Shown: positions 1-36,986 of the stretch, in pieces | How the letters are laid out: each line of letters starts with the position of its first letter | Numbering within the stretch: position 1 is the first letter of the stretch | Source: a virus | Taxonomy: Duplodnaviria > Heunggongvirae > Uroviricota > Caudoviricetes | Virus record (IMG/VR): IMGVR_UViG_2671180460_000002 | DNA length: 36,986 bases | Direction: 5' to 3' (one strand) | Notes under the pieces: model-generated | What the model was told of the DNA's origin: nothing | Seen by the model: only the letters and a program-made list of their open reading frames with translations | Database searches by the model: none | Made by a program: the position numbers and the translations under genes

Positions 1-1
1 C

Positions 2-184
2 CGCCAGCTTGAGTACAAGCAGCTCTGGCGTGGCGGTCAGGTGCTTGCTGTTCCGCCAGCGTACACAAGCCAGCGTTGCGCGTGCTGTGGTCATACAGCG
101 AAAGAATGTGGGGTAGTGATCAATTCTGGACTGAGTGAGAACAGCCTGGACGAGCCTATAAGCCTTGAGTGGCGCAGGATGTGA
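2..184 (+). pseudogene. IS200/IS605-family TnpB-like C-terminal fragment, apparently interrupted by the prophage left end
   Basis: Frame beginning at 2 reads ...PPAYTSQRCACCGHTAKE..., matching the YTSQ-C-CG zinc-finger region of TnpB/OrfB. After AKE (about nt 106) the expected second Cys pair is absent and the frame stops after 25 unrelated codons. ORF is open at the window edge. Confidence 0.5.
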
Positions 185-258
185 GAGATTTTACCGATTC
201 TGGATCGTTTTGAAGAAAATGATCAAAAGTACATTTTTTTGCGCTCAAATCTGGACTG
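125..258. repeat. three copies of TCTGGAYYG (125-133, 199-207, 250-258); candidate transposase end-binding sites (L1-L3 analogues)
   Basis: Direct repeats TTCTGGACTG, TTCTGGATCGTTTT and ATCTGGACTGTTTT spaced 74 and 51 bp apart, upstream of the leftward repressor gene, where Mu carries its L1-L3 MuA sites. Confidence 0.3.
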
Positions 259-411
259 TTTTAATCATTAATGGCAGATAATTGATCGTGTTTTAAATGC
301 TTTTAAAACGGGCTTTATCTGTACCCGTTTCCTTATTTTTCCTGTTTGGTTTTGTTTTGATGTGGTTGTTGCTGATTAGTTAGCAGCATGCGCCCCGCCA
401 AAACGAGGCGT

Positions 412-1059
412 TCATGCTGATTTTTTACTTACAGATTTTGTTTCTTGCTCCGGTGTGACATCGGTCTGATCACCCGGCGATTGTGGTCGTATATGAGATT
501 CAACAATTCGCAAAATCTCTCTGTCAGTATCTTCGTTTCCATGTAATGCTACTCGGATTGCATCCTTAAGTGATTTCCTGATATTCAGACTTTGGATAGC
601 ATTCTCTTGCTCCTCCAGCGTGTTAGCGGCTTGTTTCGCTTGCCTAGTGGGTTGTTGCAGACGTTTTAGGATTCCTTTGATACCCATATCACATATTGCA
701 TTTATCAATAGTTCTTTATCTTCTGTGGACGCTCTTTTCAATAACTCGTTAGCTAGCTCGTTTGTAATATCGGGAGAAGGCTGCGCTGTTTGGTTTGATA
801 AAGAGTTTGCTGTGGCGGTGAGTTCCTCACCATAAGCGAGCCAATTTAAACTTACCTGCTCTTTATCTGAGATAAGGCAGGCTATTTTAAAAGAGGGTTC
901 TGTTCCTTTATGGATGTAGTTGTTTAAGGTTGAAGGAGGGATACCCCAGTCGCTCGCGGCAGTTCTGACACTGCGCCCACCTATTAGTTTTACTAAACGC
1001 TCTCTAAAACTTTCTTTTCCTCGGTCAACTAAAGAAAAAGCGTCATCATTTTTTGTCAT
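412..1059 (-). CDS. prophage repressor (Mu c-like position), HTH DNA-binding protein
   Basis: Leftward ORF at the left end, divergent from ner. ATG at 1059 is preceded by AGGAAAGG; the track start at 1092 is a TTG. HTH-like segment ...RSVRTAASDWGIPPSTLNNYI... Confidence 0.6.
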   Translation of the reverse strand: MTKNDDAFSLVDRGKESFRERLVKLIGGRSVRTAASDWGIPPSTLNNYIHKGTEPSFKIACLISDKEQVSLNWLAYGEELTATANSLSNQTAQPSPDITNELANELLKRASTEDKELLINAICDMGIKGILKRLQQPTRQAKQAANTLEEQENAIQSLNIRKSLKDAIRVALHGNEDTDREILRIVESHIRPQSPGDQTDVTPEQETKSVSKKSA

Positions 1060-1192
1060 TTTTCCTTTCCTATTTAACCAATTGATTTTCAATCACAAAA
1101 CTATATAAAGACCAAAAGCAAAAAGAAAATACAAAGAAAAGGCTATTTTTGCTTTACATGGGTTACATATGGATCAATACTTATATCCGAAG

Positions 1193-1225
1193 GGATAACA
1201 CGGCGGTGTTATCCGCACGGATAAC
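1193..1225. promoter_or_regulatory. operator-like inverted repeat GGATAACAC-N4-GTGTTATCC with an extra GGATAAC half-site
   Basis: Perfect 9-bp inverted repeat at 1193-1214 plus a third half-site at 1219-1225, in the repressor-ner intergenic region just upstream of ner. A TTTACA hexamer at 1153-1158 is a possible -35. Confidence 0.5.
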
Positions 1226-1241
1226 TTTTAAGGGTAACCTA

Positions 1242-1478
1242 ATGATGGTTAGAAATGAAGTAATGAACCTGGACTGGCACCGCGAGTACATTGTCGCAGC
1301 TGTGCACACCAAAGGTTTTACATTGCGTGAACTGTCTGTTCGCGCTGGTCTAAAAAAAGACTCTTTAAAAAATGCATTGTATCGCTCATGCCCTAAATAT
1401 GAACGCATCATAGCCGATGCTATTGGTGTGGAACCTGCGGAGATCTGGCCAAGCCGGTATGCCAGTAAGGCGGCATAA
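1242..1478 (+). CDS. ner: Ner-like DNA-binding regulator
   Basis: Translation contains DWHREYIVAAV...IWPSRY, matching Mu Ner (DWHRADVIAG...IWPSRY). Stop overlaps the transposase start. Confidence 0.85.
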   Translation: MMVRNEVMNLDWHREYIVAAVHTKGFTLRELSVRAGLKKDSLKNALYRSCPKYERIIADAIGVEPAEIWPSRYASKAA

Positions 1479-3520
1479 TGTTTTATTCAGCCAATGAACT
1501 GGCCGGTCTTACTGGTTTGCCCGGTACAGTTCAGGGGGTGCGCTGGACGCTCAATCGGATCACAGAGACGCACCCGGAATGGAAGCGCAAGCGTGAAGGC
1601 ACCAAAGCATTCGAGTATCACATCGACTGCCTGCCCGCTGAAGCGCAGAAGGTTTTACGTAAGCGCCTGACTCATCAGGTCCTGGAAGATGCACAACTGC
1701 CCGCCGTGGTTGAGCAGAAGGCAGTTAAAAACGTCGCCGTTCGTGATGAACTGGAAGTGATGGTCAAATGCCCGGAACTGGCATTACGCGAAGTTCAGGC
1801 ACTGACCGACAAGCAAAAGGCCATCGCTGATGCGCGGATATTGCTGGCTACCGAAGTGCATAAACTGCGTGAATACGCAAGAATGTCCAGGACGGCAGCG
1901 ATAAAACACATTGTTGATGGTATCCGCCAGGAGGCTTTGCCCGAGCGCGTTATTGTGGCAGGTAATACCGCCAATGCCCGACAGGGTAAGCGAACTGGCG
2001 TCAGTACAGGGAGTTTACAGGAATGGTATTCCGCCTGGCTGATGGCGCGCGGTGATGCCAATCAGTTACTGGCGTTACTGGCTCCCGGTCATCATAAGGG
2101 AACACCGTGGGAGCAGGTTTGGTGGTTGAGCGATTTCTTTATGTTCTATCGCTCATGGAAGCGCCCGACCGTTGAATATGCGTATCGCGAGTTTTCAGCC
2201 TGGTGGCATGAAAAACACGCGAACGATGCGGGAATGCTGGCGGCACTGCCTTCAGTTCACGCAGTAAGACGGGTGTTAAGCAGCGTCCCGGTGATTGTTA
2301 AAGAGCGTTTCCGCTCCACCGGTTCAGCCTGGCGTTCGCTCAATCCCTTTGTGCGACGCGACTGGAGCACATTACCGGTTAATGCGGTATGGGTCGGGGA
2401 TGGTCACTGTATGAAAATGACCGCGTTTAACCCCCTGACCGGCAATATTTTCCGGCCAGAAGTGACGCTGGTTATGGATGCGGGGCAGCGCTTTGTTGTG
2501 GGCTGGTCGCTGTCCCTGTCGGAGAACGTGATAGCCGTTGCTGATGCGTTACGTTACGGCATGGCGCAGCACGGGATACCGCTGATTTATTACTCCGATA
2601 ACGGGGGCGGCGAAAAAAACCGGGTACTTGATGCCGATATTACCGGGATTCTGCCCCGTCTGGGTGTGGAACATCACACGGGGATACCAGGTAACCCACA
2701 GGGGCGCGGGGTGATTGAAAGGCTTAACAAGGAAATTCCCCGGGATGTGGCCCTGAGTTTCCGGACGTACTGCTCAAAGGGAGCAGACAAGGAAACCGTA
2801 ATGATGCAGCAACGGATTATGCAGTCAGCCATTAAGGCCACCCACAAAGGGAAAGAGCTGACAAAACGGCAGGTTAAGTCAAGGGATGAAATCCCCACCT
2901 TTGAGCAACTGATGGCAGCTATAGAGCTGGAGGTCAGACGCTATAACAACCGGCCACACAGCAGCCTTCCCCGCAAAGAGGATGGCGAATATTACAGTCC
3001 GGCAGCGTATCGCCGGAAACTGATAAAAGAACAGAATGTTGAAATTGATTTTCTGTCGCCGGAAGAGCTGCATGAAATGTTCAGACCGGAGGTGACGCGC
3101 AAAACATTTCGCGGGGAAATTCAGTTATTCAACAATATTTATTACTCGTATGAGCTGGCAGCAGAGCACGGAAATGAAGTCAGGGTTTGTTACGACATTC
3201 ACGACGCAAACAGCGTGATTGTCAGGCGGATGGACGGTTCTTATATCTGCGATGCCATCTGGAACGGTAATAAGGTTGATGCGTTCCCGAAAGCTGTTAT
3301 CGAACAGCAGCAGGAGAAACGCGCCAGAGGCCGCATTGCACGGGCCACGCAGAAAATCGAAGAGGCTAAACGCGAGCTTACCCCGGCTATTACGCAGAAG
3401 CCTGACTTTAATTTTGGATGTGGTCTGGAGCGTAAGGAGGAAAAGAAAAAAGAAGAACTTTATTTCTTTGCATCCGAGCGTGACCGCAATTTAAAGAAAG
3501 ACGGCACAAACAACCGTTAA
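1478..3520 (+). CDS. Mu-type DDE transposase (MuA-like)
   Basis: 680 aa, immediately after ner. N-terminal winged-helix-like region followed by a large catalytic core, size and position as for MuA (663 aa). Confidence 0.9.
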   Translation: MFYSANELAGLTGLPGTVQGVRWTLNRITETHPEWKRKREGTKAFEYHIDCLPAEAQKVLRKRLTHQVLEDAQLPAVVEQKAVKNVAVRDELEVMVKCPELALREVQALTDKQKAIADARILLATEVHKLREYARMSRTAAIKHIVDGIRQEALPERVIVAGNTANARQGKRTGVSTGSLQEWYSAWLMARGDANQLLALLAPGHHKGTPWEQVWWLSDFFMFYRSWKRPTVEYAYREFSAWWHEKHANDAGMLAALPSVHAVRRVLSSVPVIVKERFRSTGSAWRSLNPFVRRDWSTLPVNAVWVGDGHCMKMTAFNPLTGNIFRPEVTLVMDAGQRFVVGWSLSLSENVIAVADALRYGMAQHGIPLIYYSDNGGGEKNRVLDADITGILPRLGVEHHTGIPGNPQGRGVIERLNKEIPRDVALSFRTYCSKGADKETVMMQQRIMQSAIKATHKGKELTKRQVKSRDEIPTFEQLMAAIELEVRRYNNRPHSSLPRKEDGEYYSPAAYRRKLIKEQNVEIDFLSPEELHEMFRPEVTRKTFRGEIQLFNNIYYSYELAAEHGNEVRVCYDIHDANSVIVRRMDGSYICDAIWNGNKVDAFPKAVIEQQQEKRARGRIARATQKIEEAKRELTPAITQKPDFNFGCGLERKEEKKKEELYFFASERDRNLKKDGTNNR

Positions 3521-3537
3521 TTTAAAAGGTATTTAAT

Positions 3538-4431
3538 ATGAGTTTAATTACGCAATTAAATGACGTAATGGCCCGTCGCGGCTATACACAAACCCACGTT
3601 GCCCGTGCTATTGGTCGTAGCAGCGCCGTTATCAACCAGTATTTGCAGGGTAAATATCAGGGCGATATCACTGATATCGAAGAGCGAATTTCTGCCTTTG
3701 TCAGCCGTGAACGGGAAAAAGAAAACAACCGGCGTGTAAAAGCAAGTTTTGTGACTACAGGTATGGCCGCCAAAGGGTTGGAGGCACTGGCCTATGCTCA
3801 TCTGGAGTGTGAAATTAGCGTGTTGTATGGCGCGGCAGGTCTTGGCAAAACAATGATTTTGCGCGAATACGCCGCCAGAAACCGGGACGCAATACTGATT
3901 GAGGCTGACCCGGGCTATACAGCCAGGACACTGCTGGAGGAGTTGTGCCGCCAGTTGGGGGTAAAGGTTCGCGGCAATATTCACGAACTGATTAATGCCT
4001 GTGTACACGAATTGCGTGACTCCGGTCGCCTGCTGATGGTGGATGAAGCCGAACTGCTCCCCTATCGTGCGCTGGAAGTTCTGCGTCGTCTGCATGACAA
4101 GGCGGGCGTCGGTGTTGCCCTGGCTGGTATGCCGCGCCTGTTGATTAATCTTAAAGGCAATCGTGGGGAGTTCGCGCAGCTATACAGTCGGGTGGCTCTT
4201 TCGCTGGACCTCGGCGATACGCTGGCGCAGAAGGATTTCATCCAGATAGCCGCTGAACTGATGCCGGAAGCAGCAGCGCCTGAAATCTGTGAAGCACTTT
4301 ACACACGCTCACGGGGTAATGCCCGACGCCTGTTTAAACTTGTGCGTGGGGTCTACCGGATTTGTGATATCAGCGATGCCCCGGTCAGCGTGCAGGCTAT
4401 TGATGATTTCGCGGAAATGTTAATTCACTGA
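3538..4431 (+). CDS. MuB-like AAA+ ATPase, transposition target DNA activator
   Basis: 297 aa with Walker A GAAGLGKT and N-terminal HTH-like segment; directly downstream of the transposase as in Mu. Confidence 0.85.
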   Translation: MSLITQLNDVMARRGYTQTHVARAIGRSSAVINQYLQGKYQGDITDIEERISAFVSREREKENNRRVKASFVTTGMAAKGLEALAYAHLECEISVLYGAAGLGKTMILREYAARNRDAILIEADPGYTARTLLEELCRQLGVKVRGNIHELINACVHELRDSGRLLMVDEAELLPYRALEVLRRLHDKAGVGVALAGMPRLLINLKGNRGEFAQLYSRVALSLDLGDTLAQKDFIQIAAELMPEAAAPEICEALYTRSRGNARRLFKLVRGVYRICDISDAPVSVQAIDDFAEMLIH

Positions 4432-4444
4432 GTAAAGGTCAGGT

Positions 4445-4777
4445 ATGGAACAAATTGCCATTAAAAAAGAAATTAAAGCACTACGGAATATCGGTCGTAA
4501 TGGTTGTATTTATTTTAATGGATCCCCCGGTGAAATTATTCCGTTTGTTGATTGCTTCGTGCCGAGTGAACTGCGCATTGATTTGTATTCCCGGGAAAGG
4601 GAAATCAATGGAATCGGAAATACCAGTGATGACTGGGACGTTGATGAATGCTGCGCGCGATTAATGATTATCCCTTTTGAGCAGAATTTACAGGGGTTTC
4701 GTCGGGCTTATCGTCTTGCGCGTATGTGTGCCCGTCTTCCCCGTTATCAGCCACGACTTGCGTTTGCACTCAGATAA
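4445..4777 (+). CDS. hypothetical protein (early accessory region)
   Basis: ORF in an AT-rich early region, ATG at 4445. Confidence 0.35.
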   Translation: MEQIAIKKEIKALRNIGRNGCIYFNGSPGEIIPFVDCFVPSELRIDLYSREREINGIGNTSDDWDVDECCARLMIIPFEQNLQGFRRAYRLARMCARLPRYQPRLAFALR

Positions 4778-4815
4778 TGCAGCGCAGAACTGTTAATTCA
4801 CTGATGGAGAACAAA

Positions 4816-5043
4816 ATGATAGACAAGCAGACCATTAATGCCGTCCGTTCCCGTGCCCGTGTGGCCATCCACACCACCGGTGGTCGTGTAACGGGACAGC
4901 ATCACCGTTTACCTGTGGTTTATGCCTGCCCACCCGTGGGTGGTCCTGTATGGCCGGTAACGGAAATCATCCAGACATTCAGCGGCCTGCGTCGTGTGGT
5001 TAAAACGTCCTGTATCGACGGCTGCACCGTCGTATGGCAATAA
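4816..5043 (+). CDS. hypothetical protein
   Basis: ATG at 4816 preceded by GGAG; the track ORF from 4726 probably over-extends. Confidence 0.35.
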   Translation: MIDKQTINAVRSRARVAIHTTGGRVTGQHHRLPVVYACPPVGGPVWPVTEIIQTFSGLRRVVKTSCIDGCTVVWQ

Positions 5044-5058
5044 AACGAGGAATTAAAA

Positions 5059-5310
5059 GTGAGCGTGAAATTAACAATAGTATTTACCGACCTGGGTAAT
5101 AACCAGTGCCATAACCTTATTCGGGTGGAAAATGGCGACAATGCCACACTCGAAGAAGCGGCAAGAACTCTGGGGACTGTCGGCGCTATTTGTACGGTTC
5201 TGAAGGAGAAACACGGAAATGAACGGCTTGATCTGCAAATCTACCATGACTACGTGAAACAACTGGCACAGGGATGTCCGTATATTCCTCAAGAAACACA
5301 AATGCATTGA
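5059..5310 (+). CDS. hypothetical protein
   Basis: GTG start at 5059 preceded by GAGGAA. Confidence 0.35.
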   Translation: MSVKLTIVFTDLGNNQCHNLIRVENGDNATLEEAARTLGTVGAICTVLKEKHGNERLDLQIYHDYVKQLAQGCPYIPQETQMH

Positions 5311-5320
5311 GAGATGAAAA

Positions 5321-5512
5321 ATGTCACTGGAGCTTGAATTAACTTTCAGCCTGGACAGGCCAGGTAAACCGGAGAAAGCCGTCGCGACGTATCAGTTGTC
5401 GCCTGATGTCACGGGAGAGCAGGTTTCCGACATTATCATAAAAACTCACTGTTTTATGAACGAAATTATTTTTAAATCGTTTGATTTCAAAGGAGAAAAA
5501 TATGGCGGTTAA
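5321..5512 (+). CDS. hypothetical small protein
   Basis: ATG at 5321 preceded by GAGAG; 63 aa. Confidence 0.3.
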   Translation: MSLELELTFSLDRPGKPEKAVATYQLSPDVTGEQVSDIIIKTHCFMNEIIFKSFDFKGEKYGG

Positions 5513-5717
5513 GTTAGAAGTAATTATCTATACCGATGAAAACGGTACGCTTCGTGTCAGGAGTATGGGGGCTGTTGATAAAAAAGGATTTACGGATGAA
5601 GAGGTCGGTGTAAGACAACGGTTATGGGAGGTAATGAATCAAACGCTTAATAAAGAATTTAACGGCGTTGATTTATTTTCTGTTGGCGTGGAACCCTGCG
5701 CACATAACACACATTAA
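5502..5717 (+). CDS. hypothetical small protein
   Basis: ATG at 5502 preceded by AGGAGAAAA; overlaps the previous ORF end. Confidence 0.35.
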   Translation: MAVKLEVIIYTDENGTLRVRSMGAVDKKGFTDEEVGVRQRLWEVMNQTLNKEFNGVDLFSVGVEPCAHNTH

Positions 5718-5746
5718 TCTGTAAATATCACTGAGGTAATTTAATT

Positions 5747-6391
5747 ATGACGACTGAAAATAAAGTTAAGCAATACACGAAAACTGAAGCGCCTGAAGGT
5801 TACTGGGTGGATGCACGTGGCGTAATGACACCTGAAAGCCTGATTAAGGATATTGACCGCGACCGCGAGCAGCTGGTCGGTGAGATTGTCGAACTGGTGA
5901 TTGCTGCCTCCGCCTCGCTGCGTGATTTGAAACTGCGCGCGTTTGGCGATATTCAGGCATTTATTGACCTGTCGGCTGAGAAATACGGCGCTGTGAAAGG
6001 CGGTAAAAAAGGGAATATCACGCTTTACAGCTTTGACGGGTGTTACAAGATTCAGCGCGCCATGCAGGACCGTATCGCGTTTGATGAACGCATTCAGACC
6101 GCGAAGTCGCTGATTGATGATTGCCTGGCTGACTGGACGGAAGGTGCACGCCCTGAAATTAAGGCCATCATCAGTGAGGCATTCAGCACGGACAAGGAAG
6201 GCAACATCAACACCGGTCGCGTTCTGGCCCTGCGTCGCCTCGAGATTGAGGACGAACGCTGGAATAACGCCATGTCACTGATTGGTGAAGCCGTCCAGGT
6301 GATTGGCAGCAAAAGCTATATCCGCGTGTATGAGCGCGTCGGTGATTCTGCTGAATACCGCGCAATCCCGCTTGATATTGCAGGGGTTTAA
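5747..6391 (+). CDS. hypothetical protein, resembles DUF3164-type proteins of Mu-like prophages
   Basis: 214 aa acidic protein at the position after B where DUF3164 proteins occur in Mu-like phages; assignment from memory, not searched. No resemblance to Mu Gam. Confidence 0.45.
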   Translation: MTTENKVKQYTKTEAPEGYWVDARGVMTPESLIKDIDRDREQLVGEIVELVIAASASLRDLKLRAFGDIQAFIDLSAEKYGAVKGGKKGNITLYSFDGCYKIQRAMQDRIAFDERIQTAKSLIDDCLADWTEGARPEIKAIISEAFSTDKEGNINTGRVLALRRLEIEDERWNNAMSLIGEAVQVIGSKSYIRVYERVGDSAEYRAIPLDIAGV

Positions 6392-6392
6392 C

Positions 6393-6626
6393 ATGCATCA
6401 GGATATCAAAGAGTACAGAGCCAGAAATAGTTGCGCGGCGTATTCGCTGGGCGCGTCCAGAGCAGAACAACGCGGCGATTATGCCGAAGCTGAAAAACTG
6501 TGGCGTAAGGTAGCACAAAGCCCGTGTAGTACCCTGCGCCGCATCTGGGCGGAACACCGGGCAGAGTTCTGTGCCAATGCTCACCTGAAAGGATGGAAGC
6601 CGCCTCATGAACGCGAAGAACTTTAA
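6393..6626 (+). CDS. hypothetical protein
   Basis: ATG at 6393 one nt after the preceding stop; 77 aa. Confidence 0.35.
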   Translation: MHQDIKEYRARNSCAAYSLGASRAEQRGDYAEAEKLWRKVAQSPCSTLRRIWAEHRAEFCANAHLKGWKPPHEREEL

Positions 6627-6798
6627 TCAGTTATATCCGCCAGGAACTCGCTTCATGCACATTGCACACCCGGCACTGCGTGGTGGTCGTGTGGTGAAAA
6701 CCGTTTCACCTGCCAGAGATTTTAAATGTGGTTGTGTGGTTGAAATTAATGTCGAGCCTTATTTCGTTAAAGTCGAAACGCTGAAAGCACCGCATTAA
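6607..6798 (+). CDS. hypothetical small protein
   Basis: 63-aa ORF overlapping the previous gene by 20 nt. Confidence 0.3.
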   Translation: MNAKNFNQLYPPGTRFMHIAHPALRGGRVVKTVSPARDFKCGCVVEINVEPYFVKVETLKAPH

Positions 6799-6805
6799 TT
6801 TAATT

Positions 6806-6864
6806 TGTTTTTAATTGTTATTTAAAACAGGCGTAAATCCGCCGGGGCTGGCTTACGCCTGAAT
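6806..6864 (+). repeat. 58-bp direct repeat copy 1: AT-rich TGTTTTTAATT box followed by GC hairpin GGCGTAAATCCGCCGGGGCTGGCTTACGCC
   Basis: Near-identical copy at 7432-7489. Hairpin stem GGCGTAA/TTACGCC; no U-tract follows. Confidence 0.7.
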
Positions 6865-6879
6865 TAAGGGGATTTGTAT

Positions 6880-7425
6880 ATGAAAGATAAAGTCTGGGAT
6901 TTTATTGTTTCTCCTGAAGGTTTTGCTACCCGTTCATCTGAGAAGTTAACCAATGTAACGTTATGGGCTTCATCGTTGCTGGGACGTCTGGGAGGACCCG
7001 GTAGTTTTATGGATGTGGTACTTAATGCCCAGATTGCCGGGAATGCTATGGCCAGTAAGGGGGCTTATATTCAGGGGGATTTGTTCGCCATGATGGCAAA
7101 TGACACGGTGGCACTGTACCTCGCGACACGCAACATACTGACAAGAATATCCATGCAGTCATGTAGGGAGGGTATGGAAGACCTCCGGGACATTCTTGAA
7201 GGTGATTTGCTCACTATTTCAGGCGTGCAGGAATCCCTCCCGCGTCAGCTGCGGTTTATTGACCTGATGGAGTCATATAAAGATAAGCCTGATTTTTTTC
7301 AGATTCGATTCAGCGGAATGGAACTGCTGGATGAATATTATCCGCTGGATTCGATTTCCCGTGATGTGAAGGCGTTCGTAAAGTCTGTTGACCGTCATTA
7401 CCGGAAAGCTGAACGTCGTAGTTAA
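6880..7425 (+). CDS. hypothetical protein (AT-rich cargo gene flanked by direct repeats)
   Basis: ATG at 6880 with AAGGGG RBS 8 nt upstream; the track start at 6874 is a TTG. Visibly lower GC than the late region. Confidence 0.5.
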   Translation: MKDKVWDFIVSPEGFATRSSEKLTNVTLWASSLLGRLGGPGSFMDVVLNAQIAGNAMASKGAYIQGDLFAMMANDTVALYLATRNILTRISMQSCREGMEDLRDILEGDLLTISGVQESLPRQLRFIDLMESYKDKPDFFQIRFSGMELLDEYYPLDSISRDVKAFVKSVDRHYRKAERRS

Positions 7426-7431
7426 TAAGTC

Positions 7432-7489
7432 TGTTTTTAATTTTATTTGTATATGGCGTAAACCCGCCGGGGCTGGCTTACGCCTGAAT
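7432..7489 (+). repeat. 58-bp direct repeat copy 2 (same AT box plus hairpin)
   Basis: Matches 6806-6864 with a few substitutions; ends 16 nt before the ATG at 7506. Confidence 0.7.
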
Positions 7490-7505
7490 CTGAGGAAGTT
7501 TATTT

Positions 7506-7688
7506 ATGAATATCGCTAAGCAAAAAAAATTCTCCCGCGAAATTAATCTGACAATTGTTTGTTTTAATCGTCTTGCGACCAGTTCTCAGTCGACAGCAGA
7601 TGTTCATTCAGTACCGCAGCCAGAACGAACTCCCCACGTTCCTGAAGGCTGTGCCGGAAGTTGTGTAATTCAGAATTCAGGATGCTGA
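7506..7688 (+). CDS. hypothetical small protein
   Basis: ATG at 7506 with GAGGAAG RBS, positioned after hairpin copy 2 exactly as 6880 is after copy 1; coding quality uncertain. Confidence 0.3.
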   Translation: MNIAKQKKFSREINLTIVCFNRLATSSQSTADVHSVPQPERTPHVPEGCAGSCVIQNSGC

Positions 7689-7701
7689 GGTTCAGACGAC
7701 C

Positions 7702-8412
7702 ATGAAAGATAAATACATTGCCAAAATCAAAAAACTGTTACGCCTTGCCAGAGGAACATCAAGCCCGGAAGAAGCCGCTAACGCTATTGCAAAAGCCCAG
7801 GCTTATATGCGCCAGCATGGTATCAGCGAAAACGACGCGGAATTGTTCGACATTCAGGAAGCTGCCAGCGCGGGTGCGCCGAGTGATGCCAGTACGCCGC
7901 CGCTTTATATGCACATCCTGTGTGACCTGGTCTGTAAAGCCTTCGGTGTCGAGTGTTACATCTCCGGCGAATACCGGGCTTCTGGTTCACTCAAACGTTA
8001 CGTGCGTTTTTATGGTTCTGACAGCCGCCCGGAAATTGCGGCCTATGCGTTTGATGTGCTTTCCCGTCAGATGATGGCAGAGCGCAAGAAATATCAGGAT
8101 AAACACTGCAAACGTTGTGGTCCGTCCACGCGGGTAGCCCGTGGCGACCAGTTCTGCGAAGGCTGGGCCTTTGGTGCCCGTGACGTGATTACGGTGTATG
8201 ACGTCTCCCCGGAAGAGAAAGGTCGTATTGAGCTTTACCGGCAGAGCCTGCACAGCTCTAAAGGGCTGCGCGAAGGGAATATGCGCACAGCTAAAGCGTG
8301 TCGGGGTGCAGAGTTTGCCGCTACTGCGGGTTTTATCGCCGGGAAAAACGCCAGACTGCATCAGGGGGTTAATGGTCAGAGCAACAGACCGCTGGCACTG
8401 GGGAGGGGATAA
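7702..8412 (+). CDS. hypothetical protein with DUF2786-like N-terminus
   Basis: N-terminus MKDKYIAKIKKLLRLARGTSSPEEAANAIAKAQ resembles the DUF2786 motif common in phage and plasmid accessory genes; from memory. Confidence 0.5.
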   Translation: MKDKYIAKIKKLLRLARGTSSPEEAANAIAKAQAYMRQHGISENDAELFDIQEAASAGAPSDASTPPLYMHILCDLVCKAFGVECYISGEYRASGSLKRYVRFYGSDSRPEIAAYAFDVLSRQMMAERKKYQDKHCKRCGPSTRVARGDQFCEGWAFGARDVITVYDVSPEEKGRIELYRQSLHSSKGLREGNMRTAKACRGAEFAATAGFIAGKNARLHQGVNGQSNRPLALGRG

Positions 8413-8414
8413 CG

Positions 8415-8642
8415 ATGGCTTTTAAACTTCTCAGTGTTACCGAAGCAATATACCAGCCGCCAGGAGAACGCCACGAATACAGGATGAATGACGGCAGCGC
8501 GGCGGTTGAGTTTCCCAAATATCCGGGGGCTTCCCGGTGGCGGTTCTATGACAGTGTGGGACGCCGGATTATTAAAAGAACCGTGCACAACGCCATGAAA
8601 GCCGCTGTAGAACGTCACAAAAGGAGGTTTAACTGCAAATGA
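8415..8642 (+). CDS. hypothetical protein
   Basis: ATG at 8415 preceded by GGGAGGGG. Confidence 0.4.
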   Translation: MAFKLLSVTEAIYQPPGERHEYRMNDGSAAVEFPKYPGASRWRFYDSVGRRIIKRTVHNAMKAAVERHKRRFNCK

Positions 8643-8869
8643 ATATTGAATTTTATAACTATGGGACTAAAGCAAAAATCATTGTTACCTGCTGGCTCTG
8701 GGAGTTTCGCCGCTATAACCGGGTTGTGGATGCGGCGCTGTTTGCGGCCCCTGAAGTGCACCATCAGAGCGGTGGCGGTCTTTTAATGAGAACCGTCATC
8801 TACGGTAAGACGGTCCCGATGTTACGGGCGTTTAAAGTGGCAAAACAGGAGGCTGGCAATGGTCATTGA
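8639..8869 (+). CDS. hypothetical protein
   Basis: ATG at 8639 preceded by AAGGAGG; overlaps the previous stop. Confidence 0.4.
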   Translation: MNIEFYNYGTKAKIIVTCWLWEFRRYNRVVDAALFAAPEVHHQSGGGLLMRTVIYGKTVPMLRAFKVAKQEAGNGH

Positions 8870-9149
8870 TAAAACGATAACGATAGATGTAGCCATGAAT
8901 GCAGGCATCGCTCTTCTCGGTTGGTGTTACATCATGCTCCGCGCCGGGATGTGGCTGTCCCTTGTATTCCTGAAAACATGGAATAAGCACCGTAAACAGA
9001 CGCAGCAGCAGAAGGCAATGAATGCGTTTTTTGAGGCCTTCGATATCGACAGTATAGAGCCGGGAGAACCAACCCGCGTTATCCCCGTAGGTGATGTCGT
9101 GATTTTGGTATACCGGAGTGAAAAGAATGAACAGGAGGTGGCGCAGTGA
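8859..9149 (+). CDS. hypothetical protein with one predicted membrane helix
   Basis: ATG at 8859 preceded by CAGGAGG; hydrophobic stretch AGIALLGWCYIMLRAGMWLSLVFL. Confidence 0.4.
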   Translation: MVIDKTITIDVAMNAGIALLGWCYIMLRAGMWLSLVFLKTWNKHRKQTQQQKAMNAFFEAFDIDSIEPGEPTRVIPVGDVVILVYRSEKNEQEVAQ

Positions 9150-9310
9150 ACCAGCAAACCAGAATAAGCGATAAGAGTCTGACCAGACTGATTGCTGATG
9201 CGGACAAGGTGCTGGAGCGGAACACCCCGGTTGCCGATGAGGAATGGTGGCAGGATTTCCGGGCCGCAATGCTGGAACTTCAGGAACGTCGTCGGGAGGA
9301 GTTGAAGTGA
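9146..9310 (+). CDS. hypothetical small protein (54 aa)
   Basis: GTG at 9146 overlapping the upstream TGA, AGGAGG 8 nt upstream. Not in the supplied track because it is under 60 aa. Confidence 0.3.
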   Translation: MNQQTRISDKSLTRLIADADKVLERNTPVADEEWWQDFRAAMLELQERRREELK

Positions 9311-9330
9311 GCAAGGTGAAAGAGCGCGGC

Positions 9331-10014
9331 ATGATTTTTAATGATGAGATGGTCCGGGCCATCCTCGAAGGAAGGAAGACGCAGACTCGCCGACCTGTAA
9401 AAAATGTCAGGGCCGATAACTGCCTGGTTATCCGTAAACCGACAAAGAAACGCAATGGTGTCTATACCCACGTTATGGATGCACCTGAACATGGTTTATG
9501 CCCGTTCGGTAACGTTGGTGATCGCATATGGGTCCGTGAAGCGTGGGCGATATTAGGCAATGAGGATGGTTGCAGTGTGGACTGGAACGACAACCTTTGT
9601 CGTGGCGATGAGAAGAACGCAGCAAGGATTTATCGGGCCAGTTGTGAGCAAAAACCGGGGGATTATGGCTTATGGTCGATACCCGATGATGCCGACTGGA
9701 AGCCTCACACTGTGAATGAAAAGTTTGATGGTGGGTGGCGTCAATCAATTCACATGCCGCGCTGGGCTTCGCGTATTTTGCTGGAAATTACCGACGTGCG
9801 TGTGGAACGGCTGCATGACATGAGCGAGGCAGATGCTAAAGCGGAAGGTGTATCTCCGGCAACGTACAAAATTACGCCGCCGGAAGCTGTTTATCGCGTT
9901 GGTTTTGGTGATATCTGGCGCGGTATTTACGGGCAAGAGAACTGGCTATCTAACCCGTGGGTATGGGTAATTGAGTTTAAGCGTATTCAGGAGAAAACCA
10001 GTGAGCAAGATTGA
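9331..10014 (+). CDS. hypothetical protein with ASCH-like N-terminal motif
   Basis: MIFNDEMVRAILEGRKTQTRRP...WVREAW resembles ASCH (PUA-like) domain signatures; from memory. Confidence 0.45.
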   Translation: MIFNDEMVRAILEGRKTQTRRPVKNVRADNCLVIRKPTKKRNGVYTHVMDAPEHGLCPFGNVGDRIWVREAWAILGNEDGCSVDWNDNLCRGDEKNAARIYRASCEQKPGDYGLWSIPDDADWKPHTVNEKFDGGWRQSIHMPRWASRILLEITDVRVERLHDMSEADAKAEGVSPATYKITPPEAVYRVGFGDIWRGIYGQENWLSNPWVWVIEFKRIQEKTSEQD

Positions 10015-10594
10015 CTATCAGGCACTGCGAATGGCGGCAGAAAATGCAACACCAGGCGAATGGTGTACTGATGACTACCATGGGGTAATTGCCGATGCCG
10101 GACTGAACGCAAATTACTACATAGCATCATGCTCAGGACCAGATAATCGCTCCAATAAGCGATTCATAGCCGCAGCCAATCCGGCTGCTGTGCTGGTACT
10201 GCTGGATGAACTGGAGTATTACAAATCACGCGAAGAGCGGGTTACAAAGCTGGTTATGGATAACTCGACAAGTTGGGATGCTCTTTACAAGCAGCTGGAA
10301 GCCGCAGAGAAGCGCATAGCAGAACTGGAAGCACGGGAAACAAAACCAGCCAAAGGCGAAGTTCTTGTCGTTGTATCTGGTTTTACTGGTTGCGGAAAAA
10401 GCGCCATTGCCGGGGAAATAGAAATCGCGATGAAGGCTATTGGTGTACCGGTTAAGTGGACTAATGGCGATGCAGAAAAGCGCATGACTGGCGCTGACTG
10501 GCTGACAGCAATTGAGATGTACAAACCAACTGTGCGCATCGTGGAAGTTAATGTGCCACGCGTCGCTGGCATTCGCATCAAAGGAGGTGAGTAG
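10001..10594 (+). CDS. Ead/Ea22-like protein
   Basis: ...ATPGEWCTDDYHGV...NKRFIAAANPAAVLVLLDELE resembles the conserved N-terminal region of lambdoid Ea22-family proteins. GTG at 10001 with AGGAG upstream; alternative ATG at 10031. Confidence 0.5.
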   Translation: MSKIDYQALRMAAENATPGEWCTDDYHGVIADAGLNANYYIASCSGPDNRSNKRFIAAANPAAVLVLLDELEYYKSREERVTKLVMDNSTSWDALYKQLEAAEKRIAELEARETKPAKGEVLVVVSGFTGCGKSAIAGEIEIAMKAIGVPVKWTNGDAEKRMTGADWLTAIEMYKPTVRIVEVNVPRVAGIRIKGGE

Positions 10595-10767
10595 TGCGTG
10601 TGGCATGTATCGGCTTGTTACCGTACCCGACTCGTTTTTGGGCTTCTGCGCTAATTGCAAAGCCGTATGTCCTGATGGCTGACAGCATCATCCCTGCACC
10701 GAAACGCCGTACAGGCATTGCGGCGGCGAGACGAGCAGCAAAGAAACGCAGGAGAACAAAACGATGA
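10594..10767 (+). CDS. possible small basic protein (57 aa)
   Basis: GTG at 10594 with GGAGG 7 nt upstream; stop overlaps the next ATG. Weak. Confidence 0.2.
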   Translation: MRVACIGLLPYPTRFWASALIAKPYVLMADSIIPAPKRRTGIAAARRAAKKRRRTKR

Positions 10768-10946
10768 AAAACCGTAAGGCAAAAATTCTGTTAGCTCGCA
10801 GAAACGGTGTTGGGATCTGGCGATGGTTGAGGATTAGTAACAGACGAGTGAGGTTGACGGGGTGTTGCGGGGTGATGGGGCACAGCTGTTGCAAAAAGCC
10901 CAGCGCGGCGCAAAACCGCTGGAAGAATCACACTAACGCAAAGTAA
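10764..10946 (+). CDS. possible small Cys-rich protein
   Basis: 60-aa ORF, ATG overlapping the previous stop; weak. Confidence 0.2.
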   Translation: MKNRKAKILLARRNGVGIWRWLRISNRRVRLTGCCGVMGHSCCKKPSAAQNRWKNHTNAK

Positions 10947-10966
10947 TTAAATAATAACCAATAACA

Positions 10967-11010
10967 GACCAAAACATATGTTTTGGTCTGCCAAAAGTAG
11001 TGTTTTGGTC
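10967..11010. promoter_or_regulatory. twin palindromes GACCAAAACATATGTTTTGGTC and GCCAAAAGTAGTGTTTTGGTC
   Basis: Perfect 22-bp palindrome at 10967-10988 immediately followed by an imperfect copy, just upstream of the ATG at 11014. Confidence 0.5.
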
Positions 11011-11013
11011 ATT

Positions 11014-11292
11014 ATGAAGATTGAACAAATCGGAATGGCAGCCTTCCGGCAACAGGCTGAAAGCGGTGGTGTGGATGAGTTCGTCGTGCAGCGGTTCGGT
11101 GGTGTGTATCACCTCTTCGCTGTGAATCGCCGCGCCGGGGTGTCCTATTTTCTACAGGAACGCCGTGGCGATTACAAGACGTGGCTGTCTCTTGACCGTG
11201 CCGCCGCGTTCCTGTCGGGGATTGGTGTTTCTCGTTTTACCGTGCGTTTTGAGGATAACAAACATGCTGAAAAAGATGATCGGAGCCATTAA
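11014..11292 (+). CDS. hypothetical protein
   Basis: ATG at 11014 after the twin palindromes; the track start at 10978 lies inside the palindrome. 3' end overlaps the GemA-like gene in another frame. Confidence 0.35.
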   Translation: MKIEQIGMAAFRQQAESGGVDEFVVQRFGGVYHLFAVNRRAGVSYFLQERRGDYKTWLSLDRAAAFLSGIGVSRFTVRFEDNKHAEKDDRSH

Positions 11293-11677
11293 AGCCGGTC
11301 AGGCGTATCTGGGGTGGGATGATGCCCTTTATCGCCAGACACTGGCTCGCCTGACCGGTAAAACCAGCACCACACGCTGCAATCTCGATGAACTGCGCAT
11401 CATCCGGGAATACATGCACGAACAGGGATTTCCGCGCAAAGCGCCCGCCGGTAAAGGTCGCCGCCCCCGTGTTGCAATGAGCAGAAAATCGGTATTATCC
11501 AAAATTGAGGCGTTGCTGGCTGATGCCGGTCGTTCCTGGGCGTATACGGAAGGACTGGCATCTCACATGTATAAGCAACATGTGATCGAATGGCTGACAG
11601 ATGATCAACTGTTCGGGGTGATGGTGGCGCTGACAAAAGACGCCAGAAAACGAGCCAGAGCAGCACGTAAACAATAA
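11264..11677 (+). CDS. GemA-like protein (DUF1018-type)
   Basis: N-terminus ...AIKAGQAYLGWDDALYRQTLARLTGKTSTTRCNLDELRIIREYMHEQGF matches the GemA/gp16 pattern; position just upstream of the Mor/C gene as in Mu. Confidence 0.55.
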   Translation: MLKKMIGAIKAGQAYLGWDDALYRQTLARLTGKTSTTRCNLDELRIIREYMHEQGFPRKAPAGKGRRPRVAMSRKSVLSKIEALLADAGRSWAYTEGLASHMYKQHVIEWLTDDQLFGVMVALTKDARKRARAARKQ

Positions 11678-11682
11678 AGAAT

Positions 11683-11710
11683 CAGCCCCTGCCTTGCAGG
11701 GGCTTTTTTG
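11683..11710 (+). terminator. intrinsic terminator ending the early operon
   Basis: AGCCCCTGC-ctt-GCAGGGGCT stem-loop followed by TTTTTTG, 6 nt after the GemA-like stop. Confidence 0.7.
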
Positions 11711-11713
11711 TGG

Positions 11714-11743
11714 TCTGTACAGGCGATCATGTATGGCTATAAT
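11714..11743 (+). promoter_or_regulatory. putative sigma70-type promoter for the Mor/C-family gene
   Basis: Consensus -10 TATAAT at 11738-11743, 30 nt upstream of the start codon; -35 is weak (TGTACA). Confidence 0.4.
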
Positions 11744-11772
11744 AACAGTAAGTTACTACCGGAGACGCCATC

Positions 11773-12240
11773 ATGCAGACCTTCAGTGAAACAGATCTTC
11801 GCGATGCGCAGGCACTACTGCCCGATTCCGTGCAGCAACTGATTAGCGTGATTGGCTTTCCCGCTCTGACCCGGTTAATTCGTTCTTTTGGTGGTGTGAC
11901 GTTAAGCGGTAAAACCGGCGCACACACCGAACGCACCGGCGGTGTCCATGCCCTGTTACATGACGTGCTGACCGAAGACGAAATCAACAAACTGATCCGC
12001 TTTCTTGGCGGTGCGCCGTTTTATATTCCCCGTTGCGATCATGCGTTACGTGCCCTGCGTAACTCCCGTTTTATGGCTGATTTACAGCAACATATAAAAG
12101 GCGGATGCTCACACCGGCAGGCGCTGGCACTGCTTTGTCCACGTTACGGAATTTCAGACCGGTACGCATGGCAACTGATACACCGACGACAAAAACAGAT
12201 TTCGCTGAAGAGCCCCACCCAGGTGGGGCTTTTTGATTAA
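11773..12240 (+). CDS. Mor/C-family transcriptional activator (late gene activator)
   Basis: Contains the Mor-family ...GGAPFYIPR... segment followed by a C-terminal HTH-like region; located after the early terminator and before the lysis and structural genes. Confidence 0.8.
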   Translation: MQTFSETDLRDAQALLPDSVQQLISVIGFPALTRLIRSFGGVTLSGKTGAHTERTGGVHALLHDVLTEDEINKLIRFLGGAPFYIPRCDHALRALRNSRFMADLQQHIKGGCSHRQALALLCPRYGISDRYAWQLIHRRQKQISLKSPTQVGLFD

Positions 12241-12265
12241 TGGGCCTCAGAAAAAGGAGACACTT

Positions 12266-12544
12266 ATGACCAACTATACGGCCCTTGCCGAGTATACGGC
12301 CTACTCAGAGCAGGCCCGGGATGCTGCCGGACGCCGCTTCGCTTATATGAAAAATCTGTCCAGCCAGCTAAACCGAATGGCCGAACAACCGGATATGATT
12401 GTTCATGAAGAAGCGTTGCAGTGTGCCATTGCTGATATTATCGCCAGTGAAAACGAGATGCGAGCCGCTCTGGAAAAAGCAAACGCCTCTGCTCCGCTTT
12501 GCAATAAACCTCTTATTACGCCGGATTCCCTTTCCCGCTTCTGA
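12266..12544 (+). CDS. hypothetical protein
   Basis: ATG at 12266 preceded by AAGGAG; 92 aa. Confidence 0.4.
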   Translation: MTNYTALAEYTAYSEQARDAAGRRFAYMKNLSSQLNRMAEQPDMIVHEEALQCAIADIIASENEMRAALEKANASAPLCNKPLITPDSLSRF

Positions 12545-12563
12545 TTTATCACCCCGCCACGGT

Positions 12564-12580
12564 GGGGTGCTGAACTCCCC
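12564..12580 (+). promoter_or_regulatory. late-promoter dyad motif copy 1 (GGGGTGCTGAACTCCCC)
   Basis: One of three copies of GTGCTGAAC-N-CCC; overlaps a second dyad CACCCC-N8-GGGGTG. Lies upstream of the lysis cassette. Confidence 0.5.
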
Positions 12581-12663
12581 CAGCAGTACCTGCCACTCCA
12601 TACCGCCTATCCTGTCCACTCAGTCTGTAAAACACGCAGGGATAACACTCACAGGAGAATTTC

Positions 12664-13056
12664 ATGTCTGAACCCATTTCAGGCAGCGGCGCGGTGGCAC
12701 TGACCATTGGCGGTGCCGGTGTGTACGGCCTTATCACCAATACCGATTTCGGTGTGGTCGTGGGCGCATTTGCCGGGGCGCTGTTTGTGGTCACCCAGCA
12801 AAAAGAAATCCCGGTCTGGCGCATGATTATCCACCTGATTATCGCGTTTGTGGTCGGCGTTCTGGGGGCCGGTGTGGCGGCGTCACTGATGCAGTGGCTG
12901 ACCCACTACAACGACAAACCCCTCGACGCGTTATGTGCGGTCGGTGTCTCGGCGCTCTCAATCAAGATTCTGACGTTTATTTATAAACAGGATATTTCAT
13001 CGCTGTTTGGCCTGTTTTCACGGCTGCGCGGCGGAGGGGGTGAAAATGGTAAGTAG
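12664..13056 (+). CDS. putative holin-like membrane protein
   Basis: 130 aa with several hydrophobic helices, AGGAG RBS; first gene of the lysis cassette. Confidence 0.45.
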   Translation: MSEPISGSGAVALTIGGAGVYGLITNTDFGVVVGAFAGALFVVTQQKEIPVWRMIIHLIIAFVVGVLGAGVAASLMQWLTHYNDKPLDALCAVGVSALSIKILTFIYKQDISSLFGLFSRLRGGGGENGK

Positions 13057-13342
13057 CGTTGCCGGCATTGTTAACGTCTGGCTGTGTGTCGCCATTGTGT
13101 TCGGGTTGTTTGTGTACCGCCGTAAAGGGGCTGTTCATAAACCTGCGGTCACCTGGGCGGCGTACTGGCTGATGCTCTGGTACGCCATCATCCCGTTCCG
13201 CTGGTTGTTTGGTACGTACACCCACTCCAGCTGGCTGGTTGTGGCGCTTAATCTGGTGTTCTGTGCGCTCATCGTGTGGGCACACGGGAATTTGTCGAAA
13301 ATCCTTTCGTTACTGAGGTATCCATATGAAATCAAAAGATGA
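13046..13342 (+). CDS. putative membrane protein (holin or antiholin candidate)
   Basis: ATG at 13046 preceded by GGAGGGGG; three hydrophobic segments; directly upstream of the endolysin. Confidence 0.45.
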   Translation: MVSSVAGIVNVWLCVAIVFGLFVYRRKGAVHKPAVTWAAYWLMLWYAIIPFRWLFGTYTHSSWLVVALNLVFCALIVWAHGNLSKILSLLRYPYEIKR

Positions 13343-13871
13343 AATCTTTGACAGCGTTCTGGGTAAAGAAGGCGGTTACGTCAATCACCCGGATGATAAA
13401 GGTGGCCCGACCAAATGGGGAATTACGGAAAAAGTCGCCCGCGCTCACGGATACCGTGGCGATATGCGCGATTTAACCCGTGAACAGGCGCTGGAAATCC
13501 TTGAGGCCGATTACTGGTACGGTCCGCGCTTTGACCAGGTCGCCGCGTTATCCTCTGATATTGCCGCAGAGCTGTGTGATACCGGCGTGAATATGGGGCC
13601 ATCCGTGGCGTCAAAAATGCTTCAGCGCTGGCTGAATGTGTTCAATCTGTGCGGGAGGATGTACCCGGATATGGACGCAGACGGACGCATCGGGCCTCGT
13701 ACTATCAGTGCATTGCGCGCATTCCTGAATTATCGCGGTCAGGACGGCGAACGGGTGATGCTGAAGGCTCTGAACTGTACACAGGGCGACCGCTATCTGA
13801 CGCTGGCAGAGAAACGCGAGGCTAACGAATCGTTTGTTTATGGCTGGCTGGAGGAGCGCGTGGCGGTATGA
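13326..13871 (+). CDS. endolysin, GH108-type lysozyme with C-terminal peptidoglycan-binding region
   Basis: N-terminal motif VLGKEGGYVNHPDDKGGPTKWGIT is the GH108 signature; GAGGT RBS. Confidence 0.85.
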   Translation: MKSKDEIFDSVLGKEGGYVNHPDDKGGPTKWGITEKVARAHGYRGDMRDLTREQALEILEADYWYGPRFDQVAALSSDIAAELCDTGVNMGPSVASKMLQRWLNVFNLCGRMYPDMDADGRIGPRTISALRAFLNYRGQDGERVMLKALNCTQGDRYLTLAEKREANESFVYGWLEERVAV

Positions 13872-14050
13872 CGCGTCAGCACTGGACCCACAGAACGCCA
13901 CGTAAAGCCGCGCGCTGTGTTCTGGCCCTGTTTCTGGTGATGTTGCTTCCGGTGGGATGCACAGACATTAACAGAGCGGGCCAGCTGTTTGACGCGGCGG
14001 CGCAGGTCTGCCGGATTATTGACGGCATCCGGCAGTGTTCACAGAACTGA
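13868..14050 (+). CDS. putative lipoprotein (possible o-spanin-like lysis component)
   Basis: ATG overlaps the endolysin stop; signal peptide with lipobox-like LLPVGC. Confidence 0.4.
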   Translation: MTRQHWTHRTPRKAARCVLALFLVMLLPVGCTDINRAGQLFDAAAQVCRIIDGIRQCSQN

Positions 14051-14071
14051 TTTTTTTAAGGTTTTGCACAA

Positions 14072-14392
14072 ATGAAACAAAAAGAAAACACTGCGATTGC
14101 TCTGACGGAAGCCGCTGTTCCCGGGCGTCCATTTAAGTTCGGACTGACGCAGGTTGTGGCTTTGCACGTCAGCGGAGAATGCGGGGAAATTAAAGCCCGT
14201 ACCCAGTATGCAGATGGTGAAAACCGTTATCTGATTTATTACCAGGACGCCCGCAAGGCAGCACAGCTGAAATGGTTTGGTGAGTCCATGCTGGAAATGA
14301 TTGAGGATATCCGCCATCCCGGAATGCCTGTATTTGCAGTCACCGAACTACCTGATGGCGCAACGGTTTCAGATACCCGGAAGGGCGTTTGA
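14072..14392 (+). CDS. hypothetical protein
   Basis: 106-aa ORF between the lysis genes and small terminase. Confidence 0.4.
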   Translation: MKQKENTAIALTEAAVPGRPFKFGLTQVVALHVSGECGEIKARTQYADGENRYLIYYQDARKAAQLKWFGESMLEMIEDIRHPGMPVFAVTELPDGATVSDTRKGV

Positions 14393-14892
14393 TGGCGTGG
14401 TCGCAGGATATCAGGGACAAAGTCCGTAACGGGTACATCTTTGACCAGCTTCCGCTGGATATCGTCGCCATGAAGTACGCCGTGCCGCACGACACCGCGC
14501 GGCGCTGGAAAACGCAGGCGATGAAGAACGGCGACGACTGGGACAAGCTGCGGGCCGCTCACGCGCTCGCCGGTGACGGGCTGGAAAGTGTCGCCCGCAC
14601 CGTGCTTATCAGTCTGGTGGTGAAGTGTCAGACGACGCTTGAACGGCTGAATCAGAACCCGGACATCCCGCCGCGGGAGTCCGTCGAACTGCTGGCGAGT
14701 CTGTCTGACAGCCTCAGTAAGGCGGTGGCCAGCAGTAAAAAAATCCTGCCGGAAACCGACCGGCTCGCCACGGCACTGGAAGTGGTGCAGCGGCTCGGCG
14801 CGTTCATCAGGGACCGTCACCCGGCGCAGTATGCCCCGTTTCTTGAGGTGCTCGAAAGCTTCGCTAAAGAGCTTGAGGATAATTTCAGTTAA
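14392..14892 (+). CDS. putative terminase small subunit (Mu gp27-like, DUF1804-type)
   Basis: ATG at 14392 overlapping the upstream TGA; HTH-like N-terminus; position upstream of the large terminase. Confidence 0.55.
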   Translation: MAWSQDIRDKVRNGYIFDQLPLDIVAMKYAVPHDTARRWKTQAMKNGDDWDKLRAAHALAGDGLESVARTVLISLVVKCQTTLERLNQNPDIPPRESVELLASLSDSLSKAVASSKKILPETDRLATALEVVQRLGAFIRDRHPAQYAPFLEVLESFAKELEDNFS

Positions 14893-14938
14893 CCACAGCG
14901 GCCCGGTTTTCCGGGCCGTCTGATATTCGGGATTTGTA

Positions 14939-15679
14939 ATGCAAAAACAGATTATTGGTAACGCAACGTTGTATTGCGGTGATGTTCTTGATGTGCTGCC
15001 GGCGTTATCTGAACGTTTTGATGCCGTCATTACCGACCCGCCTTACAGCAGTGGTGGCACACACAAATCAGACCGCAGTATGGCCCCTTCGGACAAGTAT
15101 GTCGGTCACACCCACTATGCCGAGTTCAGCGGGGATAACCGCGACCAGCGCAGCTGGGCATACTGGAGCACCCTGTGGATGTCCGGGGCTGCCCGCCTTG
15201 TGCGCCCCGGTGGTTATTTCATGGTGTTCAGTGACTGGCGACAGCTTCCCACCATGACCGACGTTTTTCAGGCCGGTGGTGTGCTGTGGCGTGGTCTGGT
15301 TGTCTGGGATAAAACGCAGGCTTCCCGTGCGCCACACACTGGCTATTTCCGGCATCAGGCCGAGTATGTGGTCTGGGGCAGCAACGGAAAACTCGACAAA
15401 TGCCCGCACGGTGGCCCGTTCCCGGGTGTGATTACGCAGCGTGTTGTCCCGTCCGCAAAACTGCACATGATCGCAAAGCCGGTTCAGCTGATGGCCGAGC
15501 TGGTTAAACCGCTGGCACCGGATGCGCACGTTCTCGATCCGTTTATGGAAAGTGGCACCACCGCCATCCCTGTACTTGCCCGTGGCGGACGGTTTACCGG
15601 CATTGAAATGACTAACCAGTATTTTGATATCGCCTGCGCACGTATCGAAAAAGCGCAGGCAGAAGCAGCGCAGGTGTGA
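14939..15679 (+). CDS. DNA methyltransferase, beta-class amino-MTase (N6-adenine or N4-cytosine)
   Basis: Motif IV DPPY (AVITDPPYSSGG) near the N-terminus and motif I (LDPFMESGTT) near the C-terminus; this order defines the beta class. No restriction partner nearby. Confidence 0.85.
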   Translation: MQKQIIGNATLYCGDVLDVLPALSERFDAVITDPPYSSGGTHKSDRSMAPSDKYVGHTHYAEFSGDNRDQRSWAYWSTLWMSGAARLVRPGGYFMVFSDWRQLPTMTDVFQAGGVLWRGLVVWDKTQASRAPHTGYFRHQAEYVVWGSNGKLDKCPHGGPFPGVITQRVVPSAKLHMIAKPVQLMAELVKPLAPDAHVLDPFMESGTTAIPVLARGGRFTGIEMTNQYFDIACARIEKAQAEAAQV

Positions 15680-15680
15680 C

Positions 15681-17321
15681 GTGGCAAAACGTAAACTTTC
15701 CATTAAAGAGTTTCAGAGAAGCCTGCAGGAGTACATCGCCAACCTCCGCCAGACCATCGAGGCTGAATGTCTGGGGTTCGATGTTAACCCGCAGGCCACA
15801 CAGGCCCGCCGGGCGGCAGTCTGCGACCCGGTGACGGGCTACGATTATTTTGTCGAAAACTATTTTCCGCACTATGTCCGCAACCCGGCAAAAAGTGAGC
15901 TGCATAAATACCTGTTCAGCCGTCTGCCACAGGTTGTGGCAAGCCCGGCCCCGGAGAACGACGCCATCGCCGCCCCCCGTGGTGAAGCAAAATCCACGCT
16001 GGTGACTCAGCTGTTTACCCTGTGGACCATTATCCGGGCCATTAAACATTACCCGGTCATCATTATGGACAGTATCGACCAGGCTTACCCGATGCTGGAA
16101 GCCATCAAGGCTGAACTGGAATTTAACCCCCGTTTAAAAAACGATTTCCCGGAAGTGTGCGGACAGGGCCGTGTCTGGCGTATGGGGACCATCGTCACGG
16201 TCAACAATATCAAGGTGACCGTTGCCGGTAGTGGTAAAAAACTGCGTGGTCTGCGCCACGGCCCGTACCGTCCTGACCTGGTCATCCTCGACGACATCGA
16301 GAACGACGAGATGGTGCGTAACCCGGAGCAGCGCGACAAGCTGCATGACTGGCTCACCAGAACCGTGATGCCGCTGGGCGAGGCTGGCGGTAAAACCGAT
16401 ATTATTTATATCGGGACTATCCTGCATTACGACTCGGTATTGTCCCGCACCCTGGATAACCCGATGTGGAAAACGGCCCGCTTTAAGGCGGTCATTCAGT
16501 GGCCTGCCAACATGAAGCTGTGGGACGAGTGGGAAGAACTCATCCGCAACAAACAGCCGGAAGCGGCGGAGGCACTTTATCAGCAGAACGAAGCCGACAT
16601 GCTCGCCGGGTCGGTGGTGTCATGGGCGGCGCGCCCACTGCTGGCGCTGATGAAAATCCGTGTCCGTGACGGTCACGACACCTTTGATTCTGAATACCAG
16701 AACGACCCGGTCAGCGGTGAAGATGCGCTGTTTGCGGGCTGCATTAAGTTCTGGGTTAACCGTCTTGATGAATGGGTGTTTTATGGTGCTGTTGACCCCA
16801 GTCTCGGGAAGAAGAATAAAAACCGCGACCCGTCGGCCATTCTCGTGGGGGGCTTTAACCGTTTTACCGGCATTCTGGATGTGGTTGAAGCCGATATCCG
16901 CCGACGTCTGCCAAACAAACTTATCGAAGACGTGATTAAGTATCAGCGGGAATACCACTGTCTGTGCTGGTCGTTTGAGTCCGTCCAGTTTCAGGAGTTT
17001 CTGCGTACCGTGCTGGTTGAGCGTTCGGCGGCGCTGGGCGTGCCGGTTCCGGCGCTGCCGGTCATCCCGCTGGAGGATAAGGCGCTGCGCATTGAGTCCC
17101 TTCAGCCGCATATGGCCAACGGCCTGATTCGTATCAGCCACACACATCAGACGCTGATTGACCAGCTGCGCCACTACCCCAAAGCCGACCACGATGATGG
17201 CCCGGACTGTCTGCACATGCTGTGGACGCTGGCGGTATCGCGCAGCGCAAAATTTCAGATTCACACCCCACGCAGCACCGGGCGTGACCGTGGCGGGCGT
17301 TTTGGTTCAGGAGGATGGTAA
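15681..17321 (+). CDS. terminase large subunit (Mu gp28/E-like)
   Basis: About 546 aa from GTG 15681; Walker-A-like GEAKST; acidic nuclease-like C-terminal region; upstream of portal. Confidence 0.8.
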   Translation: MAKRKLSIKEFQRSLQEYIANLRQTIEAECLGFDVNPQATQARRAAVCDPVTGYDYFVENYFPHYVRNPAKSELHKYLFSRLPQVVASPAPENDAIAAPRGEAKSTLVTQLFTLWTIIRAIKHYPVIIMDSIDQAYPMLEAIKAELEFNPRLKNDFPEVCGQGRVWRMGTIVTVNNIKVTVAGSGKKLRGLRHGPYRPDLVILDDIENDEMVRNPEQRDKLHDWLTRTVMPLGEAGGKTDIIYIGTILHYDSVLSRTLDNPMWKTARFKAVIQWPANMKLWDEWEELIRNKQPEAAEALYQQNEADMLAGSVVSWAARPLLALMKIRVRDGHDTFDSEYQNDPVSGEDALFAGCIKFWVNRLDEWVFYGAVDPSLGKKNKNRDPSAILVGGFNRFTGILDVVEADIRRRLPNKLIEDVIKYQREYHCLCWSFESVQFQEFLRTVLVERSAALGVPVPALPVIPLEDKALRIESLQPHMANGLIRISHTHQTLIDQLRHYPKADHDDGPDCLHMLWTLAVSRSAKFQIHTPRSTGRDRGGRFGSGGW

Positions 17322-17324
17322 TTA

Positions 17325-18920
17325 ATGGCACAGCTTGTTGATATTTACGGACGCCCGCTGAAACGTGAGGCACTCAAAACCACGCAGACGGTCAGAGTGG
17401 CGGAACGGCTGCGCATTTATCCAGACCACCCGTCGCGTGGTCTGAACATCAGAAAACTGCCGCGCATTCTGGAAGCCGCCGAGCGTGGTTATCTTCCTGC
17501 GCAGGCGATGCTGTTTGCGGATATGGAAGAGCGTGACGGGCACCTGTTCGCCGAGATGGAAAAGCGCAAAAAAGCGTTGCTGACGCTGGACTGGTCGGTG
17601 GAGCCGCCCCGCAATGCCTCGAAGGCAGAAAAGGAGCTGGCCGCCGCCGTGGATGAGTGGCTGCACGGCATCCCGGACATGGAGGACATCATCCTCAACG
17701 GGATGAGCAGTGTCGGTTACGGCTTCAGCTGTCAGGAAATCAGCTGGGCGTTCGTGGATAAAACGTGGTTACCGGATGCGGTGACGCTGCGCCCGCATAA
17801 CTGGTTCATAACCCTGCCGGAACACAATGACGAACTCCGGCTGGATGACGGCGGTCGCGGGGAAGATGGTAAGGACGGTTCCGCACTGTGGCCGTTCGGC
17901 TGGCTGGTTCACCGTTACAACGCCCGGTCGGGGCTCCTGGGTTCATCCGGCCTGTTCCGCGTACTGGTCTGGCCGTATCTGTTCAAAAACTTTGCGCTGC
18001 GTGATATGGCGGAATTCCTGGAGATTTACGGCCTTCCGGCGCGTATTGCGTACTATGCACAGGGCACCAGTGACGAAGACCGGGACAACATTCTCGAAGC
18101 CCTGGTCAATCTGGGCCATGAAGCGGTGGCAGCCCTGCCGCAGGGTAACGAGATTGAGTTCAAGGAGGCCGCGTCCGGCGGACCGGAGGCGTTCATGTCG
18201 ATGGTGGAATGGGCAGAGCGCACCACCTCAAAAGCAATTCTGGGCAGTACGCTGACCAGCCAGGCTGACGGTAAAACCTCCACCAACGCGCTGGGTAATG
18301 TGCATAACGAGGTCCGGCACGACATTCTGGCCGCCGATGCGCGCCAGCTGTCCGGCATGTTCAGCAGCCTGATACAGATGATGGCCAGCCTGAACGGCTG
18401 GCAGGATATCCCGCCACGCCGTCTGCCGCGTCTGGTGTTTGATGTGCAGCAGGAAGCCGACATTAAGGGCGTGGCGGAAGCCGTCAGTGTGCTGGTCAAC
18501 AGTGTGGGGATGAAGGATATCCCGGCGTCGTGGGTGCGCAAAAAAACCGGTATCCCCACCCCGAAAGACGGCGAAGAGGTGCTGGTGCCGGTGGCACAGC
18601 GTCTCCCTGTGCAGGCGGGCCACAGCCAGCTGCGTGAGCGGATGAATGTTGCCGCACTCAGTCAGCAGGACAACGGGGAGGACGACCTGGCACAGAACGC
18701 CATCGACCGGGCAGAGCTTCCGGCAGAGGCCATCGCGCAGGGGATGAACGAACTGGTGGCCCCACTGGTGCAGGCCATACAGGAAGGCCGGGATGCAGAC
18801 GAGGCCATGAACATACTGGCGGAAGCCTGGCCGGAACTGCCGGATGAAACACTGCGGCAGTTGCTGACACAGGCATTCTTTGTGGCGGATATCTGGGGGC
18901 GACTGAATGCCGACAGCTGA
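17325..18920 (+). CDS. portal protein (Mu gp29/H-like, DUF935-type)
   Basis: 531 aa immediately after the large terminase; AGGAGG RBS; Mu-like synteny. Confidence 0.8.
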   Translation: MAQLVDIYGRPLKREALKTTQTVRVAERLRIYPDHPSRGLNIRKLPRILEAAERGYLPAQAMLFADMEERDGHLFAEMEKRKKALLTLDWSVEPPRNASKAEKELAAAVDEWLHGIPDMEDIILNGMSSVGYGFSCQEISWAFVDKTWLPDAVTLRPHNWFITLPEHNDELRLDDGGRGEDGKDGSALWPFGWLVHRYNARSGLLGSSGLFRVLVWPYLFKNFALRDMAEFLEIYGLPARIAYYAQGTSDEDRDNILEALVNLGHEAVAALPQGNEIEFKEAASGGPEAFMSMVEWAERTTSKAILGSTLTSQADGKTSTNALGNVHNEVRHDILAADARQLSGMFSSLIQMMASLNGWQDIPPRRLPRLVFDVQQEADIKGVAEAVSVLVNSVGMKDIPASWVRKKTGIPTPKDGEEVLVPVAQRLPVQAGHSQLRERMNVAALSQQDNGEDDLAQNAIDRAELPAEAIAQGMNELVAPLVQAIQEGRDADEAMNILAEAWPELPDETLRQLLTQAFFVADIWGRLNADS

Positions 18921-20073
18921 CGATGTTGACCTGGGGTATGCGTACACCCTGAAGCCGGAAGAAGCGATTAAGTATTTCGAAAGCAAGGGATACGTTATCG
19001 GCTTCCGCTGGCACGATGTGAAGGATATTGCAAACGCCCGGGCGTTCACGGTGGCGGGTGTGCTGAAACTGGATGTGCTGAAGGATATCCGTGATGGCCT
19101 GACGGCGGCACTGGCTGACGGCGGGACGTTCCGGGAGTTTGCTGCACAACTGGAGCCACTGCTGGAATCAAAAGGCTGGCTGGGTAAAAAGCTGATTGTG
19201 GACGAGGACACCGGCGAACTGCACGGCAGACAGCTGACGCCGCGCCGGTTGCGCACGATATTTGATACCAATATTCAGTCGTCCTACAACGCCGGGCGTT
19301 ATCAGCAGCAGATGGCGAACGTGGCCGACCGGCCTTATTTTGAGCGCGTGGCGGTGATGGACCTTCACACCCGCCCGAAACACGCCGCCCTGAACGGTTT
19401 TACCGCCCGGGCGGATGACCCGGTCTGGGAGTATTTCTACGCGCCGGACGGATACGGATGCCGCTGCCGTGTCCGGGCGCGTTCGGCATCGGATGTGGAG
19501 AAATATGGCCTGACGGTGCAGAGCAGCGAGGGACGACTGGTTGAGGTTGAGCAGGAATATGGCCAGCCGGGCCAGACCATCAGAACAATGGGACTGAAGA
19601 TGCCGGACGGCTCCGTGTATACCGCCGACCCGGGCTTCGGATTTAATCCCGGTCGGGTGGCATGGCAGCCGGAACTGGAAAAATATGATTACCGCAGTGC
19701 CCGCCAGTATGTCACCGGCACTCTGACCGGACCGGATTTTGCCCGGGGACTGGCGAACGTCAGCGAACTGGATGCGCGCCAGCGATATCCGCTGGCCATC
19801 CGTTCACCGGAACAGGTCGCCGCCACGGGCGCTGCGCGGCAGACGGTAAACCTTACGGCTGACGTTATGAAGCGCCTCAGTGCAACAGACACGCCCCCGA
19901 CCGCCGCCGACTATGCGCTGATGCAGCAGACCATCGAACGGGCGGAGCATGTCACGCAGGACGGTAACGCGTGGCGGTATGCGTTACAGTCGGGCGACCG
20001 CTGGTCAGTGGCGACGGTGGAGGATGACGTGCTGACAGACTGGGTTATGCAGGACACCCCGGAGGCATCATGA
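18907..20073 (+). CDS. head morphogenesis protein (Mu F-like)
   Basis: 388 aa overlapping the portal 3' end, as for Mu gp30/F. Confidence 0.8.
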   Translation: MPTADDVDLGYAYTLKPEEAIKYFESKGYVIGFRWHDVKDIANARAFTVAGVLKLDVLKDIRDGLTAALADGGTFREFAAQLEPLLESKGWLGKKLIVDEDTGELHGRQLTPRRLRTIFDTNIQSSYNAGRYQQQMANVADRPYFERVAVMDLHTRPKHAALNGFTARADDPVWEYFYAPDGYGCRCRVRARSASDVEKYGLTVQSSEGRLVEVEQEYGQPGQTIRTMGLKMPDGSVYTADPGFGFNPGRVAWQPELEKYDYRSARQYVTGTLTGPDFARGLANVSELDARQRYPLAIRSPEQVAATGAARQTVNLTADVMKRLSATDTPPTAADYALMQQTIERAEHVTQDGNAWRYALQSGDRWSVATVEDDVLTDWVMQDTPEAS

Positions 20074-20621
20074 GCGGCGGTAAACTGGATATTAAGATTG
20101 ATTTAAGCGCGTATAACACCACGCTGGGGAAACTGATTCGTTCCGTGAAGGACCGGCGCGACCTGATGACGGCACTTGCAGGCTCCATGCTGGATGCGGT
20201 TGAGACTAACTTTGAACAACAGGGTCGCCCGAAATGGATGGGCTGGAGTCCGGCTTATGCGAAGCGACGCGGCCCCGGGCAAATCCTCCAGAAGTCCGGG
20301 CGACTGGCTGCCAGTATCCGCTCTGCGGTTAACAATAACGAGGCCACGGTCGGGACAAACGTCCGTTACGCCCGTATCCACAACGAAGGCGGCGAAATCC
20401 GCCATCAGGCACGGACGCAGAACCTGTATTTTAAACAGTACAAAAACGGCAGCGTCAGCACCCGCTTTGTGAAAAAGCGCAACAGTAATTTTGTGCAGAG
20501 CGCAACGGTCGGTGCGTATACGGTCAACATGCCCGCGCGTCCCTTCCTTCAGCTTGTGCAGGACGACATCGACGAGCTGGAGAACACCGCAAACCGCTAT
20601 TTTGCGCGTGTGATTGACTGA
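20070..20621 (+). CDS. virion morphogenesis protein (Mu G-like)
   Basis: 183 aa, GGAGG RBS, start overlaps the F stop; resembles Mu G family. Confidence 0.75.
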   Translation: MSGGKLDIKIDLSAYNTTLGKLIRSVKDRRDLMTALAGSMLDAVETNFEQQGRPKWMGWSPAYAKRRGPGQILQKSGRLAASIRSAVNNNEATVGTNVRYARIHNEGGEIRHQARTQNLYFKQYKNGSVSTRFVKKRNSNFVQSATVGAYTVNMPARPFLQLVQDDIDELENTANRYFARVID

Positions 20622-20774
20622 GTGGCCAGAAGCGCGCTGTAATCATCTGTGACAACATAAACGCCTCACGGATGAGGCATTACAGCACCGCACCCCATAA
20701 ATGCTGTCAGAATCGTTTTTAAAATGGTTTTAAAAACGGTTTTATTTCCCCTTTTATCCTTTCGCGTTATGGCA

Positions 20775-20789
20775 GGGTGCTGAACACCC
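20775..20789 (+). promoter_or_regulatory. late-promoter dyad motif copy 2 (GGGTGCTGAACACCC)
   Basis: Perfect GGGTG-N5-CACCC dyad in the 200-bp gap before the protease/scaffold gene; an AT-rich TTTTAAAA repeat block lies upstream at 20715-20745. Confidence 0.5.
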
Positions 20790-20821
20790 TCCACAGTACC
20801 CCGTGTTCCCCTTCCGTCATC

Positions 20822-21964
20822 ATGACGCGTATGAAGATGAACATTGCGGCGTTAAGCCTCGAAATTACTAAAGCAACCCACAGCGAAATCCAGCTGTTTC
20901 CGGCAGGTGAGTTCAGTGCAGTGGATGGTCGCCCACATACCGATGAAGTCGAAAGCGGTAAATGGGTGCTGACTGCCGGACTGGCCGCGCAGCTTGTCGC
21001 GCAGGTGGCAGCCCGTACCACGCCATTTGTCATTGATTACGAACATCAGACGCTGCGCGCCGTAAACAACGGCAAGCCTGCCCCGGCGGCGGGCTGGTTC
21101 AGCCAGGTGGAATGGCGTGAAGGCGCGGGCCTGTATGCCATCGGTGTGGAGTGGACGGAGAACGCGGCGGCCATGATTGCCGCCGGTGAGTACAAATTTA
21201 TTTCCCCGGTATTTGGATACAACAAGCGCGGTGAAGTCATCGAACTGTTACACGCCGCACTGACCAATACCCCGGCGCTCGACGGTATGGACGCGGTCAT
21301 GCTGGCTGCGGCCAGCCGTCTTGCGAGTCTGTCAACTGAAACGGAGACCACAACGGTGGATGAAGAACTGTTAAACGATTTGCTGTCCAGTTTGCGCTGG
21401 ATGCTTAACCTCCCGGTGACCTCAACGGCGGAAGATATTAAAAGCGAGCTGCAAAAGGTCGTTGACATGATTTCGAACGGTCAGGGAACGGCGGCGGCAT
21501 CCGTCAGCCTGCTGGCCCTGCTGAATCAGAAAGACGAGCAAATCGCCAGCCTGTCAGCAAATGCCTATGACCCGACGAAGCATATCCCTCTGACGGCATA
21601 TGAAGAACTTCAGGGACGTTATGCCGTACTGGTGCAACAGTCCGGCGAAGCCGAAGCCGGGGCACTGATTCAGGCGGCGCTGTCTGACGGGCGACTGCTT
21701 CCGACGCTGGAAGACTGGGCGAAAGATTACGCTCGTCGCGATATCAACGGTTTTAAAACCTGGCTGGATAAAACCACCCCGCTTGCCGCACTCAGCAGCA
21801 CCCAGACCGGCGGCAAACCACCCAAAACGCCGTCACCGGCCCCGGCGCAGATTAAAACTGGCGATGACGTCGATGTCGATATCGCCATTTGTTCCATGAT
21901 GGGCACTGATCCAGAAGATATCGCCCGTTATGCAGGAAACGACTATTACGCAGGAGATGAGTAA
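20822..21964 (+). CDS. head protease/scaffold protein (Mu I-like)
   Basis: Position and size as Mu gp32/I. Start uncertain (ATG at 20822, 20831 or 20837; none has a strong RBS); the track start at 20777 lies inside the promoter motif. Confidence 0.7.
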   Translation: MTRMKMNIAALSLEITKATHSEIQLFPAGEFSAVDGRPHTDEVESGKWVLTAGLAAQLVAQVAARTTPFVIDYEHQTLRAVNNGKPAPAAGWFSQVEWREGAGLYAIGVEWTENAAAMIAAGEYKFISPVFGYNKRGEVIELLHAALTNTPALDGMDAVMLAAASRLASLSTETETTTVDEELLNDLLSSLRWMLNLPVTSTAEDIKSELQKVVDMISNGQGTAAASVSLLALLNQKDEQIASLSANAYDPTKHIPLTAYEELQGRYAVLVQQSGEAEAGALIQAALSDGRLLPTLEDWAKDYARRDINGFKTWLDKTTPLAALSSTQTGGKPPKTPSPAPAQIKTGDDVDVDIAICSMMGTDPEDIARYAGNDYYAGDE

Positions 21965-22360
21965 ATGGATCGCAATACCCCCTACCGTGACGGCGAGCTG
22001 AACCCGGTGCCGGTTGCCGCTGCGACCGAAATTTTTGGCGGCCATATGGTGGCCGTTAACGCATCCGGTTATGCCGTTCCGGCCAGTGCCACGGCCTCAC
22101 AGATTACGCTGGGCGTGTCTGATGGCTGGGTGGATAACAGCACCGGCAGCGATGGCGACGCCACCGTTCTGGTGCGTTGCGGCAAAGCCTTTCTGATGGC
22201 GAACAGCACCTCAGACCCGGTCACGCAATCGCAGGTCGGCAAGGTGTGCTACGTGGAAGACAGCGTGACCGTGGCAAAAACCGACAACAGCAGCGCCCGC
22301 CCTGTCGCCGGGAAAGTAATCGGCATCGGTGACGATGGCGTCTGGGTTCATTTCAGTTAA
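21965..22360 (+). CDS. hypothetical head-region protein
   Basis: 131-aa Gly/Ser/Val-rich ORF between protease/scaffold and major head; AGGAG RBS. Confidence 0.4.
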   Translation: MDRNTPYRDGELNPVPVAAATEIFGGHMVAVNASGYAVPASATASQITLGVSDGWVDNSTGSDGDATVLVRCGKAFLMANSTSDPVTQSQVGKVCYVEDSVTVAKTDNSSARPVAGKVIGIGDDGVWVHFS

Positions 22361-22370
22361 GGAGCAAAAC

Positions 22371-23279
22371 GTGTTAGTCAACGTTAAAAACGTCAAACAG
22401 ATTTTTATCAATCTGAAGGCCACCTTCCAGAAAGCCTTCGACCAGTCGCCAACTGACTGGCAGAAGGTGGCAATGGAAGTGCCATCAAACGGCAAGGAAA
22501 ACGACTACAGCTGGTTAAGTCGTTTCCCGAAAATGCGCGAGTGGATTGGTGACAAGGTCGTTAAATCACTGGCGGCATTTAACTACACCATCCGTAACAA
22601 GGACTGGGAAGCCACGGTTGAAGTCGATCGTAACGACATCGAGGACGACCAGATTATGGGCTATGCCCTTCAGGCAAAAGGAGCCGGACAGTCGGCAGCA
22701 GAGCTACCGGCAGATATTGTGGCGTCCCTTATCAGTAACGGTTTTACCAATCTCTGTTATGACGGTCAGCCGTTCTTTGATACCGACCACCTGGTCGCCG
22801 GTAAATCGGTGTCCAATAAAGGCACCAAAAAACTTAAAGTTGGCTCGCTTGCCGAGGCGAAAGCCTCCTACGGTGCCGCCCGTACATCCATGCGCAGCCT
22901 GAAAGATGACGAAGGCGCATCCCTTAAAATTCGCCCGAATCTGCTGGTTGTGCCACCGGCACTGGAAGATGACGCGAACTACCTGATGACCGCCGAGAAG
23001 TTCCCGGACGGTACGCCGAACCCGTACCGCAATACCGCCGAAGTGCTGGTGATGGCGGAGCTGGCGTCGGATTCTGCGTGGTTCCTGTTTGACACCACCA
23101 AACCGGTGAAACCGCTGATTTATCAGCTGCGTAAAAAGCCTGTTTTTGTGGAGCAGACGGACTACAACAGCGACAACGTGTTCAAGCGTAAGAAGTTCCT
23201 GTTTGGTGCCGAAGCGCGCTGTAACGGTGGTTACGGCTTCTGGCAGATGGCATTTGGTTCTGATGGTACGACGGAGTAA
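22371..23279 (+). CDS. major head subunit (Mu T-like)
   Basis: GTG at 22371 with TAAGGAG 6 nt upstream; about 300 aa; position after protease/scaffold. Confidence 0.75.
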   Translation: MLVNVKNVKQIFINLKATFQKAFDQSPTDWQKVAMEVPSNGKENDYSWLSRFPKMREWIGDKVVKSLAAFNYTIRNKDWEATVEVDRNDIEDDQIMGYALQAKGAGQSAAELPADIVASLISNGFTNLCYDGQPFFDTDHLVAGKSVSNKGTKKLKVGSLAEAKASYGAARTSMRSLKDDEGASLKIRPNLLVVPPALEDDANYLMTAEKFPDGTPNPYRNTAEVLVMAELASDSAWFLFDTTKPVKPLIYQLRKKPVFVEQTDYNSDNVFKRKKFLFGAEARCNGGYGFWQMAFGSDGTTE

Positions 23280-23282
23280 TGC

Positions 23283-23624
23283 ATGGAAAAGGTGATTGAA
23301 ATTACCGCCCGCCGTGAGGGTTTTCGCCGCTGCGGCGTGGCGCACAGTGCAACCACGAAGGCATGGCCTGCGGATGCGTTCACCCCGGAACAGCTGGCGG
23401 TGCTGAAAGCTGACCCCATGCTGATTGTGGTGGAGCGCGATAAAGCGTCCGGCCAGAACGACGCGGCCCAAAGTGATGAACTGGCCGCACAGCTGGATGC
23501 CGAGCGTCAGAAAGTCAGCGAACTGACGGCGCAACTGGAAGAAGAACGCCAGAAAGTCAGTGAACTGACCGCACAGCTGAACGCCGCACAGAAAACACAA
23601 AAAGCGAACAAAAAGGAGAAGTAA
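23283..23624 (+). CDS. hypothetical protein with tandem 14-aa repeats
   Basis: GGAG RBS; contains RQKVSELTAQLEEE and RQKVSELTAQLNAA, encoded by a 42-bp tandem repeat at 23505-23588. Confidence 0.45.
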   Translation: MEKVIEITARREGFRRCGVAHSATTKAWPADAFTPEQLAVLKADPMLIVVERDKASGQNDAAQSDELAAQLDAERQKVSELTAQLEEERQKVSELTAQLNAAQKTQKANKKEK

Positions 23625-23627
23625 CCC

Positions 23628-24059
23628 ATGTCTTACGCCACACCGGAACAGTTCATCAGGGCATTCAGTGAACGCGAGGCACGCACACTGACGGATGAAG
23701 ACATGACGGGATTCATCGACGAAGAAAAGCTGGCCTCCGCGCTTGCACGTGCCAGTGCCCAGATTGATGGCTATCTGGTGGGGCGTTACCGGACCCCGTG
23801 GCCTGACAGCCCGGGGATTCTGGTGGGTTACTGCTGCGATATCGCCCGTTACCACCTGGCGACCGATTACCGTATCTGCTCAGAAGAAATTCAGATGCGC
23901 TACCGGGACGCCATCCGCTTTCTGGAGAAAGTCGCGGCAGGACAAATCAACCTCGGGCGGGATACGTCCGGCAGCGTGATCCAGTCATCGTCACAGGTGC
24001 GTATCCGCTCTGGCTCCCGTCAGTTCGGGCGTGAGTCCACGCGGGGAGGTGCATTCTGA
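23628..24059 (+). CDS. Mu gp36-like protein (DUF1320-type)
   Basis: 143 aa after the major head, AGGAG RBS; synteny with Mu gp36. Confidence 0.5.
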   Translation: MSYATPEQFIRAFSEREARTLTDEDMTGFIDEEKLASALARASAQIDGYLVGRYRTPWPDSPGILVGYCCDIARYHLATDYRICSEEIQMRYRDAIRFLEKVAAGQINLGRDTSGSVIQSSSQVRIRSGSRQFGRESTRGGAF

Positions 24060-24112
24060 TTACTGAAATTGAACGGGCGCTGGTTGAGCGTCTGCGCTGT
24101 GGTCTGGGGCAT

Positions 24113-24694
24113 ATGGTGCAGGATGTCCGCACCTATGCCGGTGAACTGGATGAAGACCCGGGCCGGATTGTTCGCAGCCTTCCGGCAGCCTGGGTGACGT
24201 TCGGCGGCATCGTGAAAACCGAACGCTATTCCACGTCACGCCGGAAATACATTACCACCGGACGCTTTGTGGTTGTGGTGGGTGATTACAACACCCGCAG
24301 CGAACAGAGCGCCAGACAGGGAGGCACCGTCCGGGATGAAGTCGGGACAAACCAGATGGTTGAATCCGTCCGTCGCCTGCTGACCGGTCAGGATTTGGGG
24401 CTGGAGATTGATTATTTCGAACCCGGGCGGGTCAGGATGCTGTTTAACACCGGCGTGGCAGAGCGGGCAATGTCCGTGTTTGCCTGTGAGTTCGATACCC
24501 GCTGGGTGGAGCACGCGCTGGAGAACGGCAAATGGCCGGAGCGTGGCGCAGAAGCGGACCGCCTCTTCAACCGCTACCACGGCAGGCTGTCAGACCCGGA
24601 TCCGGATTTACTGCGAATTGGTACGCAATACGGCGCAGATATCTGTGGTCTGGATGAATTAAGAGAGCAACAGCATGAACAAAATGAAGGTTAA
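24113..24694 (+). CDS. Mu gp37-like protein (DUF1834-type); true start probably upstream at a non-AUG codon
   Basis: First ATG is at 24113, but the frame is open upstream and reads a protein-like ITEIERALVERLRCGLGH from ATT 24059 or CTG 24056, preceded by GGGGAGG at 24043-24049. Confidence 0.5.
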   Translation: MVQDVRTYAGELDEDPGRIVRSLPAAWVTFGGIVKTERYSTSRRKYITTGRFVVVVGDYNTRSEQSARQGGTVRDEVGTNQMVESVRRLLTGQDLGLEIDYFEPGRVRMLFNTGVAERAMSVFACEFDTRWVEHALENGKWPERGAEADRLFNRYHGRLSDPDPDLLRIGTQYGADICGLDELREQQHEQNEG

Positions 24695-24917
24695 GGCGGC
24701 TCCCGGGGTGAAGTTCCCGATGGAGGATAACGCCCGGAAATACATCACCACGGAAGCGGTGACCGTTGAGAACACCGCTTATTACCGGCGCGCCGTTCAG
24801 GACGGTGACCTGATTCTGGTGAAGGATGAGCCTGAAACCACCGTGACGGCTGAACAGGACGCCGTGCAGGTAAAAGCGAAGGCGAAGAGAGAGAAACAGG
24901 TGGATTCCGATGAGTGA
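24675..24917 (+). CDS. hypothetical small protein (Mu gp38-like position)
   Basis: 80-aa ORF directly upstream of the sheath gene. Confidence 0.4.
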   Translation: MNKMKVKAAPGVKFPMEDNARKYITTEAVTVENTAYYRRAVQDGDLILVKDEPETTVTAEQDAVQVKAKAKREKQVDSDE

Positions 24918-26331
24918 AATTCAGTTTGACACCATTTCGGGCGGCATCCGTAAGCCCGGTGTGCATTTTGAGTTCAATACCCGGCTGGCCGTTAACACGC
25001 TGCCGGGTAATGAACAGCGTGTTCTGGTGATTGGCCCGATGCTGTCAGGCGGCACCGCCACGCCCCTGAATGCCGTTTCCGTGTATTCCGAAGACGAAGC
25101 GGATGTGTATTTCGGGGCCGGTTCGCTGGCAGCTGCAATGGCGCGCGCGGCCATTAATGCCAACAGCTATCTGCAACTGGATGTTATCGGTATTGCAGAC
25201 AGTGGCGCAGGAAAGGCAGCAACCGGCGCGGTTACCGTCAGTGGTACAGCAATCAGCAGCGGCACACTGTCGGTATGGGTTGCCGGTGAGCAGGTCACGG
25301 TGGATGTGGAAACTGGTGATGAACCGTCGAAAATCATTCCGGCACTGGTGGAAGCAATGGCGCAGACGCCCTCGCTTCTGGTGACGGGGGAATACAAATC
25401 AGAAACCTCTCAGCTGACGGTGACCACCCGGACCAAAGGTGCCTGGGGGAATGATATCACCCTGTCAGCGTCCACCACGGCAGGTGGTCTGACCGTGAGC
25501 GCCACGCCGATGGCGAACGGCGAAATGGACCCGGATATTCAGCCCGCACTGGATGCGGTCTTTGCCGCCGGTCACAACATTCTGATTTGTCCGTTCAGTA
25601 CCACGCCAGCCCTTGCCGCCCTGAAGCAGCATCTGGAGAAAACCGGGAACGCGATGGAACAGCGCGGCGCGATTGGCTGTGCAGGCTGGACGGGCAGTCT
25701 CGGAAACGGGATCACCCTGGCAGCCGGTGTGAACAGTGGGCGCGTGTCCGTCCCCTGGTATCGCGGCTCCGTGAAGCTGCCAGCGGTGCTGGCTGCCATC
25801 TACGGCGCTGTGATGGCGGGCGAGGAAGACCCGGCGCGTCCGCTGAACTCGCTGGCGCTGTCCGGGCTGGATGTGGTCGCCATGTCACAGCGTGAAAGCC
25901 GTAACGAGCAGGAAAACGCCCTGCATAACGGCCTCACTCCGGTTGAGGTTGGTCCGGGTAACACGGTGCAGATTGTGCGTGCGGTCAGTACGTACACGGT
26001 TAACGCACAGGGCGTGACTGACGTCTCGTTACTGGATATCACGTCCATCAGAACGCTGGACTACACCCGCAAGGCGTGCCGCGAACGCATCAGCCTTCGC
26101 TTCCCGCGCGAAAAACTCAGCACCCGCACTATCGCAAAAGTGGAAAGCGAACTGTATGACGTGCTGATCAAGCTGGAGGAAGCGGAAATTCTGGAGAACG
26201 TGGAAGCGAACAAGGCAAAGCTGCGCGTTCAGCGAAACGGGAAAGATGCAAACCGTCTCGACTGCGTGGTTCCGGCGGATGTGGTTAACGGCCTGCATGT
26301 GTTTGCCGGTCGCATCGACATGATTTTGTAA
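24910..26331 (+). CDS. tail sheath protein (Mu L-like)
   Basis: 473 aa, AGGTGG RBS, followed by the tube gene; typical myovirus sheath size and position. Confidence 0.9.
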   Translation: MSEIQFDTISGGIRKPGVHFEFNTRLAVNTLPGNEQRVLVIGPMLSGGTATPLNAVSVYSEDEADVYFGAGSLAAAMARAAINANSYLQLDVIGIADSGAGKAATGAVTVSGTAISSGTLSVWVAGEQVTVDVETGDEPSKIIPALVEAMAQTPSLLVTGEYKSETSQLTVTTRTKGAWGNDITLSASTTAGGLTVSATPMANGEMDPDIQPALDAVFAAGHNILICPFSTTPALAALKQHLEKTGNAMEQRGAIGCAGWTGSLGNGITLAAGVNSGRVSVPWYRGSVKLPAVLAAIYGAVMAGEEDPARPLNSLALSGLDVVAMSQRESRNEQENALHNGLTPVEVGPGNTVQIVRAVSTYTVNAQGVTDVSLLDITSIRTLDYTRKACRERISLRFPREKLSTRTIAKVESELYDVLIKLEEAEILENVEANKAKLRVQRNGKDANRLDCVVPADVVNGLHVFAGRIDMIL

Positions 26332-26343
26332 GGAGCGCGGTAA

Positions 26344-26718
26344 ATGTCTCTGCATGAATACATTGGCTCGATTGTGCTGGAGGTGGACAGCCAGGAAATC
26401 GAGATCACCGACCTTGATGTTCAGATCAACACCGGGCGAAAACTGGTCAAGACCATGAACAAAACCGGCAGGGCCAAAGGCTTTGCCCGGGGCATTGGCA
26501 CCTATGAACTGTCCGTTTCGGCGGTGATCCCTGATACCAACGAGCCGGACTGGGAAAACCTTGAAGGTGTGAAAATCTCGTTGTACCCGCCCAGTAAAAG
26601 CGGTAAACGCACCTCTTATCTGGACTGCTTCACAACCGAAGTGGGTGAGAAATACACCGTCGATAATGAAGCGAAAATTGATATCAAACTGGCTGCACTC
26701 AGGAAGGTGACAGGATGA
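26344..26718 (+). CDS. tail tube protein (Mu M-like)
   Basis: 124 aa immediately after sheath; AAGGAG RBS. Confidence 0.75.
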   Translation: MSLHEYIGSIVLEVDSQEIEITDLDVQINTGRKLVKTMNKTGRAKGFARGIGTYELSVSAVIPDTNEPDWENLEGVKISLYPPSKSGKRTSYLDCFTTEVGEKYTVDNEAKIDIKLAALRKVTG

Positions 26719-27098
26719 CGATGATTAATACACAGACCGGCGAACTGTCTGATGGCGTGGTGTTTAACGGCACCGTTCATAAAAACTTTGAGCTGCGTCT
26801 GCCGGTCATGCGTGATAACGGACAGGCACTGGAAGAAACCGAAGAACGCTTTCAGACGGTGGATGGCTTCGCGGCGGATTATTACTACCGCTGTGCGGTG
26901 ATGGCGGCAACGCTGGTCCGTCTGGGGGATATTCCGCAGGAAGAACTGACGGCGGAGCTGTTGCACGACAACATGACGCCGGACGATTTTAATATTCTGC
27001 TGGCATCACGCAACGTCCTGAAGGTAAAGCGGAGCGGCGGGAATCCCGGATCGCCGGACTCCGGCTCGCAGTCCTCATCCTCGGGCGCTACGGAATAA
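26715..27098 (+). CDS. tail assembly chaperone (upstream frame)
   Basis: Located between tube and tape measure; a -1 frame ORF overlaps its 3' end. Confidence 0.55.
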   Translation: MTMINTQTGELSDGVVFNGTVHKNFELRLPVMRDNGQALEETEERFQTVDGFAADYYYRCAVMAATLVRLGDIPQEELTAELLHDNMTPDDFNILLASRNVLKVKRSGGNPGSPDSGSQSSSSGATE

Positions 27099-27271
27099 CC
27101 GAAGAGCAAATCATGACCATGAGCCGTCCCGAGCTGGACGGCTGGCTTGCCGCCGTTGACAGGCTGAACGGCGGCGGCTCAGGAAGGAAGGACACTTCAC
27201 AGACCACCCGCCAGTCATTTAAATCCCTCAGAAAGAAACGCAGAAAAGGTAAGCAGAAAAATGGCCGGTAA
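26993..27271 (+). other. -1 frame extension ORF of the tail assembly chaperone (candidate programmed frameshift product)
   Basis: Frame -1 relative to 26715..27098 is open from 26993 to the TAA at 27269-27271 and overlaps the chaperone over 26993-27098; encodes a basic tail ...RKKRRKGKQKNGR. Confidence 0.4.
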
Positions 27272-29534
27272 TTTCAAAGTTGGCATGACCCTGACTGCGA
27301 AGGACGAAGCCTCGCAGGTTCTGGAAAAGGGACAAAAACAGGTTATCAAAGCCACCGAAGGTGTAACAAAGGCAACACGGAAGGCAGGCGCAGAGCAGAC
27401 GCGTACCGGGCAGGAAAGCGTTAACTGCACGAAAAAGGCGGCAAAAGAGATACAGCGTGCCGCCCGTGCCCGGGAAACGCTCGGTATTCGTGCAGAGCGT
27501 GAGATCCGGCGTGAAATTTATCAGACGGTTGCCAGTTATAACCGTCTGGCCCGCGCCGGTTTTGAATCTGCGCAGGAGCAGGAGCGCGCCATGCAGGCCA
27601 CCCGGGAAAAAGCCCGGGCACTCAAGCGCGAACTGGATGGCGTTACTCAGGCTCAGATGAAGATGGCGAAAACGCCTGTTATCCCGGAGCCAGGGCGTTT
27701 TGCGCGTGCGGCTGCATTTGGCGGGAATGCCGTGACAATAGGCGGTGGTATTGCAGCAGGTGCTGCCATTATGGCGCAGCCGGTCAAAAAGCAGATGAGC
27801 TACGAACGCCAGCTGGCAATGATGGCCAATACCGCCTTCAGTGATGGCGGGCTGGAGGGGCGCAGGGCTGGTCTTGAGCAGATGAAAAGCAGCATCCGTA
27901 ACGCGGTGACCTATGGCGGCGGTACGAAAGAAGACGCAGCCGAAACGCTGGATGCCCTGCTGAAAGATGGCGGTATTTCATTTGAAACAGCCAGTAAGTG
28001 GCTGCCTGAACTGATGAAATACGCCACGGCTTCAGGCGCATCAGCGACAGACCTGGCTAATGTGATGCTTAAGGGTAAAAAGACCTTTGGATTCAGGGAT
28101 GAAGATATTTCCACCGTTCTGAATATGGCAATTGCAGCGGGCAAAGAAGGCAGCTTTGAACTGAGCGACATGGCCCGCTGGTTATCTTCGCAACTGGGGT
28201 CAGCGTCAGCTGCGGGGATGAGAGGCAAGGATGATTTTGTCAAGATTCTGGCGCTGAATGAAGCTGCCGCCATCACGGCGGGAAGCAGTGATGAGGCCGG
28301 AAATAACGTGTTTAACCTGCTGGCTAAACTGACCAGCCACGATATTGAAACAGCGGCAAAGCGCATTGATTACAACGGTAAAGGAATTGATTTTTCCGGC
28401 ACGCTGGTTCAGGCGCGCGAACATGGGCTTGATCCGATAGATGCGCTGTCCAGCCTGATAGACAAAATCGTTGCCAGCGATAAACGCTTTCAGGAGTTGC
28501 AAAAGAAACTGGCCTCCGCCCGGGATAAAGGTGAGCAGACGGCTGTTTACGATTCGATGGCAAAACTCCTTGAAGGCTTTGGTGTCGGGAAACTGGTTGC
28601 AGACCAACAGGCGTTAAAAGCGTTGCTGGCTTACCGTAACAACCCTGAATACCGGAAAAAGGTTGAAGACGCGATTAATCAGCAGCGCACCCTGCCGGAA
28701 GGCCAGCGCGCGGGTGATGTGGATTTTAACTTCATATCCGGCCTCAATGACTTTAAAACCGAACAGGCTAAAAACACGCTTGAATTTTCACAAATGGACA
28801 GCGTGAAAAAGCTGGCGGATGCATCCGGTACTGTGGCTGATGCCATAAGCTGGGCGGGTGAAAAGTTTCCGGGACTGACCACGGCAGTGGTGGGTGCCAC
28901 GACCGCCATTGAAGCGATGACCGCAGCGGCCCTGACATGGGCCGGGATCAAAATCCTGACCGGGGGTAAACCCGATGGCAAGGCTGGCGAGGTTGTCGGT
29001 GATGTCATTGAAAACACGGTCAAAAAAGGCAAAGGATTTAAATTCCCCGGCATTGCCGGTAGCCTGCTTTCTTTCGGTGGCACCGTTACGGCACTGGCCA
29101 CCGCAACCAGCCCGGAAGAAGACGCCGCCGTCGAAGGAAGCGAAGAACGCTGGAAGCGCATCCGTGCCCGATACCCCCAGGAAATCATCGACGCTGCCCG
29201 TAAAAAATACCAGCCGTGGTGGCAGTTTGGGGAAGGCTACTCCACCGAAAACGAAGAGTGGTTGAGGCGCTGGGAGGAAGACAGGAAAAAAGCCGCAGCT
29301 GATGCCCTGCCATCACCGGCACAGGTCAACAAAGCCGCCGGAAACACAACGCCTGAATCAGCATCAAAGCAAGCCGGACGCATCACCCAGCCGGAATACC
29401 TCACGCACTGGGTACCACCTGCCAGCCCCATTAATTTCACCACACAACTGGTGCTCGATGGTCAGGTTGTGGCGGAAGCAGTGAACAAATACAACCTTCA
29501 GGACGGTAACAGAGGCACGGGAGGAACTTACTGA
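27261..29534 (+). CDS. tail tape measure protein
   Basis: 757 aa, Ala/Gly-rich with coiled-coil and hydrophobic segments; follows the chaperone pair. Confidence 0.85.
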   Translation: MAGNFKVGMTLTAKDEASQVLEKGQKQVIKATEGVTKATRKAGAEQTRTGQESVNCTKKAAKEIQRAARARETLGIRAEREIRREIYQTVASYNRLARAGFESAQEQERAMQATREKARALKRELDGVTQAQMKMAKTPVIPEPGRFARAAAFGGNAVTIGGGIAAGAAIMAQPVKKQMSYERQLAMMANTAFSDGGLEGRRAGLEQMKSSIRNAVTYGGGTKEDAAETLDALLKDGGISFETASKWLPELMKYATASGASATDLANVMLKGKKTFGFRDEDISTVLNMAIAAGKEGSFELSDMARWLSSQLGSASAAGMRGKDDFVKILALNEAAAITAGSSDEAGNNVFNLLAKLTSHDIETAAKRIDYNGKGIDFSGTLVQAREHGLDPIDALSSLIDKIVASDKRFQELQKKLASARDKGEQTAVYDSMAKLLEGFGVGKLVADQQALKALLAYRNNPEYRKKVEDAINQQRTLPEGQRAGDVDFNFISGLNDFKTEQAKNTLEFSQMDSVKKLADASGTVADAISWAGEKFPGLTTAVVGATTAIEAMTAAALTWAGIKILTGGKPDGKAGEVVGDVIENTVKKGKGFKFPGIAGSLLSFGGTVTALATATSPEEDAAVEGSEERWKRIRARYPQEIIDAARKKYQPWWQFGEGYSTENEEWLRRWEEDRKKAAADALPSPAQVNKAAGNTTPESASKQAGRITQPEYLTHWVPPASPINFTTQLVLDGQVVAEAVNKYNLQDGNRGTGGTY

Positions 29535-30883
29535 TGGGCTGGGCTGAAAACCTGCAAAACGCTTCCTTTCGTGGCGTGCAGTTTGATGTACTGAACACGG
29601 ATGAACAAATCAGCCGCGACCATACGGTCTATGAATACCCGTTTGTTGACGGGGCGGATTTGCACGACCTCGGACGCAAGGCGCGACCGTTCCGCATGAC
29701 GGCGTTCCTGTGGGGGGAGTTTTACGAATATAAACTTGAAAAGCTGATCGCCGCCCTGGATAAAGGCGGCGATGGTGAGCTGATTCACCCGGTTTACGGC
29801 TCCGTACCGTCGGTGATTGTGACCGGCTACAGCATTCGCCATGACGCAGAAAGCCCGGACAGCTGCACCATCGACATGAGTTTTCTGGAGAACCGCACCG
29901 GCAGCGCGTTGTTCAGCACCCCGTTACCGGAGCTGTTTGCACAGCAGTTATTTGAAGAACTGGATAAGTTACTGGAACAGTTAAGCGAATTATTTGACGC
30001 TGTTACGGCCCCTTTAAAGACCATTAACAGCGTGATTAAAAAAATCCAGACGGTGCGTGCCACGCTGGTGAATACCCTGCTGACGTTCAAAAGCGATTTT
30101 CTCTCATCCATCGACAATATGATGTCACTGGCCAGCGAACCCGGAAAGTTCATCGGCGGGCTGGCAGAGGTGCTGGAAATCCACACGTCAGATGTCGGGC
30201 ACGCGGTGCCGGTGCTGGAGCGTACTGATTCCGCCACCACGACCGGACTGACCGGAGAAGACAGCGTCGCCAGTTCTGCGACCGTGATGACCTGCTGGAA
30301 TGAGGTGATGGCAGATATGGATGAGCTGGTCGCGCTGCCGGTCGCACTGGTCAGCGGTGATAAAACGCCGTCTGTGGCACTTCCGCCGGATGCGTCCGTG
30401 GAAGACGTGCAGGACGTGAAAGCGGCTTATGCGGTTCTGGCAGCCTCAGAGCTGGCCAGCGTGGCGACGGCGATACTGTCAGATGAGGCCCAGTCAGAGC
30501 AGCTTATACCGGCGGATATCGGGCGACTGGTCGGGGATGTGCGCACCCGCTTACAGGCCGCCATTACGCTGTTCCGTGAACGCTATGAAGGCGAACGCGA
30601 ACGGATAACCGAAACCGCATCACCACTGGGGCTGATGTACCCGGAAATCATTCAGAGCATGAAGAACGTGGCGGCATCCGTGCAGGATGTCGGCCTGCTG
30701 GTTCTGTCACGCCGCCCACCGCTGACGCAGAAACAGGTGCAGGCGGACAGCTGTCTGCTGTTGCTGGCGTGGCAGTGGTACGGCGACTACAGCCGTGCGG
30801 CAGAGCTGCAACGTCTGAACCCGCAGCTGCGTGACCCGAACAACATAACCGCCGGGATGGTGATTAATGCCTATGCAAAATAA
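29534..30883 (+). CDS. Mu gp43/N-like protein (DNA circularisation protein family)
   Basis: N-terminus MGWAENLQNASFRGVQFDV matches the DNA_circ_N-type start; GGAGG RBS; follows tape measure. Confidence 0.75.
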   Translation: MGWAENLQNASFRGVQFDVLNTDEQISRDHTVYEYPFVDGADLHDLGRKARPFRMTAFLWGEFYEYKLEKLIAALDKGGDGELIHPVYGSVPSVIVTGYSIRHDAESPDSCTIDMSFLENRTGSALFSTPLPELFAQQLFEELDKLLEQLSELFDAVTAPLKTINSVIKKIQTVRATLVNTLLTFKSDFLSSIDNMMSLASEPGKFIGGLAEVLEIHTSDVGHAVPVLERTDSATTTGLTGEDSVASSATVMTCWNEVMADMDELVALPVALVSGDKTPSVALPPDASVEDVQDVKAAYAVLAASELASVATAILSDEAQSEQLIPADIGRLVGDVRTRLQAAITLFRERYEGERERITETASPLGLMYPEIIQSMKNVAASVQDVGLLVLSRRPPLTQKQVQADSCLLLLAWQWYGDYSRAAELQRLNPQLRDPNNITAGMVINAYAK

Positions 30884-32078
30884 CGACGACAAAATCAGCC
30901 TGGTCATTGCCGGAAGGTCGCATTCTGACTGGAGCAGTTATCGTATTGACAGTGATTTCCTGAAAGCCGCCGACGGCTGGCAGCTTCAGCTGGGACTGCC
31001 TGAAAAGGTGTTCCCGGCGGATATCGTCCGGGGTGCGCCGGTCCGTTTGCAGGTGGGAGACGAGACGGTGCTCAGTGGGCGCGTGGACAGCGTGCGCCGC
31101 AGTGTATCCCGTCAGAGCTGCACGCTGACCCTGTCCGGGCGTGATGATGCCGCCATTCTGGTGGACTGTGCCGCGCCGGTATTCAGCGCCAACCAGCTGA
31201 CGCTGGACGAGGTCATCGACAGGATAGTCAGACCGCTGGGGATACAGCGCATCCGTATTCAGGCGTCCGGTGTGTCACGTAATGACAAGGTCGTTATAGA
31301 GCCGGGGATGCGTGCGTGGGATGCACTGGCCAAAGCTGCCGCCGGTCGCGGCTTATGGCCGTGGTTTGAGCCTGACGGGACGCTGGTTGTGGGTGGTCCT
31401 GACTACACCACCACGCCGGTGGACACGCTGCTTCTGACGCTGGACGGTACCGGGAACAACGTGATGGAGCTGGACGATACCCGGTCCATTAACGGCTGCT
31501 TCTCCGAACTGACGGTTCTGGCCCAGAGCCACGCCCGCCGCGCAGACAGCAAGAAACAGGTAGCCGTGGTGCCACTGGACATCTGGAACGAGGACGGCAG
31601 CGTGCGCACATTATCCGGGCAGGACAGCGGTAATACGGATAATGGCCAGACAGGCATTCACAACATGAAAGCCGTGGCCACCGACCCCACCGTGGATTAT
31701 TACCGCCCGCAGATAATCACCCAGGGCGACACCAGCAACATGGAGCAGGTGAACTGGCGCGCAAAAAAAATGATGAGTGATGCCCGTCTGTCGGGGCTGG
31801 ATATCGTCGCACTGGTTGCAGGCCATCGCACGGCGGACGGTGTCCTGTGGCAGCCCGGCCAGCGTGTGCGGATTGTCAGCGAACTCCACGGCATCGACGC
31901 CATCTTTTTCCTGATGGGGCGTGAGTTCAGCAGAGGCCGGAACGGGCAGACAACCCGGCTCCGCTTTAAGGAGGATGGCGTGTGGATACCTGATGCCTTC
32001 CCGCGCGAGAAGAAACGCCATCATCGCAGGGGCAAAAAGAAAAAAGAGGTCGCCATTGTTAAGGTCTGGGAGAAATGA
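30867..32078 (+). CDS. baseplate hub protein (Mu gp44/P-like)
   Basis: 403 aa in Mu synteny after gp43-like; overlaps the upstream gene end. Confidence 0.75.
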   Translation: MPMQNNDDKISLVIAGRSHSDWSSYRIDSDFLKAADGWQLQLGLPEKVFPADIVRGAPVRLQVGDETVLSGRVDSVRRSVSRQSCTLTLSGRDDAAILVDCAAPVFSANQLTLDEVIDRIVRPLGIQRIRIQASGVSRNDKVVIEPGMRAWDALAKAAAGRGLWPWFEPDGTLVVGGPDYTTTPVDTLLLTLDGTGNNVMELDDTRSINGCFSELTVLAQSHARRADSKKQVAVVPLDIWNEDGSVRTLSGQDSGNTDNGQTGIHNMKAVATDPTVDYYRPQIITQGDTSNMEQVNWRAKKMMSDARLSGLDIVALVAGHRTADGVLWQPGQRVRIVSELHGIDAIFFLMGREFSRGRNGQTTRLRFKEDGVWIPDAFPREKKRHHRRGKKKKEVAIVKVWEK

Positions 32079-32728
32079 TGTGGGACAAGGTTAATCAGCG
32101 CGTACAGCAGGCGCTGTCCGCCGTTCGCCAGGCATTCAGGGTGGTGACCGGTACGGTGGACAGTTCGACCAAAGTACAGCTTCTCCAGCTAAACGGGCTG
32201 GCAGGCGAACAGCTGGACGGTGCGGAGTATTTTCAGCATTACGGCCTCACCACATCCCCGCCGCCCGGCTCAATGGGTATTGCCGTTCCGCTGAACGGTA
32301 ATACCTCCCATACGGTTGTGGTCGCCACAGAGCACGGCGCATATCGCCTGACGGAACTGAAACCCGGGGAAGTGGCCCTGTATACCGACGAAGGCGCGAA
32401 AATCGTACTGAAGCGCGGGCGGATTGTTGAAACCGAATGTGACGTTTACCGGGTGAAATGCAAACGCTATGAGGTTGAGGCAGAGGAGAACGCCGCATTC
32501 ACGACACCGTTACTGACAGCCAGCGACAGGCTGATGGTGGAAGGCAAAATCACCGGCAACGGTGGCATGGCCATCAGCGGAGGTAAGAAATATGCCGCCA
32601 CCTTTGAAGGCAACATCAACCATGTGGGTGGTGTGATTACCTCCGTTGACGTCACCATTAATGGCGTTAAAATCGGAACGCACAAACACCCGACCCCACA
32701 CGGCATGTCTGACACGCCGGTTAATTAA
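32075..32728 (+). CDS. baseplate central spike protein (Mu gp45-like, gpV-type)
   Basis: 217 aa; C-terminal GTHKHPTPHG resembles the His-containing apex motif of spike proteins. Confidence 0.7.
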   Translation: MMWDKVNQRVQQALSAVRQAFRVVTGTVDSSTKVQLLQLNGLAGEQLDGAEYFQHYGLTTSPPPGSMGIAVPLNGNTSHTVVVATEHGAYRLTELKPGEVALYTDEGAKIVLKRGRIVETECDVYRVKCKRYEVEAEENAAFTTPLLTASDRLMVEGKITGNGGMAISGGKKYAATFEGNINHVGGVITSVDVTINGVKIGTHKHPTPHGMSDTPVN

Positions 32729-32741
32729 GTGCTGAACACCC
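32729..32741 (+). promoter_or_regulatory. late-promoter dyad motif copy 3 (GTGCTGAACACCC)
   Basis: Third copy of the motif, beginning 1 nt after the gp45-like stop and 53 nt before the gp46-like ATG. Confidence 0.45.
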
Positions 32742-32781
32742 TCACCTGATTCTGACCTGTCCATGCTGCCAGACTGGCGGC

Positions 32782-33132
32782 ATGGACCAGACGATTTCAC
32801 CTGCAACCGGCGACTACGAACGCCGCCGGATTTATACACTTCATAACGCGGTTTATCTGCGACTGGCGACACCGCTTGGCAGTTACTGGGCGGATGCGTC
32901 GCTGGGGTCACGCCTGCACGAACTGAAGCGGGAAAAAGACGTTTCCCGTGTTCACCGGCTGGCGGCGCAGTATGCCAGCCAGGCACTTCAGCCCCTGCTT
33001 GATGACGGGCGGGCGACAGCAATTACCGTTGACACGAAAGCGGGCCAGCGCGGCTGGCTGTTGCTGTTAATCACCGTCACGGATAACGCGGGCACACCGC
33101 AGACGTTTGAACACCCTGTGAGGATTATGTAA
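32782..33132 (+). CDS. baseplate protein (Mu gp46-like)
   Basis: 116 aa directly upstream of the baseplate-J-like gene, as Mu gp46. Confidence 0.65.
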   Translation: MDQTISPATGDYERRRIYTLHNAVYLRLATPLGSYWADASLGSRLHELKREKDVSRVHRLAAQYASQALQPLLDDGRATAITVDTKAGQRGWLLLLITVTDNAGTPQTFEHPVRIM

Positions 33133-34211
33133 TGCCGTTTTCTGTTCCGGGCGTTGCTGAAAACACAGAACGCCAGCTACGTGATATCGCTAACGCCCTG
33201 CCGGGAGAAACCATCGACACCGGCGCTGACAGCGATTACCGCATTCGTGCAAATGCCGTATCCGGCGTGGCGGACGGACTTTATATGCATCAGGGATGGA
33301 TCCTCCGTCAGGTGTTTCCTGACACGGCAGCCCCTGAATATCTGGAGCTGCACTGTCGCACGCGCAATGTTTTTCGTAAAAAAGCAACGGCCTCATCCGG
33401 TCCGGTGGTGATTACCGGCACACCCGGTAAGACGCTGCCAGCCGGTGCGGAAATTCGTGGTGAAGGTGTCAGCGTGGCCACCACAGCAGACTGCACCATC
33501 GGTGATAAAGGCAGCGCAGAGGTGACGGTAAAAAGCACCGCCACGGGTGCACAGACGAATGCATCCACGACGCAGACGGCAACGCTGGTCAGCCCACCTG
33601 AAGGCATCAACAGCACGGTGACGATTAAATCCCTGACCGGAGGAACGGACAGGGAAAGCGACGCCGACCTGCTGGCGCGTTATCTGGATATTCTGCGCAG
33701 GCCGCCCGCTGGCGGTAATAAATATGATTACAAACGCTGGGCGCTGGAAGTGGATGGCGTTACGTCTGCGTATGTGGAGCCGTTGCGTCGTGGACTGGGG
33801 ACGGTTGATGTGGCCATTACGTCAGCCAATGACCTCCCTTCGCAGGAACTGATTAATGCCGTGCTGGCACATATTGAGGAAGTCCGCCCGGTCACAGCAA
33901 AGGACACGATGGTACTAGCCCCGACGAAAAAAGCCGTTGATTTCGTTGTCCGGGTAAAAACCAGCGGCCTGACCGTTGAGCAGATAAAACCGCAGATAAC
34001 TGACGTTATCACGGATTTTATGAACCGGCTGGAGCCGGGGCAGGAATTAATAATTTCACAACTGGAAACCCAGATTTCATTAATTTCCGGTGTCAGTGAC
34101 CGGCGAATCATTACGCCAGCAGACAACGTAAAAGCCATTATTAACGCGTCAACGTGGGAATGGCTGCGCCCGGGAAATATTGATATTCAGTCTTTTCCAC
34201 GTGAGGGGTGA
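33132..34211 (+). CDS. baseplate J-like protein (Mu gp47-like)
   Basis: 359 aa; start overlaps the upstream stop; size and position of Baseplate_J family proteins. Confidence 0.8.
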   Translation: MPFSVPGVAENTERQLRDIANALPGETIDTGADSDYRIRANAVSGVADGLYMHQGWILRQVFPDTAAPEYLELHCRTRNVFRKKATASSGPVVITGTPGKTLPAGAEIRGEGVSVATTADCTIGDKGSAEVTVKSTATGAQTNASTTQTATLVSPPEGINSTVTIKSLTGGTDRESDADLLARYLDILRRPPAGGNKYDYKRWALEVDGVTSAYVEPLRRGLGTVDVAITSANDLPSQELINAVLAHIEEVRPVTAKDTMVLAPTKKAVDFVVRVKTSGLTVEQIKPQITDVITDFMNRLEPGQELIISQLETQISLISGVSDRRIITPADNVKAIINASTWEWLRPGNIDIQSFPREG

Positions 34212-34215
34212 TTTT

Positions 34216-34788
34216 ATGAATATGGTCGATTTATTTCGCGCCATGCTGCCACCTGTCAGTTATGACCTGAACGGGAAATATATTTCCGCAGAACTGACAG
34301 CCGAGGCTGACGTCATGGAGGCCGTGAAGGCCTCAGCGGCGCGCGTTCTGGCACAAATCACCCCGTTGCAGGCATCGATGACGCTGTCCGACTGGGAGCG
34401 CGTGTACGGTGTTGTCCCCCGTGAAGGGGCAATACAACAGGAGCGGCGGCAGAACATTCTGGTAAAAATGGCAGCCACGGGCGGGCTGTCAATCCCTTAC
34501 TTTAAGAGCCTTGCCGCCAGTCTGGGCTATACCATCACCATTACGGAGCCGCGACCGTTCCGGGTGGGGATAAACCGCTGCGGCGACCGTCTGCTGATAC
34601 CGGAAATCCGCTGGGTGTGGCAGGTCAACGTTATCGGGACAAAAACACCTGTCTACCGGTTCAGAACGGGCGCATCGGCAACCGGCGAACCGCTGACGGC
34701 CTTTGGTGAATCCATTTTAGAAAACACGTTTAAAGACTTTAAACCGGCTTTTACGGACTGTTATTTCACGTATGAGGTGGAGGAATAA
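34216..34788 (+). CDS. tail protein (Mu gp48-like, DUF2313-type)
   Basis: ATG at 34216 after GAGGGG; about 190 aa between baseplate J and the tail fibre. Confidence 0.65.
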   Translation: MNMVDLFRAMLPPVSYDLNGKYISAELTAEADVMEAVKASAARVLAQITPLQASMTLSDWERVYGVVPREGAIQQERRQNILVKMAATGGLSIPYFKSLAASLGYTITITEPRPFRVGINRCGDRLLIPEIRWVWQVNVIGTKTPVYRFRTGASATGEPLTAFGESILENTFKDFKPAFTDCYFTYEVEE

Positions 34789-35591
34789 TGCAGAATTTAA
34801 TGCCCCCGGTGAATACGCCGGATAAGTTATTTCATGATGGTGACCCGACTCAGGGAATTGAGGGAACCATCGTTACTGCTGAATTTATGAATAATCATCA
34901 GGCAGCAACGCGTGATTTGCAGCAGGAGGTGATTAACGTCCTTAAAGAAGCTGGCGTCACCCCTGACCCGGAAAAACAAAACCAGCTGGTTGAGGCGCTG
35001 ACCTCGTTTATTGGCCAGAAAGTCCCGGATGCATCACTGACGCAAAAAGGTGTAGTGCAGCTTAACAGTGCTGTTAACAGTGAATCAGAAACAGAAGCAG
35101 CTACGCCAAAAGCGGTCAAGATTACGATGGATAACGCAAACGCCAGACTGGCAAAAGACCGTAACGGCGCAGACATCCCGAATAAACAATTGTTTCTGGA
35201 TAACATCGGCGGTGCGCCGAAAACGCGCAAAATTAACAATATGCCCCTGACGTCGGATATCACCATCAGCAACATCGGCGGCAACGCCGGAACGGCAACC
35301 CGCCTTCAGACGGCCCGCAGGATTAACAATGTGCTGTTTGATGGCACCAGTGATATCACCATCAGCACCACCGATTCTGGTGCAGTACGTAATTTCAGAT
35401 ACACCAGCGAAGTGTTTCACAATCCCGGTGGTAACGAAATTTCCTGGGTATTCCGCGCGCCTTCAGGGTGTATTTTGTCAGGTATTAACGTTCAGGAAAC
35501 TGGCAAAAGCTCTGCGGATAACATCGGTGGTGTGTATTACAAACAAACTCAGATTTATATCAATGGCGGATGGCGCACGGTATCCGGCTAA
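34788..35591 (+). CDS. tail fibre protein (Mu S-like position)
   Basis: Contains KGVVQLNSAVNSESETEAATPKAVK, the conserved tail-fibre motif seen in lambda Stf and P2 H; strong GGAGG RBS; followed by an assembly chaperone. Confidence 0.75.
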   Translation: MQNLMPPVNTPDKLFHDGDPTQGIEGTIVTAEFMNNHQAATRDLQQEVINVLKEAGVTPDPEKQNQLVEALTSFIGQKVPDASLTQKGVVQLNSAVNSESETEAATPKAVKITMDNANARLAKDRNGADIPNKQLFLDNIGGAPKTRKINNMPLTSDITISNIGGNAGTATRLQTARRINNVLFDGTSDITISTTDSGAVRNFRYTSEVFHNPGGNEISWVFRAPSGCILSGINVQETGKSSADNIGGVYYKQTQIYINGGWRTVSG

Positions 35592-35605
35592 TTAAGGAGA
35601 AAATA

Positions 35606-36130
35606 ATGGAACTCAGAAACGTCACACGTTATTACCCTGAAAATATGCCTTATGGTGAAAATATTCAGTATTTCCGCAGTAAAGACGGACATGATTTTTA
35701 TGAATCACAGGATAAATTCACGAAGAAATACAAATTGTGTATTCACCCTGAAACCGGCGTGATTTATTCAATGGCGGAAGACGTTTCCCGTCTTTATCCT
35801 GTTGGTTTTACCATTGTGGAAGTGGACGAATTGCCTGAAGGGTTTGGTATTGAAGCCAGCTGGTATTACCGGGACGGCGAAGTACTGCCGGTGCCCGTTG
35901 ATTACCCACGATTATCAGAAAAACAACGCCAGCGTCTGCTGAATGAAGCAAAGGACATCACTTCTGACTGGAAAACCGAACTGGAGCTGGGCACCCTCAG
36001 CGATGATGACAAAGCCCGTCTTACGCAGTGGATGGAATATATCAAAGCGGTAAAGGCGCTGGATTTAAGTCAGGTCATTGATGAATCTTCCTTTTATTTA
36101 ATTCAGTGGCCGGAAAAACCTGACGTGTAA
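35606..36130 (+). CDS. tail fibre assembly protein (Tfa/U-like)
   Basis: ATG at 35606 after AAGGAG; about 175 aa directly downstream of the fibre gene. Confidence 0.75.
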   Translation: MELRNVTRYYPENMPYGENIQYFRSKDGHDFYESQDKFTKKYKLCIHPETGVIYSMAEDVSRLYPVGFTIVEVDELPEGFGIEASWYYRDGEVLPVPVDYPRLSEKQRQRLLNEAKDITSDWKTELELGTLSDDDKARLTQWMEYIKAVKALDLSQVIDESSFYLIQWPEKPDV

Positions 36131-36136
36131 AACAAT

Positions 36137-36166
36137 AACGGTCGCTGTCTGGCGACCGTTTTCAGT
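36137..36166 (+). terminator. putative intrinsic terminator after the tfa gene
   Basis: 9-bp stem AACGGTCGC/GCGACCGTT with a 6-nt loop, followed by a T-rich TTCAGTT. Confidence 0.5.
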
Positions 36167-36177
36167 TCAGAGGCTTT

Positions 36178-36986
36178 ATGTCTGTATTAATTTCAGGTGC
36201 ACTTGTTAATGGCACTGGCGTTCCGATGGCGGAATGCAAAATTTATTTAGATGCACTGGTTAATACCAGTGAAGTGGTTATTGAATCATTTGCGGTTATT
36301 GAAACCGATGCGGCGGGACAGTATGCCTTTGAAGCGCAGACAGGAAAATATGCCGTTCATATAAAACAAAAGAACGGCCCGAAATGTTGCGTGGGGAATA
36401 TTGCTGTTTATGACGATTCAAAGCCCGGCACGCTGAACGACTTTCTGACCGCCCCCGATGAAGGCGACCTCAAACCCGACGTGGTAAAACGCTTTGAGGA
36501 AATGGTGGCACAGGCGCAGCAGAGCGCAGAAGCCGCCGCTGGCAGCAAACAACAGGCAGGACAACACGCCACTGATGCACAGCAGATTAAGGCCGACTGT
36601 CAGGCGCTGGCGAAAGACGTACAGCAGAAAGCCGACGCGGTTGCGGAGGGTAAACAACAGGCCGAAAATCTGGTCTCACAGGTTGAGAATGCCGCCGAGG
36701 AGGTAAAAAAGGACGCTGAAGCTGCTAAACAGGCCGCATCTGATGCAGAGCATGTCAGGGAGGATATTGACACCGCGTTATCTGCGACACTGAAAACGGC
36801 GAATCGTTTATCAGAGCTGGCTGATGAAGGTGAAGAGGCTCAGCAGGAATCCCGTGATAATCTTGGACTGAAAAGCGCAGCCACGATGACGCCACAGAGC
36901 GACATTCGCGACCGGACTGAAGGCCGTCTGGCGACACCTGGCGCATTTGGTTTTGGGCATATTTTTCTGCCCGCAGAGCGTATCCG
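36178..36986 (+). CDS. side tail fibre protein, lambda Stf-like N-terminal domain (3' partial, runs off window)
   Basis: MSVLISGALVNGTGVPMAECKIYL...GKYAVHIKQ...IAVYDDSKPGTLNDFL...PDVVKRFEEMV parallels the lambda Stf N-terminus. No stop in window, so absent from the supplied track. Confidence 0.8.
   Translation, partial: MSVLISGALVNGTGVPMAECKIYLDALVNTSEVVIESFAVIETDAAGQYAFEAQTGKYAVHIKQKNGPKCCVGNIAVYDDSKPGTLNDFLTAPDEGDLKPDVVKRFEEMVAQAQQSAEAAAGSKQQAGQHATDAQQIKADCQALAKDVQQKADAVAEGKQQAENLVSQVENAAEEVKKDAEAAKQAASDAEHVREDIDTALSATLKTANRLSELADEGEEAQQESRDNLGLKSAATMTPQSDIRDRTEGRLATPGAFGFGHIFLPAERI

What the first reader, a model, noticed from the sequence alone, without database searches (positions are those of the whole stretch)
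100..310. Prophage left end appears to sit inside a tnpB reading frame; repeated TCTGGAYYG motifs are candidate transposase end sites
The incoming ORF shows the TnpB zinc-finger motif (YTSQRCACCGH) but loses TnpB-like sequence after about nt 106, and TG dinucleotides lie at 107-110 (Mu-type ends begin 5'-TG). Three TCTGGAYYG repeats follow at 125, 199 and 250, spaced like Mu L1-L3. This would mean the phage transposed into an IS element, and it gives a testable prediction for the attL terminus.
Basis: partly seen in the sequence, partly recalled or inferred. Interest (0 to 1): 0.55.

Follow-up and report, generated by a model that had tools for sequence, protein, structure and literature searches.

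The report
Mu-like prophage inserted into tnpB
The first 106 bases of the window are the front part of an IS609 tnpB (insQ) gene that was split when a 38-kb Mu-type transposable prophage inserted, starting exactly at base 107; this is an ordinary phage transposition, with one small difference: this phage family duplicates 4 target bases, not Mu's 5.

Summary
Window 1-106 is 100% identical to insQ/tnpB of IS609 in thousands of E. coli genomes, and that homology stops at 106|107. The same prophage occurs at 17 other sites, and relatives at 4 more. All begin at window 107 with 5'-TGTGGGGTAG. The right end lies outside the window and reads ...GAAGTTACA-3'. It carries the same TTCTGGAC core 19 nt from its tip, in inverted orientation.

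The three TCTGGAY repeats sit at +19, +93 and +144. In ~80%-identical relatives the positions are kept, but every core on both ends reads TCTGGGC. The two transposases are 94% identical and differ mostly in residues 135-188. This is the Mu L1-L3/R1-R3 layout with a different recognition sequence.

The predicted 5-bp duplication is wrong. Seven left/right pairs show 4 bp, and four of them exclude 5 bp. Assuming 4 bp (AGAA), I predicted a 79-aa fusion ORF at the missing right junction. That exact protein and junction (GTTACA-AGAA-AACCGCC, then the rest of insQ, then yedK) exist in E. coli draft assemblies. The rebuilt empty site matches complete genomes 100%.

Verdict: an ordinary Mu-like insertion that inactivates tnpB. 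Low interest.

The parts
1..106 (+). 5'-side fragment of insQ/tnpB of an IS609-type (IS200/IS605 family) element. It covers up to codon 343 of 402 and keeps the first CxxC of the zinc finger.
   Evidence: 100% identity to insQ in thousands of E. coli records, with every alignment ending at 106. Intact copy L002 1578-2786. Pfam Cas12f1-like_TNB hit.
2..184 (+). Tail of the chimeric ORF: InsQ residues up to ...HTAKE, then 25 phage-encoded residues and a stop at 182-184. The second CxxC (CQVCG) and the NADVNGARNI motif of intact InsQ are lost.
   Evidence: Translations. Intact C-terminus.
103..106 (.). Left copy of the 4-bp target-site duplication, AGAA.
   Evidence: The right junction in L044 reads GTTACA|AGAA|AACCGCC. 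The empty site with a single AGAA matches complete genomes 100%. The 4-bp rule holds in 7 other left/right pairs.
107..36986 (+). Mu-like transposable prophage. The left terminus is 5'-TG at 107-108. The window stops in the tail-fibre gene, and the prophage continues about 1.3 kb to ...GAAGTTACA, for an inferred total of 38,193 bp.
   Evidence: 18 different host flanks all join at the same T.
116..132 (+). Predicted transposase end site L1. Core TTCTGGAC at 124-131, TCTGGAC starting 19 nt from the terminus.
   Evidence: The right end has the same core at +19 in inverted orientation. The core is invariant in relatives except for a concerted A to G change.
145..151 (+). CCTGGAC at +39, a weak and uncertain extra site at the position that R2 occupies on the right end.
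   Evidence: CAGCCTGG is conserved in relatives, but the 3' part reads GTA there and does not follow the A to G switch.
190..206 (+). Predicted transposase end site L2. Core TTCTGGAT at 198-205, at +93.
241..257 (+). Predicted transposase end site L3. GCGC at 241-244 and core ATCTGGAC at 249-256, at +144.
412..1059 (-). Prophage repressor, a CI-type HTH protein of 215 aa.
   Evidence: Pfam Phage_CI_repr. Annotated at the same position in strain C5.
1242..1478 (+). Ner-like early regulator (HTH_35).
   Evidence: Pfam E 3.8e-25.
1478..3520 (+). MuA-type DDE transposase, 680 aa.
   Evidence: Pfam HTH_Tnp_Mu_1 and Mu-transpos_C above cut-off, rve below cut-off. 21% identical to MuA over 622 aa. 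94% identical to the E2348/69 prophage transposase.
3538..4431 (+). MuB-like AAA+ target-DNA activator, 297 aa.
   Evidence: Pfam AAA_22 and TniB.

Best explanation
A Mu-type transposable phage of about 38.2 kb inserted by DDE transposition into the insQ (tnpB) gene of an IS609 copy next to yedK in an E. coli chromosome. Its 680-aa MuA-like transposase is predicted to bind repeated sites with core (T/A)TCTGGA(C/T), often with GCG about 9 nt upstream. The sites lie at +19, +93 and +144 from the left tip. On the right end they lie at +19, at a degenerate +41 position, and inverted at +68. The transposase would cleave at the terminal 5'-TG...CA-3' and join the 3' ends to target phosphates 4 nt apart, which duplicates AGAA. 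The insertion cuts InsQ after residue 343, between the two CxxC pairs of its zinc finger, and removes the last RuvC motif. That TnpB copy is therefore dead. Shown here: both junctions, the termini, the 4-bp duplication, the empty site, the insertions at many sites, and the conservation and covariation of the repeats. Inferred: that the repeats are bound by the transposase, that the stagger is 4 nt at the chemical step, and that the truncated TnpB is inactive.
For: The insQ homology ends at 106|107. The identical left terminus abuts 18 unrelated host sequences, and the ~80%-identical relatives abut 4 more. Right ends from three sites stop at ...GAAGTTACA. Both tips share TGT, GAT at 12-14 and TTCTGGACT at 18-26. 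Relatives keep the site positions (left 19/93/144; right 19/41/69 inverted) but read TTCTGGGC at all six. The R1-R2 spacing is 22 nt, as in Mu, and the third right-end site is inverted, as in Mu. The two transposases differ at 44 of 680 residues, and 15 of those lie in 135-188. That region aligns with MuA's end-binding domain I-beta/gamma region. Mu-type gene set: repressor, Ner-like, MuA-like, MuB-like, GemA, Mor, Mu-like head and tail genes. 4-bp duplications: CTTT, AACG, GCCT for the identical phage and CACT, GAGA, AAAT, TATC for relatives. The 79-aa fusion ORF predicted from a 4-bp duplication exists exactly as P0001, KQJ37235.1/MWU28301.1. Its contig reads attR-GTTACA-AGAA-rest of insQ-yedK. 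The empty site is 100% identical in complete genomes.
Against: The right junction was found in assemblies (LIVI01000042.1 and two more contigs) that I could not prove are the window's own genome. The window is 100% identical over 12,199 nt to WTSH01000037.1, but the link between the two contigs is inferred. At this particular site the base before AGAA is also A. Taken alone, the site therefore cannot separate a 4-bp duplication from a 5-bp duplication with a phage end ...GTTAC; the other pairs decide that. No binding or transposition experiment exists for this phage. The residue window 135-188 was chosen after seeing the data. The +41 site of this phage's right end is degenerate (ATTTTGAAC).
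Confidence: 0.93

Rival explanations
1. The insQ/phage junction is not a simple insertion. It would be the product of a later rearrangement next to the prophage (a deletion or inversion from replicative transposition, or IS-mediated recombination), or an assembly chimera, so the other half of insQ would not flank the right end.
For: The window lacks the right end. The source contig appears to break inside repeats at both ends. No collection scanned held either junction as DNA.
Against: The break lies exactly at the phage terminal T that 17 other insertions share. The complementary junction exists in public assemblies, with the right end, AGAA and the exact continuation of insQ. Joining the two flanks with a single AGAA rebuilds a real locus at 100% identity.
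Confidence: 0.03
2. The TCTGGAY repeats are not transposase end sites. They would be chance repeats in AT-rich end DNA, or sites for another protein such as the repressor or a host nucleoid protein.
For: No binding data exist. The 8-mer also occurs six times elsewhere in the window at about the chance rate. Other conserved blocks lie in the left end, for example AAGCCTTG.GTGGCGC at +54 to +69.
Against: Three same-strand copies fall within 134 nt where about 0.9 are expected in the whole window. The core sits at the same distance from both termini in inverted orientation. R1-R2 are 22 nt apart and the third right-end site is inverted, as in Mu. All six sites switch A to G together in the relatives while the flanking sequence diverges. 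The operator-like repeats between repressor and ner have a different sequence, GGATAAC.
Confidence: 0.05
3. The element makes Mu's canonical 5-bp duplication, with the phage right end being ...GTTAC and the next A belonging to the target.
For: In 4 of 8 pairs (the window site AAGAA, and ACACT, AGAGA, AAAAT) the base before the 4-bp repeat is A, so a 5-bp reading is possible there. Reviews give 5 bp for Mu and 6 bp for B3 (PMC3145075, PMC8705779).
Against: In 4 pairs the fifth base differs from A: cCTTT, gAACG, cGCCT, cTATC. The right end reads GTTACA in all 8 junctions, while the -5 base of the 18 window-type left flanks is A in only 6. With a 5-bp duplication the 79-aa fusion ORF would have no start codon, yet that exact protein is on record. 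The depositors of LC727881.1 annotated a 4-bp duplication for a related Sp18-like Mu phage.
Confidence: 0.02

Closest known systems
Bacteriophage Mu (Muvirus mu): MuA/MuB transposition with attL L1-L3 and attR R1-R3
   Same: 5'-TG...CA-3' termini. One terminal and two internal sites on the left. Two sites 22 nt apart plus an inverted third site on the right (Mu cores at +22/+127/+167 and +22/+44/inverted about +57). Gene order repressor, ner, A, B. Mor, GemA and Mu-like head and tail genes. Insertion at essentially random sites.
   Different: The transposase is only 21% identical to MuA. The site core is TCTGGAY instead of CGAAA. The left-end spacing is shorter. The duplication is 4 bp instead of 5. 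The repressor is a CI-type HTH protein.
Mu-like prophage of EPEC E2348/69 inserted in eutC, and its relatives in E. coli tcmA_3, TUM9812 and TUM1881
   Same: Same family. The transposase is 94% identical. The first 12 nt and the site positions are identical, and the duplication is 4 bp.
   Different: Every end-site core reads TTCTGGGC instead of TTCTGGAY. The transposase substitutions cluster in residues 135-188. R2 is intact there but degenerate in the window's phage. The tail-fibre modules differ.
Sp18-like Mu phages of STEC (for example Mu_JNE082796 in LC727881.1; Sp18 of O157 Sakai, PMC10132054)
   Same: E. coli Mu-like transposable prophages often found inside other mobile elements. Depositors annotated a 4-bp duplication. 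Repeated cores at about +19 and +41 from the tips.
   Different: The transposase is 45% identical. The core motif is TTGATACC. One terminus reads TA rather than TG.
Phage B3 / Tn552-type transposable phages
   Same: Transposable phages with TG...CA ends and a short target duplication (PMC8705779).
   Different: B3 makes a 6-bp duplication. B3/D3112-group transposases are about 30% identical to this one.
IS609 insQ (TnpB, RNA-guided endonuclease of the IS200/IS605 family)
   Same: Window 1-106 is an exact copy of its coding sequence.
   Different: Here it is only the target. The gene is split 60 codons before its stop.

Membership tests
Mu-type transposable phage | MuA-family DDE transposase next to a MuB-like AAA+ ATPase, downstream of a divergent repressor / ner-like pair | tested here: met
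   Pfam HTH_Tnp_Mu_1 (32.9 bits, cut-off 23.3) and Mu-transpos_C (62.8, cut-off 21.7). AAA_22/TniB for the B-like gene. HTH_35 for the ner-like gene. Pairwise alignment to MuA over 622 aa.
Mu-type transposable phage | Genome termini 5'-TG...CA-3' with imperfect terminal inverted repeats | tested here: met
   The left tip is TGTGGGG at 18 junctions. The right tip is ...GTTACA at 8 junctions. The shared core is at +19 on both ends.
Mu-type transposable phage | Several transposase-binding sites at each end (L1-L3, R1-R3) | tested here: inconclusive
   The sequence evidence is strong: conserved positions, concerted core change, 22-nt R1-R2 spacing, inverted third right-end site. Protein binding cannot be tested with these tools.
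Mu-type transposable phage | Insertion at many unrelated sites rather than at one attB | tested here: met
   18 different flanks for the identical phage and 4 more for relatives, in genes, other prophages and an IS.
Mu-type transposable phage | Short target-site duplication flanking the prophage | tested here: met
   Eight pairs, all with exact 4-bp repeats. Empty sites were checked for eutC and insQ-yedK.
Phage Mu itself (genus Muvirus) | 5-bp target duplication from a 5-nt stagger | tested here: not met
   The duplication is 4 bp. The 5-bp reading is excluded in four pairs. Mu's 5 bp is from PMC3145075.
Phage Mu itself (genus Muvirus) | Close sequence relationship to Mu | tested here: not met
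   No nucleotide match to any phage record beyond the insQ part. MuA identity is 21%. The best isolated phages reach 41-48% transposase identity.
Mu-type transposable phage | Virion DNA carrying variable host sequence at both ends; replication by replicative transposition | not testable with these tools
   Needs virion DNA sequencing or induction experiments.
IS200/IS605-family tnpB (insQ of IS609) | TnpB zinc-finger/TNB domain and nucleotide identity to insQ | tested here: met
   Pfam Cas12f1-like_TNB, E 1.2e-11. 100% identity over window 1-106.
IS200/IS605-family tnpB (insQ of IS609) | Intact reading frame with both CxxC pairs and the C-terminal RuvC motif | tested here: not met
   The frame leaves insQ after ...CACCGHTAKE. 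The lost part holds CQVCG and NADVNGARNI.

The most novel reading that the evidence does not exclude
This clade of E. coli Mu-like phages, with transposases about 21% identical to MuA and including the Sp18-like group, joins its ends to target phosphates 4 nt apart. Mu uses 5 and B3 uses 6. The reviews I could read list only 5 and 6 bp as the scar of transposable phages. Within the clade, closely related pairs (94% identical transposases) have switched their end-site core (TCTGGAC against TCTGGGC) together with a short patch of the transposase. That would give a natural system for asking what sets target stagger and end specificity in Mu-type transpososomes. The 4-bp scar is real. What is uncertain is whether it is undescribed and whether it reflects a distinct transpososome geometry.
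Probability: 0.35. Interest if true: 0.4.

Novelty: new member of a known kind. Interest (0 to 1): 0.2.

Why it matters
For annotation, it fixes the exact left boundary of the prophage (window 107). It predicts the right boundary and total size, and it shows that the 5' insQ fragment and a GenBank 'cytosine methyltransferase' (KQJ37235.1) are two halves of one disrupted tnpB. For prophage finding, tools that look for a 5- or 6-bp scar will miss or misplace the ends of this common E. coli Mu-like family, which leaves 4 bp. For mechanism, the matched change of all six end sites and a 54-residue patch of the transposase points to the specificity determinants. None of this changes what is known about how Mu-type phages work.

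Tried and rejected
Exact-pattern scans for the predicted right junction (with 3-7 free bases) and for the left junction found nothing. They covered GTDB representative genomes, JGI metagenomes and IMG/VR. No complete E. coli genome, plasmid or phage record spans 106|107.

Strain C5 carries the 99.7%-identical prophage, but it could not give a duplication. ISEc12 interrupts its right end after the inverted site, and the last ~55 bp are absent from the fetched region.

The reconstructed 99-aa and 368-aa left-junction proteins are not in the protein collection.

An Rfam scan of an intact IS609 gave only a sub-threshold hit, so I could not place the omega-RNA relative to the insertion. The simple terminator scan found nothing in 1-1300.

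The 5-bp duplication hypothesis was considered and rejected. I also considered that IS609 had inserted next to the phage rather than the reverse. I rejected this because insQ is broken mid-ORF, 228 nt from the IS right end, and the empty site is an intact insQ. Literature searches found no statement of a 4-bp duplication for Mu-like phages. The only record of it was the GenBank feature in LC727881.1.

Full report
**What is at 1-310.** Frame 2 of the + strand reads ...AYTSQRCACCGHTAKE and then continues for 25 residues to a stop at 182-184. The first 41 residues hit Pfam Cas12f1-like_TNB. BLAST against 5,426 complete E. coli genomes shows window 1-106 at 100% identity in thousands of records annotated 'RNA-guided endonuclease InsQ/TnpB'. 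Every such alignment ends at 106. The same holds for plasmids and phage records. An intact copy (L002, the ydcL-insQ-ydcO locus) continues GCGAAAGAA|AACCGCCTGTC where the window has GCGAAAGAA|TGTGGGGTAG. The break is unambiguous, at 106|107, 60 codons before the insQ stop. The lost part holds the second CxxC (CQVCG) and the NADVNGARNI motif. From what is established for TnpB, that motif carries the third RuvC catalytic Asp. So this copy cannot be an active nuclease; this is an inference.

**What begins at 107.** The rest of the window is a Mu-type prophage:
- CI-type repressor (412-1059, minus strand)
- Ner-like HTH_35 protein (1242-1478)
- 680-aa transposase with HTH_Tnp_Mu_1 and Mu-transpos_C domains (1478-3520)
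- MuB-like AAA+ protein (3538-4431)
- then DUF3164, GemA, Mor, lysis genes, terminase, Mu gpT-type head and a contractile tail

The window ends inside the tail-fibre gene, so the right end is not in it.

Look-ups of exact window proteins in public assemblies, plus strain C5, gave 17 further copies of the same phage (99.7% to C5). All join unrelated host DNA at the same T of TGTGGGGTAGTGATCAATTCTGGAC. With the window that makes 18 distinct flanks, and all four bases occur just before the tip. Relatives about 80% identical over the first ~1.1 kb, in E2348/69 (in eutC), tcmA_3, TUM9812 and TUM1881, start at the same nucleotide.

**The right end and the repeats.** Three assemblies gave the right end next to three different host sequences...AATAGTCCAGAAAAAATCGCGAAGTTACA|. 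Read inward, it is TGTAACTTCGCGATTTTTTCTGGACTATT. The left end is TGTGGGGTAGTGATCAATTCTGGACTGAG. TCTGGAC starts at nucleotide 19 from both tips.
- Left-end cores lie at +19, +93 and +144, which are window 125, 199 and 250.
- A weaker CCTGGAC lies at +39.
- The right end has +19, a degenerate copy at +41 (ATTTTGAAC) and an inverted copy at +68.

TCTGGAYYG occurs 4 times in the window against 0.89 expected, three of them within 134 nt on one strand. WTCTGGAY occurs 9 times against 3.1.

The strongest evidence is comparative. In the E2348/69-type relatives the left ends align without gaps and the cores sit at the same positions: 19, 93, 144 on the left, and 19, 41 and inverted 69 on the right. 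All six read TTCTGGGC(G) instead of TTCTGGA(C/T). Sequence between the sites has diverged freely. Most sites also carry GCG about 9 nt upstream of the core, so the site looks bipartite.

The two transposases are 94% identical. Of their 44 differences, 15 fall in residues 135-188 (binomial 8e-7, but the interval was chosen after seeing the data). In the pairwise alignment to MuA, that stretch corresponds to MuA's end-binding domain I-beta/gamma region.

Mu's own ends, read from its genome, have CGAAA cores at +22, +127 and +167 on the left, and at +22, +44 and inverted about +57 on the right. The layout here is the same: one terminal and two internal sites on the left, and two sites 22 nt apart plus an inverted third on the right. 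The recognition sequence is different and the left spacer is shorter. I conclude that the repeats are the transposase end sites. Binding itself is inferred.

**Target duplication.** For the identical phage, three assemblies gave both junctions:
- ...aaccCTTT|phage|CTTTctg
- ...ccgAACG|phage|AACGcgt
- ...tgcGCCT|phage|GCCTgcc

For the relatives the repeats are CACT (checked against an intact eutC), GAGA, AAAT and TATC. All seven are exact 4-bp repeats. In four of them the fifth base differs from the phage's terminal A, which excludes a 5-bp reading. The right tip is GTTACA in every junction. The -5 base of the 18 window-type left flanks is A in only 6.

A related Sp18-like Mu phage inside an Stx2c phage (LC727881.1) carries a depositor-annotated 4-bp 'duplication due to insertion' (GATG), and shows the same end layout with a TTGATACC core. 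A review by specialists lists only 5 bp (Mu) and 6 bp (B3) as the scar of transposable phages (PMC8705779). So the 4-bp scar is on record in GenBank but not, as far as I could find, discussed.

**The missing right junction.** DNA pattern scans of three collections found neither junction. The window is 100% identical over its last 12,199 nt to contig WTSH01000037.1 (37,210 nt, GCA_009799095.1). That contig runs 108 nt further right and, by arithmetic, 116 nt further left. The window is evidently a trimmed draft contig that breaks in two repeats, insQ and the tail fibre.

I then built the predicted right junction. With a 4-bp duplication (AGAA), an ATG 56 nt inside the right end reads in frame into the insQ 3' part and gives a 79-aa ORF. 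With 5 bp, no start codon is in frame. A protein search with that 79-aa sequence returned an exact, full-length match: P0001, KQJ37235.1/MWU28301.1, on 3 contigs, misnamed 'cytosine methyltransferase'. Its contig (LIVI01000042.1, GCA_001420065.1) starts in the last phage gene and reads ...AATAGTCCAGAAAAAATCGCGAAGTTACA|AGAA|AACCGCCTGTCACAAAGT... It runs through the insQ stop and the IS right end into yedK-yedF-yedE-yedD-amyA-fliTSD-fliC.

Joining window 1-106 to that flank with a single AGAA gives a 506-nt sequence. It matches the insQ-yedK locus of complete E. coli genomes at 100% with no gap, and 1,095 genomes cover at least 80% of it. The one caveat is that I could not show that the right-junction contig and the window come from the same isolate. 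An independent insertion at the same nucleotide is very unlikely.

**Comparison and verdict.** The element works like Mu. It meets the defining features of a Mu-type transposable phage that can be tested in sequence. It is not Mu or a close relative:
- MuA identity is 21%.
- No isolated phage is closer than 48% in the transposase.
- There is no nucleotide match to any phage record beyond the insQ part.
- The duplication is 4 bp.

It belongs to a common but little-studied family of E. coli Mu-like prophages that includes the E2348/69 eutC prophage. A transposable phage landing in an IS element is ordinary; Sp18-like phages are often found inside other mobile elements (PMC10132054). The finding is correct and well resolved, and of low general interest. 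The modest points of interest are the 4-bp stagger and the matched change of end sites and transposase.

Noticed in passing
window 103-106; L003-L005 with L036-L038; L023, L025-L027; L043: This Mu-like family, and the Sp18-like phage in LC727881.1, leaves a 4-bp target duplication. Reviews cite 5 bp (Mu) or 6 bp (B3) for transposable phages.
   Followed up: yes
L044 590-829 (LIVI01000042.1): The right-junction fusion ORF (19 phage-encoded residues plus the last 60 residues of InsQ) is deposited in GenBank as 'cytosine methyltransferase' (KQJ37235.1, MWU28301.1). This is a mis-annotation of a tnpB fragment.
   Followed up: partly
window 1184-1225: There are nested inverted and direct repeats of GGATAAC/GTTATCC half-sites (TATCCGAAGGGATAACACGGCGGTGTTATCCGCACGGATAAC) between the repressor and ner-like genes, just downstream of a promoter-like site at 1153-1181. 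They are probably the operator, and by analogy with Mu possibly the transposition enhancer.
   Followed up: partly
L001 39700-42270 and 24252-25466 (E. coli C5): The 99.7%-identical prophage copy in strain C5 has ISEc12 inserted in its right end just after the inverted site. The terminal ~55 bp (R1/R2) are absent from the fetched region, and an IS3-family element sits in the head/tail region. That copy is probably immobilised.
   Followed up: partly
window 36178-36986 (tail-fibre gene, cut by the window end): Many draft assemblies of this prophage break at nearly the same place in the tail-fibre gene (L006-L008, L031-L033). The right-junction contig starts only in the next gene. This suggests the C-terminal tail-fibre region is repeated elsewhere in these genomes.
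   Followed up: no
right end of the window-type phage (L003 about 12640-12660): The R2-position site is degenerate in this phage (ATTTTGAAC) but intact (ATTCTGGGC) in the E2348/69-type relatives. In Mu, R1 and R2 are the most important right-end sites.
   Followed up: no
window 160-175 and 290-308: Blocks AAGCCTTG.GTGGCGC (+54 to +69) and GTTTTAAATGCTTTTAAAA (+184 to +202) are invariant between the two phage types, although the surrounding sequence diverges. Their function is unknown; they could be a host-factor site or the end of the repressor transcript.
   Followed up: no
L044 829-880 versus L002 2786-2840: The disrupted IS609 copy lies next to yedK, not at the K-12-type ydcL-ydcO (ydcM) locus. 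Both copies end at ...GGAGGATGTCAA, 48 nt after the insQ stop. 1,095 complete genomes carry the yedK-side copy.
   Followed up: partly

What the first reader, a model, noticed from the sequence alone, without database searches (positions are those of the whole stretch)
1093..1241. Repressor-ner switch region with a perfect 9-bp inverted repeat plus a third half-site
Between the divergent repressor and ner starts, GGATAACAC-N4-GTGTTATCC (1193-1214) is followed by another GGATAAC (1219-1225), immediately upstream of ner. This is the expected place for the operators of the lysis-lysogeny switch, but the sequence is unlike Mu operators, suggesting a distinct repressor specificity (immunity type).
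Basis: partly seen in the sequence, partly recalled or inferred. Interest (0 to 1): 0.4.

Follow-up and report, generated by a model that had tools for sequence, protein, structure and literature searches.

The report
Likely Ner operator, not immunity operator
The repeated GGATAAC motifs just upstream of ner in this Mu-like prophage are real and conserved, but they most likely bind Ner (the phage's Cro-like early regulator) rather than the immunity repressor, so this is an ordinary, uncharacterised piece of a phage switch.

Summary
GGATAACAC-GGCG-GTGTTATCC (1193-1214) and a third GGATAAC (1219-1225) are present, plus a fourth, degenerate half-site (TATCC, 1184-1188).

The region therefore reads as two 16-bp palindromes 26 bp apart: ATATCC-N4-GGATAA (1183-1198) and TTATCC-N4-GGATAA (1209-1224). 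Their inner halves form the perfect repeat.

The array starts 2 nt after the -10 of a conserved sigma-70 promoter (TTTACA-17-AATACT, 1153-1181). That is the position of the annotated Ner-binding region in phage Mu.

- In 14 distinct relatives the array keeps exact register with the ner start, and GAT.A / T.ATC are invariant.
- In five independent mosaic pairs it stays with the same Ner, while the repressor N-terminal domain and the left part of the spacer are exchanged.
- Two more distant Ner types carry different palindromes at the same place.
- Nearly every repressor lineage examined instead has its own purine-rich inverted repeat at or next to the -35. Here it is AAAGCAAAAA, 1115-1124 / 1146-1155.

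The array is most likely the Ner operator, not the immunity determinant (confidence 0.6). No binding data exist. Repressor co-binding and a 5'-leader RNA hairpin remain rivals. Verdict: new member of a known kind, modest interest.

The parts
1193..1214 (.). Perfect 9-bp inverted repeat GGATAACAC-GGCG-GTGTTATCC (central dyad C), formed by the inner halves of sites A and B
   Evidence: 89.7% of cells are symmetric in 14 lineages. The core GAT.A / T.ATC is invariant and the 4-nt centre is free to vary.
1183..1198 (.). Site A: 16-bp palindrome ATATCC-GAAG-GGATAA, spanning the expected early-transcript start
   Evidence: 1 mismatch to TTATCC-N4-GGATAA, repeat D1. Symmetry is kept in 76.6% of cells across relatives. 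It is a perfect TTATCC-ATAC-GGATAA in L124.
1209..1224 (.). Site B: 16-bp perfect palindrome TTATCC-GCAC-GGATAA.
   Evidence: 0 mismatches, repeats I6 and D1. 84.7% of cells are symmetric.
1232..1238 (+). GGGTAAC, a near half-site 13 bp after the GGATAAC of site B, overlapping the ner Shine-Dalgarno. It reads GGATAA in the Yersinia/Edwardsiella type.
   Evidence: Function is inferred only.
1153..1181 (+). Predicted early promoter Pe: -35 TTTACA (1153-1158), 17-nt spacer, -10 AATACT (1176-1181)
   Evidence: 9 of 12. By my reading of the sequences, a sigma-70-like pair with a 17-nt spacer sits at the same place in most relatives. Mu Pe is TTTACA-17-TATCTT at the equivalent place.
1115..1155 (.). 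Purine-rich inverted repeat AAAGCAAAAA (1115-1124) / TTTTTGCTTT (1146-1155). The right arm overlaps the Pe -35. This is the candidate repressor operator.
   Evidence: repeat I3. Nearly every lineage examined has its own purine-rich inverted repeat at or next to the -35. This part of the spacer is exchanged together with the repressor N-terminal domain.
1058..1068 (.). Third copy of the purine-rich motif (ATTTTTCCTTT = reverse complement of AAAGGAAAAAT), overlapping the repressor start codon
   Evidence: repeat D2 (91% identical to 1145-1155). Inferred possible autoregulatory site.
1242..1478 (+). ner (78 aa), Ner/HTH_35 family. It is the first gene of the early operon, and its stop overlaps the transposase A start at 1478.
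   Evidence: HTH_35, E 3.8e-25; EnrR 7F9H, E 3e-16; Mu Ner 1NER, E 6e-12; phrog_769.
412..1059 (-). Repressor (215 aa) with a CI-type HTH N-terminal domain. It is not a homologue of the Mu c repressor.
   Evidence: Phage_CI_repr, E 3.6e-6, above cut-off; phrog_3037, transcriptional repressor, E 1.9e-53.

Best explanation
The GGATAAC array (1183-1225) is the operator of Ner, the Cro-like early regulator encoded immediately downstream.

**Proposed mechanism (inferred).**
- It consists of two 16-bp palindromes, TTATCC-N4-GGATAA: site A (1183-1198) and site B (1209-1224), with centres 26 bp apart.
- Each palindrome would bind a Ner dimer. Further contacts may occur at the central dyad and at GGGTAAC on the ner Shine-Dalgarno.
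- The array begins 2 nt after the -10 of the early promoter Pe and covers roughly -5 to +37.
- Bound Ner would therefore occlude or block RNA polymerase and turn down early (ner-A-B) transcription once Ner has accumulated, as Ner does in Mu.

**Immunity** is set elsewhere, by the CI-type repressor acting on a lineage-specific purine-rich inverted repeat at the Pe -35 (1115-1155).

**Shown:** the anatomy, position, conservation and co-inheritance with ner.
**Inferred:** Ner binding, stoichiometry, transcription start and regulatory outcome.
For: 1. **Position.** The array starts 2 nt after a promoter (TTTACA-17-AATACT). By my reading, that promoter recurs with 17-nt spacing in most relatives. 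In Mu the record places the Ner-binding region between 1028 and 1063, just after Pe (TTTACA-17-TATCTT) and before ner. There the sequence has the dyad AGCTAGCTAAGT-N6-ACTTAGTTAAAT.
2. **Conservation of sequence, not just pairing.** The last 75 nt before ner are in the same register in all 14 lineages; MAFFT adds gaps only in the leftmost columns, upstream of the array. GAT.A, T.ATC and TAA are invariant while the 4-nt centres vary freely (GGCG, GCAG, CGAC, CGCC, TGCT, CAGC, ATCC). Most pairs never vary.
3. **Co-inheritance with ner.** In four pairs Ner is 97-100% identical, the repressor N-terminal domain is 36-47% identical, the right spacer is 82-100% identical and the left spacer is 49-67%. 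L146 versus L150 is a fifth case. E. coli hits H26-H32 begin at window 1168-1170.
4. **The site changes with the Ner type.**
   - Ner proteins with a DSLK recognition helix have RGATAA half-sites.
   - The NNLYNAV type (L146) has TTGATAACTAA-GT-TTAGTTATCAA, with symmetric flank changes.
   - RTLNNAL types have TGTCTAAGACA (L007) or TATTAC-N5-GTAATA plus TTATTAC-N2-GTAATAA (L178) at the same place, although they have CI-family repressors.
5. **The array tracks Ner rather than the transposase N-terminal domain.**
   - L108 and L127 have identical A N-termini, but Ner is 86% identical and the arrays differ.
   - L111 and L124 have 99% identical Ner and different A N-termini, and both keep the array.
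6. **Family precedent.** The Ner-family protein EnrR binds a palindrome as two closely packed molecules. Its crystallised DNA contains ATATC-TATA-GATAT (PMC9023278).
7. **Uniqueness.** The palindrome occurs nowhere else in the window.
Against: - There are no binding or transcription data. The Pe start site is predicted, not mapped.
- The array is physically adjacent to ner, so co-inheritance could reflect linkage alone.
- The GATAAC core persists with a Ner only 49% identical (L146). All close relatives also share a repressor recognition helix beginning ST(L/I)NNY. A conserved repressor contact therefore cannot be excluded.
- The unit of recognition is ambiguous:
  - the Sodalis type keeps only the central dyad, extended to 12 bp, and has degenerate outer halves;
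  - the Yersinia type breaks the central dyad;
  - the L128 and L195 types have A-B spacing of 24 bp, not 26.
- In the perfect repeat the half-site centres are about 14-15 bp apart, which is wider than in the EnrR complex.
- The transcript would fold into a stable hairpin (-19.5 kcal/mol, z = -4.6).
Confidence: 0.6

Rival explanations
1. The array is an operator for the immunity repressor (an O3-like site downstream of Pe), alone or shared with Ner.
For: - It lies in the switch region.
- All close relatives that carry GATAAC cores also have repressors of one family with a conserved ST(L/I)NNY recognition-helix start.
- In Mu, from my own memory and not verified here, repressor site O3 lies downstream of Pe near the Ner region.
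Against: - The repressor N-terminal domain and the left spacer are exchanged in five mosaics without any change in the array.
- Nearly every repressor lineage has its own purine-rich inverted repeat at or next to the Pe -35, a more conventional place for a repressor.
- More distant members of the same repressor family (L007, L178) lack GATAAC and have other palindromes that match their Ner type.
Confidence: 0.15
2. The palindrome acts mainly as RNA. It would be a 5'-proximal stem-loop in the early transcript leader that stabilises the mRNA or modulates ner translation or termination. Site B followed by UUUU could act as a weak attenuator.
For: - Predicted hairpin of -19.5 kcal/mol, z = -4.6, with 0 of 200 shuffles as stable. 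The Sodalis type gives -17.4, z = -6.6.
- There are a few two-sided changes at the outer and inner stem positions.
- GTTATCC-GCAC-GGATAAC is followed by TTTTAA.
Against: - The stem sequence is invariant rather than covarying.
- The Yersinia and Edwardsiella types fold differently, and L108 does not fold above background (-5.7, z = -0.5).
- The extra half-sites H1 and H4 and the strict register fit protein sites better.
- The terminator scan did not call it.
- There is no Rfam match.
- The Shine-Dalgarno is not sequestered in the predicted fold.
Confidence: 0.1
3. The array is the transposition enhancer (internal activation sequence), bound by the N-terminal winged-helix domain of the transposase A. 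In Mu the operator region doubles as the enhancer.
For: - The transposase keeps a Mu-type N-terminal DNA-binding domain (HTH_Tnp_Mu_1, residues 7-139).
- The repressor is not homologous to that domain, so the enhancer must be some other site in this region.
Against: - L108 and L127 have identical A N-termini but different arrays.
- L111 and L124 have different A N-termini but both keep the array and the same Ner.
- L146 has an A N-terminus visibly similar to the Yersinia type (sequences), yet its array flanks differ and follow Ner.
Confidence: 0.05

Closest known systems
Ner operator of phage Mu (region between Pe and ner, about 1027-1056 of AF083977)
   Same: - It lies immediately downstream of the -10 of an early promoter with -35 TTTACA and a 17-nt spacer.
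- It lies upstream of ner, with a divergent repressor gene on the other side.
- It is made of two repeated units with dyad symmetry.
- The downstream gene belongs to the same protein family.
   Different: - There is no sequence similarity (CTAAGT-type units versus GGATAAC).
- Units here are 16-bp palindromes 26 bp apart, against 12-bp units with a 6-bp gap.
- The partner repressor is CI-type, not Mu c-type.
- Binding is experimentally shown for Mu (from memory: Tolias and DuBow 1986; Goosen and van de Putte 1984) and only inferred here.
Ner operator of phage D108
   Same: It is a Ner-specific dyad repeat in the early regulatory region of a Mu relative, with a specificity different from Mu. This is from memory (Kukolj, Tolias, DuBow and co-workers); a 61-bp operator is cited in PMC10434027, reference 21.
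   Different: Different sequence. D108 has a Mu c-type repressor. Not examined here.
EnrR-DNA complex (Ner-family protein of Edwardsiella; PDB 7F9H/7F9I; PMC9023278)
   Same: - It is the closest solved relative of this Ner (E 3e-16).
- Two molecules bind a palindrome through the HTH.
- The crystallised DNA ATATC-TATA-GATAT resembles TATCC-GAAG-GGATA.
- The base-contacting Arg55 and Asn51 correspond to R48 and N44 here (my residue mapping from the alignment and the text).
   Different: - EnrR is a chromosomal-island nucleoid-associated regulator of AT-rich DNA.
- Its half-sites are 2 bp closer together.
- The contact residue Arg47 is Asp40 here.
- The crystallised DNA was designed, not a natural operator.
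Lambda Cro / OR logic
   Same: A small second repressor is transcribed rightward from the early promoter and binds palindromic sites in the divergent switch region to turn early transcription down.
   Different: - In lambda, Cro and CI share the same operators.
- Here the comparative data point to separate sites for the two proteins: the array downstream of the -10 for Ner, and the -35 inverted repeat for the repressor.

Membership tests
Ner / HTH_35 protein family (the gene downstream, 1242-1478) | Match to Pfam HTH_35 above the gathering score | tested here: met
   88.1 bits against a cut-off of 25, E 3.8e-25; phrog_769.
Ner / HTH_35 protein family (the gene downstream, 1242-1478) | Sequence similarity to solved Ner-family structures | tested here: met
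   EnrR 7F9H, E 3.1e-16; Mu Ner 1NER/1NEQ, E 5.9e-12.
Ner / HTH_35 protein family (the gene downstream, 1242-1478) | First gene of the early operon, directly upstream of a Mu-type transposase and divergent from the repressor | tested here: met
   The ner stop overlaps the A start at 1478. A carries Mu-transpos_C, HTH_Tnp_Mu_1 and rve domains.
Mu-type Ner operator | Lies between the early-promoter -10 / start site and the ner start codon | tested here: met
   The -10 is at 1176-1181, the array at 1183-1225 and the ATG at 1242. Mu has the same layout. The promoter is predicted, not mapped.
Mu-type Ner operator | Two or more repeated units with dyad symmetry | tested here: met
   Sites A and B match TTATCC-N4-GGATAA with 1 and 0 mismatches.
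Mu-type Ner operator | Sequence similarity to the Mu Ner sites (AGCTAGCTAAGT / ACTTAGTTAAAT) | tested here: not met
   No similarity by eye, and no blastn hit to Mu. Ner is only distantly related to Mu Ner, so a different specificity is expected.
Mu-type Ner operator | Travels with ner, and changes with the Ner type, across mosaic relatives | tested here: met
   Confounded by physical linkage.
Mu-type Ner operator | Bound by Ner, and repression of Pe depends on it | not testable with these tools
   Needs EMSA or footprinting and reporter assays.
Immunity (repressor) operator | Co-varies with the repressor DNA-binding domain | tested here: not met
   The array is unchanged between repressor classes with 36-47% identical N-terminal domains.
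Immunity (repressor) operator | Overlaps the core promoter elements of the lytic promoter | tested here: not met
   The array lies downstream of the -10. The other inverted repeat (1115-1155) overlaps the -35.
Mu c-type operators O1-O3 | The cognate repressor is homologous to Mu c (MuA-like winged helix) | tested here: not met
   The repressor matches Phage_CI_repr, not HTH_Tnp_Mu_1.
Structured RNA / intrinsic terminator | Match to a curated RNA family, or a G+C-rich stem followed by a U-run | tested here: not met
   No Rfam hit at E of 1 or less. The terminator scan does not call it. The hairpin is not conserved in the Yersinia type or L108.
DnaA box (TTATCCACA) | Conserved TTWTNCACA 9-mer | tested here: not met
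   TTATCCGCA (1209-1217) matches 8 of 9, but the CACA part varies freely in relatives (GCG, GTC, GCC, GGT).

The most novel reading that the evidence does not exclude
The dyad array has a double life. As DNA it is a phased set of overlapping Ner sites (three 16-bp palindromes at 13-bp intervals, seen most clearly in the Edwardsiella type). As RNA it is a 5'-leader hairpin whose stability sets ner expression. Such a dual element could underlie the unexplained temperature-dependent choice between lysis (37 C) and lysogeny (26 C) reported for the closely related Yersinia phages vB_YpM_5 and vB_YpM_6 (PMC10434027).
Probability: 0.05. Interest if true: 0.6.

Novelty: new member of a known kind. Interest (0 to 1): 0.3.

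Why it matters
- **Prevalence.** Mu-like prophages with a CI-type repressor and this Ner occur in E. coli, including EPEC E2348/69 and STEC strains. 43 of 5,426 complete genomes had a match. Relatives occur in Yersinia, Edwardsiella and Sodalis.
- **Status.** Their switch has not been dissected. RefSeq calls both regulators only 'helix-turn-helix domain-containing protein'.
- **What the comparison gives.** It yields a testable modular map. The repressor and a lineage-specific inverted repeat at the -35 form one exchangeable module, which would set immunity. Ner and the GGATAAC array downstream of the -10 form another.
- **Consequence for immunity groups.** They should be predicted from the repressor N-terminal domain and the left half of the spacer, not from the GGATAAC repeat.
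- **For Ner-family work.** It supplies a defined candidate natural operator for a Ner clade with a different recognition helix.
- **Overall.** The result is useful but not surprising.

Tried and rejected
- **Dispersed GGATAAC sites as a regulon.** The 20 copies against 3.2 expected are mostly xxG-GAT-AAC codons on the coding strand. Rejected.
- **DnaA box.** TTATCCGCA matches 8 of 9, but the CACA part is not conserved in relatives. Rejected.
- **IHF site within the array.** None. The only spacer match to WATCAANNNNTTR is at 1075-1087.
- **Known RNA family.** No Rfam hit.
- **Attenuator or terminator.** Not called by the scan, and the alternative hairpins are not conserved.
- **Repressor promoter Pc.** The best minus-strand candidate is only 8 of 12 (TTTTCT-18-TATAGT, 1129-1100). 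I could not decide whether Ner at the array would also affect repressor transcription, as it does in Mu.
- **Literature.** Five searches found no paper that defines operators for this phage group. The original Mu and D108 Ner footprinting papers are not in the library, so their details are cited from memory.
- **Solved structure for the repressor.** No significant hit.
- **Symmetry counts.** Counting symmetric pairs cannot separate a DNA palindrome from an RNA stem. The argument rests on sequence invariance and on lineages that lack the stem.

Full report
**1. Observation**

The sequence contains GGATAACAC (1193-1201), GGCG, GTGTTATCC (1206-1214) and a further GGATAAC (1219-1225). It lies between the repressor ATG (1059, minus strand) and the ner ATG (1242).

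- The symmetry extends to 18-nt arms (1184-1201 / 1206-1223, 83% complementary).
- There is a 16-nt direct repeat, TATCCGAAGGGATAAC / TATCCGCACGGATAAC, with 26-bp spacing.

The region therefore holds four alternating half-sites. These can be read as two 16-bp palindromes: site A, ATATCC-GAAG-GGATAA (1183-1198), and site B, TTATCC-GCAC-GGATAA (1209-1224). The inner halves of A and B, plus AC/GT, form the perfect 9-bp repeat.

Chance estimates:
- A perfect 9-bp repeat with a short spacer arises in 2.4% of random 182-bp sequences of this composition.
- The 16-bp palindrome with at most 1 mismatch occurs nowhere else in 37 kb.
- GGATAAC is over-represented in the window (20 copies against 3.2 expected). 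That excess is a codon effect (xxG GAT AAC) and not a regulon.

**2. Surroundings**

- The leftward gene (412-1059) encodes a 215-aa protein with a Phage_CI_repr HTH and matches PHROG 'transcriptional repressor'. It is not a Mu c homologue.
- The rightward gene (1242-1478) is a Ner / HTH_35 protein. Its closest solved relatives are EnrR and Mu Ner.
- It is followed by a Mu-type transposase and an AAA+ B-like protein.
- The only good sigma-70 match in the spacer is TTTACA-17-AATACT (1153-1181, plus strand).
- By my reading of the sequences, a promoter with a 17-nt spacer sits at the same place in most relatives. In Mu, Pe is TTTACA-17-TATCTT.
- The array therefore begins 2 nt after the -10 and covers about -5 to +37 of the early transcript. 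The start site is predicted, not mapped.

**3. Relatives**

Searches of E. coli genomes, phages, species-representative genomes, viral contigs and metagenomes gave 14 distinct versions of the 75 nt before ner.
- The array is in the same register in all of them. MAFFT adds gaps only in the leftmost columns, upstream of the array.
- GAT.A (1194-1196, 1198), T.ATC (1209, 1211-1213) and TAA (1222-1224) are invariant.
- The 4-nt centre of the perfect repeat varies freely.
- All three dyads hold: C 89.7%, A 76.6% and B 84.7% of cells symmetric. This is mostly through invariance, with few two-sided changes.

Lineages differ in which dyad is best kept:
- The Sodalis type keeps only the central one, extended to 12 bp.
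- The Yersinia and Edwardsiella types break the central one but keep A and B. In Edwardsiella there are three TTATCY-N4-RGATWA units in 13-bp phase.
- The L128 and L195 types have A and B 24 bp apart.

**4. Which protein?**

The relatives are mosaics, and that is informative.
- In four pairs (window/L001, L004/L125, L111/L124, L006/L127) Ner is 97-100% identical and the right spacer 82-100% identical. In the same pairs the repressor N-terminal domain is only 36-47% identical and the left spacer falls to 49-67%.
- L146 and L150 are a fifth pair.
- In E. coli genomes such as 08-00022, homology to the window starts at 1168-1170, at the -10 (H26-H32).

More distant Ner types that still sit next to CI-family repressors carry different sites at the same position:

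| Locus | Sequence at the array position | Ner recognition helix |
|---|---|---|
| L146 | TTGATAACTAA-GT-TTAGTTATCAA | NNLYNAV |
| L007 | TGTCTAAGACA | RTLNNAL |
| L178 | TATTAC-N5-GTAATA and TTATTAC-N2-GTAATAA | RTLNNAL |

(All.)

The array follows Ner rather than the transposase N-terminal domain.

Nearly every repressor lineage examined has its own purine-rich inverted repeat at or next to the Pe -35:
- window: AAAAGCAAAAAGA / TATTTTTGCTTTA, perfect core 1115-1124 / 1146-1155;
- class II: CTTTCTTTTC-N10-GAAAAGAAAG;
- Yersinia type: ACCAAAGAAAG / TTTTCTTTTGT.

That repeat, with a third copy on the repressor start (1058-1068), is the better candidate for the immunity operator.

**5. Mechanism proposed**

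Ner, made from the first gene of the Pe transcript, binds sites A and B, and possibly the central dyad and the GGGTAAC on its own Shine-Dalgarno. It would block initiation or early elongation at Pe.

This is the role and the position that Ner has in Mu. There the record marks the Ner region just after Pe, and the sequence shows AGCTAGCTAAGT-N6-ACTTAGTTAAAT.

The Ner-family protein EnrR binds a palindrome as two closely packed molecules. Its crystallised DNA, ATATC-TATA-GATAT, resembles TATCC-N4-GGATA. The base-contacting Arg55 and Asn51 correspond to R48 and N44 here, while Arg47 is Asp40 (PMC9023278).

I could not locate the repressor promoter with confidence; the best candidate scores 8 of 12 at 1129-1100. 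Whether Ner also represses repressor synthesis stays open.

**6. Rivals**

- **Repressor co-binding** cannot be excluded. All close relatives share an ST(L/I)NNY recognition-helix start, and the GATAAC core survives with a Ner only 49% identical. Linkage to ner also confounds the co-inheritance argument.
- **An RNA hairpin** is predicted to be stable in the window (-19.5 kcal/mol, z = -4.6) and in the Sodalis type. It is not conserved in the Yersinia type or L108. There is no Rfam match and no terminator call.
- **A transposition-enhancer role** is unlikely.
- **A DnaA box** is rejected.

**7. Comparison and novelty**

The element works like, and sits like, the Mu and D108 Ner operators. It has a different sequence, unit size and spacing, and it is paired with a CI-type rather than a Mu c-type repressor.

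No paper in the library defines operators for this phage group. The Yersinia relatives were described only at genome level, with an unexplained temperature-dependent lysogeny (PMC10434027).

I class it as a new member of a known kind. The link to repressor specificity or immunity type is not supported. Interest is modest (0.3).

Noticed in passing
window 1115-1124 / 1146-1155 (and 1058-1068): Perfect 10-bp purine-rich inverted repeat AAAGCAAAAA / TTTTTGCTTT whose right arm overlaps the Pe -35. A third, 91% identical copy lies on the repressor start codon. Nearly every related lineage examined has its own version at or next to the -35.
   Followed up: yes
window 1075-1087 (minus strand): Exact match to the IHF consensus WATCAANNNNTTR (AATCAATTGGTTA), one of only 2 in the 37-kb window. 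By my inspection of the spacers, the consensus is kept in class I and class II relatives despite substitutions in the N4 part. Mu also uses IHF in its switch region.
   Followed up: partly
window 1172-1175: A Dam site (GATC) directly abuts the Pe -10 hexamer. It is present at the same place in most relatives (GGATCAATACT, GTGATCAAATAT, AGATCGATAAT). The early promoter may be sensitive to methylation.
   Followed up: no
window 1168-1181: The recombination junction between the repressor module and the ner module falls at the Pe spacer / -10 in the window/L001 comparison and in E. coli hits H26-H32; searches show the same left/right split in further pairs.
   Followed up: yes
window 1-124: The window starts inside the C-terminal part of an IS200/IS605-type TnpB (Cas12f1-like TNB domain, E 1.2e-11). 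It is cut off where the Mu-like left end begins, so the prophage appears to have inserted into a TnpB gene.
   Followed up: partly
window 124-133, 198-207, 249-258: Three TTCTGGAYYG-like repeats sit in the first 260 bp of the element. They may be transposase end-binding sites (attL). The motif is not enriched window-wide.
   Followed up: no
window 10965-10990 and 11001-11012: A perfect 26-bp palindrome, CAGACCAAAACAT|ATGTTTTGGTCTG, is followed by a third half-site (GTGTTTTGGTCA). It lies in a short gap between small ORFs, and the ATG of ORF 10978-11292 sits in its centre. The neighbouring ORFs have no Pfam match. It looks like another operator or activator site, perhaps for middle or late regulation.
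   Followed up: partly
window 1232-1238: GGGTAAC, 13 bp after the last GGATAAC, overlaps the ner Shine-Dalgarno. It reads GGATAA in the Yersinia/Edwardsiella type. It may be a fifth half-site.
   Followed up: partly
window, whole (20 sites): GGATAAC is six-fold over-represented. The excess is explained by the codon pair GAT-AAC preceded by G, on the coding strand.
   Followed up: yes
L004 (Yersinia phage vB_YpM_5) and relatives: These close relatives of the switch region are reported to lyse at 37 C and lysogenise at 26 C by an unknown mechanism (PMC10434027). Their central dyad is asymmetric: GATTATCC-GGCG-GTGTTATCC.
   Followed up: no
window 1476-1480: The ner stop codon (TAA, 1476-1478) overlaps the transposase start (ATG, 1478-1480), which suggests translational coupling.
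   Followed up: no

Follow-up and report, generated by a model that had tools for sequence, protein, structure and literature searches.

Backbone genes, exchangeable cargo and a conserved stem-loop in the probable semi-essential early region of a Mu-like Escherichia coli prophage

[quoted passage not shown] It extends from kil to gemA, just after B, and comprises 14 ORFs. Non-essential early accessory genes are also found in the “ea” or exo-xis regions of lambdoid phages (lambda ea22, P22 ead, phiV10 p48-p50, Stx phages), where they belong to the early-left (PL) operon. The small proteins of the ANR family, such as Aar of enteroaggregative E. coli, usually occur in regulons of AraC-type activators. 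They have been shown to bind AraC/XylS (AraC-type) activators and H-NS (PMC5570504).

The stretch of DNA analysed here (the window, 36,986 nucleotides) quite likely carries, at 4445-11300, the semi-essential early region of a Mu-like transposable E. coli prophage, made up of backbone and cargo layers, transcribed as a single early mRNA and holding host-interaction genes. As the original prediction proposed, the region is placed like its Mu counterpart. It extends from just after B to GemA and Mor, lies on one strand and has a strong intrinsic terminator at its end. As in Mu, small ORFs are packed together, with Kil near the left end, GemA at the right, a homologous stem-loop in between and a probable relative of gp8. 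Unlike Mu, the region has no Gam, and a terminator separates GemA from Mor; conversely, Mu is without DUF3164, ANR, DUF2786/DUF7168 and the lambdoid or P1-type cargo. Mu gp6, gp7, gp9 and gp11-gp15 have no detectable homologue in the region. Since none was detected for any Mu early gene beyond Kil, GemA, Mor and the probable gp8 relative, the functional parallel with Mu is limited to position. Host-interaction-type genes are indeed present: Kil would block host division or kill the cell, the ANR protein would sequester H-NS and/or AraC-type regulators, and GemA would modulate gene expression. Taken as a whole, the region is a typical example of a familiar type; the stem-loop is its one non-coding feature of interest.

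The refined gene model places 19 credible genes on the + strand between MuB and GemA, plus one doubtful ORF (Table 1). The coding fraction is 0.93, with overlaps of 1-20 nt at 10 of the 18 gene junctions and gaps of at most 15 nt at three more. An independent gene caller made the same calls on at least five prophage copies that are identical but integrated at different sites, and PGAP calls on relatives agree for the genes in common. The one-strand array of short, tightly packed ORFs was thus correctly described, as was its AT-richness relative to the late genes (GC 0.493 in the early region against 0.567 in 12001-35000). The lowest-GC genes are o71 (0.407), o63a (0.417), o110 (0.438), o63b (0.453), o83 (0.456) and o181 (0.467). 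However, 4445-5720, which had been given as an AT-rich stretch, is not evenly so, because the kil gene within it has a GC content of 0.56. Nor does the statement that no ORF could be assigned a function stand, as eight genes of the region belong to named families.

Table 1. Features of the early region, with their occurrence in 10 E. coli relatives
Feature	Position	Strand	Match or remark	E. coli relatives with feature (of 10)
o110	4445..4777	+	110 aa; variable, between B and kil	2
Kil homologue	4816..5043	+	75 aa; within ORF 4726-5043 of original prediction	10
o83	5059..5310	+	variable; phrog_35084, E 3e-60	3
o63a	5321..5512	+	variable; phrog_38867, E 9e-47	4
o71	5502..5717	+	backbone within E. 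coli; phrog_7438	10 (identity 94-100% or 46-52%; two alleles ~50% identical)
DUF3164 protein	5747..6391	+	most conserved backbone gene	
ANR-family small anti-activator	6393..6626	+	77 aa; NF033650	10; also some other genera
o63b	6607..6798	+	63 aa; backbone; phrog_5591	10; also most other genera
Stem-loop copy 1	6830..6859	+	GGCGTAA-N16-TTACGCC; inside repeated leader 6799-6880	
o181	6880..7425	+	cassette between stem-loop copies; phrog_7741	6
Stem-loop copy 2	7455..7484	+	inside repeated leader 7426-7506	
3' remnant of 72-aa gene	7567..7704	-	WP_000564495 in relatives (tblastn)	
DUF2786 + DUF7168 protein	7702..8412	+	236 aa; backbone; PF10979 E 5e-13, PF23771 E 5e-28	10; also 10 of 25 other-genus loci (~40%)
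o75	8415..8642	+	backbone; phrog_9400	10; also 9 other-genus loci
o76	8639..8869	+	backbone within E. coli; phrog_1001	10 (identity 71-94%)
DUF4752 protein	8859..9149	+	variable; PF15944, E 3e-36	7 (two alleles, 97% or ~60% identity)
o54	9146..9310	+	small gene; phrog_14672	9 (identity 60-98%)
ASCH-fold protein	9307..10014	+	P1 PmgT-like; ~75-residue insertion	0
Ead/Ea22-like protein	10001..10594	+	PF13935, 75.5 bits (cut-off 27)	2 (this allele)
o57	10594..10767	+	small cargo gene; phiV10 p49 counterpart, 93% identical	4
o60	10764..10946	+	small cargo gene; phrog_1380; phiV10 p50 counterpart, 94% identical	
Tandem operator-like palindromes (two)	10965..11010	.	GACCAAAAC-N4-GTTTTGGTC type; directly 5' of o104	10
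o104	11014..11292	+	backbone; phrog_7844	10 (identity 96-99%)
GemA	11264..11677	+	right boundary of region; PGAP “regulatory protein GemA” in relatives	
Intrinsic terminator	11684..11704	+	closes early operon; 9-bp stem, 7 G-C pairs, then TTTTTT	

Comparative genomics, which the original prediction suggested for separating core from variable genes, here took the form of a presence matrix covering the 10 E. coli relatives together with 25 other-genus loci, and divides the region about equally. The vertically inherited backbone consists of kil, o71, DUF3164, ANR, o63b, DUF2786/DUF7168, o75, o76, o104 and GemA, and the cargo of o110, o83, o63a, o181, DUF4752, o54, the ASCH gene, Ea22, o57 and o60. 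There are four insertion hotspots, at B/kil, kil/o71, o63b/DUF2786 and DUF4752/o104. The expected hotspots of exchanged, AT-rich cargo are supported by the matrix, by composition and by mosaic matches of the region to P1, phiV10, Stx and Yersinia phages.

At the left end, o110 lies between two 22-nt copies of the B/kil junction sequence in direct orientation (4410-4431 and 4783-4804, 91% identical); its GC3 is 0.36 and its family is small (19 representatives at 50% clustering). No match to o110 is found in Pfam, PHROG, NCBIfam or PADLOC. The alignment of its family matches Mu gp8 by hhalign over the N-terminal 62 columns (probability 88%, E 3e-6), and o110 is probably a distant relative of gp8 (E7). 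The claim that nothing here resembles Mu Kil is incorrect and overlooked the next gene: the product of ORF 4816-5043 aligns over its full length with PHROG 2679 (E 2e-37, positions 1-78 of a 79-position profile). The PHROG label, “Kil protein for bacterial septation inhibition”, is an annotation and, for this ORF, sequence-based. Its likeness to Mu Kil is limited to the C-terminal half (BLASTP E 2e-5, 34% identity across the 44 C-terminal residues; hhalign E 3e-4), and the aligned part includes a GC-x-(I/V)(I/V)-W motif. After o83, o63a and o71 overlap by 11 nt.

DUF3164 occupies the position of gam in Mu; together with o63b, DUF2786/DUF7168, o75 and o104, it belongs to the only genes of the region kept across genera, and the same conserved stem-loop stands 3' of Mu gam and of the DUF3164-o63b block. 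This points to a tentative and rather doubtful alternative in which these five genes serve DNA transactions of the phage itself, whether replicative transposition, the protection of ends or the restart of replication, and not host takeover, DUF3164 being a non-homologous replacement for Gam. However, none of the five has a known domain, Mu can grow without its corresponding region (PMC3325207), and DUF3164 resembles neither Gam nor Ku in sequence or fold. The original observation that no ORF resembles Gam holds, with no match in the region in Pfam, PHROG or NCBIfam, and an hhalign probability of 1% for the DUF3164 family against Mu Gam. No PDB relative of the DUF2786/DUF7168 protein was found by sequence. 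The small product of the ANR gene passes the NCBIfam cut-off for the family (52.5 bits, cut-off 32); Aar-type genes lie in a virulence regulon beside their AraC-type partner, whereas this one is in a phage early operon.

The stem-loop is conserved from Mu to the present lineage, and the cassettes of the third hotspot (o63b/DUF2786) lie between duplicate copies of it. Copy 1 has a predicted RNA fold of -17.9 kcal/mol (z -3.3). In 48 of 49 Mu-like IMG/VR loci the element lies 34-64 nt 3' of o63b, and its Mu counterpart, GGCGCGA-N16-TCGCGCC, is directly 3' of gam (Mu 6368-6397). Between the two copies, o181 is flanked by direct repeats on both sides, and only one stem-loop is present in relatives that lack o181. 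This gene is an orphan limited to E. coli (only 21 protein clusters, all at least 79% identical); in L042, a prophage copy that is identical in every other respect, it carries a frameshift. Further on, the minus-strand remnant matches residues 27-72 of WP_000564495 at 78% identity (tblastn); compared with relatives L001 and L030, the window lacks about 170 bp, corresponding to the 5' part of the 72-aa gene and the region upstream. The + strand ORF 7506-7688, antisense to this remnant of a gene intact in relatives, is probably spurious.

Cargo of the DUF4752/o104 hotspot is common to P1, the lambdoid “ea” regions, phiV10 and Yersinia phages. Ead/Ea22, o57, o60 and DUF4752-type genes are shared with lambdoid phages at 58-94% protein identity, o60 also being common to Stx phages; here, they are in the early operon of a transposable phage and, like their lambdoid counterparts, are non-essential early accessory genes. 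The Ead/Ea22-like protein is 58% identical to phiV10 p48 and 30% identical to lambda Ea22, the latter over the N-terminal 124 residues only. The ASCH-fold protein is twice the size of E. coli YqfB, an N4-acetylcytidine amidohydrolase, differs from the known ASCH proteins by its insertion, and scores below the Pfam ASCH threshold. We know of no activity for any PmgT-like protein; this one would bind or hydrolyse a modified nucleobase.

From this context, cargo genes without an assigned function may have anti-defence activity. An early-made inhibitor of a host immune system, encoded by at least one of the variable AT-rich cargo genes (o110, o83, o63a, o181, ASCH, Ea22-o57-o60), would then shield the replicating phage. 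These candidates are sporadic among close relatives, repeat-bounded within the early operon and, for o110, o83, o63a and o181, AT-richer than the backbone; the ASCH gene, Ea22, o57 and o60 are common to unrelated temperate phages. Such traits are the usual signature of counter-defence cargo, and ASCH-fold members can act on modified nucleobases (YqfB, PMC9599836; BapA, bioRxiv 10.64898/2026.02.25.707755). Context is nevertheless the sole argument: searches of the ORFs in Pfam-A 2025, PHROGs v4 and NCBIfam give no match to a known anti-defence family, and o181 is an orphan restricted to E. coli and frameshifted in one copy. We regard such an island as unlikely, and the claim that this is the likeliest site of anti-defence genes is not supported. 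The window's only recognisable anti-restriction-type gene lies outside the region, at 14939-15679, and encodes an orphan DNA methyltransferase. It is highly improbable that some cargo instead provides the lysogen with defence or exclusion, for example through an ASCH/PUA-like protein recognising the modified DNA of superinfecting phages. PADLOC detects no defence protein among the ten ORFs scanned, there is no attached nuclease or other effector domain, and the cargo, lying inside a repressor-controlled early operon with no promoter of its own detected, should be silent in the lysogen.

Returning to the semi-essential region as a transcription unit, ner, A, B and the region are most likely transcribed as one long early mRNA ending at the terminator after GemA (-18.1 kcal/mol, z -4.3). 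A promoter-like site (10927-10955, 9 of 12 positions matching) and the tandem palindromes before o104 suggest that o104-GemA may have its own control. The o104 protein is probably 92 aa, starting from the ATG at 11014, the longest ORF beginning at 10978; its gene overlaps GemA by 29 nt, and GemA itself has a weak BLAST match to Mu GemA. Among 5426 complete E. coli genomes, 57 carry the MuB of this lineage, which is only 31% identical to Mu B, while parts of the region are found in 1487 genomes as well as on plasmids. The Mu-like prophage of strain E2348/69 belongs to the same lineage.

The segment from 4445 to 11300, between MuB and GemA, is an ordinary, well-delimited Mu-type semi-essential early region whose cargo is mosaic and uncharacterised. 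The phage is Mu-like yet distant, its B and A proteins being 31% and 21% identical to those of Mu, respectively. Downstream of the region the order is GemA, Mor, and then the lysis, head, and tail genes. The MuB gene of this lineage is present in 57 (~1%) of 5426 complete E. coli genomes, where it lies at unrelated sites of the chromosome and interrupts host genes; the Mu-like prophage of E2348/69 is one of the 57. An exact-protein look-up places one identical prophage variant, with both o110 (small ORFs are named by their length in amino acids) and the ASCH gene, in at least 20 contigs (comparison loci L039-L043). Since the five places shown differ in their neighbouring genes, this variant appears to transpose.

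Combining an ORF listing with a scan for start codons and Shine-Dalgarno sites yields 19 credible plus-strand genes in the region. Genes called on identical prophage copies have the same coordinates, and PGAP calls on the relatives agree for the shared genes. The coding fraction is 0.93; at 10 of the 18 junctions the genes overlap (ATGA/GTGA type or longer), and at three others the gap is 15 nt at most. The GC content is 0.493, versus 0.567 in the late region, with values of 0.41-0.47 in o110, o83, o63a, o71, o63b, and o181. These gene calls, overlaps, and GC values establish that the one-strand array of small, packed, AT-rich ORFs described in the original prediction is real. Its count of about 20 holds for the 19 genes, and fails for the ORF at 7506-7688, which is probably spurious and lies antisense to the 3' remnant of a minus-strand 72-aa gene. 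Four relatives have this gene intact; in the window, ~170 bp containing its 5' part and upstream region are missing.

Comparative genomics was one of the checks proposed at the outset. Each gene was searched for by tblastn in ten E. coli relatives, and the comparison was extended to 25 MuB-relative loci of other genera. Judged by this distribution, about half of the genes are conserved backbone, and the rest are mosaic cargo. In the loci from other genera, only DUF3164, o63b, DUF2786, o75, sometimes ANR, GemA, and Mor persist. Cargo clusters in four places, the B/kil, kil/o71, o63b/DUF2786, and DUF4752/o104 junctions. Parts of the region are present in 1487 E. coli genomes and on plasmids, versus 57 genomes with the MuB of the lineage, and thus the cargo circulates among unrelated elements. 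The o181 gene is found in E. coli only (21 clusters, at least 79% identical), and a frameshift splits it in one otherwise identical prophage copy (L042), which suggests that it is dispensable. At the o63b/DUF2786 hotspot, relatives carry other cassettes, namely DUF7448, a 121-aa gene, and a 125-aa gene (L001 7097-7483, L032, L034, L148). Between GemA and Mor, some relatives further contain a gene of 158-174 aa; the window has none there.

Features of the window, with their occurrence in the ten E. coli relatives
Feature	Position	Strand	Relatives	Remarks
CI-type repressor	412-1092	minus		left end of window
Ner-like gene				left end of window
Mu-type transposase	1478-3520			left end of window
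MuB-type ATPase	3538-4431			left end of window
o110	4445-4777	plus	2/10
kil	4816-5043	plus	10/10
o83		plus	3/10
o63a		plus	4/10
o71		plus	10/10	two alleles
DUF3164	5747-6391	plus	10/10
ANR	6393-6626	plus	10/10
o63b		plus	10/10
Stem-loop copies	6830-6859 and 7455-7484
o181		plus	6/10
3' remnant of 72-aa gene	7567-7704	minus		WP_000564495 in relatives
DUF2786/DUF7168	7702-8412	plus	10/10
o75			10/10
o76			10/10
DUF4752	8859-9149	plus	7/10	two alleles
o54			9/10
ASCH gene (PmgT-like)	9307-10014	plus	0/10
Ea22	10001-10594	plus	2/10	allele of the window
o57			4/10
o60			9/10	divergent
Tandem operator-like palindromes	10965-11010			GACCAAAACATATGTTTTGGTC and GCCAAAAGTAGTGTTTTGGTC, 22 bp apart; directly upstream of the o104 ATG
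o104	ATG at 11014	plus	10/10
GemA			10/10
Intrinsic terminator	11684-11704			directly after the GemA stop
Mor			10/10
Orphan N6/N4 DNA methyltransferase	14939-15679			PF01555, E 3e-20; between DUF1804 and large terminase

The most interesting element of the region is a stem-loop that brackets cassettes. Two leader copies of 81-82 nt flank o181 (6799-6880 and 7426-7506; ~84% identical over their common 56-nt core), each with the stem-loop GGCGTAA-N16-TTACGCC followed by a ribosome-binding site and an ATG. Relatives without o181 have a single copy of the leader and stem-loop. In 13 of 15 loci examined from other genera, the stem-loop lies ~40 nt after the homologue of o63b, and one more locus departs from this by a single G-U change. 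Mu-like prophages of many genera carry GGCGTAA-N15-17-TTACGCC after o63b (L004-L036, L044-L163). The bare 14-base pattern returns at least 120 loci from IMG/VR; 49 of the 120 are Mu-like early regions, and among the matches listed the element is 34-64 nt after o63b in 48 of these 49. Mu and its close relatives have a counterpart, GGCGCGA-N16-TCGCGCC, ~45 nt after gam (6368-6397 in Mu, L003). Its upper stem is unchanged (GCGTC-AGGG-GATGC type), while two base pairs of the lower stem have changed in a compensatory way. Across 32 distinct versions, most of them found via the invariant arms and all drawn from sequences related to each other, 92.8% of cells are paired and five pairs show compensatory changes, while slid controls pair at 23-39%. 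The covariation score is reached by none of 500 shuffles. As a plus-strand intrinsic terminator the element was rejected: there is no U-run, and the stem is followed by TGAAT or AAAAT. The terminator scan omits it and lists the GemA terminator, Rfam gives no family match over the whole window, stem-loop included, and a literature search returned no description of it.

Copies of the stem-loop bracket units of one or two genes in the window and in L001, L029, L032, L033, L035, L045, L049, L094, and L148. What lies between two copies differs by phage: o181, DUF7448 with o181, a 105-aa protein, or 125-aa and 129-aa proteins. Integron-type cassettes would be bracketed in this way, but homologous exchange of the ordinary kind at a conserved linker would look the same, and neither the ORFs of the region nor ten other window ORFs scanned have a Pfam match to an integrase. 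The stem-loop is read as a conserved cis element which, through the conservation of its sequence, is also a crossover point for cassette exchange. We hold it improbable that it is both a functional cis element of the early operon (in RNA processing, stability, or antitermination) and a recombination site at which Mu-like phages capture and swap single-gene cassettes; if true, this would amount to a small cassette system without an integrase. Shared with Mu and bracketing cassettes, the stem-loop could explain how these regions diversify. On the left, a 22-nt direct repeat of the B 3' end/kil leader lies on either side of o110 (4410-4431 and 4783-4804, 91% identical), a repeat-bounded arrangement resembling that of o181. 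In relatives, the 3' end of the 72-aa gene points towards the conserved stem-loop; read on the strand of this gene, the stem-loop is followed by GTTTTAAAT.

The original prediction found nothing resembling Kil or Gam. For Kil this is wrong, and the view that the lineage lacks it must be corrected. The gene next to o110 encodes a match to PHROG 2679, the family holding Mu Kil, over profile positions 1-78 of 79 (E 2e-37). Compared directly with Mu Kil, it is 34% identical over the C-terminal 44 residues (E 2e-5), the aligned part including the terminal GC-x-(I/V)(I/V)-W motif, and the two proteins are 75 and 74 aa long. In relatives without o110, kil directly follows B, and when every gene family is compared by hhalign with every Mu early protein, Kil is the sole scorer. 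Judging from its homology, the protein would arrest or kill the host. The family of o110 is small (19 representatives), and its profile from a deeper alignment (A4) matches Mu gp8 (E7) with a probability of 88% (E 3e-6); the two are probably homologous. Kil, o110, and o181 have no tblastn match in the phage collection. The absence of Gam stands, with no match in Pfam, PHROG, NCBIfam, or BLAST against Mu Gam. DUF3164 occupies the Gam position; hhalign against Mu Gam gives a probability of 1%, and a test of this protein for a Ku-like fold was negative.

No ORF matches the known anti-defence families (Ocr, ArdA/B, Ral, Gam, anti-CRISPRs, Tad, Gad, Acb, and others) in Pfam-A 2025, PHROGs v4, or NCBIfam, libraries that cover only families described at their dates. 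Ten ORFs scanned against PADLOC-DB 2.0 give no defence match beyond a chance-level Csm2 (E 0.003), and in the literature search the terms Mu-like, anti-defense, and early region co-occur nowhere. The idea that anti-defence genes are housed here therefore lacks any match to a known family, and is left with its context: early expression, sporadic distribution, AT-richness, and sharing among unrelated phages. On this basis it is possible, if doubtful, that the cargo includes one or more defence inhibitors. With the clean backbone/cargo map now available for this E. coli prophage lineage, a screen for anti-defence activity or toxicity can be limited to about ten cargo genes instead of 20 ORFs. The only gene in the window recognisable as of anti-restriction type, the orphan methyltransferase, lies outside the region. 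The scanned right-end ORFs include no mom-like gene; a tail-fibre assembly gene is the last of them to match a family.

The PmgT-like gene has DNA-level matches to P1 pmgT and to Yersinia-phage genes, and its protein has at least 8000 homologues. It scores 16.9 bits against Pfam ASCH (PF04266), below the gathering score of 21.2, and 24 of 33 family members give sub-threshold ASCH matches (best E 3.9e-4). Two residues of the family motif GRKTQTRR (K24 and T27) are invariant and a third (R29) almost is; the three are spaced like Lys21, Thr24, and Arg26, the catalytic residues of YqfB (PMC9599836). A fold test places the protein with the ASCH beta-barrels, and with PF04266 narrowly missed we file it as ASCH-fold by structure. 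The family has two invariant glutamates, E78 and E180; either could align with YqfB Glu74, or neither. PDB sequence searches with the protein whole, as a profile, or with its insertion removed return nothing significant, as do those with DUF3164, DUF2786, and ANR. The ASCH protein would act hydrolytically on a modified nucleobase. Very widespread and retaining the YqfB catalytic motif, it is a testable item, as are two backbone proteins. DUF3164 (PF11363, E 3e-80, 268.8 bits, above the Pfam cut-off) is a conserved protein without an assignable fold at the position of Gam. The 77-aa ANR protein (NF033650, 52.5 bits versus a cut-off of 32) belongs to a family whose proteins bind the oligomerisation domain of H-NS as well as AraC-type activators; for Aar and Cnr-2, binding of an AraC/XylS activator or of H-NS is known (PMC5570504). 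This phage-borne protein is a possible H-NS antagonist; it would counter silencing by H-NS, a role that would be in keeping with an early operon rich in AT.

Other assignments above Pfam cut-offs are DUF2786 (PF10979, 49.1 bits) with DUF7168 (PF23771, 97.9 bits) in one gene, DUF4752 (PF15944, 123.8 bits), and Ead/Ea22 (PF13935, 75.5 bits versus 27). The Ead/Ea22-like protein shares 30% identity with lambda Ea22 and 58% with phiV10 p48, and its C-terminal part (residues ~128-195) has a Walker-A-like GFTGCGKS motif and a chance-level adenylyl-sulfate-kinase match (E 0.007). The o57 and o60 genes correspond to phiV10 p49 and p50. The remaining small ORFs fall only in PHROGs of unknown function, and low-stringency Pfam on ten small ORFs gives chance-level hints only, such as a KOW-like match for o63b (E 0.2). 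DUF3164 and DUF2786 are each mentioned in four papers, without a title or abstract on their function, and there is no relevant paper among the 12 matches listed for DUF4752, DUF7448, DUF7168, and PmgT.

In Mu, a long early transcript covers A, B, and the semi-essential region, whose deletion restores the viability of infected cells (PMC3325207). By analogy, the present region would be expressed in the same manner on induction, and GemA would modulate expression. Convincing internal promoters were not found in the region, where five promoter-like sites are seen versus 9.2 expected by chance. The strong GemA terminator is followed, before Mor, by a promoter-like site, TGTACA-16-TATAAT (10/12 matches), the two lying within 11684-11743. 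Given this terminator and site, Mor, which in Mu comes last on the early transcript, may not simply have that place here. Each of the ten E. coli relatives keeps the tandem palindromes before o104. Near them is a weak promoter-like site (10927-10955), and together they may form a separate control point for o104-GemA.

What the first reader, a model, noticed from the sequence alone, without database searches (positions are those of the whole stretch)
6806..7489. AT-rich gene bracketed by two 58-bp direct repeats that each contain a GC hairpin
Copies at 6806-6864 and 7432-7489 are near-identical: a TGTTTTTAATTNTTATTT box followed by the hairpin GGCGTAAA(T/C)CCGCCGGGGCTGGCTTACGCC and TGAAT. They flank gene 6880..7425, which is visibly AT-richer than the late genes. 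Each copy is followed 16-17 nt later by an RBS and ATG (6880 and 7506). A conserved linear box plus hairpin in two copies is reminiscent of nut-type antitermination or RNA-processing signals; alternatively the repeats mark a recombination-acquired cargo gene. No U-tract follows, so they are not classical terminators.
Basis: seen in the sequence. Interest (0 to 1): 0.65.

Follow-up and report, generated by a model that had tools for sequence, protein, structure and literature searches.

The report
Conserved Mu-phage intergenic hairpin bracketing cargo gene
The two repeats are copies of a previously undescribed, highly conserved hairpin-containing spacer found between early genes of Mu-type phages (including phage Mu itself), and accessory genes are inserted, lost and swapped at this spot.

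Summary
Two ~58-bp units (hairpins 6830-6859 and 7455-7484, 29/30 identical) bracket ORF 6880-7425 in the early operon of a Mu-like E. coli prophage.

The unit is one conserved intercistronic module: stop codon, ~31-nt AU-rich spacer, 30-nt interrupted GC hairpin, WRAAUY, Shine-Dalgarno 6-7 nt later, ATG. One copy follows a conserved 63-aa gene in 78 of 80 independently ascertained relatives and in 13 genera of Enterobacterales. It is also in Pseudomonas phage VW-6B and, after gam, in Mu, D108 and SfMu.

The stem is supported by covariation. The hairpin stays ~91% identical where flanking DNA is ~63% identical.

It is not a sense terminator, sigma70 promoter (depleted), nut site, REP, attC or any Rfam family.

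Relatives carry 0-3 cargo genes after the resident hairpin, some with their own copy. One relative lacks the cargo and has a single hybrid unit, and sequence identity jumps at the units.

Best reading: a cis-acting element of the early mRNA that also serves as a homology patch for cassette exchange. It resembles T4-type PeSLs but has no promoter. Its molecular function and the acting strand remain unproven.

The parts
6607..6798 (+). Anchor gene: conserved 63-aa protein (motif VEINxEPYF, phrog_5591) that precedes the resident hairpin in this phage clade
   Evidence: The AF2 model is SH3/Tudor-like but has no significant PDB match.
6799..6829 (+). AU-rich spacer of unit 1, with phased TTTAA blocks and no sigma70-like site
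6830..6859 (+). Hairpin copy 1 (resident copy): 7-bp outer stem GGCGTAA/TTACGCC, A.C mismatch at position 8/23, inner stem, loop CGGG
6860..6879 (+). Leader of the cargo gene: TGAAT plus Shine-Dalgarno AAGGGG. It travels with the cargo gene: the same leader follows a different hairpin in L001.
6880..7425 (+). Cargo gene, 181 aa, phrog_7741, no Pfam family, function unknown. Present in roughly half of the related E. coli prophages.
7426..7454 (+). AU-rich spacer of unit 2. It shares TGTTTTTAATT(G)TTATTT with unit 1, with a 1-nt indel.
7455..7484 (+). Hairpin copy 2 (cassette-associated copy), 29/30 identical to copy 1
7485..7505 (+). Leader TGAATCTGAGGAAG... of the next ORF, identical to the right flank of the single hybrid unit in cargo-less relatives
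7506..7688 (+). 60-aa ORF, unannotated in RefSeq relatives but intact in 14 of 14 distinct homologs. It is itself a variable segment, absent in L004/L060/L065.
7702..8412 (+). DUF2786/DUF7168 gene, the default gene directly after the hairpin in about 35 relatives

Best explanation
The window is a Mu-like prophage, and the repeats lie inside its long early operon. Each repeat is a copy of a conserved intercistronic module with this layout:
- the stop codon of the upstream gene;
- a ~31-nt AU-rich spacer;
- a 30-nt interrupted GC hairpin (GGCG...CGCC ends, internal mismatch at position 8/23, loop (C/A)GGG);
- WRAAUY;
- a Shine-Dalgarno sequence 6-7 nt after the hairpin;
- the start codon.

Copy 1 is the resident element that nearly every phage of this clade has after the 63-aa anchor gene. 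Mu, D108 and SfMu have it after gam.

Copy 2 belongs to a cargo cassette (leader, 181-aa gene, spacer, hairpin). I infer that this cassette entered by homologous recombination at the near-invariant hairpin, for example by integration of a circular or linear donor carrying one unit. This left the cargo gene between two direct repeats. Recombination between the two copies would delete it again and leave one hybrid unit, which is the state seen in relatives.

Shown: the element, its conservation, its base-paired stem, its fixed position relative to the stop codon and the Shine-Dalgarno sequence, the presence/absence and array polymorphisms, and the mosaic identity breaks at the units.

Inferred: the hairpin acts in cis in the sense early mRNA. 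The most likely role is to keep the downstream ribosome-binding site exposed and independent of whatever gene lies upstream, and/or to act as a barrier that stabilises mRNA segments in the ~80-nt untranslated gap. The exchange mechanism is inferred to be homology-driven rather than site-specific.
For: Identity of the locus: Mu transposase, MuB-like ATPase, Ner-like HTH, GemA and Mor.

Cassette polymorphism:
- The default architecture is anchor-HP-DUF2786 in about 35 loci. The window type is anchor-HP-cargo-HP-60aa-DUF2786. L003 lacks the cargo and has one hybrid unit. L001 has an extra DUF7448 gene. L073 has three units in series. L075 equals L073 minus one cassette, with the joint immediately 3' of the hairpin.
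- Identity to the window jumps at the units. L061: 90.4% (anchor) / 98.8% (cargo) / 94.8% (60-aa segment). L001: 93.6 / 99.5 / 98.1 / 94.6.

Conservation:
- 52 viral contigs carry the hairpin with diverse flanks.
- In a set ascertained through the anchor protein only, 61 of 80 loci have the canonical hairpin and 78 of 80 have a homologous hairpin about 31 nt after the stop codon.
- 19 of 20 hits in species-representative genomes, across 13 enterobacterial genera, show the same context.
- It is also in Klebsiella phage ST405-OXA48phi1.1, Pseudomonas phage VW-6B, Mu, D108 and SfMu.
- For pairs with <50% identical anchor proteins, the hairpin is 91% identical, against 63-65% for the gene, spacer and leader.

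Structure: 8 of 14 pairs change on both sides. The covariation score is 0.242 vs 0.129 in shuffles (0/500), and slid controls reach at most 0.080.

Sense-strand hints:
- At normally paired positions, G.U on the plus strand occurs 16 times vs A.C 3 times.
- The Shine-Dalgarno sequence starts 6-7 nt after the hairpin in 89 units.
- Position +3 is A in 95% of units and +5 is T in 93%.
- Sense CM scores are 57-97 bits vs 31-46 bits for the antisense reflections.

Genes flanking the unit in the Mu clade and in this clade are unrelated, so the unit is independent of its neighbours.
Against: No transcript data were available, so an RNA-level role is not demonstrated.

The strand is not settled. The conserved A.C at position 8/23 is G.U on the minus strand and makes the minus-strand fold more stable in 21 of 30 variants.

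A purely structural 'insulator' hairpin would be expected to drift in sequence. The ~90% sequence conservation, invariant loop G's and phased TTTAA blocks point to a sequence-specific partner that this explanation does not name.

A strict four-gamete test found no complete reciprocal quartet of left and right flank classes. Gain, loss and replacement are shown, but reciprocal crossover inside the hairpin is not.

The hybrid unit in L003 cannot tell deletion from an ancestral empty site.

Some cassettes carry no hairpin of their own (SfMu DUF5420; the 60-, 71- and 125-aa genes), so not every insertion used two units.
Confidence: 0.6

Rival explanations
1. The hairpin is a sequence-specific binding site in the early mRNA, or in DNA, for a conserved phage or host factor. 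Candidates include a translational repressor or activator in the manner of Mu Com on mom mRNA, a ribonuclease, or an RNA polymerase/Nus-type factor. That factor would control expression of the accessory genes downstream. The repeat exists because each independently controlled cassette needs its own copy.
For: There is extreme sequence (not only structure) conservation: 91% identity where flanks are ~63%. G16-G18, the GGCG/CGCC ends and the internal mismatch are invariant. The immediate flanks are conserved (U at -1, A at +3, U at +5) and spacing to the Shine-Dalgarno sequence is fixed. The element is conserved from Enterobacterales to a Pseudomonas phage and to Mu. Two paralogous hairpin types in one genome (L073) keep the same invariant positions.
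Against: No candidate protein was identified. The adjacent 63-aa protein gives only a generic small beta-barrel model with no significant structural match, and it is absent from the Mu clade, which still has the hairpin. Some variants replace much of the stem by compensatory changes (L099, L109, Mu). Some cassette junctions use a quite different hairpin (L001 HP', L094). Both observations argue that structure matters more than sequence.
Confidence: 0.22
2. The element works on the antisense strand as an intrinsic terminator. It would stop leftward transcription from the variable accessory region, or from host read-through, from running into the transposition genes and repressor region.
For: The minus-strand fold is more stable: z -4.5 and -4.1 vs -1.25 and +0.06 for the plus strand, and it is more stable in 21 of 30 variants. 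49 of 109 units have at least 5 T in the 8 nt after the hairpin on the antisense strand, vs 2 of 109 on the sense strand.
Against: Window copy 2, the Mu/D108/SfMu units and L099-type units have no antisense U-tract. At normally paired positions wobble pairs favour the plus strand 16 to 3. All genes here are on the plus strand, and no minus-strand promoter-like site was found in 5500-9000. This reading does not explain the fixed 6-7-nt spacing to the sense Shine-Dalgarno sequence or the conserved +3A/+5U.
Confidence: 0.07
3. The units are nut-type processive antitermination sites (a linear box plus a hairpin) that modify RNA polymerase.
For: There is a superficial linear-box-plus-hairpin layout in an early operon. 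A few units have CTCTTTTAA-like strings in the spacer.
Against: boxA is exact in 0 of 113 units and within 1 mismatch in 3-5 of 113. The hairpin is a 13-14-bp interrupted stem with a 4-nt loop, not a 5-bp stem with a purine pentaloop. The site lies about 5.5 kb from the operon start. Copy number tracks cargo content (1-3). No internal terminators needing override were seen before 11684.
Confidence: 0.03
4. The hairpins are site-specific recombination sites (integron attC-like or another folded-DNA site) cut by a dedicated recombinase that mobilises the cassettes.
For: Cassette arrays of the form HP-gene-HP-gene-HP (L073) and a single hybrid site after loss resemble integron arrays. The imperfect hairpin has a conserved mismatch.
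Against: There are no attC core sites (RYYYAAC...GTTRRRY in 0 of 113 units). No tyrosine recombinase was seen among the early-region proteins scanned, and the only DDE enzyme is the Mu transposase. Joints are not at one fixed position: L075 joins 3' of the hairpin, and the window repeat extends ~20 nt 5' of it. Many cassettes lack a second site.
Confidence: 0.04

Closest known systems
PeSLs (promoter-early stem-loops) of T4-type phages (Arbiol et al. 2010, PMC2839356; Comeau et al. 2014, PMC4122927)
   Same: Both are repeated composite intergenic motifs running from the upstream stop codon in an AT-rich stretch through a stem-loop to the Shine-Dalgarno sequence and ATG of the next gene. Both flank ORFan genes in plastic regions. 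In both, an ORFan lies between two motifs in one phage and is replaced by a single motif in a close relative, which was explained by recombination between motifs (mini-circle excision and integration).
   Different: PeSLs are defined by a strong sigma70 early promoter, and their stem-loops act as terminators. Here sigma70-like sites are depleted (1 of 109 vs 12.7 expected) and there is no sense U-tract. PeSLs occur in dozens per genome with loosely conserved stems. Here there are 1-3 copies at one locus with a nearly invariant 30-nt hairpin. The phage type also differs: temperate transposable phages with one long repressor-controlled operon.
Botstein/Susskind 'linker' sequences of modular phage evolution (concept as summarised in PMC2839356; otherwise my own knowledge)
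   Same: A short conserved sequence at a module boundary gives homology for exchange and places the incoming gene in the right regulatory context.
   Different: That is a concept rather than a defined family. Here the linker is a specific, structured, covarying element with probable function of its own.
Intercistronic stabiliser hairpins / REP elements in polycistronic operons (e.g. malE-malF REP; my own knowledge)
   Same: A GC-rich hairpin in an untranslated gap of an operon, without a U-tract. Such hairpins are thought to block exonucleases and set differential expression.
   Different: REPs occur in hundreds of dispersed chromosomal copies. This element is confined to Mu-like prophages: 59 of 5426 E. 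coli genomes, 1-4 places each. It has fixed spacing to the next Shine-Dalgarno sequence and much stronger sequence conservation.
Lambda-type nut sites (boxA + boxB)
   Same: A linear segment followed by a hairpin in an early phage transcript.
   Different: There is no boxA, no boxB-like stem or loop, the location is wrong and the copy number is variable (see the membership test).
Integron attC cassette arrays
   Same: Promoterless single-gene cassettes in one orientation, separated by imperfect hairpins downstream of a fixed platform.
   Different: There are no core sites and no integrase, the joints are variable, and many cassettes lack a site of their own.

Membership tests
PeSL (T4-type promoter-early stem-loop) | Sigma70-like early promoter (-35/-10) within the motif | tested here: not met
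   No promoter-like site at either copy in the window scan. 1 of 109 distinct units matches the same criteria vs 12.7 +/- 3.4 in flank-shuffled controls.
PeSL (T4-type promoter-early stem-loop) | Stem-loop inside an AT-rich intergenic motif bounded by the upstream stop codon and the downstream SD/ATG | tested here: met
PeSL (T4-type promoter-early stem-loop) | Motifs flank variable ORFans; two motifs plus a gene in one phage vs a single motif in a relative | tested here: met
   Window vs L003; L073 vs L075
PeSL (T4-type promoter-early stem-loop) | Stem-loop terminates or attenuates sense transcription | not testable with these tools
   No U-tract on the sense strand (2 of 109 units). A reporter assay is needed.
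Lambda-type nut site | boxA (CGCTCTTA / GCTCTTTA) 5' of the hairpin | tested here: not met
   0 of 113 exact; 3-5 of 113 within 1 mismatch; neither window copy
Lambda-type nut site | boxB: ~15-nt hairpin with a 5-bp stem and a purine-rich pentaloop | tested here: not met
   30-nt hairpin with 13-14 pairs, an internal mismatch and a 4-nt loop CGGG/AGGG
Lambda-type nut site | Phage N-like arginine-rich antiterminator and downstream terminators to override | not tested
   No systematic search for an ARM protein. No strong terminator between 7.5 and 11.6 kb.
Intrinsic (Rho-independent) terminator | GC-rich hairpin immediately followed by a U-tract on the transcribed strand | tested here: not met
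   Sense strand: mean 2.6 T in 8 nt, and 2 of 109 units have at least 5 T. Antisense strand: 49 of 109, but absent in window copy 2 and in the Mu clade.
REP/BIME | Many dispersed copies in host chromosomal intergenic regions | tested here: not met
   59 of 5426 E. coli genomes, 1-4 places each, all at the Mu-like prophage locus
Integron attC | Inverted core sites RYYYAAC ... GTTRRRY | tested here: not met
   0 of 113 units
Integron attC | Adjacent IntI tyrosine recombinase | tested here: not met
   The early-region proteins scanned show Mu transposase (rve, Mu-transpos_C), an AAA ATPase, HTH proteins, GemA and Mor, and no integrase. The late region was not scanned.
Any Rfam family | Match at or near the gathering score | tested here: not met
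   Best overlaps are Lnt at 24.6 bits (gathering 55) and BTnc201 at 20.2 bits (gathering 105), both E>3

The most novel reading that the evidence does not exclude
The hairpin is a previously unrecognised, sequence-specifically recognised cis-regulatory RNA of transposable (Mu-type) phages, present in Mu itself between gam and gp11. It gates expression of the semi-essential accessory genes. At the same time it is the docking site of a homology-driven, integron-like cassette exchange system through which these phages trade accessory or anti-defence genes.
Probability: 0.3. Interest if true: 0.75.

Novelty: new variant of a known kind. Interest (0 to 1): 0.6.

Why it matters
Mu is one of the best-studied phages. 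Even so, its gam-gp11 gap carries an unannotated element that is conserved far better than any neighbouring gene, across Enterobacterales and in a Pseudomonas phage.

If the element controls expression of the accessory early genes, it is a new regulatory layer in the Mu early operon. That can be tested directly in an existing genetic system.

If it is also the preferred crossover point for accessory-gene cassettes, it gives a concrete molecular example of the long-postulated linker sequences of modular phage evolution, in temperate transposable phages. It would also mark a predictable hotspot in which to look for new accessory or anti-defence genes.

Tried and rejected
Rfam: a scan of 4400-12500 at E<=10 found nothing credible.

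Sequence searches in the phage collection: megablast and blastn of the unit found no match because the unit is too short and diverged. The element in named phages was found only through the anchor protein and the covariance model.

Anchor protein as an RNA binder: the AF2 model has pLDDT 70.7, and the best PDB hit has E 0.26 among generic SH3/Tudor barrels. This is uninformative, and the protein is absent from the Mu clade anyway.

Sigma70 promoter: rejected, because such sites are depleted.

boxA/nut and attC cores: rejected.

Four-gamete test for reciprocal recombination across the hairpin: 0 quartets, so reciprocal exchange is not proven.

Homology of the cargo gene or the DUF2786 gene to Mu gp11 or to SfMu DUF5420: none.

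Cargo function: no Pfam family, PHROG of unknown function, no phage-database hit, one E. albertii plasmid hit.

Other cargo genes are almost all ORFans. One is a sub-threshold Lar-like hit.

Literature: no paper holds the hairpin sequence, and none found describes a conserved hairpin in Mu-type early regions. The library lacks most older subscription-journal Mu papers, so this is not proof that it was never noted.

One alignment (A4) was spoiled by a wrong coordinate and was redone as A5.

Full report
OBSERVATION. The two units align at 6809-6864 / 7434-7489 with 84% identity over 56 nt. A second register, 6791-6816 / 7417-7442, is offset by one base, so the AT-rich box carries a 1-nt indel. 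The 30-nt hairpin (6830-6859, 7455-7484) differs at one base and occurs only twice in the window, against none in 100 shuffles. A covariance model of the whole unit finds just these two sites, at 90.3 and 74.0 bits. ORF 6880-7425 lies between them, and ATGs follow at 6880 and 7506. The gene has 46.7% GC against 56.4% in the late region. Its neighbours are equally AT-rich (45.3% and 43.7%), so composition is not evidence of foreign origin.

CONTEXT. The window is a Mu-like prophage. It has a CI-type repressor on the minus strand, then on the plus strand a Ner-like HTH protein, Mu transposase, a MuB-like ATPase, DUF3164, and later GemA (11165-11677) and Mor (11773-12240). Classical hairpin-plus-T-run terminators sit at 11684-11704 and 12211-12230. 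Between about 4.4 and 11 kb, the two copies are the only intergenic GC hairpins. The repeats therefore lie about 5.5 kb inside the long early operon, in the accessory (semi-essential) part. That label comes from my own knowledge of Mu.

RELATIVES AND THE CARGO POLYMORPHISM.
- The locus occurs in 58-59 of 5426 complete E. coli genomes.
- STEC313/308 (L001, L002) have an extra DUF7448 gene after copy 1. A different hairpin (GGCGCAGGTAAACAGGTCTGCGCC) sits between that gene and the cargo gene. It is preceded by a T-run and followed by the same TGAATTAAGGGG leader.
- E423 (L003) lacks the cargo gene and has a single unit made of the left flank of copy 1 and the right flank of copy 2.
- Z1323CEC0014 (L004) has the cargo gene, but copy 2 directly precedes the DUF2786 gene.
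- Across 84 loci the default architecture is anchor gene - hairpin - DUF2786 gene (about 35 loci). Others insert one to three genes.
- L073 has three units in series with two hairpin types. L075 equals L073 minus one cassette, with the joint at agatt|tcagg, just 3' of the hairpin. L077 has a second cassette that reuses the cargo gene's leader and first six codons.
- Identity to the window jumps at the units. L061 is 90.4% (anchor) / 98.8% (cargo) / 94.8% (next segment). L001 is 93.6 / 99.5 / 98.1 / 94.6. The cargo cassette therefore has a different history from its flanks.
- A strict four-gamete test gave no complete quartet. 11 left classes join more than one right class (up to 5), and 8 right classes join more than one left class. 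Gain, loss and replacement are shown; reciprocal crossover within the hairpin is not.

THE RESIDENT ELEMENT.
- An exact-pattern scan found the hairpin in 52 viral contigs. Both flanks and the downstream genes were very diverse. The primary copy was always about 31 nt after the stop codon of a small gene with the motif VEINxEPYF, which is the window's 63-aa ORF 6607-6798.
- To remove ascertainment bias I searched with that protein alone. Of 80 loci, 61 have the canonical hairpin (at most 3 mismatches), and 78 have a homologous GGCG...CGCC hairpin at that position. There are 23 sequence variants. One locus has an unrelated hairpin.
- In one-genome-per-species collections, 19 of 20 pattern hits, from 13 enterobacterial genera, show the same context. 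One Clostridia hit is a chance match inside a gene.
- Isolated phages also have it: Klebsiella phage ST405-OXA48phi1.1 and Pseudomonas phage VW-6B.
- The model also hits phage Mu itself at 41 bits (E 5e-7), in the unannotated 98-nt gap between gam and gp11 (record about 6369-6398). It hits D108 (45.7 bits), SfMu (58.2 bits) and a Mu-like insert in an Stx phage (31.5 bits).
- In SfMu and several Yersinia Mu-like phages, an extra gene sits exactly after this hairpin.
- The genes flanking the unit in the Mu clade and in this clade are unrelated.
- The hairpin is a conservation island. For pairs whose anchor proteins are <50% identical, the gene, spacer and leader are 63-65% identical, but the hairpin is 91% identical.

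STRUCTURE AND STRAND.
- On a gap-free alignment of 30 diverse units, 84.3% of cells pair and 8 of 14 pairs change on both sides. Examples are U-A to C-G at position 5/26, A-U to G-C at 6/25 and G-C to U-A at 12/19.
- The covariation score is 0.242 against 0.129 in shuffles (0/500) and at most 0.080 in slid controls (earlier set).
- The fold is a 7-bp outer stem, an internal mismatch or loop at 8/23 (and often 11/20), a 3-5-bp inner stem and a (C/A)GGG loop.
- The strand is only partly resolved. At normally paired positions, G.U on the plus strand outnumbers A.C by 16 to 3. The conserved A.C at 8/23 is G.U on the minus strand and makes the minus fold more stable in 21 of 30 variants. Overall pairing is 84.3% on plus and 85.0% on minus.
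- Context favours the sense strand. The Shine-Dalgarno sequence starts 6-7 nt after the hairpin in 89 units. Position +3 is A in 95% of units and +5 is T in 93%. The orientation relative to the genes never varies.

WHAT IT IS NOT.
- Not a sense-strand terminator: 2 of 109 units have a T-rich tail.
- Not a promoter: sigma70-like sites are depleted, 1 of 109 vs 12.7 +/- 3.4.
- Not a nut site: no boxA, and the hairpin, position and copy number are wrong.
- Not REP: it is confined to these prophages.
- Not attC: no core sites and no integrase seen.
- Not any Rfam family.

MECHANISM (committed view). One copy is a resident cis-element of the early operon. The other came with a cargo cassette. The near-invariant 30-nt hairpin plus conserved flanks (56-58 bp in this window) provide a homology patch at which cassettes are inserted, deleted and exchanged among co-resident or co-infecting Mu-type phages. 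This is formally like the PeSL mini-circle model in T4-type phages.

For the hairpin's own role, I consider a sense-mRNA function most likely. It would present the next ribosome-binding site in a constant, unpaired context just 3' of a stable hairpin. It could also act as a barrier that protects mRNA segments across an ~80-nt untranslated gap. Internal promoters seem to be avoided, which would keep the operon under repressor control. These functional steps are inferences.

The strength of sequence conservation leaves real room for a specific, still unknown binding partner (rival 1). The antisense-terminator reading is weak. It fails for copy 2 and for the Mu clade, and it does not explain the sense-side constraints.

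NOVELTY AND CAVEATS. I found no description of this element. The hairpin sequence is absent from the searchable literature, and the Mu GenBank records annotate nothing there. The library lacks many older Mu papers, so this is not conclusive. The element is best called a new variant of a known kind: an intercistronic stem-loop or linker that mediates modular shuffling, without the promoter that defines PeSLs and with unusually strong sequence conservation. No expression data were available. The direction of each event (gain vs loss), the recombination pathway and the acting strand remain to be tested.

Noticed in passing
window 7506-7688: A 60-aa ORF directly after copy 2 is not annotated in RefSeq relatives. 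It is intact in 14 of 14 distinct homologs and varies mostly at third codon positions (13 vs 7 and 6), so it is probably a real small gene. The whole segment is absent in some relatives (L004, L060, L065).
   Followed up: partly
window 6880-6891 and 7702-7713; L077 2729-3400: The cargo gene and the DUF2786 gene both begin ATGAAAGATAAA. In L077 a different 123-aa gene reuses the cargo gene's leader and first six codons (MKDKVW). This suggests that recombination joints can extend into the first codons.
   Followed up: partly
L159 2369-2398 (phage Mu AF083977, record ~6369-6398): Phage Mu itself carries the hairpin unit in the unannotated 98-nt gap between gam (gp10) and gp11. D108 and SfMu have it too. 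SfMu and Yersinia phages vB_YpM_3/23/Tongde have an extra gene inserted right after it.
   Followed up: yes
window 10965-11010: The palindrome CAGACCAAAACATATGTTTTGGTCTG is followed by a third TTTTGGTC copy, just upstream of and overlapping the start of ORF 10978 before GemA. It could be a regulator binding site.
   Followed up: no
window 11684-11704 and 12211-12230: There are two classical hairpin-plus-T-run terminators. One is right after GemA (the end of the early operon) and one is at the end of the Mor gene.
   Followed up: no
L023 ~2277 onward and L035 ~5085 onward (cargo proteins MSEYLK..., MSGFIKK...): Some cargo proteins docked after the hairpin resemble the N-terminal half of the anchor protein family (..FNAxFxxGSxFxY..). 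They look like paralogs inserted next to the original.
   Followed up: no
L020 ~2590 onward: One cargo gene after the hairpin is a borderline Lar-like restriction-alleviation protein (27.5 bits vs cutoff 28.6). This hints that anti-restriction functions can dock at this site.
   Followed up: no
AU-rich spacers of all units (window 6799-6829, 7426-7454): Three conserved TTTAA blocks spaced about 10-11 nt apart (positions -29..-27, -20..-16, -9..-4 relative to the hairpin). Sigma70-like promoter matches are significantly depleted despite ~85% A+T.
   Followed up: partly

Follow-up and report, generated by a model that had tools for sequence, protein, structure and literature searches.

A Mu-type prophage and its packed early operon

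The DNA analysed here, a stretch of 36,986 nucleotides that we call the window, is a Mu-type transposable prophage of ~37 kb, in which Mu transposase A, B, Ner-like, GemA and Mor genes were all found. A CI-type repressor is encoded on the minus strand (412-1092), and the Mu-type early genes include a Ner-like HTH protein, transposase A (1478-3520; Mu-transpos_C and HTH_Tnp_Mu_1), the AAA+ B protein and, downstream of transposase A and B, a DUF3164 gene. GemA (~11264-11677) and Mor (11773-12240) lie further along, with holin, endolysin and DUF1804 genes downstream of Mor, an N6_N4 DNA methylase (14939-15679) in the late region, and the head and tail genes downstream of the methylase. The two genes considered here, downstream of B and upstream of GemA, belong to the ‘semi-essential’ early region; in Mu-like phages, small accessory genes stand there in a row, as in the annotated Mu-like PhiR68_1. 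The first, ORF A (9316..10014, plus strand), encodes a 232-aa protein that we assign to a PmgT-like family with a predicted ASCH fold; the second, ORF B (10001..10594, plus strand), begins with GTG (VSKIDYQALR...) and encodes a 197-aa Ead/Ea22-like family protein. Genes are tightly packed throughout this part of the prophage: at nine successive junctions from 8412 to 10946 the gap is at most 2 nt or the overlap is 1-14 nt (+2, -4, -11, -4, -4, -14, -1, -4 and similar), and most have a clear Shine-Dalgarno (SD) sequence. The overlap between ORF A and ORF B is thus not unusual for this operon. PADLOC found no relationship of these genes to defence systems. We discarded a possible connection with Mu Mom-type modification, as the right end has no mom-like ORF and the sole modification gene is the late-region methylase.

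The preliminary description had placed the first gene at 9331..10014. Its end holds, but its start probably does not. The frame is open over 9244..10014, with the stop TGA at 10012-10014, and translation probably begins at GTG 9316 or GTG 9307 rather than at ATG 9331. GTG 9316 is favoured because homologues start with M/V-KERG (M/V-KERG-MIFN), while GTG 9307 overlaps the stop codon of the upstream gene as GTGA and is preceded by a GGAGG SD; in public assemblies the gene is called from the former (232 aa) or the latter (235 aa). With either start, ATG 9331 becomes an internal methionine codon. We nevertheless number residues of ORF A from ATG 9331 below.

ORF A and the PmgT-like family

Sequence models gave an equivocal view of ORF A. 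The Pfam ASCH model PF04266 scored 17.0 bits against a cut-off of 21.2 (E 0.0096) and covered only 26 residues, and this model does not span the insertion-bearing branch to which ORF A belongs. NCBIfam gave no match, PHROGs returned phrog_874 (‘unknown function’), and neither phmmer nor two profile searches found a significant match to ORF A among PDB sequences. We turn next to the family and to structure prediction, the latter of which settled the matter. In an alignment of 125 diverse members, taken as 50%-identity representatives of the ORF A family, 27 matched Pfam ASCH at E<=0.01 (best 1.2e-4), and ASCH was the only Pfam family matched by more than one of them. An AlphaFold2 (AF2) model built on this alignment reached a pLDDT of 86.9 and a pTM of 0.82, compared with a pLDDT of 53 from a shallow alignment of 50 close homologues. 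The better model has an ASCH/PUA-like beta-barrel/alpha fold; its top Foldseek match was YqfB, and structure models of viral ‘ASCH domain proteins’ matched it as well. Together with the ASCH octapeptide described below, these results bear out the earlier ASCH-like call and support the assignment of ORF A as an ASCH-fold protein of the PmgT-like phage family. The assignment is not new, since PGAP already labels some close homologues ‘ASCH domain-containing protein’.

The family is large. A profile of 50 homologues searched against 50%-identity representative clusters retrieved 52,071 clusters at E<=1e-3 and 19,530 at E<=1e-30, and 349 phage records carry a member, with hosts ranging from Enterobacteria to Salinibacter, Myxococcus, Flavobacterium and Akkermansia. 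The PmgT-like family is thus a very large branch of the ASCH superfamily that extends over phages of many bacterial phyla, mostly without annotation. Its namesake, P1 PmgT (‘putative morphogenetic function’), is a direct homologue of ORF A: the DNA of the N-terminal 500 nt is ~92% identical, and the proteins are ~69% identical. Unlike ORF A, it has 309 aa, a different C-terminal extension, its own C1-controlled promoter, and pap and pmgU as neighbours. P1 pmgT was non-essential in CRISPRi screens (PMC10695390). Many database homologues have inherited the ‘morphogenetic protein’ name; nothing found here backs this PmgT-derived label, which thousands of entries carry.

The closest structural relative, YqfB, is the E. 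coli N4-acetylcytidine amidohydrolase (PDB 9KYF/1TE7), a protein of 103 aa compared with ~230 aa (227-235) for ORF A. The ASCH octapeptide, defined as G-x-K-x-x-[E/T/S]-x-R near the N-terminus (bioRxiv 10.64898/2026.02.27.708502), is present in ORF A as GRKTQTRR (9370..9393, plus strand; G14-x-K16-x-x-T19-x-R21) and is of the YqfB ‘GKTR’ type. ORF A carries two family-specific insertions: the first (9397..9501, plus strand; aa 23-57) is missing in YqfB and varies among homologues, and the second (9553..9735, plus strand; aa 75-135) is also variable, with a partial deletion in some homologues. Many family representatives matched our profile as two separate stretches. Also without a counterpart in YqfB is the SIHMPRWASR block (9745..9774, plus strand), which is near-invariant in the family and contains the invariant R148. 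Further downstream, in the DAKAEG segment (9832..9849, plus strand), E172 is the apparent equivalent of the YqfB catalytic residue Glu74, and D168 stands in place of YqfB His70.

Conservation within the family is concentrated on these elements. K16, R20, E70, R148 and E172 are invariant in the 125 diverse members, and G14, T19, R21, D168 and the SIHMPRWASR block are at least 90% conserved. When full-length ORF A was compared with YqfB by hhalign, the octapeptide alone aligned (Prob 18%); with both insertions cut out by removing aa 25-57 and 77-135, the family core aligned with YqfB end to end over 97 columns at 28% identity. The core alignment pairs K16 with K21, T19 with T24, R21 with R26, E172 with E74, D168 with H70, Y200 with Y89, and the terminal VIEFK strands with each other. 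By this correspondence, the YqfB Lys-Thr-Glu triad and the Arg oxyanion residue appear to be present in ORF A as K16, T19, E172 and R21. The YqfB residues that contact substrate are not kept family-wide: His70 is replaced by Asp168, and Tyr89 corresponds to Tyr200 here but to Asn in the family consensus. Judged from these residues, members of the PmgT family are ASCH proteins of the YqfB type that carry insertions and keep an intact putative catalytic set.

What is known of YqfB and its relatives bears directly on function. The K21A, T24A and R26A mutants of YqfB are inactive, and E74A lowers activity 100- to 1000-fold (PMC6972931). The GxKxxTxR form of the octapeptide is tied to YqfB-type N4-acetylcytidine amidohydrolases, the GKER form being the commoner one, and all 19 ASCH proteins assayed in a 2026 preprint are reported to strip N4-acetylcytidine (ac4C) from tRNA (bioRxiv 10.64898/2026.02.27.708502). 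The conserved catalytic residues, the YqfB mutagenesis and the removal of ac4C by ASCH proteins lead us to prefer a hydrolase over a passive reader, and ORF A most likely acts as an enzyme of the YqfB-like Lys-Thr-Glu (+Arg) amidohydrolase kind. Its substrate would be of the N-acylated cytosine or cytidine type, either free or in RNA. It may differ from that of YqfB, because His70 and Tyr89 are not kept family-wide and because the insertions and a basic/aromatic block are added; the two insertions and the SIHMPRWASR block would be expected to alter specificity. ORF A also differs from the proteins of the preprint in being phage-borne, since the GK[T/S]R proteins described there come from bacteria, archaea and some eukaryotes, with viruses appearing under the GKER subgroup only (bioRxiv 10.64898/2026.02.27.708502).

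The best surviving alternative for ORF A is a non-catalytic PUA-like reader of modified RNA or DNA, the classical role for ASCH, EVE and YTH. The PUA-like/ASCH fold would suit such a role, some annotators name homologues ‘RNA binding protein’ or ‘PUA domain-like protein’, and DNA methyltransferases (Dam, D12) now and then directly adjoin homologues. Even so we consider a reader improbable: ORF A appears to retain hydrolase residues, unlike a passive reader, and the invariance or near-invariance of the YqfB catalytic Lys, Thr, Arg and Glu across a family of many phyla is the pattern expected if an active site is under selection, and the uniform ac4C removal in the preprint likewise argues against a passive role. 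Speaking against the amidohydrolase reading, some ASCH proteins fail to act on ac4C, or behave as RNases, even though their motifs are complete (bioRxiv 10.64898/2026.02.27.708502). We regard it as very unlikely that ORF A is a single-strand RNA nuclease like ZmASCH.

ORF B, an Ea22 variant with a Walker-A-like module

The assignment of ORF B to the Ea22 family was correct in the preliminary description. PF13935 matches residues 2-113 with an E value of 6.1e-21 (75.9 bits against a cut-off of 27), and a database protein (P0121) that is 100% identical to ORF B from 10001 carries the NCBI name ‘ead/Ea22-like family protein’. With both ASCH and Ea22 matches in hand, the outcome that the preliminary description named as refuting it did not occur. 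The match corresponds to the Ead_Ea22 N-terminal domain and a short helical, coiled-coil-like stretch (10004..10339, plus strand); by analogy with Ea22, aa 88-113 (…LYKQLEAAEKRIAELEARE) look helical and heptad-like, a candidate coiled coil. The view that Ea22 proteins have no assigned function is outdated, since Ea22 of lambda and of Stx phages promotes lysogeny (PMC7093339, PMC10834534). In Ea22, the N-terminal domain is followed by a coiled coil that forms tetramers and then by a C-terminal domain that varies, the lambda version of which has been solved by NMR (PMC10834534). ORF B is like lambda and Stx-phage Ea22 in having the Ead/Ea22 domain, a helical segment and a variable C-terminal domain, and in being a non-essential early accessory gene; it differs in lying in a Mu-type early operon, lambda Ea22 being encoded in the exo-xis region. 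By this likeness, ORF B is probably a lambda Ea22-like oligomeric early protein that would bias the developmental state of the host or phage.

The C-terminal part sets ORF B apart from lambda Ea22. At the DNA level ORF B is a mosaic: 9989-10215 resembles lambdoid Ea22 genes (93%), and ~10295-10700 forms a separate block of homology to phiV10, D6 and others (96%). The second block carries a C-terminal module (10352..10558, plus strand; aa 118-186), a domain of ~65 aa that has been swapped independently of the N-terminal domain and is shared with phiV10, D6 and BcepC6B. No Pfam family was found for the module. It contains the Walker-A-like motif GFTGCGKS (10379..10402, plus strand; GxxGxGKS), which satisfies the Walker A pattern GxxxxGK[ST], and G127, G130, G132, K133 and S134 are invariant in a four-way alignment with identity down to 30%. 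Homologues of the module occur in other domain contexts, at 30-47% identity, in BcepC6B gp37 and in jumbo Burkholderia and Ralstonia phages. The distant ones retain VVVxGxxGxGKSA and a TVRIVE-like hhhhE segment; TVRIVE, with its invariant E182, is a candidate Walker-B-like element. All P-loop matches of the module are below threshold (AAA_16, E 0.012; APS_kinase, 0.054; AAA_16 with gp37, 7.9e-4), and a PDB search with ORF B gave only weak matches in the P-loop region (E>=0.39) and none to the lambda-type C-terminal domain. A module of ~65 aa is far too small for a canonical P-loop NTPase. With its Walker-A-like motif, this small C-terminal domain could have a phosphate or a nucleotide as its ligand.

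The gene junction and the Ea22 leader

The overlap of the two genes raises the question of whether they form a dedicated, translationally coupled module whose products cooperate, the ASCH protein reading phage-methylated nucleic acid, for example, and the Ea22 protein acting on the signal. The 14-nt overlap itself is as the preliminary description gave it, from the GTG of ORF B at 10001 to the end of ORF A at 10014, and an AGGAG SD lies inside ORF A at 9988-9992, 8 nt ahead of the GTG, which would suit such a module. Co-expression, which had also been proposed, is near-certain though trivial, because the two genes belong to a single early operon with hardly any space between its genes. Where phage genes are packed like this, an overlapping start and stop is no evidence of partnership, and the sequences around this one point to a different origin.

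The SD and GTG belong to a leader that is part of the Ea22 cassette (9986..10035, plus strand). An alignment of junctions shows the conserved leader AAAGGAGGCAACCAGTGAGCAAGATTGACTATCAG preceded by sequence that diverges according to the neighbouring gene. Stops are present in both of the frames not used by Ea22, one in GTGA (10001-10004 here) and the other in ATTGA or ATTAA (here ATTGA, giving TGA at 10012-10014), so that any upstream gene ends 4 to 14 nt into Ea22. The same 14-nt overlap is seen in the lambdoid phages PhiR49_2 and PhiR12_1, where the ORFs ahead of Ea22 are unrelated and have 105 aa, and the E. coli prophage that is closest (STEC308) has an 86-aa ORF, not ASCH, ahead of Ea22 with an 8-nt overlap. 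Among 25 distinct Ea22 5' contexts drawn from the loci of this analysis, the overlap is 4 nt in 12, 14 nt in four, 7 nt in four, 8 nt in one and 1 nt in one, and the genes abut in three; a portable leader consisting of an SD, a GTG and two-frame stops explains the overlap or abutment in all 25. This recurrence with unrelated upstream genes, and the lack of ASCH at the Ea22 site of the nearest relative, argue against a dedicated module.

The junction is also a recombination breakpoint. DNA homology changes at ~9989-10008, and the ASCH homology shared with Yersinia phage YpM_41, the Mu-like PhiR68_1 and P1 does not continue past ...AAGCGTATTCAGGA, the SD itself. Thus, the last seven codons and stop of ORF A (EKTSEQD*) are encoded by the leader and come from Ea22, which fits the tails of ORF A homologues, variable after VIEFKRI. 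In Hendrix-type mosaic joints at gene boundaries of temperate phages, homology likewise switches at the gene border, with ~20 nt of SD/start microhomology; unlike such ordinary joints, the Ea22 leader with its two-frame stops takes upstream genes in any frame. RNA folding of the junction gave a z-score of 0.20 with the SD and GTG unpaired in the centroid, and no occlusion of the Ea22 start was found. Ribosomes ending any upstream ORF would probably re-initiate at the Ea22 GTG, a generic coupling that is not specific to ASCH.

A census of neighbours led to the same conclusion. It covered 79 viral loci that encode a homologue of ORF A, which are the best-scoring relatives and thus a non-random sample, and the downstream neighbours at these loci fall into roughly 45 clusters (at least 40). 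Pfam scans of the 58 distinct proteins encoded immediately downstream identified DUF1382 (6), PAPS_reduct (6), Ead_Ea22 (3), zf-dskA_traR (2), Dam (1), D12 methylase (1) and others, so that an Ea22-like protein accounts for 3 of the 58. Upstream neighbours are equally diverse, DUF968 being the commonest (6), followed by RecT, lambda P and others. ASCH and Ea22 genes are directly adjacent at three of the 79 loci, including L011 and L013, and in the window. These adjacent loci speak for a partnership, as does the frequent occurrence of Ea22-like genes a few genes downstream: as a raw count, 30 of the 79 loci have one within 3 kb on the same strand. A loose neighbourhood association thus exists, but shared synteny of the accessory region in related enterobacterial phages may account for it.

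Complete E. coli genomes gave a similar picture. Part of the 1,264-bp region is carried by 1,239 of 5,426, and none of the 5,426 has the contiguous pair; in those with both halves, ~250-760 bp of other genes or sequence lie between them. The exact arrangement was found in 13 contigs, all of one Mu-like lineage. Adjacency of ASCH and Ea22 is rare, and the pair is not conserved across these loci and genomes.

The presence of a DNA methylase in the same prophage could be taken to favour a cooperating pair, but 5 kb separate the N6_N4 methylase from the pair, the methylase belongs to a different transcription unit in the late region, and an ASCH-methyltransferase link is pure speculation. Given a leader that recurs without ASCH and a pair that is seldom adjacent elsewhere, there is no support for reading the overlap as the mark of a specific ASCH-Ea22 partnership; the dedicated module is largely refuted by the neighbour census, and we judge it highly improbable. 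We consider it likely instead that these are two independent accessory genes of a Mu-type semi-essential early operon, juxtaposed by mosaic recombination at a gene-boundary SD.

Read as two independent genes, the pair is a routine mosaic junction of two common accessory genes and of little importance in itself. What remains of interest is the biochemical hypothesis for the PmgT-like ASCH proteins and the small Walker-A-like module of this Ea22 variant. We tentatively propose, while thinking it rather unlikely in full, that PmgT-like proteins are active YqfB-type amidohydrolases, a phage ‘eraser’ of N4-acetyl or other N-acyl groups on cytidines of host tRNA or rRNA or in nucleoside pools, and that, separately, the C-terminal module of ORF B is an autonomous ~65-aa Walker-A phosphate-binding domain. 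If true, the latter would be far below any canonical P-loop NTPase in size, and a phage-encoded RNA-modification eraser would be widespread. The PmgT-like proteins, one of the larger unannotated phage families, would thus gain a concrete biochemical hypothesis, that of an N4-acyl-cytidine amidohydrolase.

Exchange of the gene 5' of the Ea22-like gene

The closest relative of this prophage among complete genomes, the E. coli STEC308 prophage, carries an Ea22-like gene nearly identical to ORF B, the Ea22-like gene of the window. Directly 5' of it, however, the position of the ASCH gene is occupied by an unrelated 86-aa ORF (L004:2810-3070). This comparison shows that the cassette at the ASCH site was replaced recently. 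Ea22-like genes begin with a conserved, portable leader in which a Shine-Dalgarno (SD) sequence and a GTG are combined with stops that close both of the other reading frames (window 9986-10035; L004:~3040-3120 in STEC308, and L093:~880-960 and L094:~890-970 in two further comparison loci). Because of these stops, an upstream ORF of any kind terminates 4-14 nt inside Ea22; across 25 contexts, the overlaps fell into classes of 4, 14, 7, 8 and 1 nt.

ORF A, which encodes the ASCH-fold protein, has three in-frame start candidates within 9307-9333. GTG 9307 has a GGAGG SD and shares a GTGA with the stop of the preceding gene, GTG 9316 agrees with homologues, which begin MKERG, and the third candidate is ATG 9331. 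The length of ORF A differs between public annotations (235 vs 232 aa). A 207-aa antisense ORF with a TTG start (8832-9455, minus strand) overlaps DUF4752, orf54 and the beginning of ORF A, and is probably spurious, since the plus-strand genes there are conserved.

A Walker-A-like module in ORF B

The C-terminal part of ORF B (aa 118-186; 10352-10558) is a ~65-aa module with an invariant, Walker-A-like VVVxGxxGxGKSA and an hhhhE motif. No Pfam family describes it, and its length is below that needed for a canonical P-loop NTPase. The module is conserved from E. coli Ea22-like proteins to gp37 of Burkholderia phage BcepC6B and to jumbo Burkholderia and Ralstonia phages, and its place within the protein is N-terminal, central or C-terminal (other loci: L090:517-1113, L091:112-1149 and L092:112-1371).

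Two small ORFs of 57 and 60 aa (10594-10946, plus strand), neither with a Pfam match, extend the overlapping chain 3' of Ea22 with overlaps of 1 and 4 nt; the C-terminus of the first is very basic (RRAAKKRRRTKR).

Other parts of the prophage

The phage-encoded methyltransferase mentioned in the preliminary description is indeed present, as an N6_N4 DNA methylase (14939-15679, plus strand; PF01555, E 2.8e-20). This late-region gene is 5 kb away from ORF A. DUF1804 is on one side of it and the large terminase ORF on the other; with its listed start (15624), the terminase ORF overlaps the methylase 3' end.

In 36130-36986, past the tail-fibre assembly gene, we found no mom/com-like genes, unlike in Mu, and no plus-strand ORFs of at least 50 aa except one 70-aa TTG ORF. 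This stretch may belong to the end of the prophage or to flanking host DNA. One copy of the prophage is identical apart from an insertion between GemA and Mor that carries a Y1_Tnp (IS200/IS605-type) transposase gene (L088:4353-4811).

ASCH homologues in phage-plasmids

Where the ASCH homologue occurs in P1-like or ~48-kb phage-plasmid settings, DUF968 and a metallophosphoesterase come before it. The gene directly after it often encodes a PAPS-reductase-family (PP-loop) protein, and the next one a protein with the Walker-A-like C-terminal module of ORF B (L006, L007, L009, L012, L014, L061, L065, L076, L077; L085:2176-3048). This recurrent neighbourhood might point to a role in the chemistry of nucleotides or nucleic acids.

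What the first reader, a model, noticed from the sequence alone, without database searches (positions are those of the whole stretch)
10950..11020. Twin CCAAAAC/GTTTTGG palindromes in the early region
A perfect 22-bp palindrome GACCAAAACATATGTTTTGGTC (10967-10988) is followed at once by an imperfect copy (10990-11010), ending 3 nt before the ATG at 11014. This looks like a tandem operator for a dimeric regulator, or paired RNA hairpins that modulate early-transcript read-through into the GemA and Mor/C module. The supplied ORF start at 10978 falls inside the palindrome and is probably not real.
Basis: seen in the sequence. Interest (0 to 1): 0.5.

Follow-up and report, generated by a model that had tools for sequence, protein, structure and literature searches.

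The report
Conserved twin hairpin leader, Mu-like prophage
Two adjacent palindromes just before a small gene of unknown function in an E. coli Mu-like prophage are real and kept by selection; they most likely fold in the early mRNA and cover that gene's ribosome-binding region, but a tandem DNA operator is not excluded.

Summary
The first palindrome is a perfect 26-mer (10965-10990). An imperfect 18-20-mer follows (10991-11010) and ends 3 nt before the ATG at 11014.

The element is unique in the window and matches no Rfam family. It always accompanies one rare 92-aa gene (phrog_7844) in Enterobacterales Mu-like prophages, not gemA or mor.

Nine lineages, down to 62% protein identity, keep CCA-N12-TGG-N4-CCA-N12-TGG without any indel, 2-10 nt before the start codon.

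In the E. coli group the stems vary far less than third codon positions (3/34 against 54/93 sites, p=5e-7). The loops drift at the neutral rate. Compensatory pair changes occur.

There is no U-tract and no positionally conserved promoter. The real early-operon terminator lies after gemA (11684-11704).

Best reading (about 0.45): an RNA leader whose two near-isoenergetic folds cover the weak ribosome-binding site. Main rival (about 0.3): two DNA dyads 22 bp apart bound by a dimeric protein. Supporting the rival, RNA structure is weak in divergent lineages and G.U shows no excess over A.C.

The ATG at 10978 is not a real start. Interest is moderate.

The parts
10965..10990 (+). Hairpin/palindrome 1: a perfect 26-bp palindrome. 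As RNA it forms an 11-bp stem with a 4-nt loop, -15 kcal/mol.
   Evidence: Stems are conserved and loops variable. There is a compensatory C-G to A-U change in E2348/69 and four double changes in the L041 group.
10990..11010 (+). Hairpin/palindrome 2: imperfect, with CCAAAA/TTTTGG arms and a 6-nt variable loop, -5.9 kcal/mol. Its 3' arm carries the only SD-like bases (GGU) and ends 3 nt before the start codon.
   Evidence: None of the 12 stem positions varies in 22 distinct E. coli-group sequences.
10969..11008 (+). 40-nt conserved core CCA-N12-TGG-N4-CCA-N12-TGG. It can be read as two 22-bp direct repeats or as four alternating half-sites. It can fold as twin hairpins (1:2 + 3:4) or as one nested hairpin (1:4 + 2:3).
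   Evidence: The register is kept without indels in 9 lineages. Invariant columns are listed. The two folds are close in energy, -21.1 against about -20.9 kcal/mol.
10932..10964 (+). A+T-rich spacer between the end of the lambdoid-type module and the palindrome. It is about 55-60% alike among relatives that carry different upstream genes.
11014..11292 (+). 92-aa gene (phrog_7844, no Pfam family) that always accompanies the element. This is its true start codon. The gene overlaps the gemA start by 29 nt.
   Evidence: Variable sites at codon positions 1/2/3 number 14/8/54 of 93.
11264..11677 (+). gemA (Pfam GemA), the next gene in this prophage.
11684..11704 (+). Intrinsic terminator (9-bp G+C stem plus a T run) after gemA. 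This, not the palindrome, is the likely end of the early transcript.

Best explanation
The 46-nt element is the structured leader of the 92-aa gene within the long rightward early mRNA of a Mu-like prophage.

When transcribed it folds in one of two ways. One is two adjacent stem-loops, 10965-10990 and 10990-11010. The other is a nearly isoenergetic single nested hairpin, in which segment 1 pairs with segment 4 and segment 2 with segment 3. In both folds the 3' segment GUUUUGGUC is base-paired. That segment holds the only Shine-Dalgarno-like bases and ends 3 nt before the AUG. The ribosome-binding region is therefore covered, and translation of the 92-aa gene is held down and insulated from whatever cargo gene lies upstream. 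The strong first hairpin may also act as a barrier or processing point that stabilises the distal part of the early transcript.

Shown: the element exists, is unique, is under purifying selection on its arms, shows compensatory changes, keeps a fixed register next to the start codon, and is linked to this gene.

Inferred: that it acts as RNA rather than DNA, and that its effect is on translation or mRNA stability. What opens the structure is unknown. Candidates are an RNA-binding activator as in Mu com/mom, RNase III cleavage of the nested form, or temperature.
For: 1. Position. The element lies inside a one-directional operon and directly abuts the start codon. The gap between the element and the ATG is 5-6 nt in 7 of 9 lineages and 2 and 10 nt in the others.
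2. Selection in the E. coli group (22 distinct sequences). Stems have 3/34 variable sites against 54/93 third-codon sites (Fisher 5e-7). Loops have 7/10, which matches the neutral rate (p=0.52). Stems against loops gives p=3e-4.
3. Stem changes that keep pairing. C10975-G10980 becomes A-U in E2348/69. A10968G gives G.U and occurs in two different flank backgrounds. C10975U gives U.G. The L041/L042 lineage keeps a stem of 11 positions (10 paired) with a 4-nt loop through four double changes. The covariation score is 0.161 against 0.106 in shuffles (3/500).
4. A 1-nt deletion in the centre of palindrome 1 is tolerated in L051. It is harmless to a loop but changes half-site spacing for a protein dimer.
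5. Folding. Hairpin 1 is -15 kcal/mol (z -6.1). The whole element is -21.1 kcal/mol (z -5.7). In every predicted fold the 3' arm is paired.
6. No positionally conserved sigma-70 promoter lies upstream. Scores fall within the background except in L049.
7. In the non-E. coli lineages an SD-like GGA sits inside unit 2, so the element contains the ribosome-binding site.
8. In Mu, Pe drives one long early transcript through the semi-essential region (PMC3820752, PMC2582627).
Against: - Outside the E. coli and L041 lineages the predicted RNA structure is weak: z is -0.6 to -1.9. The RNAalifold consensus is only -4.7 kcal/mol with a slightly unfavourable covariation term. Yet CCA and TGG stay invariant at fixed spacing, which looks more like sequence-specific recognition than pairing.
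- Cells with G.U (6) do not outnumber A.C (5) in the twin-hairpin model. There is therefore no strand-specific RNA signature.
- Compensatory changes in a palindrome can also arise at the DNA level.
- No transcript, structure-probing or expression data were available.
Confidence: 0.45

Rival explanations
1. The element is a tandem DNA operator. Two dyads of the form CCAAA-N8-TTTGG, with centres 22 bp (two helical turns) apart, would be bound cooperatively by a dimeric protein. That protein could be the product of the adjacent 92-aa gene, another phage regulator or a host regulator. Binding would control an internal promoter for the 92-aa gene and gemA, or act as a roadblock.
For: - The geometry is strictly conserved, with invariant CCA/TGG in 9 lineages, even where RNA pairing is only 3 bp.
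- There is no G.U over A.C bias.
- L049 has a good promoter candidate (TTAACC-16-TATATT, score 10.8 against a background 95th percentile of 8.3) whose -10 lies inside dyad 1.
- The most divergent relative, L044, has a TATAAT followed by different twin palindromes, as expected if operator and protein co-evolve.
- The Mu gem operon has been reported as constitutively expressed in lysogens (Paolozzi and Ghelardini 1992, cited in PMC3820752). That implies an internal promoter in Mu.
- Unrelated 22-bp iterons with the same CCAAA-N8-TTTGG layout exist (L064).
Against: - No promoter is conserved in position or sequence. The candidate -10 in dyad 1 loses its essential A in common E. coli-group variants such as CATGTG and CATGTT.
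- There is no second copy anywhere in the prophage.
- Compensatory changes flanking the core are not expected for bases that a protein does not read.
- The right half of dyad 2 is degenerate in most lineages.
- A 1-bp centre deletion is tolerated in L051, although that prophage looks degraded.
Confidence: 0.3
2. The element is an RNase III-type processing site. The nested fold is 11 bp, a 3x3 internal loop and 6 bp, about two helical turns in all. It resembles phage intercistronic RNase III signals. Cleavage would separate the variable cargo part of the early mRNA from the 92-aa/gemA part and could activate or stabilise the downstream message. This is a sub-variant of the RNA reading.
For: - The nested fold is the minimum-free-energy structure for the 52-62-nt element in the E. 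coli group, at -21.1 kcal/mol.
- RNAalifold picks the nested topology for the family.
- Equal 18-nt arms with no indels fit a long hairpin.
- The element sits at the border between variable and conserved modules.
Against: - The nested helix is poorly conserved: 73.5% of cells are paired against 71.1% in shuffles (41/500).
- In most lineages there are only 12-15 irregular pairs, which is short for RNase III.
- During transcription hairpin 1 (-15 kcal/mol) should form first and trap the twin fold (inference).
- No cleavage data exist.
Confidence: 0.12
3. The element is a mosaic-joint or DNA-structure element with no regulatory role. A short conserved palindrome would serve mainly as a recombination junction between exchangeable early-region modules, or persist through palindrome-correcting template switching.
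For: - At least four different upstream modules join the 95-99% identical downstream module. The sharp drop in identity falls at the left edge of the palindrome.
- The upstream module here is lambdoid.
Against: - Homology with lambdoid phages stops at about 10931, not at the palindrome.
- The arms are conserved well beyond the neutral rate, in lineages where synonymous sites are saturated, and at a fixed distance from the start codon. That points to a function tied to the gene.
- On general knowledge, 26 bp is far below the length at which palindromes are cleaved or unstable in E. coli.
Confidence: 0.08
4. The element is a transcription attenuator or terminator that controls read-through into gemA and mor.
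For: The hairpins are strong. The consensus scan flags a terminator-like site only on the minus strand.
Against: - No U-tract follows either hairpin on the + strand.
- The minus-strand tail is not conserved among relatives.
- A canonical terminator exists 670 nt downstream, after gemA.
- The element is linked to the 92-aa gene, not to gemA or mor.
Confidence: 0.04

Closest known systems
Mu com/mom translational control (Com-binding stem-loop next to the translation-inhibition stem that covers the mom start). This rests on my own knowledge of Hattman's and Kahmann's work, not on a test here.
   Same: It occurs in a Mu-type phage. Two adjacent stem-loops lie immediately 5' of a start codon, and the proximal one covers the ribosome-binding region.
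   Different: The gene, the sequence and the position in the genome differ (early region, not the right end). No Com-like zinc-finger protein was identified or tested. No activator is known here.
Four-segment translational attenuators such as the ermC leader (from my own knowledge)
   Same: There are four alternating complementary segments. They allow 1:2 + 3:4 or 2:3 pairings, and segment 4 carries the ribosome-binding site.
   Different: The E. coli group has no leader peptide ORF over segment 1. Upstream ORFs end 19-105 nt before the element. Only in the L041/L047 lineages does an upstream gene run through segments 1-3.
Tandem phage or antitoxin operators with an N8 spacer (for example HipB TATCC-N8-GGATA) and 22-bp iterons of theta replicons
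   Same: The dyads are 18 bp of the form 5-N8-5 and repeat every 22 bp. L064 shows real iterons with the same layout.
   Different: There are only two repeats, no rep gene, no conserved promoter and no recognisable DNA-binding regulator next to the element.
Phage intercistronic RNase III sites (T7 early mRNA, lambda N leader)
   Same: A long irregular hairpin with an internal loop lies between cistrons of a long early phage transcript.
   Different: It is shorter and A-U rich, poorly conserved as a long helix, and no cleavage has been shown.

Membership tests
Intrinsic (Rho-independent) terminator | A stable hairpin immediately followed by a U-tract on the transcribed strand | tested here: not met
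   On the + strand, hairpin 1 is followed by CCAAAAG and hairpin 2 by AUUAUGAAG. The scan lists the site only on the - strand, and that tail differs among relatives.
Promoter-operator unit (repressor-controlled sigma-70 promoter) | Recognisable -35/-10 hexamers at a conserved position overlapping or just upstream of the dyads | tested here: not met
   PWM scan of 12 lineages gave best scores of 2.8-9.0 at differing positions, against a background mean of 4.8 and 95th percentile of 8.3. Only L049 stands out, at 10.8.
Promoter-operator unit (repressor-controlled sigma-70 promoter) | A cognate DNA-binding regulator encoded nearby | tested here: inconclusive
   The adjacent 92-aa protein has no Pfam family. 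Its fold is closest to eL38 and the FtsH N-domain, not to helix-turn-helix proteins. Other phage and host regulators could not be tested.
Any Rfam RNA family | Score at or above the family gathering threshold | tested here: not met
   The best match was Plastid-psbA-2, 19.8 bits against a gathering threshold of 55.8, E 0.45.
Structured cis-regulatory mRNA leader (RBS-sequestering hairpin) | A helix that includes the SD or start region, on the sense strand, adjacent to the regulated start codon | tested here: met
   The 3' arm 11002-11010 is paired in all predicted folds and ends 3 nt before the AUG. The register to the ATG is conserved.
Structured cis-regulatory mRNA leader (RBS-sequestering hairpin) | Pairing maintained by covariation across relatives | tested here: inconclusive
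   Within the E. coli and L041 lineages it is maintained. Family-wide support is weak: alifold gives -4.7 kcal/mol, G.U equals A.C, and z is -0.6 to -1.9 in five lineages.
Structured cis-regulatory mRNA leader (RBS-sequestering hairpin) | A demonstrated effect on translation or mRNA level | not testable with these tools
   This needs reporter fusions or RNA probing.
Host repetitive extragenic palindromes (REP/BIME) | Many dispersed copies in the host chromosome | tested here: not met
   blastn of the 57-nt element against 5,426 complete E. coli genomes found it in 58 genomes, at most 4 places per genome. The 8 fetched (H41-H45, H109, H129) lie in Mu-like prophage regions; several genomes list 4 places, which I did not inspect. 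Annotations under all matches read 'hypothetical protein'.
Iteron origin | Three or more direct repeats next to a rep gene | tested here: not met
   There are only two 22-bp repeats. The neighbours are the 92-aa gene and gemA.
ParC partition-associated protein family (for the 92-aa protein) | NCBIfam NF041544 score at or above the cutoff | tested here: not met
   17.2 bits against a cutoff of 95.

The most novel reading that the evidence does not exclude
The element is an autogenous operator, on RNA or on DNA, for the product of the gene it precedes. The 92-aa phrog_7844 protein has an eL38-like alpha/beta fold and an almost invariant basic ERRGDYKTW loop. It would bind the CCA...UGG hairpins at its own start codon and set its own level, and through that the distal early operon. 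The near-isoenergetic twin and nested folds would act as a bistable switch. This would define a new small nucleic-acid-binding protein family together with its cognate operator in transposable phages. The different twin palindromes upstream of the most divergent family member (L044) would be the co-evolved counterpart.
Probability: 0.15. Interest if true: 0.6.

Novelty: new member of a known kind. Interest (0 to 1): 0.35.

Why it matters
The semi-essential early region of Mu-type phages is a poorly understood cargo zone. gemA itself has no known molecular mechanism (PMC12407980).

This element is a selected cis-element that marks the border between freely exchanged cargo genes and the conserved last genes of the early operon. 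It gives a concrete, mutable handle on how expression of that distal block is set independently of whatever is inserted upstream.

The practical value is modest:
- It corrects the gene start. Several public annotations use the ATG inside the palindrome, giving 104-aa products.
- It shows that the real terminator and a separate mor promoter lie further downstream.
- It provides a short, well-defined target for reporter and binding experiments.

Tried and rejected
- Rfam scan: nothing near threshold.
- Search for further copies of the motif in the window: none.
- Phage genome collection: the element and the 92-aa protein are absent from sequenced phages. Only the upstream lambdoid module matches.
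- GTDB species representatives and JGI metagenomes: only 2 and 7 loci, and most of the latter are near-identical E. coli-type sequences, so little extra covariation power.
- Loose pattern scan of IMG/VR: added only an unrelated iteron array.
- Strand test by counting G.U against A.C: 6 against 5, uninformative. My early impression that all stem changes were G.U-compatible did not survive the full count.
- Promoter search: no conserved promoter.
- Function of the 92-aa protein. There is no Pfam family. PHROG families have unknown function. The fold is closest to eL38 and the FtsH N-domain, at modest scores. BFVD hits are all uncharacterised. The ParC hit is far below its cutoff. The afdb50 library was unavailable.
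- Literature: nothing on this element.
- Rejected by reading the sequence against consensus sites recalled from memory: LexA, CRP, FNR, PdhR/FadR-type (TTGG-N5-CCAA against N4 here), the Mu strong gyrase site (wrong position, not palindromic) and MuA end sites.

Full report
**1. Context**

The window is an E. coli Mu-like (transposable) prophage. Its genes include MuA (1478-3520), MuB (3538-4431), GemA (11264-11677) and a Mor-family activator (11773-12240). All genes around the finding are on the + strand.

The stretch just upstream, about 9971-10931, is a lambdoid ead/Ea22-type module. It is 94.5% identical to phage phiV10 and is also found in Stx phages and P1-like plasmids. The finding therefore lies at the right-hand border of imported cargo within the semi-essential early region.

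In Mu itself this region is transcribed from Pe as one long early transcript (PMC3820752, PMC2582627).

**2. The observation**

The sequence is as described, and the element is larger than reported.
- The perfect palindrome extends to 26 bp, CAGACCAAAACAT|ATGTTTTGGTCTG, at 10965-10990.
- The second unit, CCAAAAGTAGTGTTTTGGTC (10991-11010), is an 80% direct copy at 22-bp spacing. It is itself an imperfect palindrome.
- The ATG at 11014 follows 3 nt later.

The element is not a chance feature. No shuffle gave a match. It is the longest hairpin-type inverted repeat in the 12-kb early region. The heptamer alone is not enriched, and there is no other CCAAA-N8-TTTGG site in the window.

**3. What the element travels with**

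In 5,426 complete E. coli genomes the 57-nt element occurs in 58 genomes. All eight fetched regions are Mu-like prophages, including two inserted in a plasmid and the E2348/69 prophage.

In IMG/VR, the contigs that carry the motif are essentially the same contigs that encode the 92-aa protein starting at 11014. That protein belongs to phrog_7844 and to no Pfam family. The family is rare: 13 clusters in 5.8 billion proteins, all from Enterobacterales.

The element stays with this gene in three situations:
- when other genes are inserted between it and gemA (L041, L047);
- when a terminase gene follows instead of gemA (L053);
- when the upstream module differs (at least four kinds).

Among close relatives, identity is 95-99% from the left edge of the palindrome rightwards. 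It is only about 55-60% in the 30-40 nt to the left. The element is therefore the left end of the conserved module.

**4. Conservation pattern**

Nine lineages were compared: the E. coli group, L040, L041/42, Intestinirhabdus L045, Leminorella L047, L049, L052 and L053. Protein identity falls to 62%.

All keep exactly CCA-N12-TGG-N4-CCA-N12-TGG with no indel. The spacer to the ATG, by contrast, varies from 2 to 10 nt. Eleven columns are invariant, while the unit interiors are at random-level identity. The 55%-identical relative L044/L046 lacks the motif. It has other twin palindromes (TTTGTTggtAACAAA and AAAAGATCTTTT) after a TATAAT.

Within the E. coli group there are 32 loci, 22 distinct sequences and 11 element variants. 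The counts of variable sites are:

| Region | Variable sites | Comparison |
|---|---|---|
| Stems | 3 of 34 | against third codon positions, Fisher 5e-7 |
| Third codon positions of the adjacent gene | 54 of 93 | reference (neutral rate) |
| Loops | 7 of 10 | against third codon positions, p=0.52; stems against loops, p=3e-4 |

The arms are therefore under purifying selection and the loops are free. The gene itself is clearly coding: variable sites at codon positions 1/2/3 number 14/8/54.

**5. Hairpin or operator?**

Evidence for a folded nucleic acid:
- E2348/69 replaces the closing C-G pair with A-U.
- A10968G gives G.U and occurs in two different flank backgrounds. C10975U gives U.G.
- The L041/L042 lineage has a stem of the same length (11 positions, 10 paired) with a 4-nt loop, differing through four double changes.
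- The twin-hairpin model beats column shuffles: 77.8% of cells are paired against 72.8% (1/500), and the covariation score is 0.161 against 0.106 (3/500). By the tool's own caveat this control is lenient for related sequences.
- A 1-nt deletion at the centre of palindrome 1 is tolerated in L051. That prophage looks degraded.

Evidence against a purely structural RNA reading:
- In five divergent lineages the predicted folds are no better than shuffles, with z between -0.6 and -1.9.
- The RNAalifold consensus is weak, -4.7 kcal/mol, with a covariation term of +0.4.
- G.U cells (6) do not exceed A.C cells (5).
- CCA and TGG remain invariant at fixed spacing even where they would close only 3-bp stems. 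That pattern suggests sequence-specific recognition by a protein on DNA or on RNA.
- The two dyad centres are 22 bp apart, two helical turns. This spacing is classical for cooperative operator binding.

**6. Transcription signals**

No U-tract follows either hairpin on the + strand. The consensus scan reports a terminator-like site only on the minus strand, and its tail is not conserved.

A canonical terminator lies after gemA at 11684-11704 and is conserved in 27 fetched loci. It is followed by a sigma-70-like TGTACA-16-TATAAT before mor. The element is therefore not the read-through control point for gemA and mor.

A PWM scan of 12 lineages found no promoter conserved in position. Only L049 has a strong candidate, with its -10 inside dyad 1. 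The corresponding hexamer in the E. coli group (TATGTT) loses its key A in common variants.

**7. RNA folds and the ribosome-binding site**

| RNA segment | Free energy (kcal/mol) | z-score |
|---|---|---|
| Hairpin 1 | -15.0 | -6.1 |
| Hairpin 2 | -5.9 | -4.6 |
| 52-nt element, nested structure (1:4 outer 11 bp, 3x3 internal loop, 2:3 inner 6 bp) | -21.1 | -5.7 |

The nested structure is practically isoenergetic with the sum of the two hairpins.

In every fold the segment GUUUUGGUC (11002-11010) is paired. The E. coli-group gene has no canonical SD. The only SD-like bases (GGU) are in that paired arm.

In the other lineages an SD-like GGA lies inside unit 2. In L041/L047 the upstream gene runs through segments 1-3 and stops 15 nt before the start. 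That arrangement would couple translation of the two genes. In the E. coli group, upstream ORFs stop 19-105 nt before the element, so no such coupling is expected.

**8. The neighbouring protein**

The AlphaFold model has pLDDT 80 and pTM 0.70. Its topology is b-a-b-b-b-a-b, with a nearly invariant basic ERRGDYKTW loop.

The protein is not a recognisable DNA-binding regulator. An RNA-binding role is conceivable but not shown.

**9. Verdict**

The element is real, selected, and tied to the start of the 92-aa gene.

I commit, at about 0.45, to a structured mRNA leader that covers the ribosome-binding region and insulates or throttles translation of this gene. It may also act as an mRNA stability or processing barrier. 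RNase III processing of the nested form is a sub-variant, at about 0.12.

The main rival, at about 0.3, is a tandem DNA operator. A neutral mosaic joint (0.08) and a transcription attenuator (0.04) are unlikely.

The ATG at 10978 is not a start codon.

The element matches no described family, but it belongs to a familiar class of cis-regulatory devices. Its closest analogue within Mu biology is the com/mom twin stem-loop translational control, a comparison that rests on my own knowledge. Interest is moderate.

Noticed in passing
window 9971-10931: A lambdoid ead/Ea22-type module sits inside the Mu-like early region. It comprises the Ea22-like 207-aa ORF plus two small ORFs (phrog_13831 and phrog_1380). 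It is 94.5% identical to phage phiV10 and is also present in Stx phages and P1-like plasmids. Homology to them ends at about 10931.
   Followed up: partly
window 11684-11743: A strong intrinsic terminator (AGCCCCTGC-ctt-GCAGGGGCT plus a T run) lies directly after gemA. It is followed by a near-consensus sigma-70 promoter-like site, TGTACA-16-TATAAT, 30 nt before mor. The terminator is conserved in 27 of the fetched loci. Here mor therefore looks like a separate transcription unit, unlike in Mu, where Mor is encoded on the early transcript.
   Followed up: partly
window 12208-12233: A second terminator-like hairpin (AAGAGCCCCACC..GGTGGGGCTTTT) overlaps the 3' end of mor.
   Followed up: no
window 11264-11292: The 92-aa ORF overlaps the gemA start by 29 nt. 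gemA has its own GAGGA Shine-Dalgarno inside the 3' end of the upstream ORF.
   Followed up: no
L044 2955-3000 (same contig as L046, Enterobacteriaceae bacterium B14): The most divergent family member (55% aa identity) lacks the CCA/TGG element. Instead it has a TATAAT followed by two other adjacent palindromes, TTTGTTggtAACAAA and AAAAGATCTTTT. The second contains a Dam GATC site.
   Followed up: partly
L064 5900-5990: An unrelated array of 22-bp iterons (gcaaCCAAAAAGTGGGGTTTGG, at least 4 copies) lies upstream of a 442-aa rep-like ORF. It matched the loose CCAAA-N8-TTTGG pattern by chance and has the same unit geometry as the element studied.
   Followed up: no
window 10978-11292, and clusters P0001/P0002: Public gene calls often start this gene at the ATG inside the palindrome, giving 104-aa products. 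One cluster of this kind has 337 member sequences. That start is not conserved, and the 92-aa form from 11014 is the conserved one.
   Followed up: yes
L051 and L050: Two relatives look degraded. In one, P0012 is a 144-aa fusion, the palindrome centre has a 1-nt deletion and no gemA is called. In the other, gemA is truncated to 63 aa.
   Followed up: no
window 1-120 and 36700-36986: The window does not begin or end at prophage ends. The left 100 nt or so look like flanking or other-element DNA, and the right end stops inside a tail-fibre-like gene.
   Followed up: no

What the first reader, a model, noticed from the sequence alone, without database searches (positions are those of the whole stretch)
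11678..12240. Single Mor/C-family activator insulated by a terminator and carrying its own consensus -10
Mu encodes two paralogous activators, Mor in the early transcript and C from the Mor-dependent middle promoter. Here only one Mor/C-family gene is visible, and it follows an intrinsic terminator (11683-11710) and a consensus TATAAT (11738-11743). That implies a simplified two-stage cascade, or a promoter controlled by something not evident in the sequence.
Basis: partly seen in the sequence, partly recalled or inferred. Interest (0 to 1): 0.45.

Follow-up and report, generated by a model that had tools for sequence, protein, structure and literature searches.

The report
Insulated single late-activator gene cassette
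This Mu-like E. coli prophage has one Mor/C-type late-gene activator, not Mu's two. The gene sits in its own conserved cassette (terminator, ordinary promoter, gene, terminator), which is a variant wiring of a well-known phage timing circuit, not a new kind of system.

Summary
A strong intrinsic terminator (stem 11684-11704 plus T-run) is followed by TGTACA-16 nt-TATAAT (11716-11743) and a 155-aa Mor/C-family gene (11773-12240). The hexamer match alone is within chance; conservation carries the case. Across relatives with activators down to 53% identical, the hairpin changes sequence but keeps pairing (89/90 stem cells), while the -35, the -10, their spacing and a GATC in the spacer never change.

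No second Mor/C gene exists in the window, a complete relative prophage, the right end of a closely related prophage, or 18 viral contigs.

New here:
- A second covarying terminator overlaps the gene's last codons, which encode a clamp-binding-like QVGLF.
- Three late promoters (12569, 20779, 32731) carry a 16-bp GCTGA-N6-TCAGC dyad 23 nt upstream of a -10, matching the Mu Pm geometry (centre -43.5).
- The activator's own promoter has no such dyad, no LexA box and no immunity operator.

So the protein most likely does C's job directly from its own transcription unit. What keeps that promoter silent in lysogens is unresolved.

Single-Mor Mu-like phages are already documented. Other relatives couple the gene to gemA or place a late-type promoter before it. 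I rate this a new variant of a known kind, of moderate interest.

The parts
11264..11677 (+). gemA, the last gene of the early operon in this phage. The mechanical ORF starts at 11165; the start at 11264 is inferred from PGAP annotation of relatives.
   Evidence: Pfam GemA 64.8 bits. Annotation of relatives L001/L005.
11684..11709 (+). T1, the intrinsic terminator of the early operon: 9-bp G+C-rich stem, 3-nt loop, T-run.
   Evidence: Covariation: 10 distinct versions, 89 of 90 stem cells paired, double changes at 5 of 9 stem positions. It is present whatever gene lies upstream.
11716..11743 (+). P_mor, a sigma-70-type promoter: -35 TGTACA (11716-21), 16-nt spacer with an invariant GATC (11725-28), -10 TATAAT (11738-43). 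The start site near 11750 is inferred.
   Evidence: Invariant CTGTACA / GATCA / TGG / TATAAT in alignments A4 and A6. All 18 IMG/VR pattern matches lie upstream of this gene family.
11773..12240 (+). The single Mor/C-family activator gene (155 aa), with Shine-Dalgarno GGAGA at 11761-65. The C-terminal QVGLF (nt 12220-12234) resembles a clamp-binding motif.
   Evidence: Motif compared with the MuC QPDLF motif described in PMC12867686.
12207..12235 (+). T2, a second intrinsic terminator or attenuator overlapping the last codons of the activator gene. Core stem 12211-18 / 12223-30, followed by T5.
   Evidence: -20.7 kcal/mol, z = -4.05. Compensatory changes in L025 and L006, with invariant synonymous sites. 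Absent in relatives whose gene is coupled to gemA.
12266..12544 (+). orf92, a conserved small gene of unknown function between T2 and the lysis promoter. It has no promoter-like site of its own, so it is presumably expressed by read-through of T2 (inferred).
   Evidence: PHROG 7152, unknown function. Conserved position in L022, L025 and L026.
12550..12569 (+). A G+C-rich hairpin without a T-run, abutting the lysis-promoter dyad. Its role is unknown.
   Evidence: Kept with changed bases in L005.
12569..12613 (+). Late promoter 1 (lysis operon): 16-bp dyad GCTGA-ACTCCC-CCAGC (12569-84), 23-nt gap, -10 TATCCT (12608-13). The holin ATG is at 12664.
   Evidence: PWM 25.7 bits, top hit in the window. 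The same element and gap occur in 11 relatives.
20779..20823 (+). Late promoter 2 (head protease operon): dyad GCTGA-ACACCC-TCCAC, 23-nt gap, -10 CATCAT. The annotated ATG is at 20831.
   Evidence: (20.6 bits, not in the training set).
32731..32775 (+). Late promoter 3 (baseplate/tail-fibre genes): dyad GCTGA-ACACCC-TCACC, 23-nt gap, -10 CAGACT. The annotated ATG is at 32782.
   Evidence: (21.5 bits, not in the training set).

Best explanation
The region is a conserved, insulated regulatory cassette: early-operon terminator T1, sigma-70 promoter P_mor, the phage's only Mor/C-family activator, then terminator or attenuator T2.

Shown in silico:
- T1 and T2 are structure-conserved RNA hairpins with T-runs.
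- P_mor's hexamers, spacing and part of its spacer are under purifying selection.
- The activator belongs to the Mor/C family and is closer to Mu C than to Mu Mor.
- Three intergenic sites at the heads of the lysis, head and baseplate gene blocks carry a 16-bp GCTGA-N6(G+C-rich)-TCAGC dyad exactly 23 nt upstream of an nAnnnT hexamer. This puts the dyad at -51 to -36, the published position of the Mor dyad in Mu Pm.

Inferred:
- Transcription from the early promoter stops at T1.
- The activator is made from P_mor as a separate middle-type transcript, with T2 limiting read-through into orf92.
- The protein binds the three dyads in place of a -35 contact and recruits sigma-70 RNA polymerase, probably with the beta-clamp through its C-terminal QVGLF. 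It thus does the job of Mu C without a Mor step.

P_mor has no activator dyad, no LexA box and no immunity operator. Its silence in lysogens and its timing therefore most likely come from indirect, non-immunity-specific control. That could be a conserved early product or coupling to replication or copy number, comparable to phage P2 Pogr. This last step is the weakest.
For: - Terminator and promoter.
- T1 covariation, 89/90 stem cells paired.
- Invariance of the promoter against a divergent hairpin and leader.
- Promoter pattern found only upstream of this gene family in IMG/VR.
- T2 covariation and invariant synonymous sites. T2 is absent when the gene is coupled to gemA.
- Family membership. 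Closer to MuC (9l0x, E 6.6e-4) than to Mor (1rr7, E 0.68).
- Late-promoter motif: three exact 15-mers, all on the + strand and intergenic. PWM top three scores 25.7, 21.5 and 20.6, against the next hit at 16.3 and a shuffle maximum of 17.4. Gap of 23 nt in 18 of 19 sites.
- Mu Pm dyad at -51 to -36, centre -43.5: PMC4287176 and PMC4390567.
- No dyad at P_mor, best score -4.4.
- Hetero-immune relative with the same promoter sequence (one substitution, in the T1 stem).
- Clamp-binding motifs in the Mor/C family: PMC12867686.
Against: - No transcript data. The start site, termination efficiency at T1 and T2, and binding of the protein to the dyads are all predictions.
- A promoter matching 10 of 12 consensus positions with a T-tract upstream should be active unaided. 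That would be lethal in a lysogen unless something silences it, and I found nothing that does.
- Predicted start sites of late promoters 2 and 3 fall on the annotated ATGs. This requires leaderless mRNAs or a slightly different geometry there.
Confidence: 0.6

Rival explanations
1. Read-through model. T1 is leaky or only attenuates, and the activator is made mainly from the early transcript as Mu mor is. The TATAAT/TGTACA pair would then be incidental or minor.
For: In related phages the homologous gene overlaps or abuts the gemA stop with no terminator or promoter (L007, L012, L013, L018, L019), so early-operon expression is a workable ancestral design. As a pattern the promoter match is within chance.
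Against: The -35, the -10 and their spacing are invariant across lineages down to 53% protein identity, while the hairpin and leader diverge. T1 is a strong, covarying terminator. T1, P_mor and T2 co-occur as a set.
Confidence: 0.12
2. Direct immunity control. The prophage repressor binds P_mor and shuts it off in lysogens, as coliphage 186 CI represses the promoter of its late activator gene B (from my own knowledge of the 186 literature).
For: A late activator with a consensus-like promoter must be silenced in lysogens, and 186 sets a precedent.
Against: The operator-like palindromes next to the early promoter (TATCCG-N3-GGATA, 1184-1225) have no copy near P_mor. A relative has a repressor alignable only from residue 53 on (46% identity) and different operator repeats, yet the same P_mor sequence.
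Confidence: 0.08
3. Positive autoregulation. The activator turns on its own promoter after a little read-through.
For: Xenorhabdus, Photorhabdus and Morganella relatives do carry a late-type dyad with the standard 23-nt gap upstream of their activator gene.
Against: In the window the best dyad score within 11600-11790 is -4.4 bits, against more than 20 for the late promoters. P_mor has a usable -35, unlike Mor/C-dependent promoters.
Confidence: 0.04
4. SOS control. LexA binds P_mor, since CTG-N10-CAG-like strings occur in some relatives.
For: L006 and L022 have strings scoring about 10.3-10.4 bits with a LexA matrix.
Against: The window's best string scores 4.1, against at least 12.9 for the known boxes used. 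The candidate strings lie in different registers in different relatives. The matrix was built from boxes recalled from memory.
Confidence: 0.03

Closest known systems
Phage Mu middle operon (early terminator after mor, Pm, E18-E19-gp20-C) and the Mor/C activators
   Same: - The gene order gemA, activator, lysis genes is shared.
- Mu also has a hairpin and T-run directly after the last early gene, next to the next promoter (L004 1680-1706).
- The activator belongs to the same family, with the conserved G..YIP linker and a C-terminal Q..LF motif.
- Target promoters have a 5-6-5 dyad at -51 to -36 and lack a -35.
- The morphogenesis and lysis genes are served by three late promoters, as in Mu (Plys, PI, PP).
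   Different: - There is one activator instead of two.
- The activator gene lies outside the early operon.
- Its promoter is sigma-70-consensus-like with a -35 and no dyad, rather than activator-dependent.
- The half-sites are GCTGA/TCAGC rather than those of Mu.
- The protein is 155 aa, with an insertion of about 20 residues in the N-terminal half.
- No com/mom genes are annotated in the complete relative prophage.
Single-Mor Mu-like phages SuMu, Mannheimia 3927AP2 and phiMhaMu2
   Same: These have one Mor-family gene directly followed by lysis genes and no C, as noted in PMC4553209. SuMu also has hairpins with a T-run and a gap of about 170 bp before its mor.
   Different: The proteins are only 33% identical. 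No promoter or terminator analysis has been published for them. Their upstream sequence is unrelated to P_mor.
Phage P2 Pogr-ogr and coliphage 186 pB-B (own knowledge; Birkeland et al. 1991, Dibbens et al. 1992)
   Same: It works like them. The gene for the sole late activator has its own E. coli-type promoter, is expressed at an intermediate time, and late transcription is tied to replication.
   Different: Ogr and B are unrelated zinc-finger proteins, the phage type and late promoters differ, and 186 uses direct CI repression, which the evidence here disfavours. This is an analogy, not family membership.

Membership tests
Mor/C family of transcription activators (Pfam PF08765) | Sequence match to the family profile above the curated threshold | tested here: met
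   28.7 bits against a cutoff of 24.9. PHROG 836 'late transcriptional activator', 1.1e-42. A profile of the family hits MuC 9l0x at E 6.6e-4 and Mor 1rr7 at E 0.68.
Mor/C family of transcription activators (Pfam PF08765) | Conserved beta-strand linker (G-x-x-x-Y-I-P) between the dimerisation and DNA-binding domains | tested here: met
   G79, Y84, I85 and P86 are invariant in an alignment that includes Mu Mor and Mu C. The linker is described in bioRxiv 10.1101/2025.05.02.651988.
Mor/C family of transcription activators (Pfam PF08765) | C-terminal helix-turn-helix fold like Mor/C | tested here: inconclusive
Mor/C family of transcription activators (Pfam PF08765) | Target promoters with a 16-bp dyad (5-bp inverted repeats, 6-bp G+C-rich spacer) centred at -43.5 and no -35 | tested here: met
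   Three sites in the window and 11 lysis-promoter sites in relatives have a 23-nt gap to an nAnnnT hexamer, apart from one relative at 22 nt. Mu geometry is from PMC4390567 and PMC4287176. Binding itself was not tested.
Mor/C family of transcription activators (Pfam PF08765) | Clamp-binding motif (N-terminal Qx[DE][LM]F and/or C-terminal QPDLF) | tested here: met
   The C-terminal QVGLF is conserved as Q-x-G/D-L-F in the family alignment. The N-terminal motif is absent. Motif definition is from PMC12867686. The interaction was not tested.
Mu-type three-step cascade (Pe-mor, Pm-C, late) | Two paralogous activators, Mor and C | tested here: not met
   One copy only in the window, a complete relative, the right end of a closely related prophage and 18 viral contigs.
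Mu-type three-step cascade (Pe-mor, Pm-C, late) | First activator encoded inside the early operon | tested here: not met
   A covarying terminator lies between gemA and the gene. Some relatives do meet this feature.
Mu-type three-step cascade (Pe-mor, Pm-C, late) | Promoter of the late activator depends on a Mor-type dyad | tested here: not met
   The best dyad score near P_mor is -4.4 bits. P_mor has a -35 matching 4 of 6 and a consensus -10.
Intrinsic (Rho-independent) terminator | G+C-rich stem-loop followed by a U-run, with the structure conserved through compensatory change | tested here: met
   T1. T2. The T2 hairpin also aligns with the terminator end of an Rfam sRNA model, below threshold. 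Termination in vivo is not testable here.
Sigma-70 promoter | A -35 and -10 hexamer at 16-18 nt spacing, conserved in relatives; mapped start site | tested here: met
   Hexamers and conservation. A mapped start site is not testable with these tools.

The most novel reading that the evidence does not exclude
P_mor may be a replication-sensing promoter that replaces Mor. The GATC kept invariant in its spacer (11725-28) would make it silent when fully Dam-methylated in the quiescent prophage. It would become active on hemimethylated, freshly transposed copies, as with IS10 and Tn5 transposase promoters. Together with the activator's clamp-binding-like tail, late transcription would then be gated twice by replication rather than by a protein cascade. 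The evidence is only this: GATCA is invariant in every lineage while neighbouring spacer bases vary, and direct immunity, LexA and self-activation controls look excluded.
Probability: 0.1. Interest if true: 0.6.

Novelty: new variant of a known kind. Interest (0 to 1): 0.35.

Why it matters
Mu is the textbook three-step cascade (Mor, then C, then late genes). Most Mu-like phages have one activator, and how they time late genes has not been worked out.

This prophage family occurs in 58 of 5426 complete E. coli genomes, including EPEC E2348/69 and STEC strains, and in Salmonella and Edwardsiella. It offers a compact, testable case:
- a defined promoter;
- two defined terminators;
- a predicted 16-bp binding site with Mu-like geometry;
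- three target promoters.

Related phages wire the same gene in three different ways: coupled to gemA, self-activated, or insulated behind a sigma-70 promoter. That makes the family a natural series for studying how a timing circuit is rewired. The unanswered question, what silences a near-consensus promoter for a lethal activator in lysogens, can be addressed directly with reporter fusions.

Tried and rejected
- **Second paralogue.** tblastn, a family HMM including Mu Mor and C on all six-frame ORFs of the window, L005, L050 and 18 viral contigs, and PGAP annotation found none.
- **Inserted genes.** The extra genes between gemA and T1 in some relatives are not Mor-like. They have no Pfam hit, and PHROGs gives unknown function for two and no hit for the third.
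- **LexA box at P_mor.** Rejected: 4.1 bits against at least 12.9 for known boxes, with inconsistent registers. The matrix came from boxes recalled from memory.
- **Immunity operators at P_mor.** Rejected.
- **Self-activation dyad at P_mor.** Rejected.
- **T1 or T2 hairpins as protein-binding dyads.** I first considered this because Mu's Mor site overlaps a hairpin. I rejected it because the stems change sequence with compensation and the T1 loop varies from 3 to 6 nt between relatives.
- **The 11-bp palindrome AGTAAGTTACT at the predicted start (11748-58).** Not conserved in Salmonella or Edwardsiella relatives.
- **Rfam.** No family; only a sub-threshold terminator-like match at T2.
- **Phage collection at DNA level.** No match.
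- **Literature.** Searches for transcript maps of single-Mor Mu-like phages or of the E2348/69 prophage found nothing usable.

Full report
**What the window is.** The 37-kb window is almost a whole Mu-like myovirus prophage.
- The early region holds a CI-type repressor (412-1092, minus strand), a Ner-like HTH protein, MuA (1478-3520) and MuB (3538-4431), followed by small early genes.
- gemA ends at 11677, and the Mor-family gene lies at 11773-12240.
- Downstream are two holins, a GH108 endolysin, and head and tail genes to the window's end.
- DNA 90-99% identical to window 11100-12700 occurs in 58 of 5426 complete E. coli genomes. Over the promoter region (11670-11800) several STEC strains are 100% identical, and EPEC E2348/69 also matches.
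- A complete relative (E. coli F163, inserted in the phn operon) shows the full gene set with one Mor-family gene and no com/mom annotated.

**The observation.** The terminator is real. AGCCCCTGC-CTT-GCAGGGGCT lies at 11684-11704 and is followed by a T-run, with a centroid energy of -17.7 kcal/mol and z = -3.0. The promoter-like site TGTACA-16 nt-TATAAT (11716-11743) matches 10 of 12 consensus positions and is the best in the 16 kb scanned. As a pattern it is within chance.

**Comparative support for T1 and the promoter.**
- In E. coli relatives the stretch from the hairpin to the ATG is nearly invariant. This holds even when a different extra gene sits between gemA and the hairpin.
- In relatives from an unnamed sequencing-run assembly, Salmonella and Edwardsiella, whose activators are 82, 65, 60 and 53% identical, the hairpin has a different sequence each time but always pairs.
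- Over ten distinct versions, 89 of 90 stem cells are Watson-Crick or G-U pairs, with double (compensatory) changes at five of nine stem positions. A T-run always follows.
- CTGTACA, GATCA in the spacer, TGG and TATAAT are invariant at fixed spacing. That is 21 of 29 promoter positions, against 5 of 28 leader positions.
- A pattern scan of IMG/VR found 18 matches. Every one lies just upstream of this gene family and just downstream of a hairpin and T-run.

I conclude that both the terminator and the promoter are under selection.

**One activator only.**
- tblastn of the protein against the window gives nothing else below E = 0.19.
- An HMM built from this family plus Mu Mor and Mu C, run with --max on all six-frame ORFs of at least 30 aa, finds only this gene in the window and in the complete relative.
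- The window stops in the tail-fibre region. I therefore also searched the right end of a prophage that is 100% identical over the promoter query, and 18 viral contigs. Each viral contig has one copy, and the right end has none.
- The protein passes the Pfam Mor threshold and matches PHROG 836 'late transcriptional activator' at 1e-42.
- It shares the invariant G..YIP linker with Mu Mor and C.
- As a profile it is closer to MuC (9l0x, E 6.6e-4) than to Mor (1rr7, E 0.68).

**A second terminator.** The last codons of the gene (S-P-T-Q-V-G-L-F-D-stop) form AGCCCCAC-CCAG-GTGGGGCT followed by TTTTT (12211-12235; -20.7 kcal/mol, z = -4.05).
- In Salmonella and Edwardsiella relatives the stem changes by compensatory pairs (CCCCGT/ACGGGG and CCCCGC/GCGGGG).
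- GGGGCTTTTTGATTAA, synonymous sites included, is invariant, and the two bases that follow vary in only a few relatives.
- Relatives whose gene is fused to gemA encode the same Q-x-x-L-F tail with other codons and have no hairpin.

T1, P_mor and T2 therefore travel together as a cassette. The encoded QVGLF resembles the clamp-binding motif shown to be needed for MuC activity (QPDLF; PMC12867686).

**The targets.** Looking for what the activator acts on, I found GTGCTGAAC(A/T)CCC(C/T)C three times in the window. All three are on the + strand and in gaps at the heads of gene blocks:
- 12567, before the holins;
- 20777, before the head protease;
- 32729, before the gp46-like baseplate gene.

The same element lies between the activator gene and the lysis genes in 11 relatives from eight genera. 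It reads as GCTGA-N6(G+C-rich)-TCAGC and is a perfect palindrome in three relatives.

In 18 of 19 sites an nAnnnT hexamer starts exactly 23 nt after the element. With the hexamer at -12 to -7, the dyad spans -51 to -36. This is the published position and architecture of the Mor dyad in Mu Pm: two 5-bp inverted repeats, a G/C-rich 6-bp spacer, centre -43.5 (PMC4390567 and PMC4287176).

A matrix built from the lysis-promoter sites ranks the three window sites first, at 25.7, 21.5 and 20.6 bits. The next hit scores 16.3 and the maximum in shuffles is 17.4. The second and third sites were not in the training set.

The single protein therefore most likely acts as Mu C does, on three late operons that parallel Mu's Plys, PI and PP.

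**What controls P_mor.**
- The best dyad score anywhere in 11600-11790 is -4.4 bits, so the promoter is not self-activated.
- A LexA matrix (boxes recalled from memory) gives 4.1 bits against at least 12.9 for real boxes. The better strings in two relatives lie in different registers.
- The operator-like palindromes next to the early promoter (TATCCG-N3-GGATA, 1184-1225) have no copy near P_mor.
- The F163 relative has a repressor alignable only from residue 53 on (46% identity) and different operator repeats. Its P_mor sequence is nevertheless the same, apart from one base in the T1 stem.

Direct immunity control, as in coliphage 186, is therefore unlikely.

What remains is indirect control by a conserved early product or by replication or copy number. 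From my own knowledge, P2 Pogr is an E. coli-type promoter of a late-activator gene that is nevertheless under indirect immunity control. The invariant GATC in the spacer is the only sequence clue, and it suggests a Dam/hemimethylation test. This step is inference, and it is the main gap.

**Comparison with Mu and relatives.**
- Mu itself has a hairpin and T7 directly after mor, abutting Pm. A terminator next to the following promoter is therefore ancestral to the group.
- The difference here is that the activator gene lies downstream of that terminator and is served by a sigma-70-type promoter.
- Relatives show two other wirings. In Trabulsiella, Intestinirhabdus, Buttiauxella and Serratia the gene overlaps or abuts the gemA stop. 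In Xenorhabdus, Photorhabdus and Morganella it is preceded by a late-type dyad with the standard 23-nt gap.
- That several Mu-like phages lack C and place lys right after mor is already in the literature (PMC4553209). The SuMu paper does not analyse promoters, although SuMu also has hairpins and a long gap before its mor.

**Verdict.** The parts new to me are:
- the insulated T1 / P_mor / gene / T2 cassette;
- the predicted binding site and three target promoters;
- the open question of how a near-consensus promoter for a lethal activator is kept off in lysogens.

Noticed in passing
window 20818-20833 and 32770-32784: With the standard geometry, the predicted start sites of late promoters 2 and 3 fall on the A of the annotated ATGs (20831 and 32782). 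Neither gene has a Shine-Dalgarno sequence, unlike most genes here. These may be leaderless mRNAs, or the geometry or start codons differ.
   Followed up: partly
L009 2900-3000, L010 2890-2995, L014/L015 2895-2995: In Xenorhabdus, Photorhabdus and Morganella relatives a late-type dyad with the 23-nt gap precedes the activator gene. The predicted start falls inside the 5' arm of a terminator hairpin (ACACCTTCC...GGCAGGTGT plus a T-run). Upstream transcripts would therefore terminate, while the promoter's own transcripts could not form the hairpin.
   Followed up: partly
between gemA and T1: L002 2109-2633, L003 2060-2536, L027 832-1170, L029 696-1175, L022 1859-2386: This is a variable gene slot. 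At least four unrelated small genes of unknown function (112-175 aa) occupy the position just before the early terminator in different relatives, and several overlap the gemA stop. The window has none.
   Followed up: partly
window 6791-6864 and 7417-7489: A repeated intergenic element of about 70 nt has two copies (84% identical over 56 nt). Each holds a G+C-rich hairpin (GGCGTAAA.CCGCCGGGGCTGGCTTACGCC) after an A+T-rich stretch. The copies flank ORF 6874-7425 in the early region.
   Followed up: no
window 12550-12569: A G+C-rich hairpin without a T-run ends on the first base of the lysis-promoter dyad, where an UP element or alpha-CTD contact would be expected. It is kept with a G-T to G-C change in the F163 relative.
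   Followed up: partly
window 14939-15679; L022 3540-4292: An N6/N4 DNA methyltransferase gene lies in the late region. Its position differs between relatives: between holin and endolysin in the Salmonella relative, and absent at the corresponding spot in F163. Its specificity is unknown. It could matter for the conserved GATC in P_mor.
   Followed up: no
window 36140-36986; L050 793-2825: After a terminator-like hairpin (about 36143-36166), a second tail-fibre gene starts and runs off the window. In a closely related prophage it is followed by a DUF4376 gene and then host DNA, with no invertase annotated.
   Followed up: no
window 1-150: The first roughly 150 bases look like coding sequence unrelated to the phage, probably host or insertion-sequence DNA flanking the left end. 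The exact left end of the prophage was not determined.
   Followed up: no
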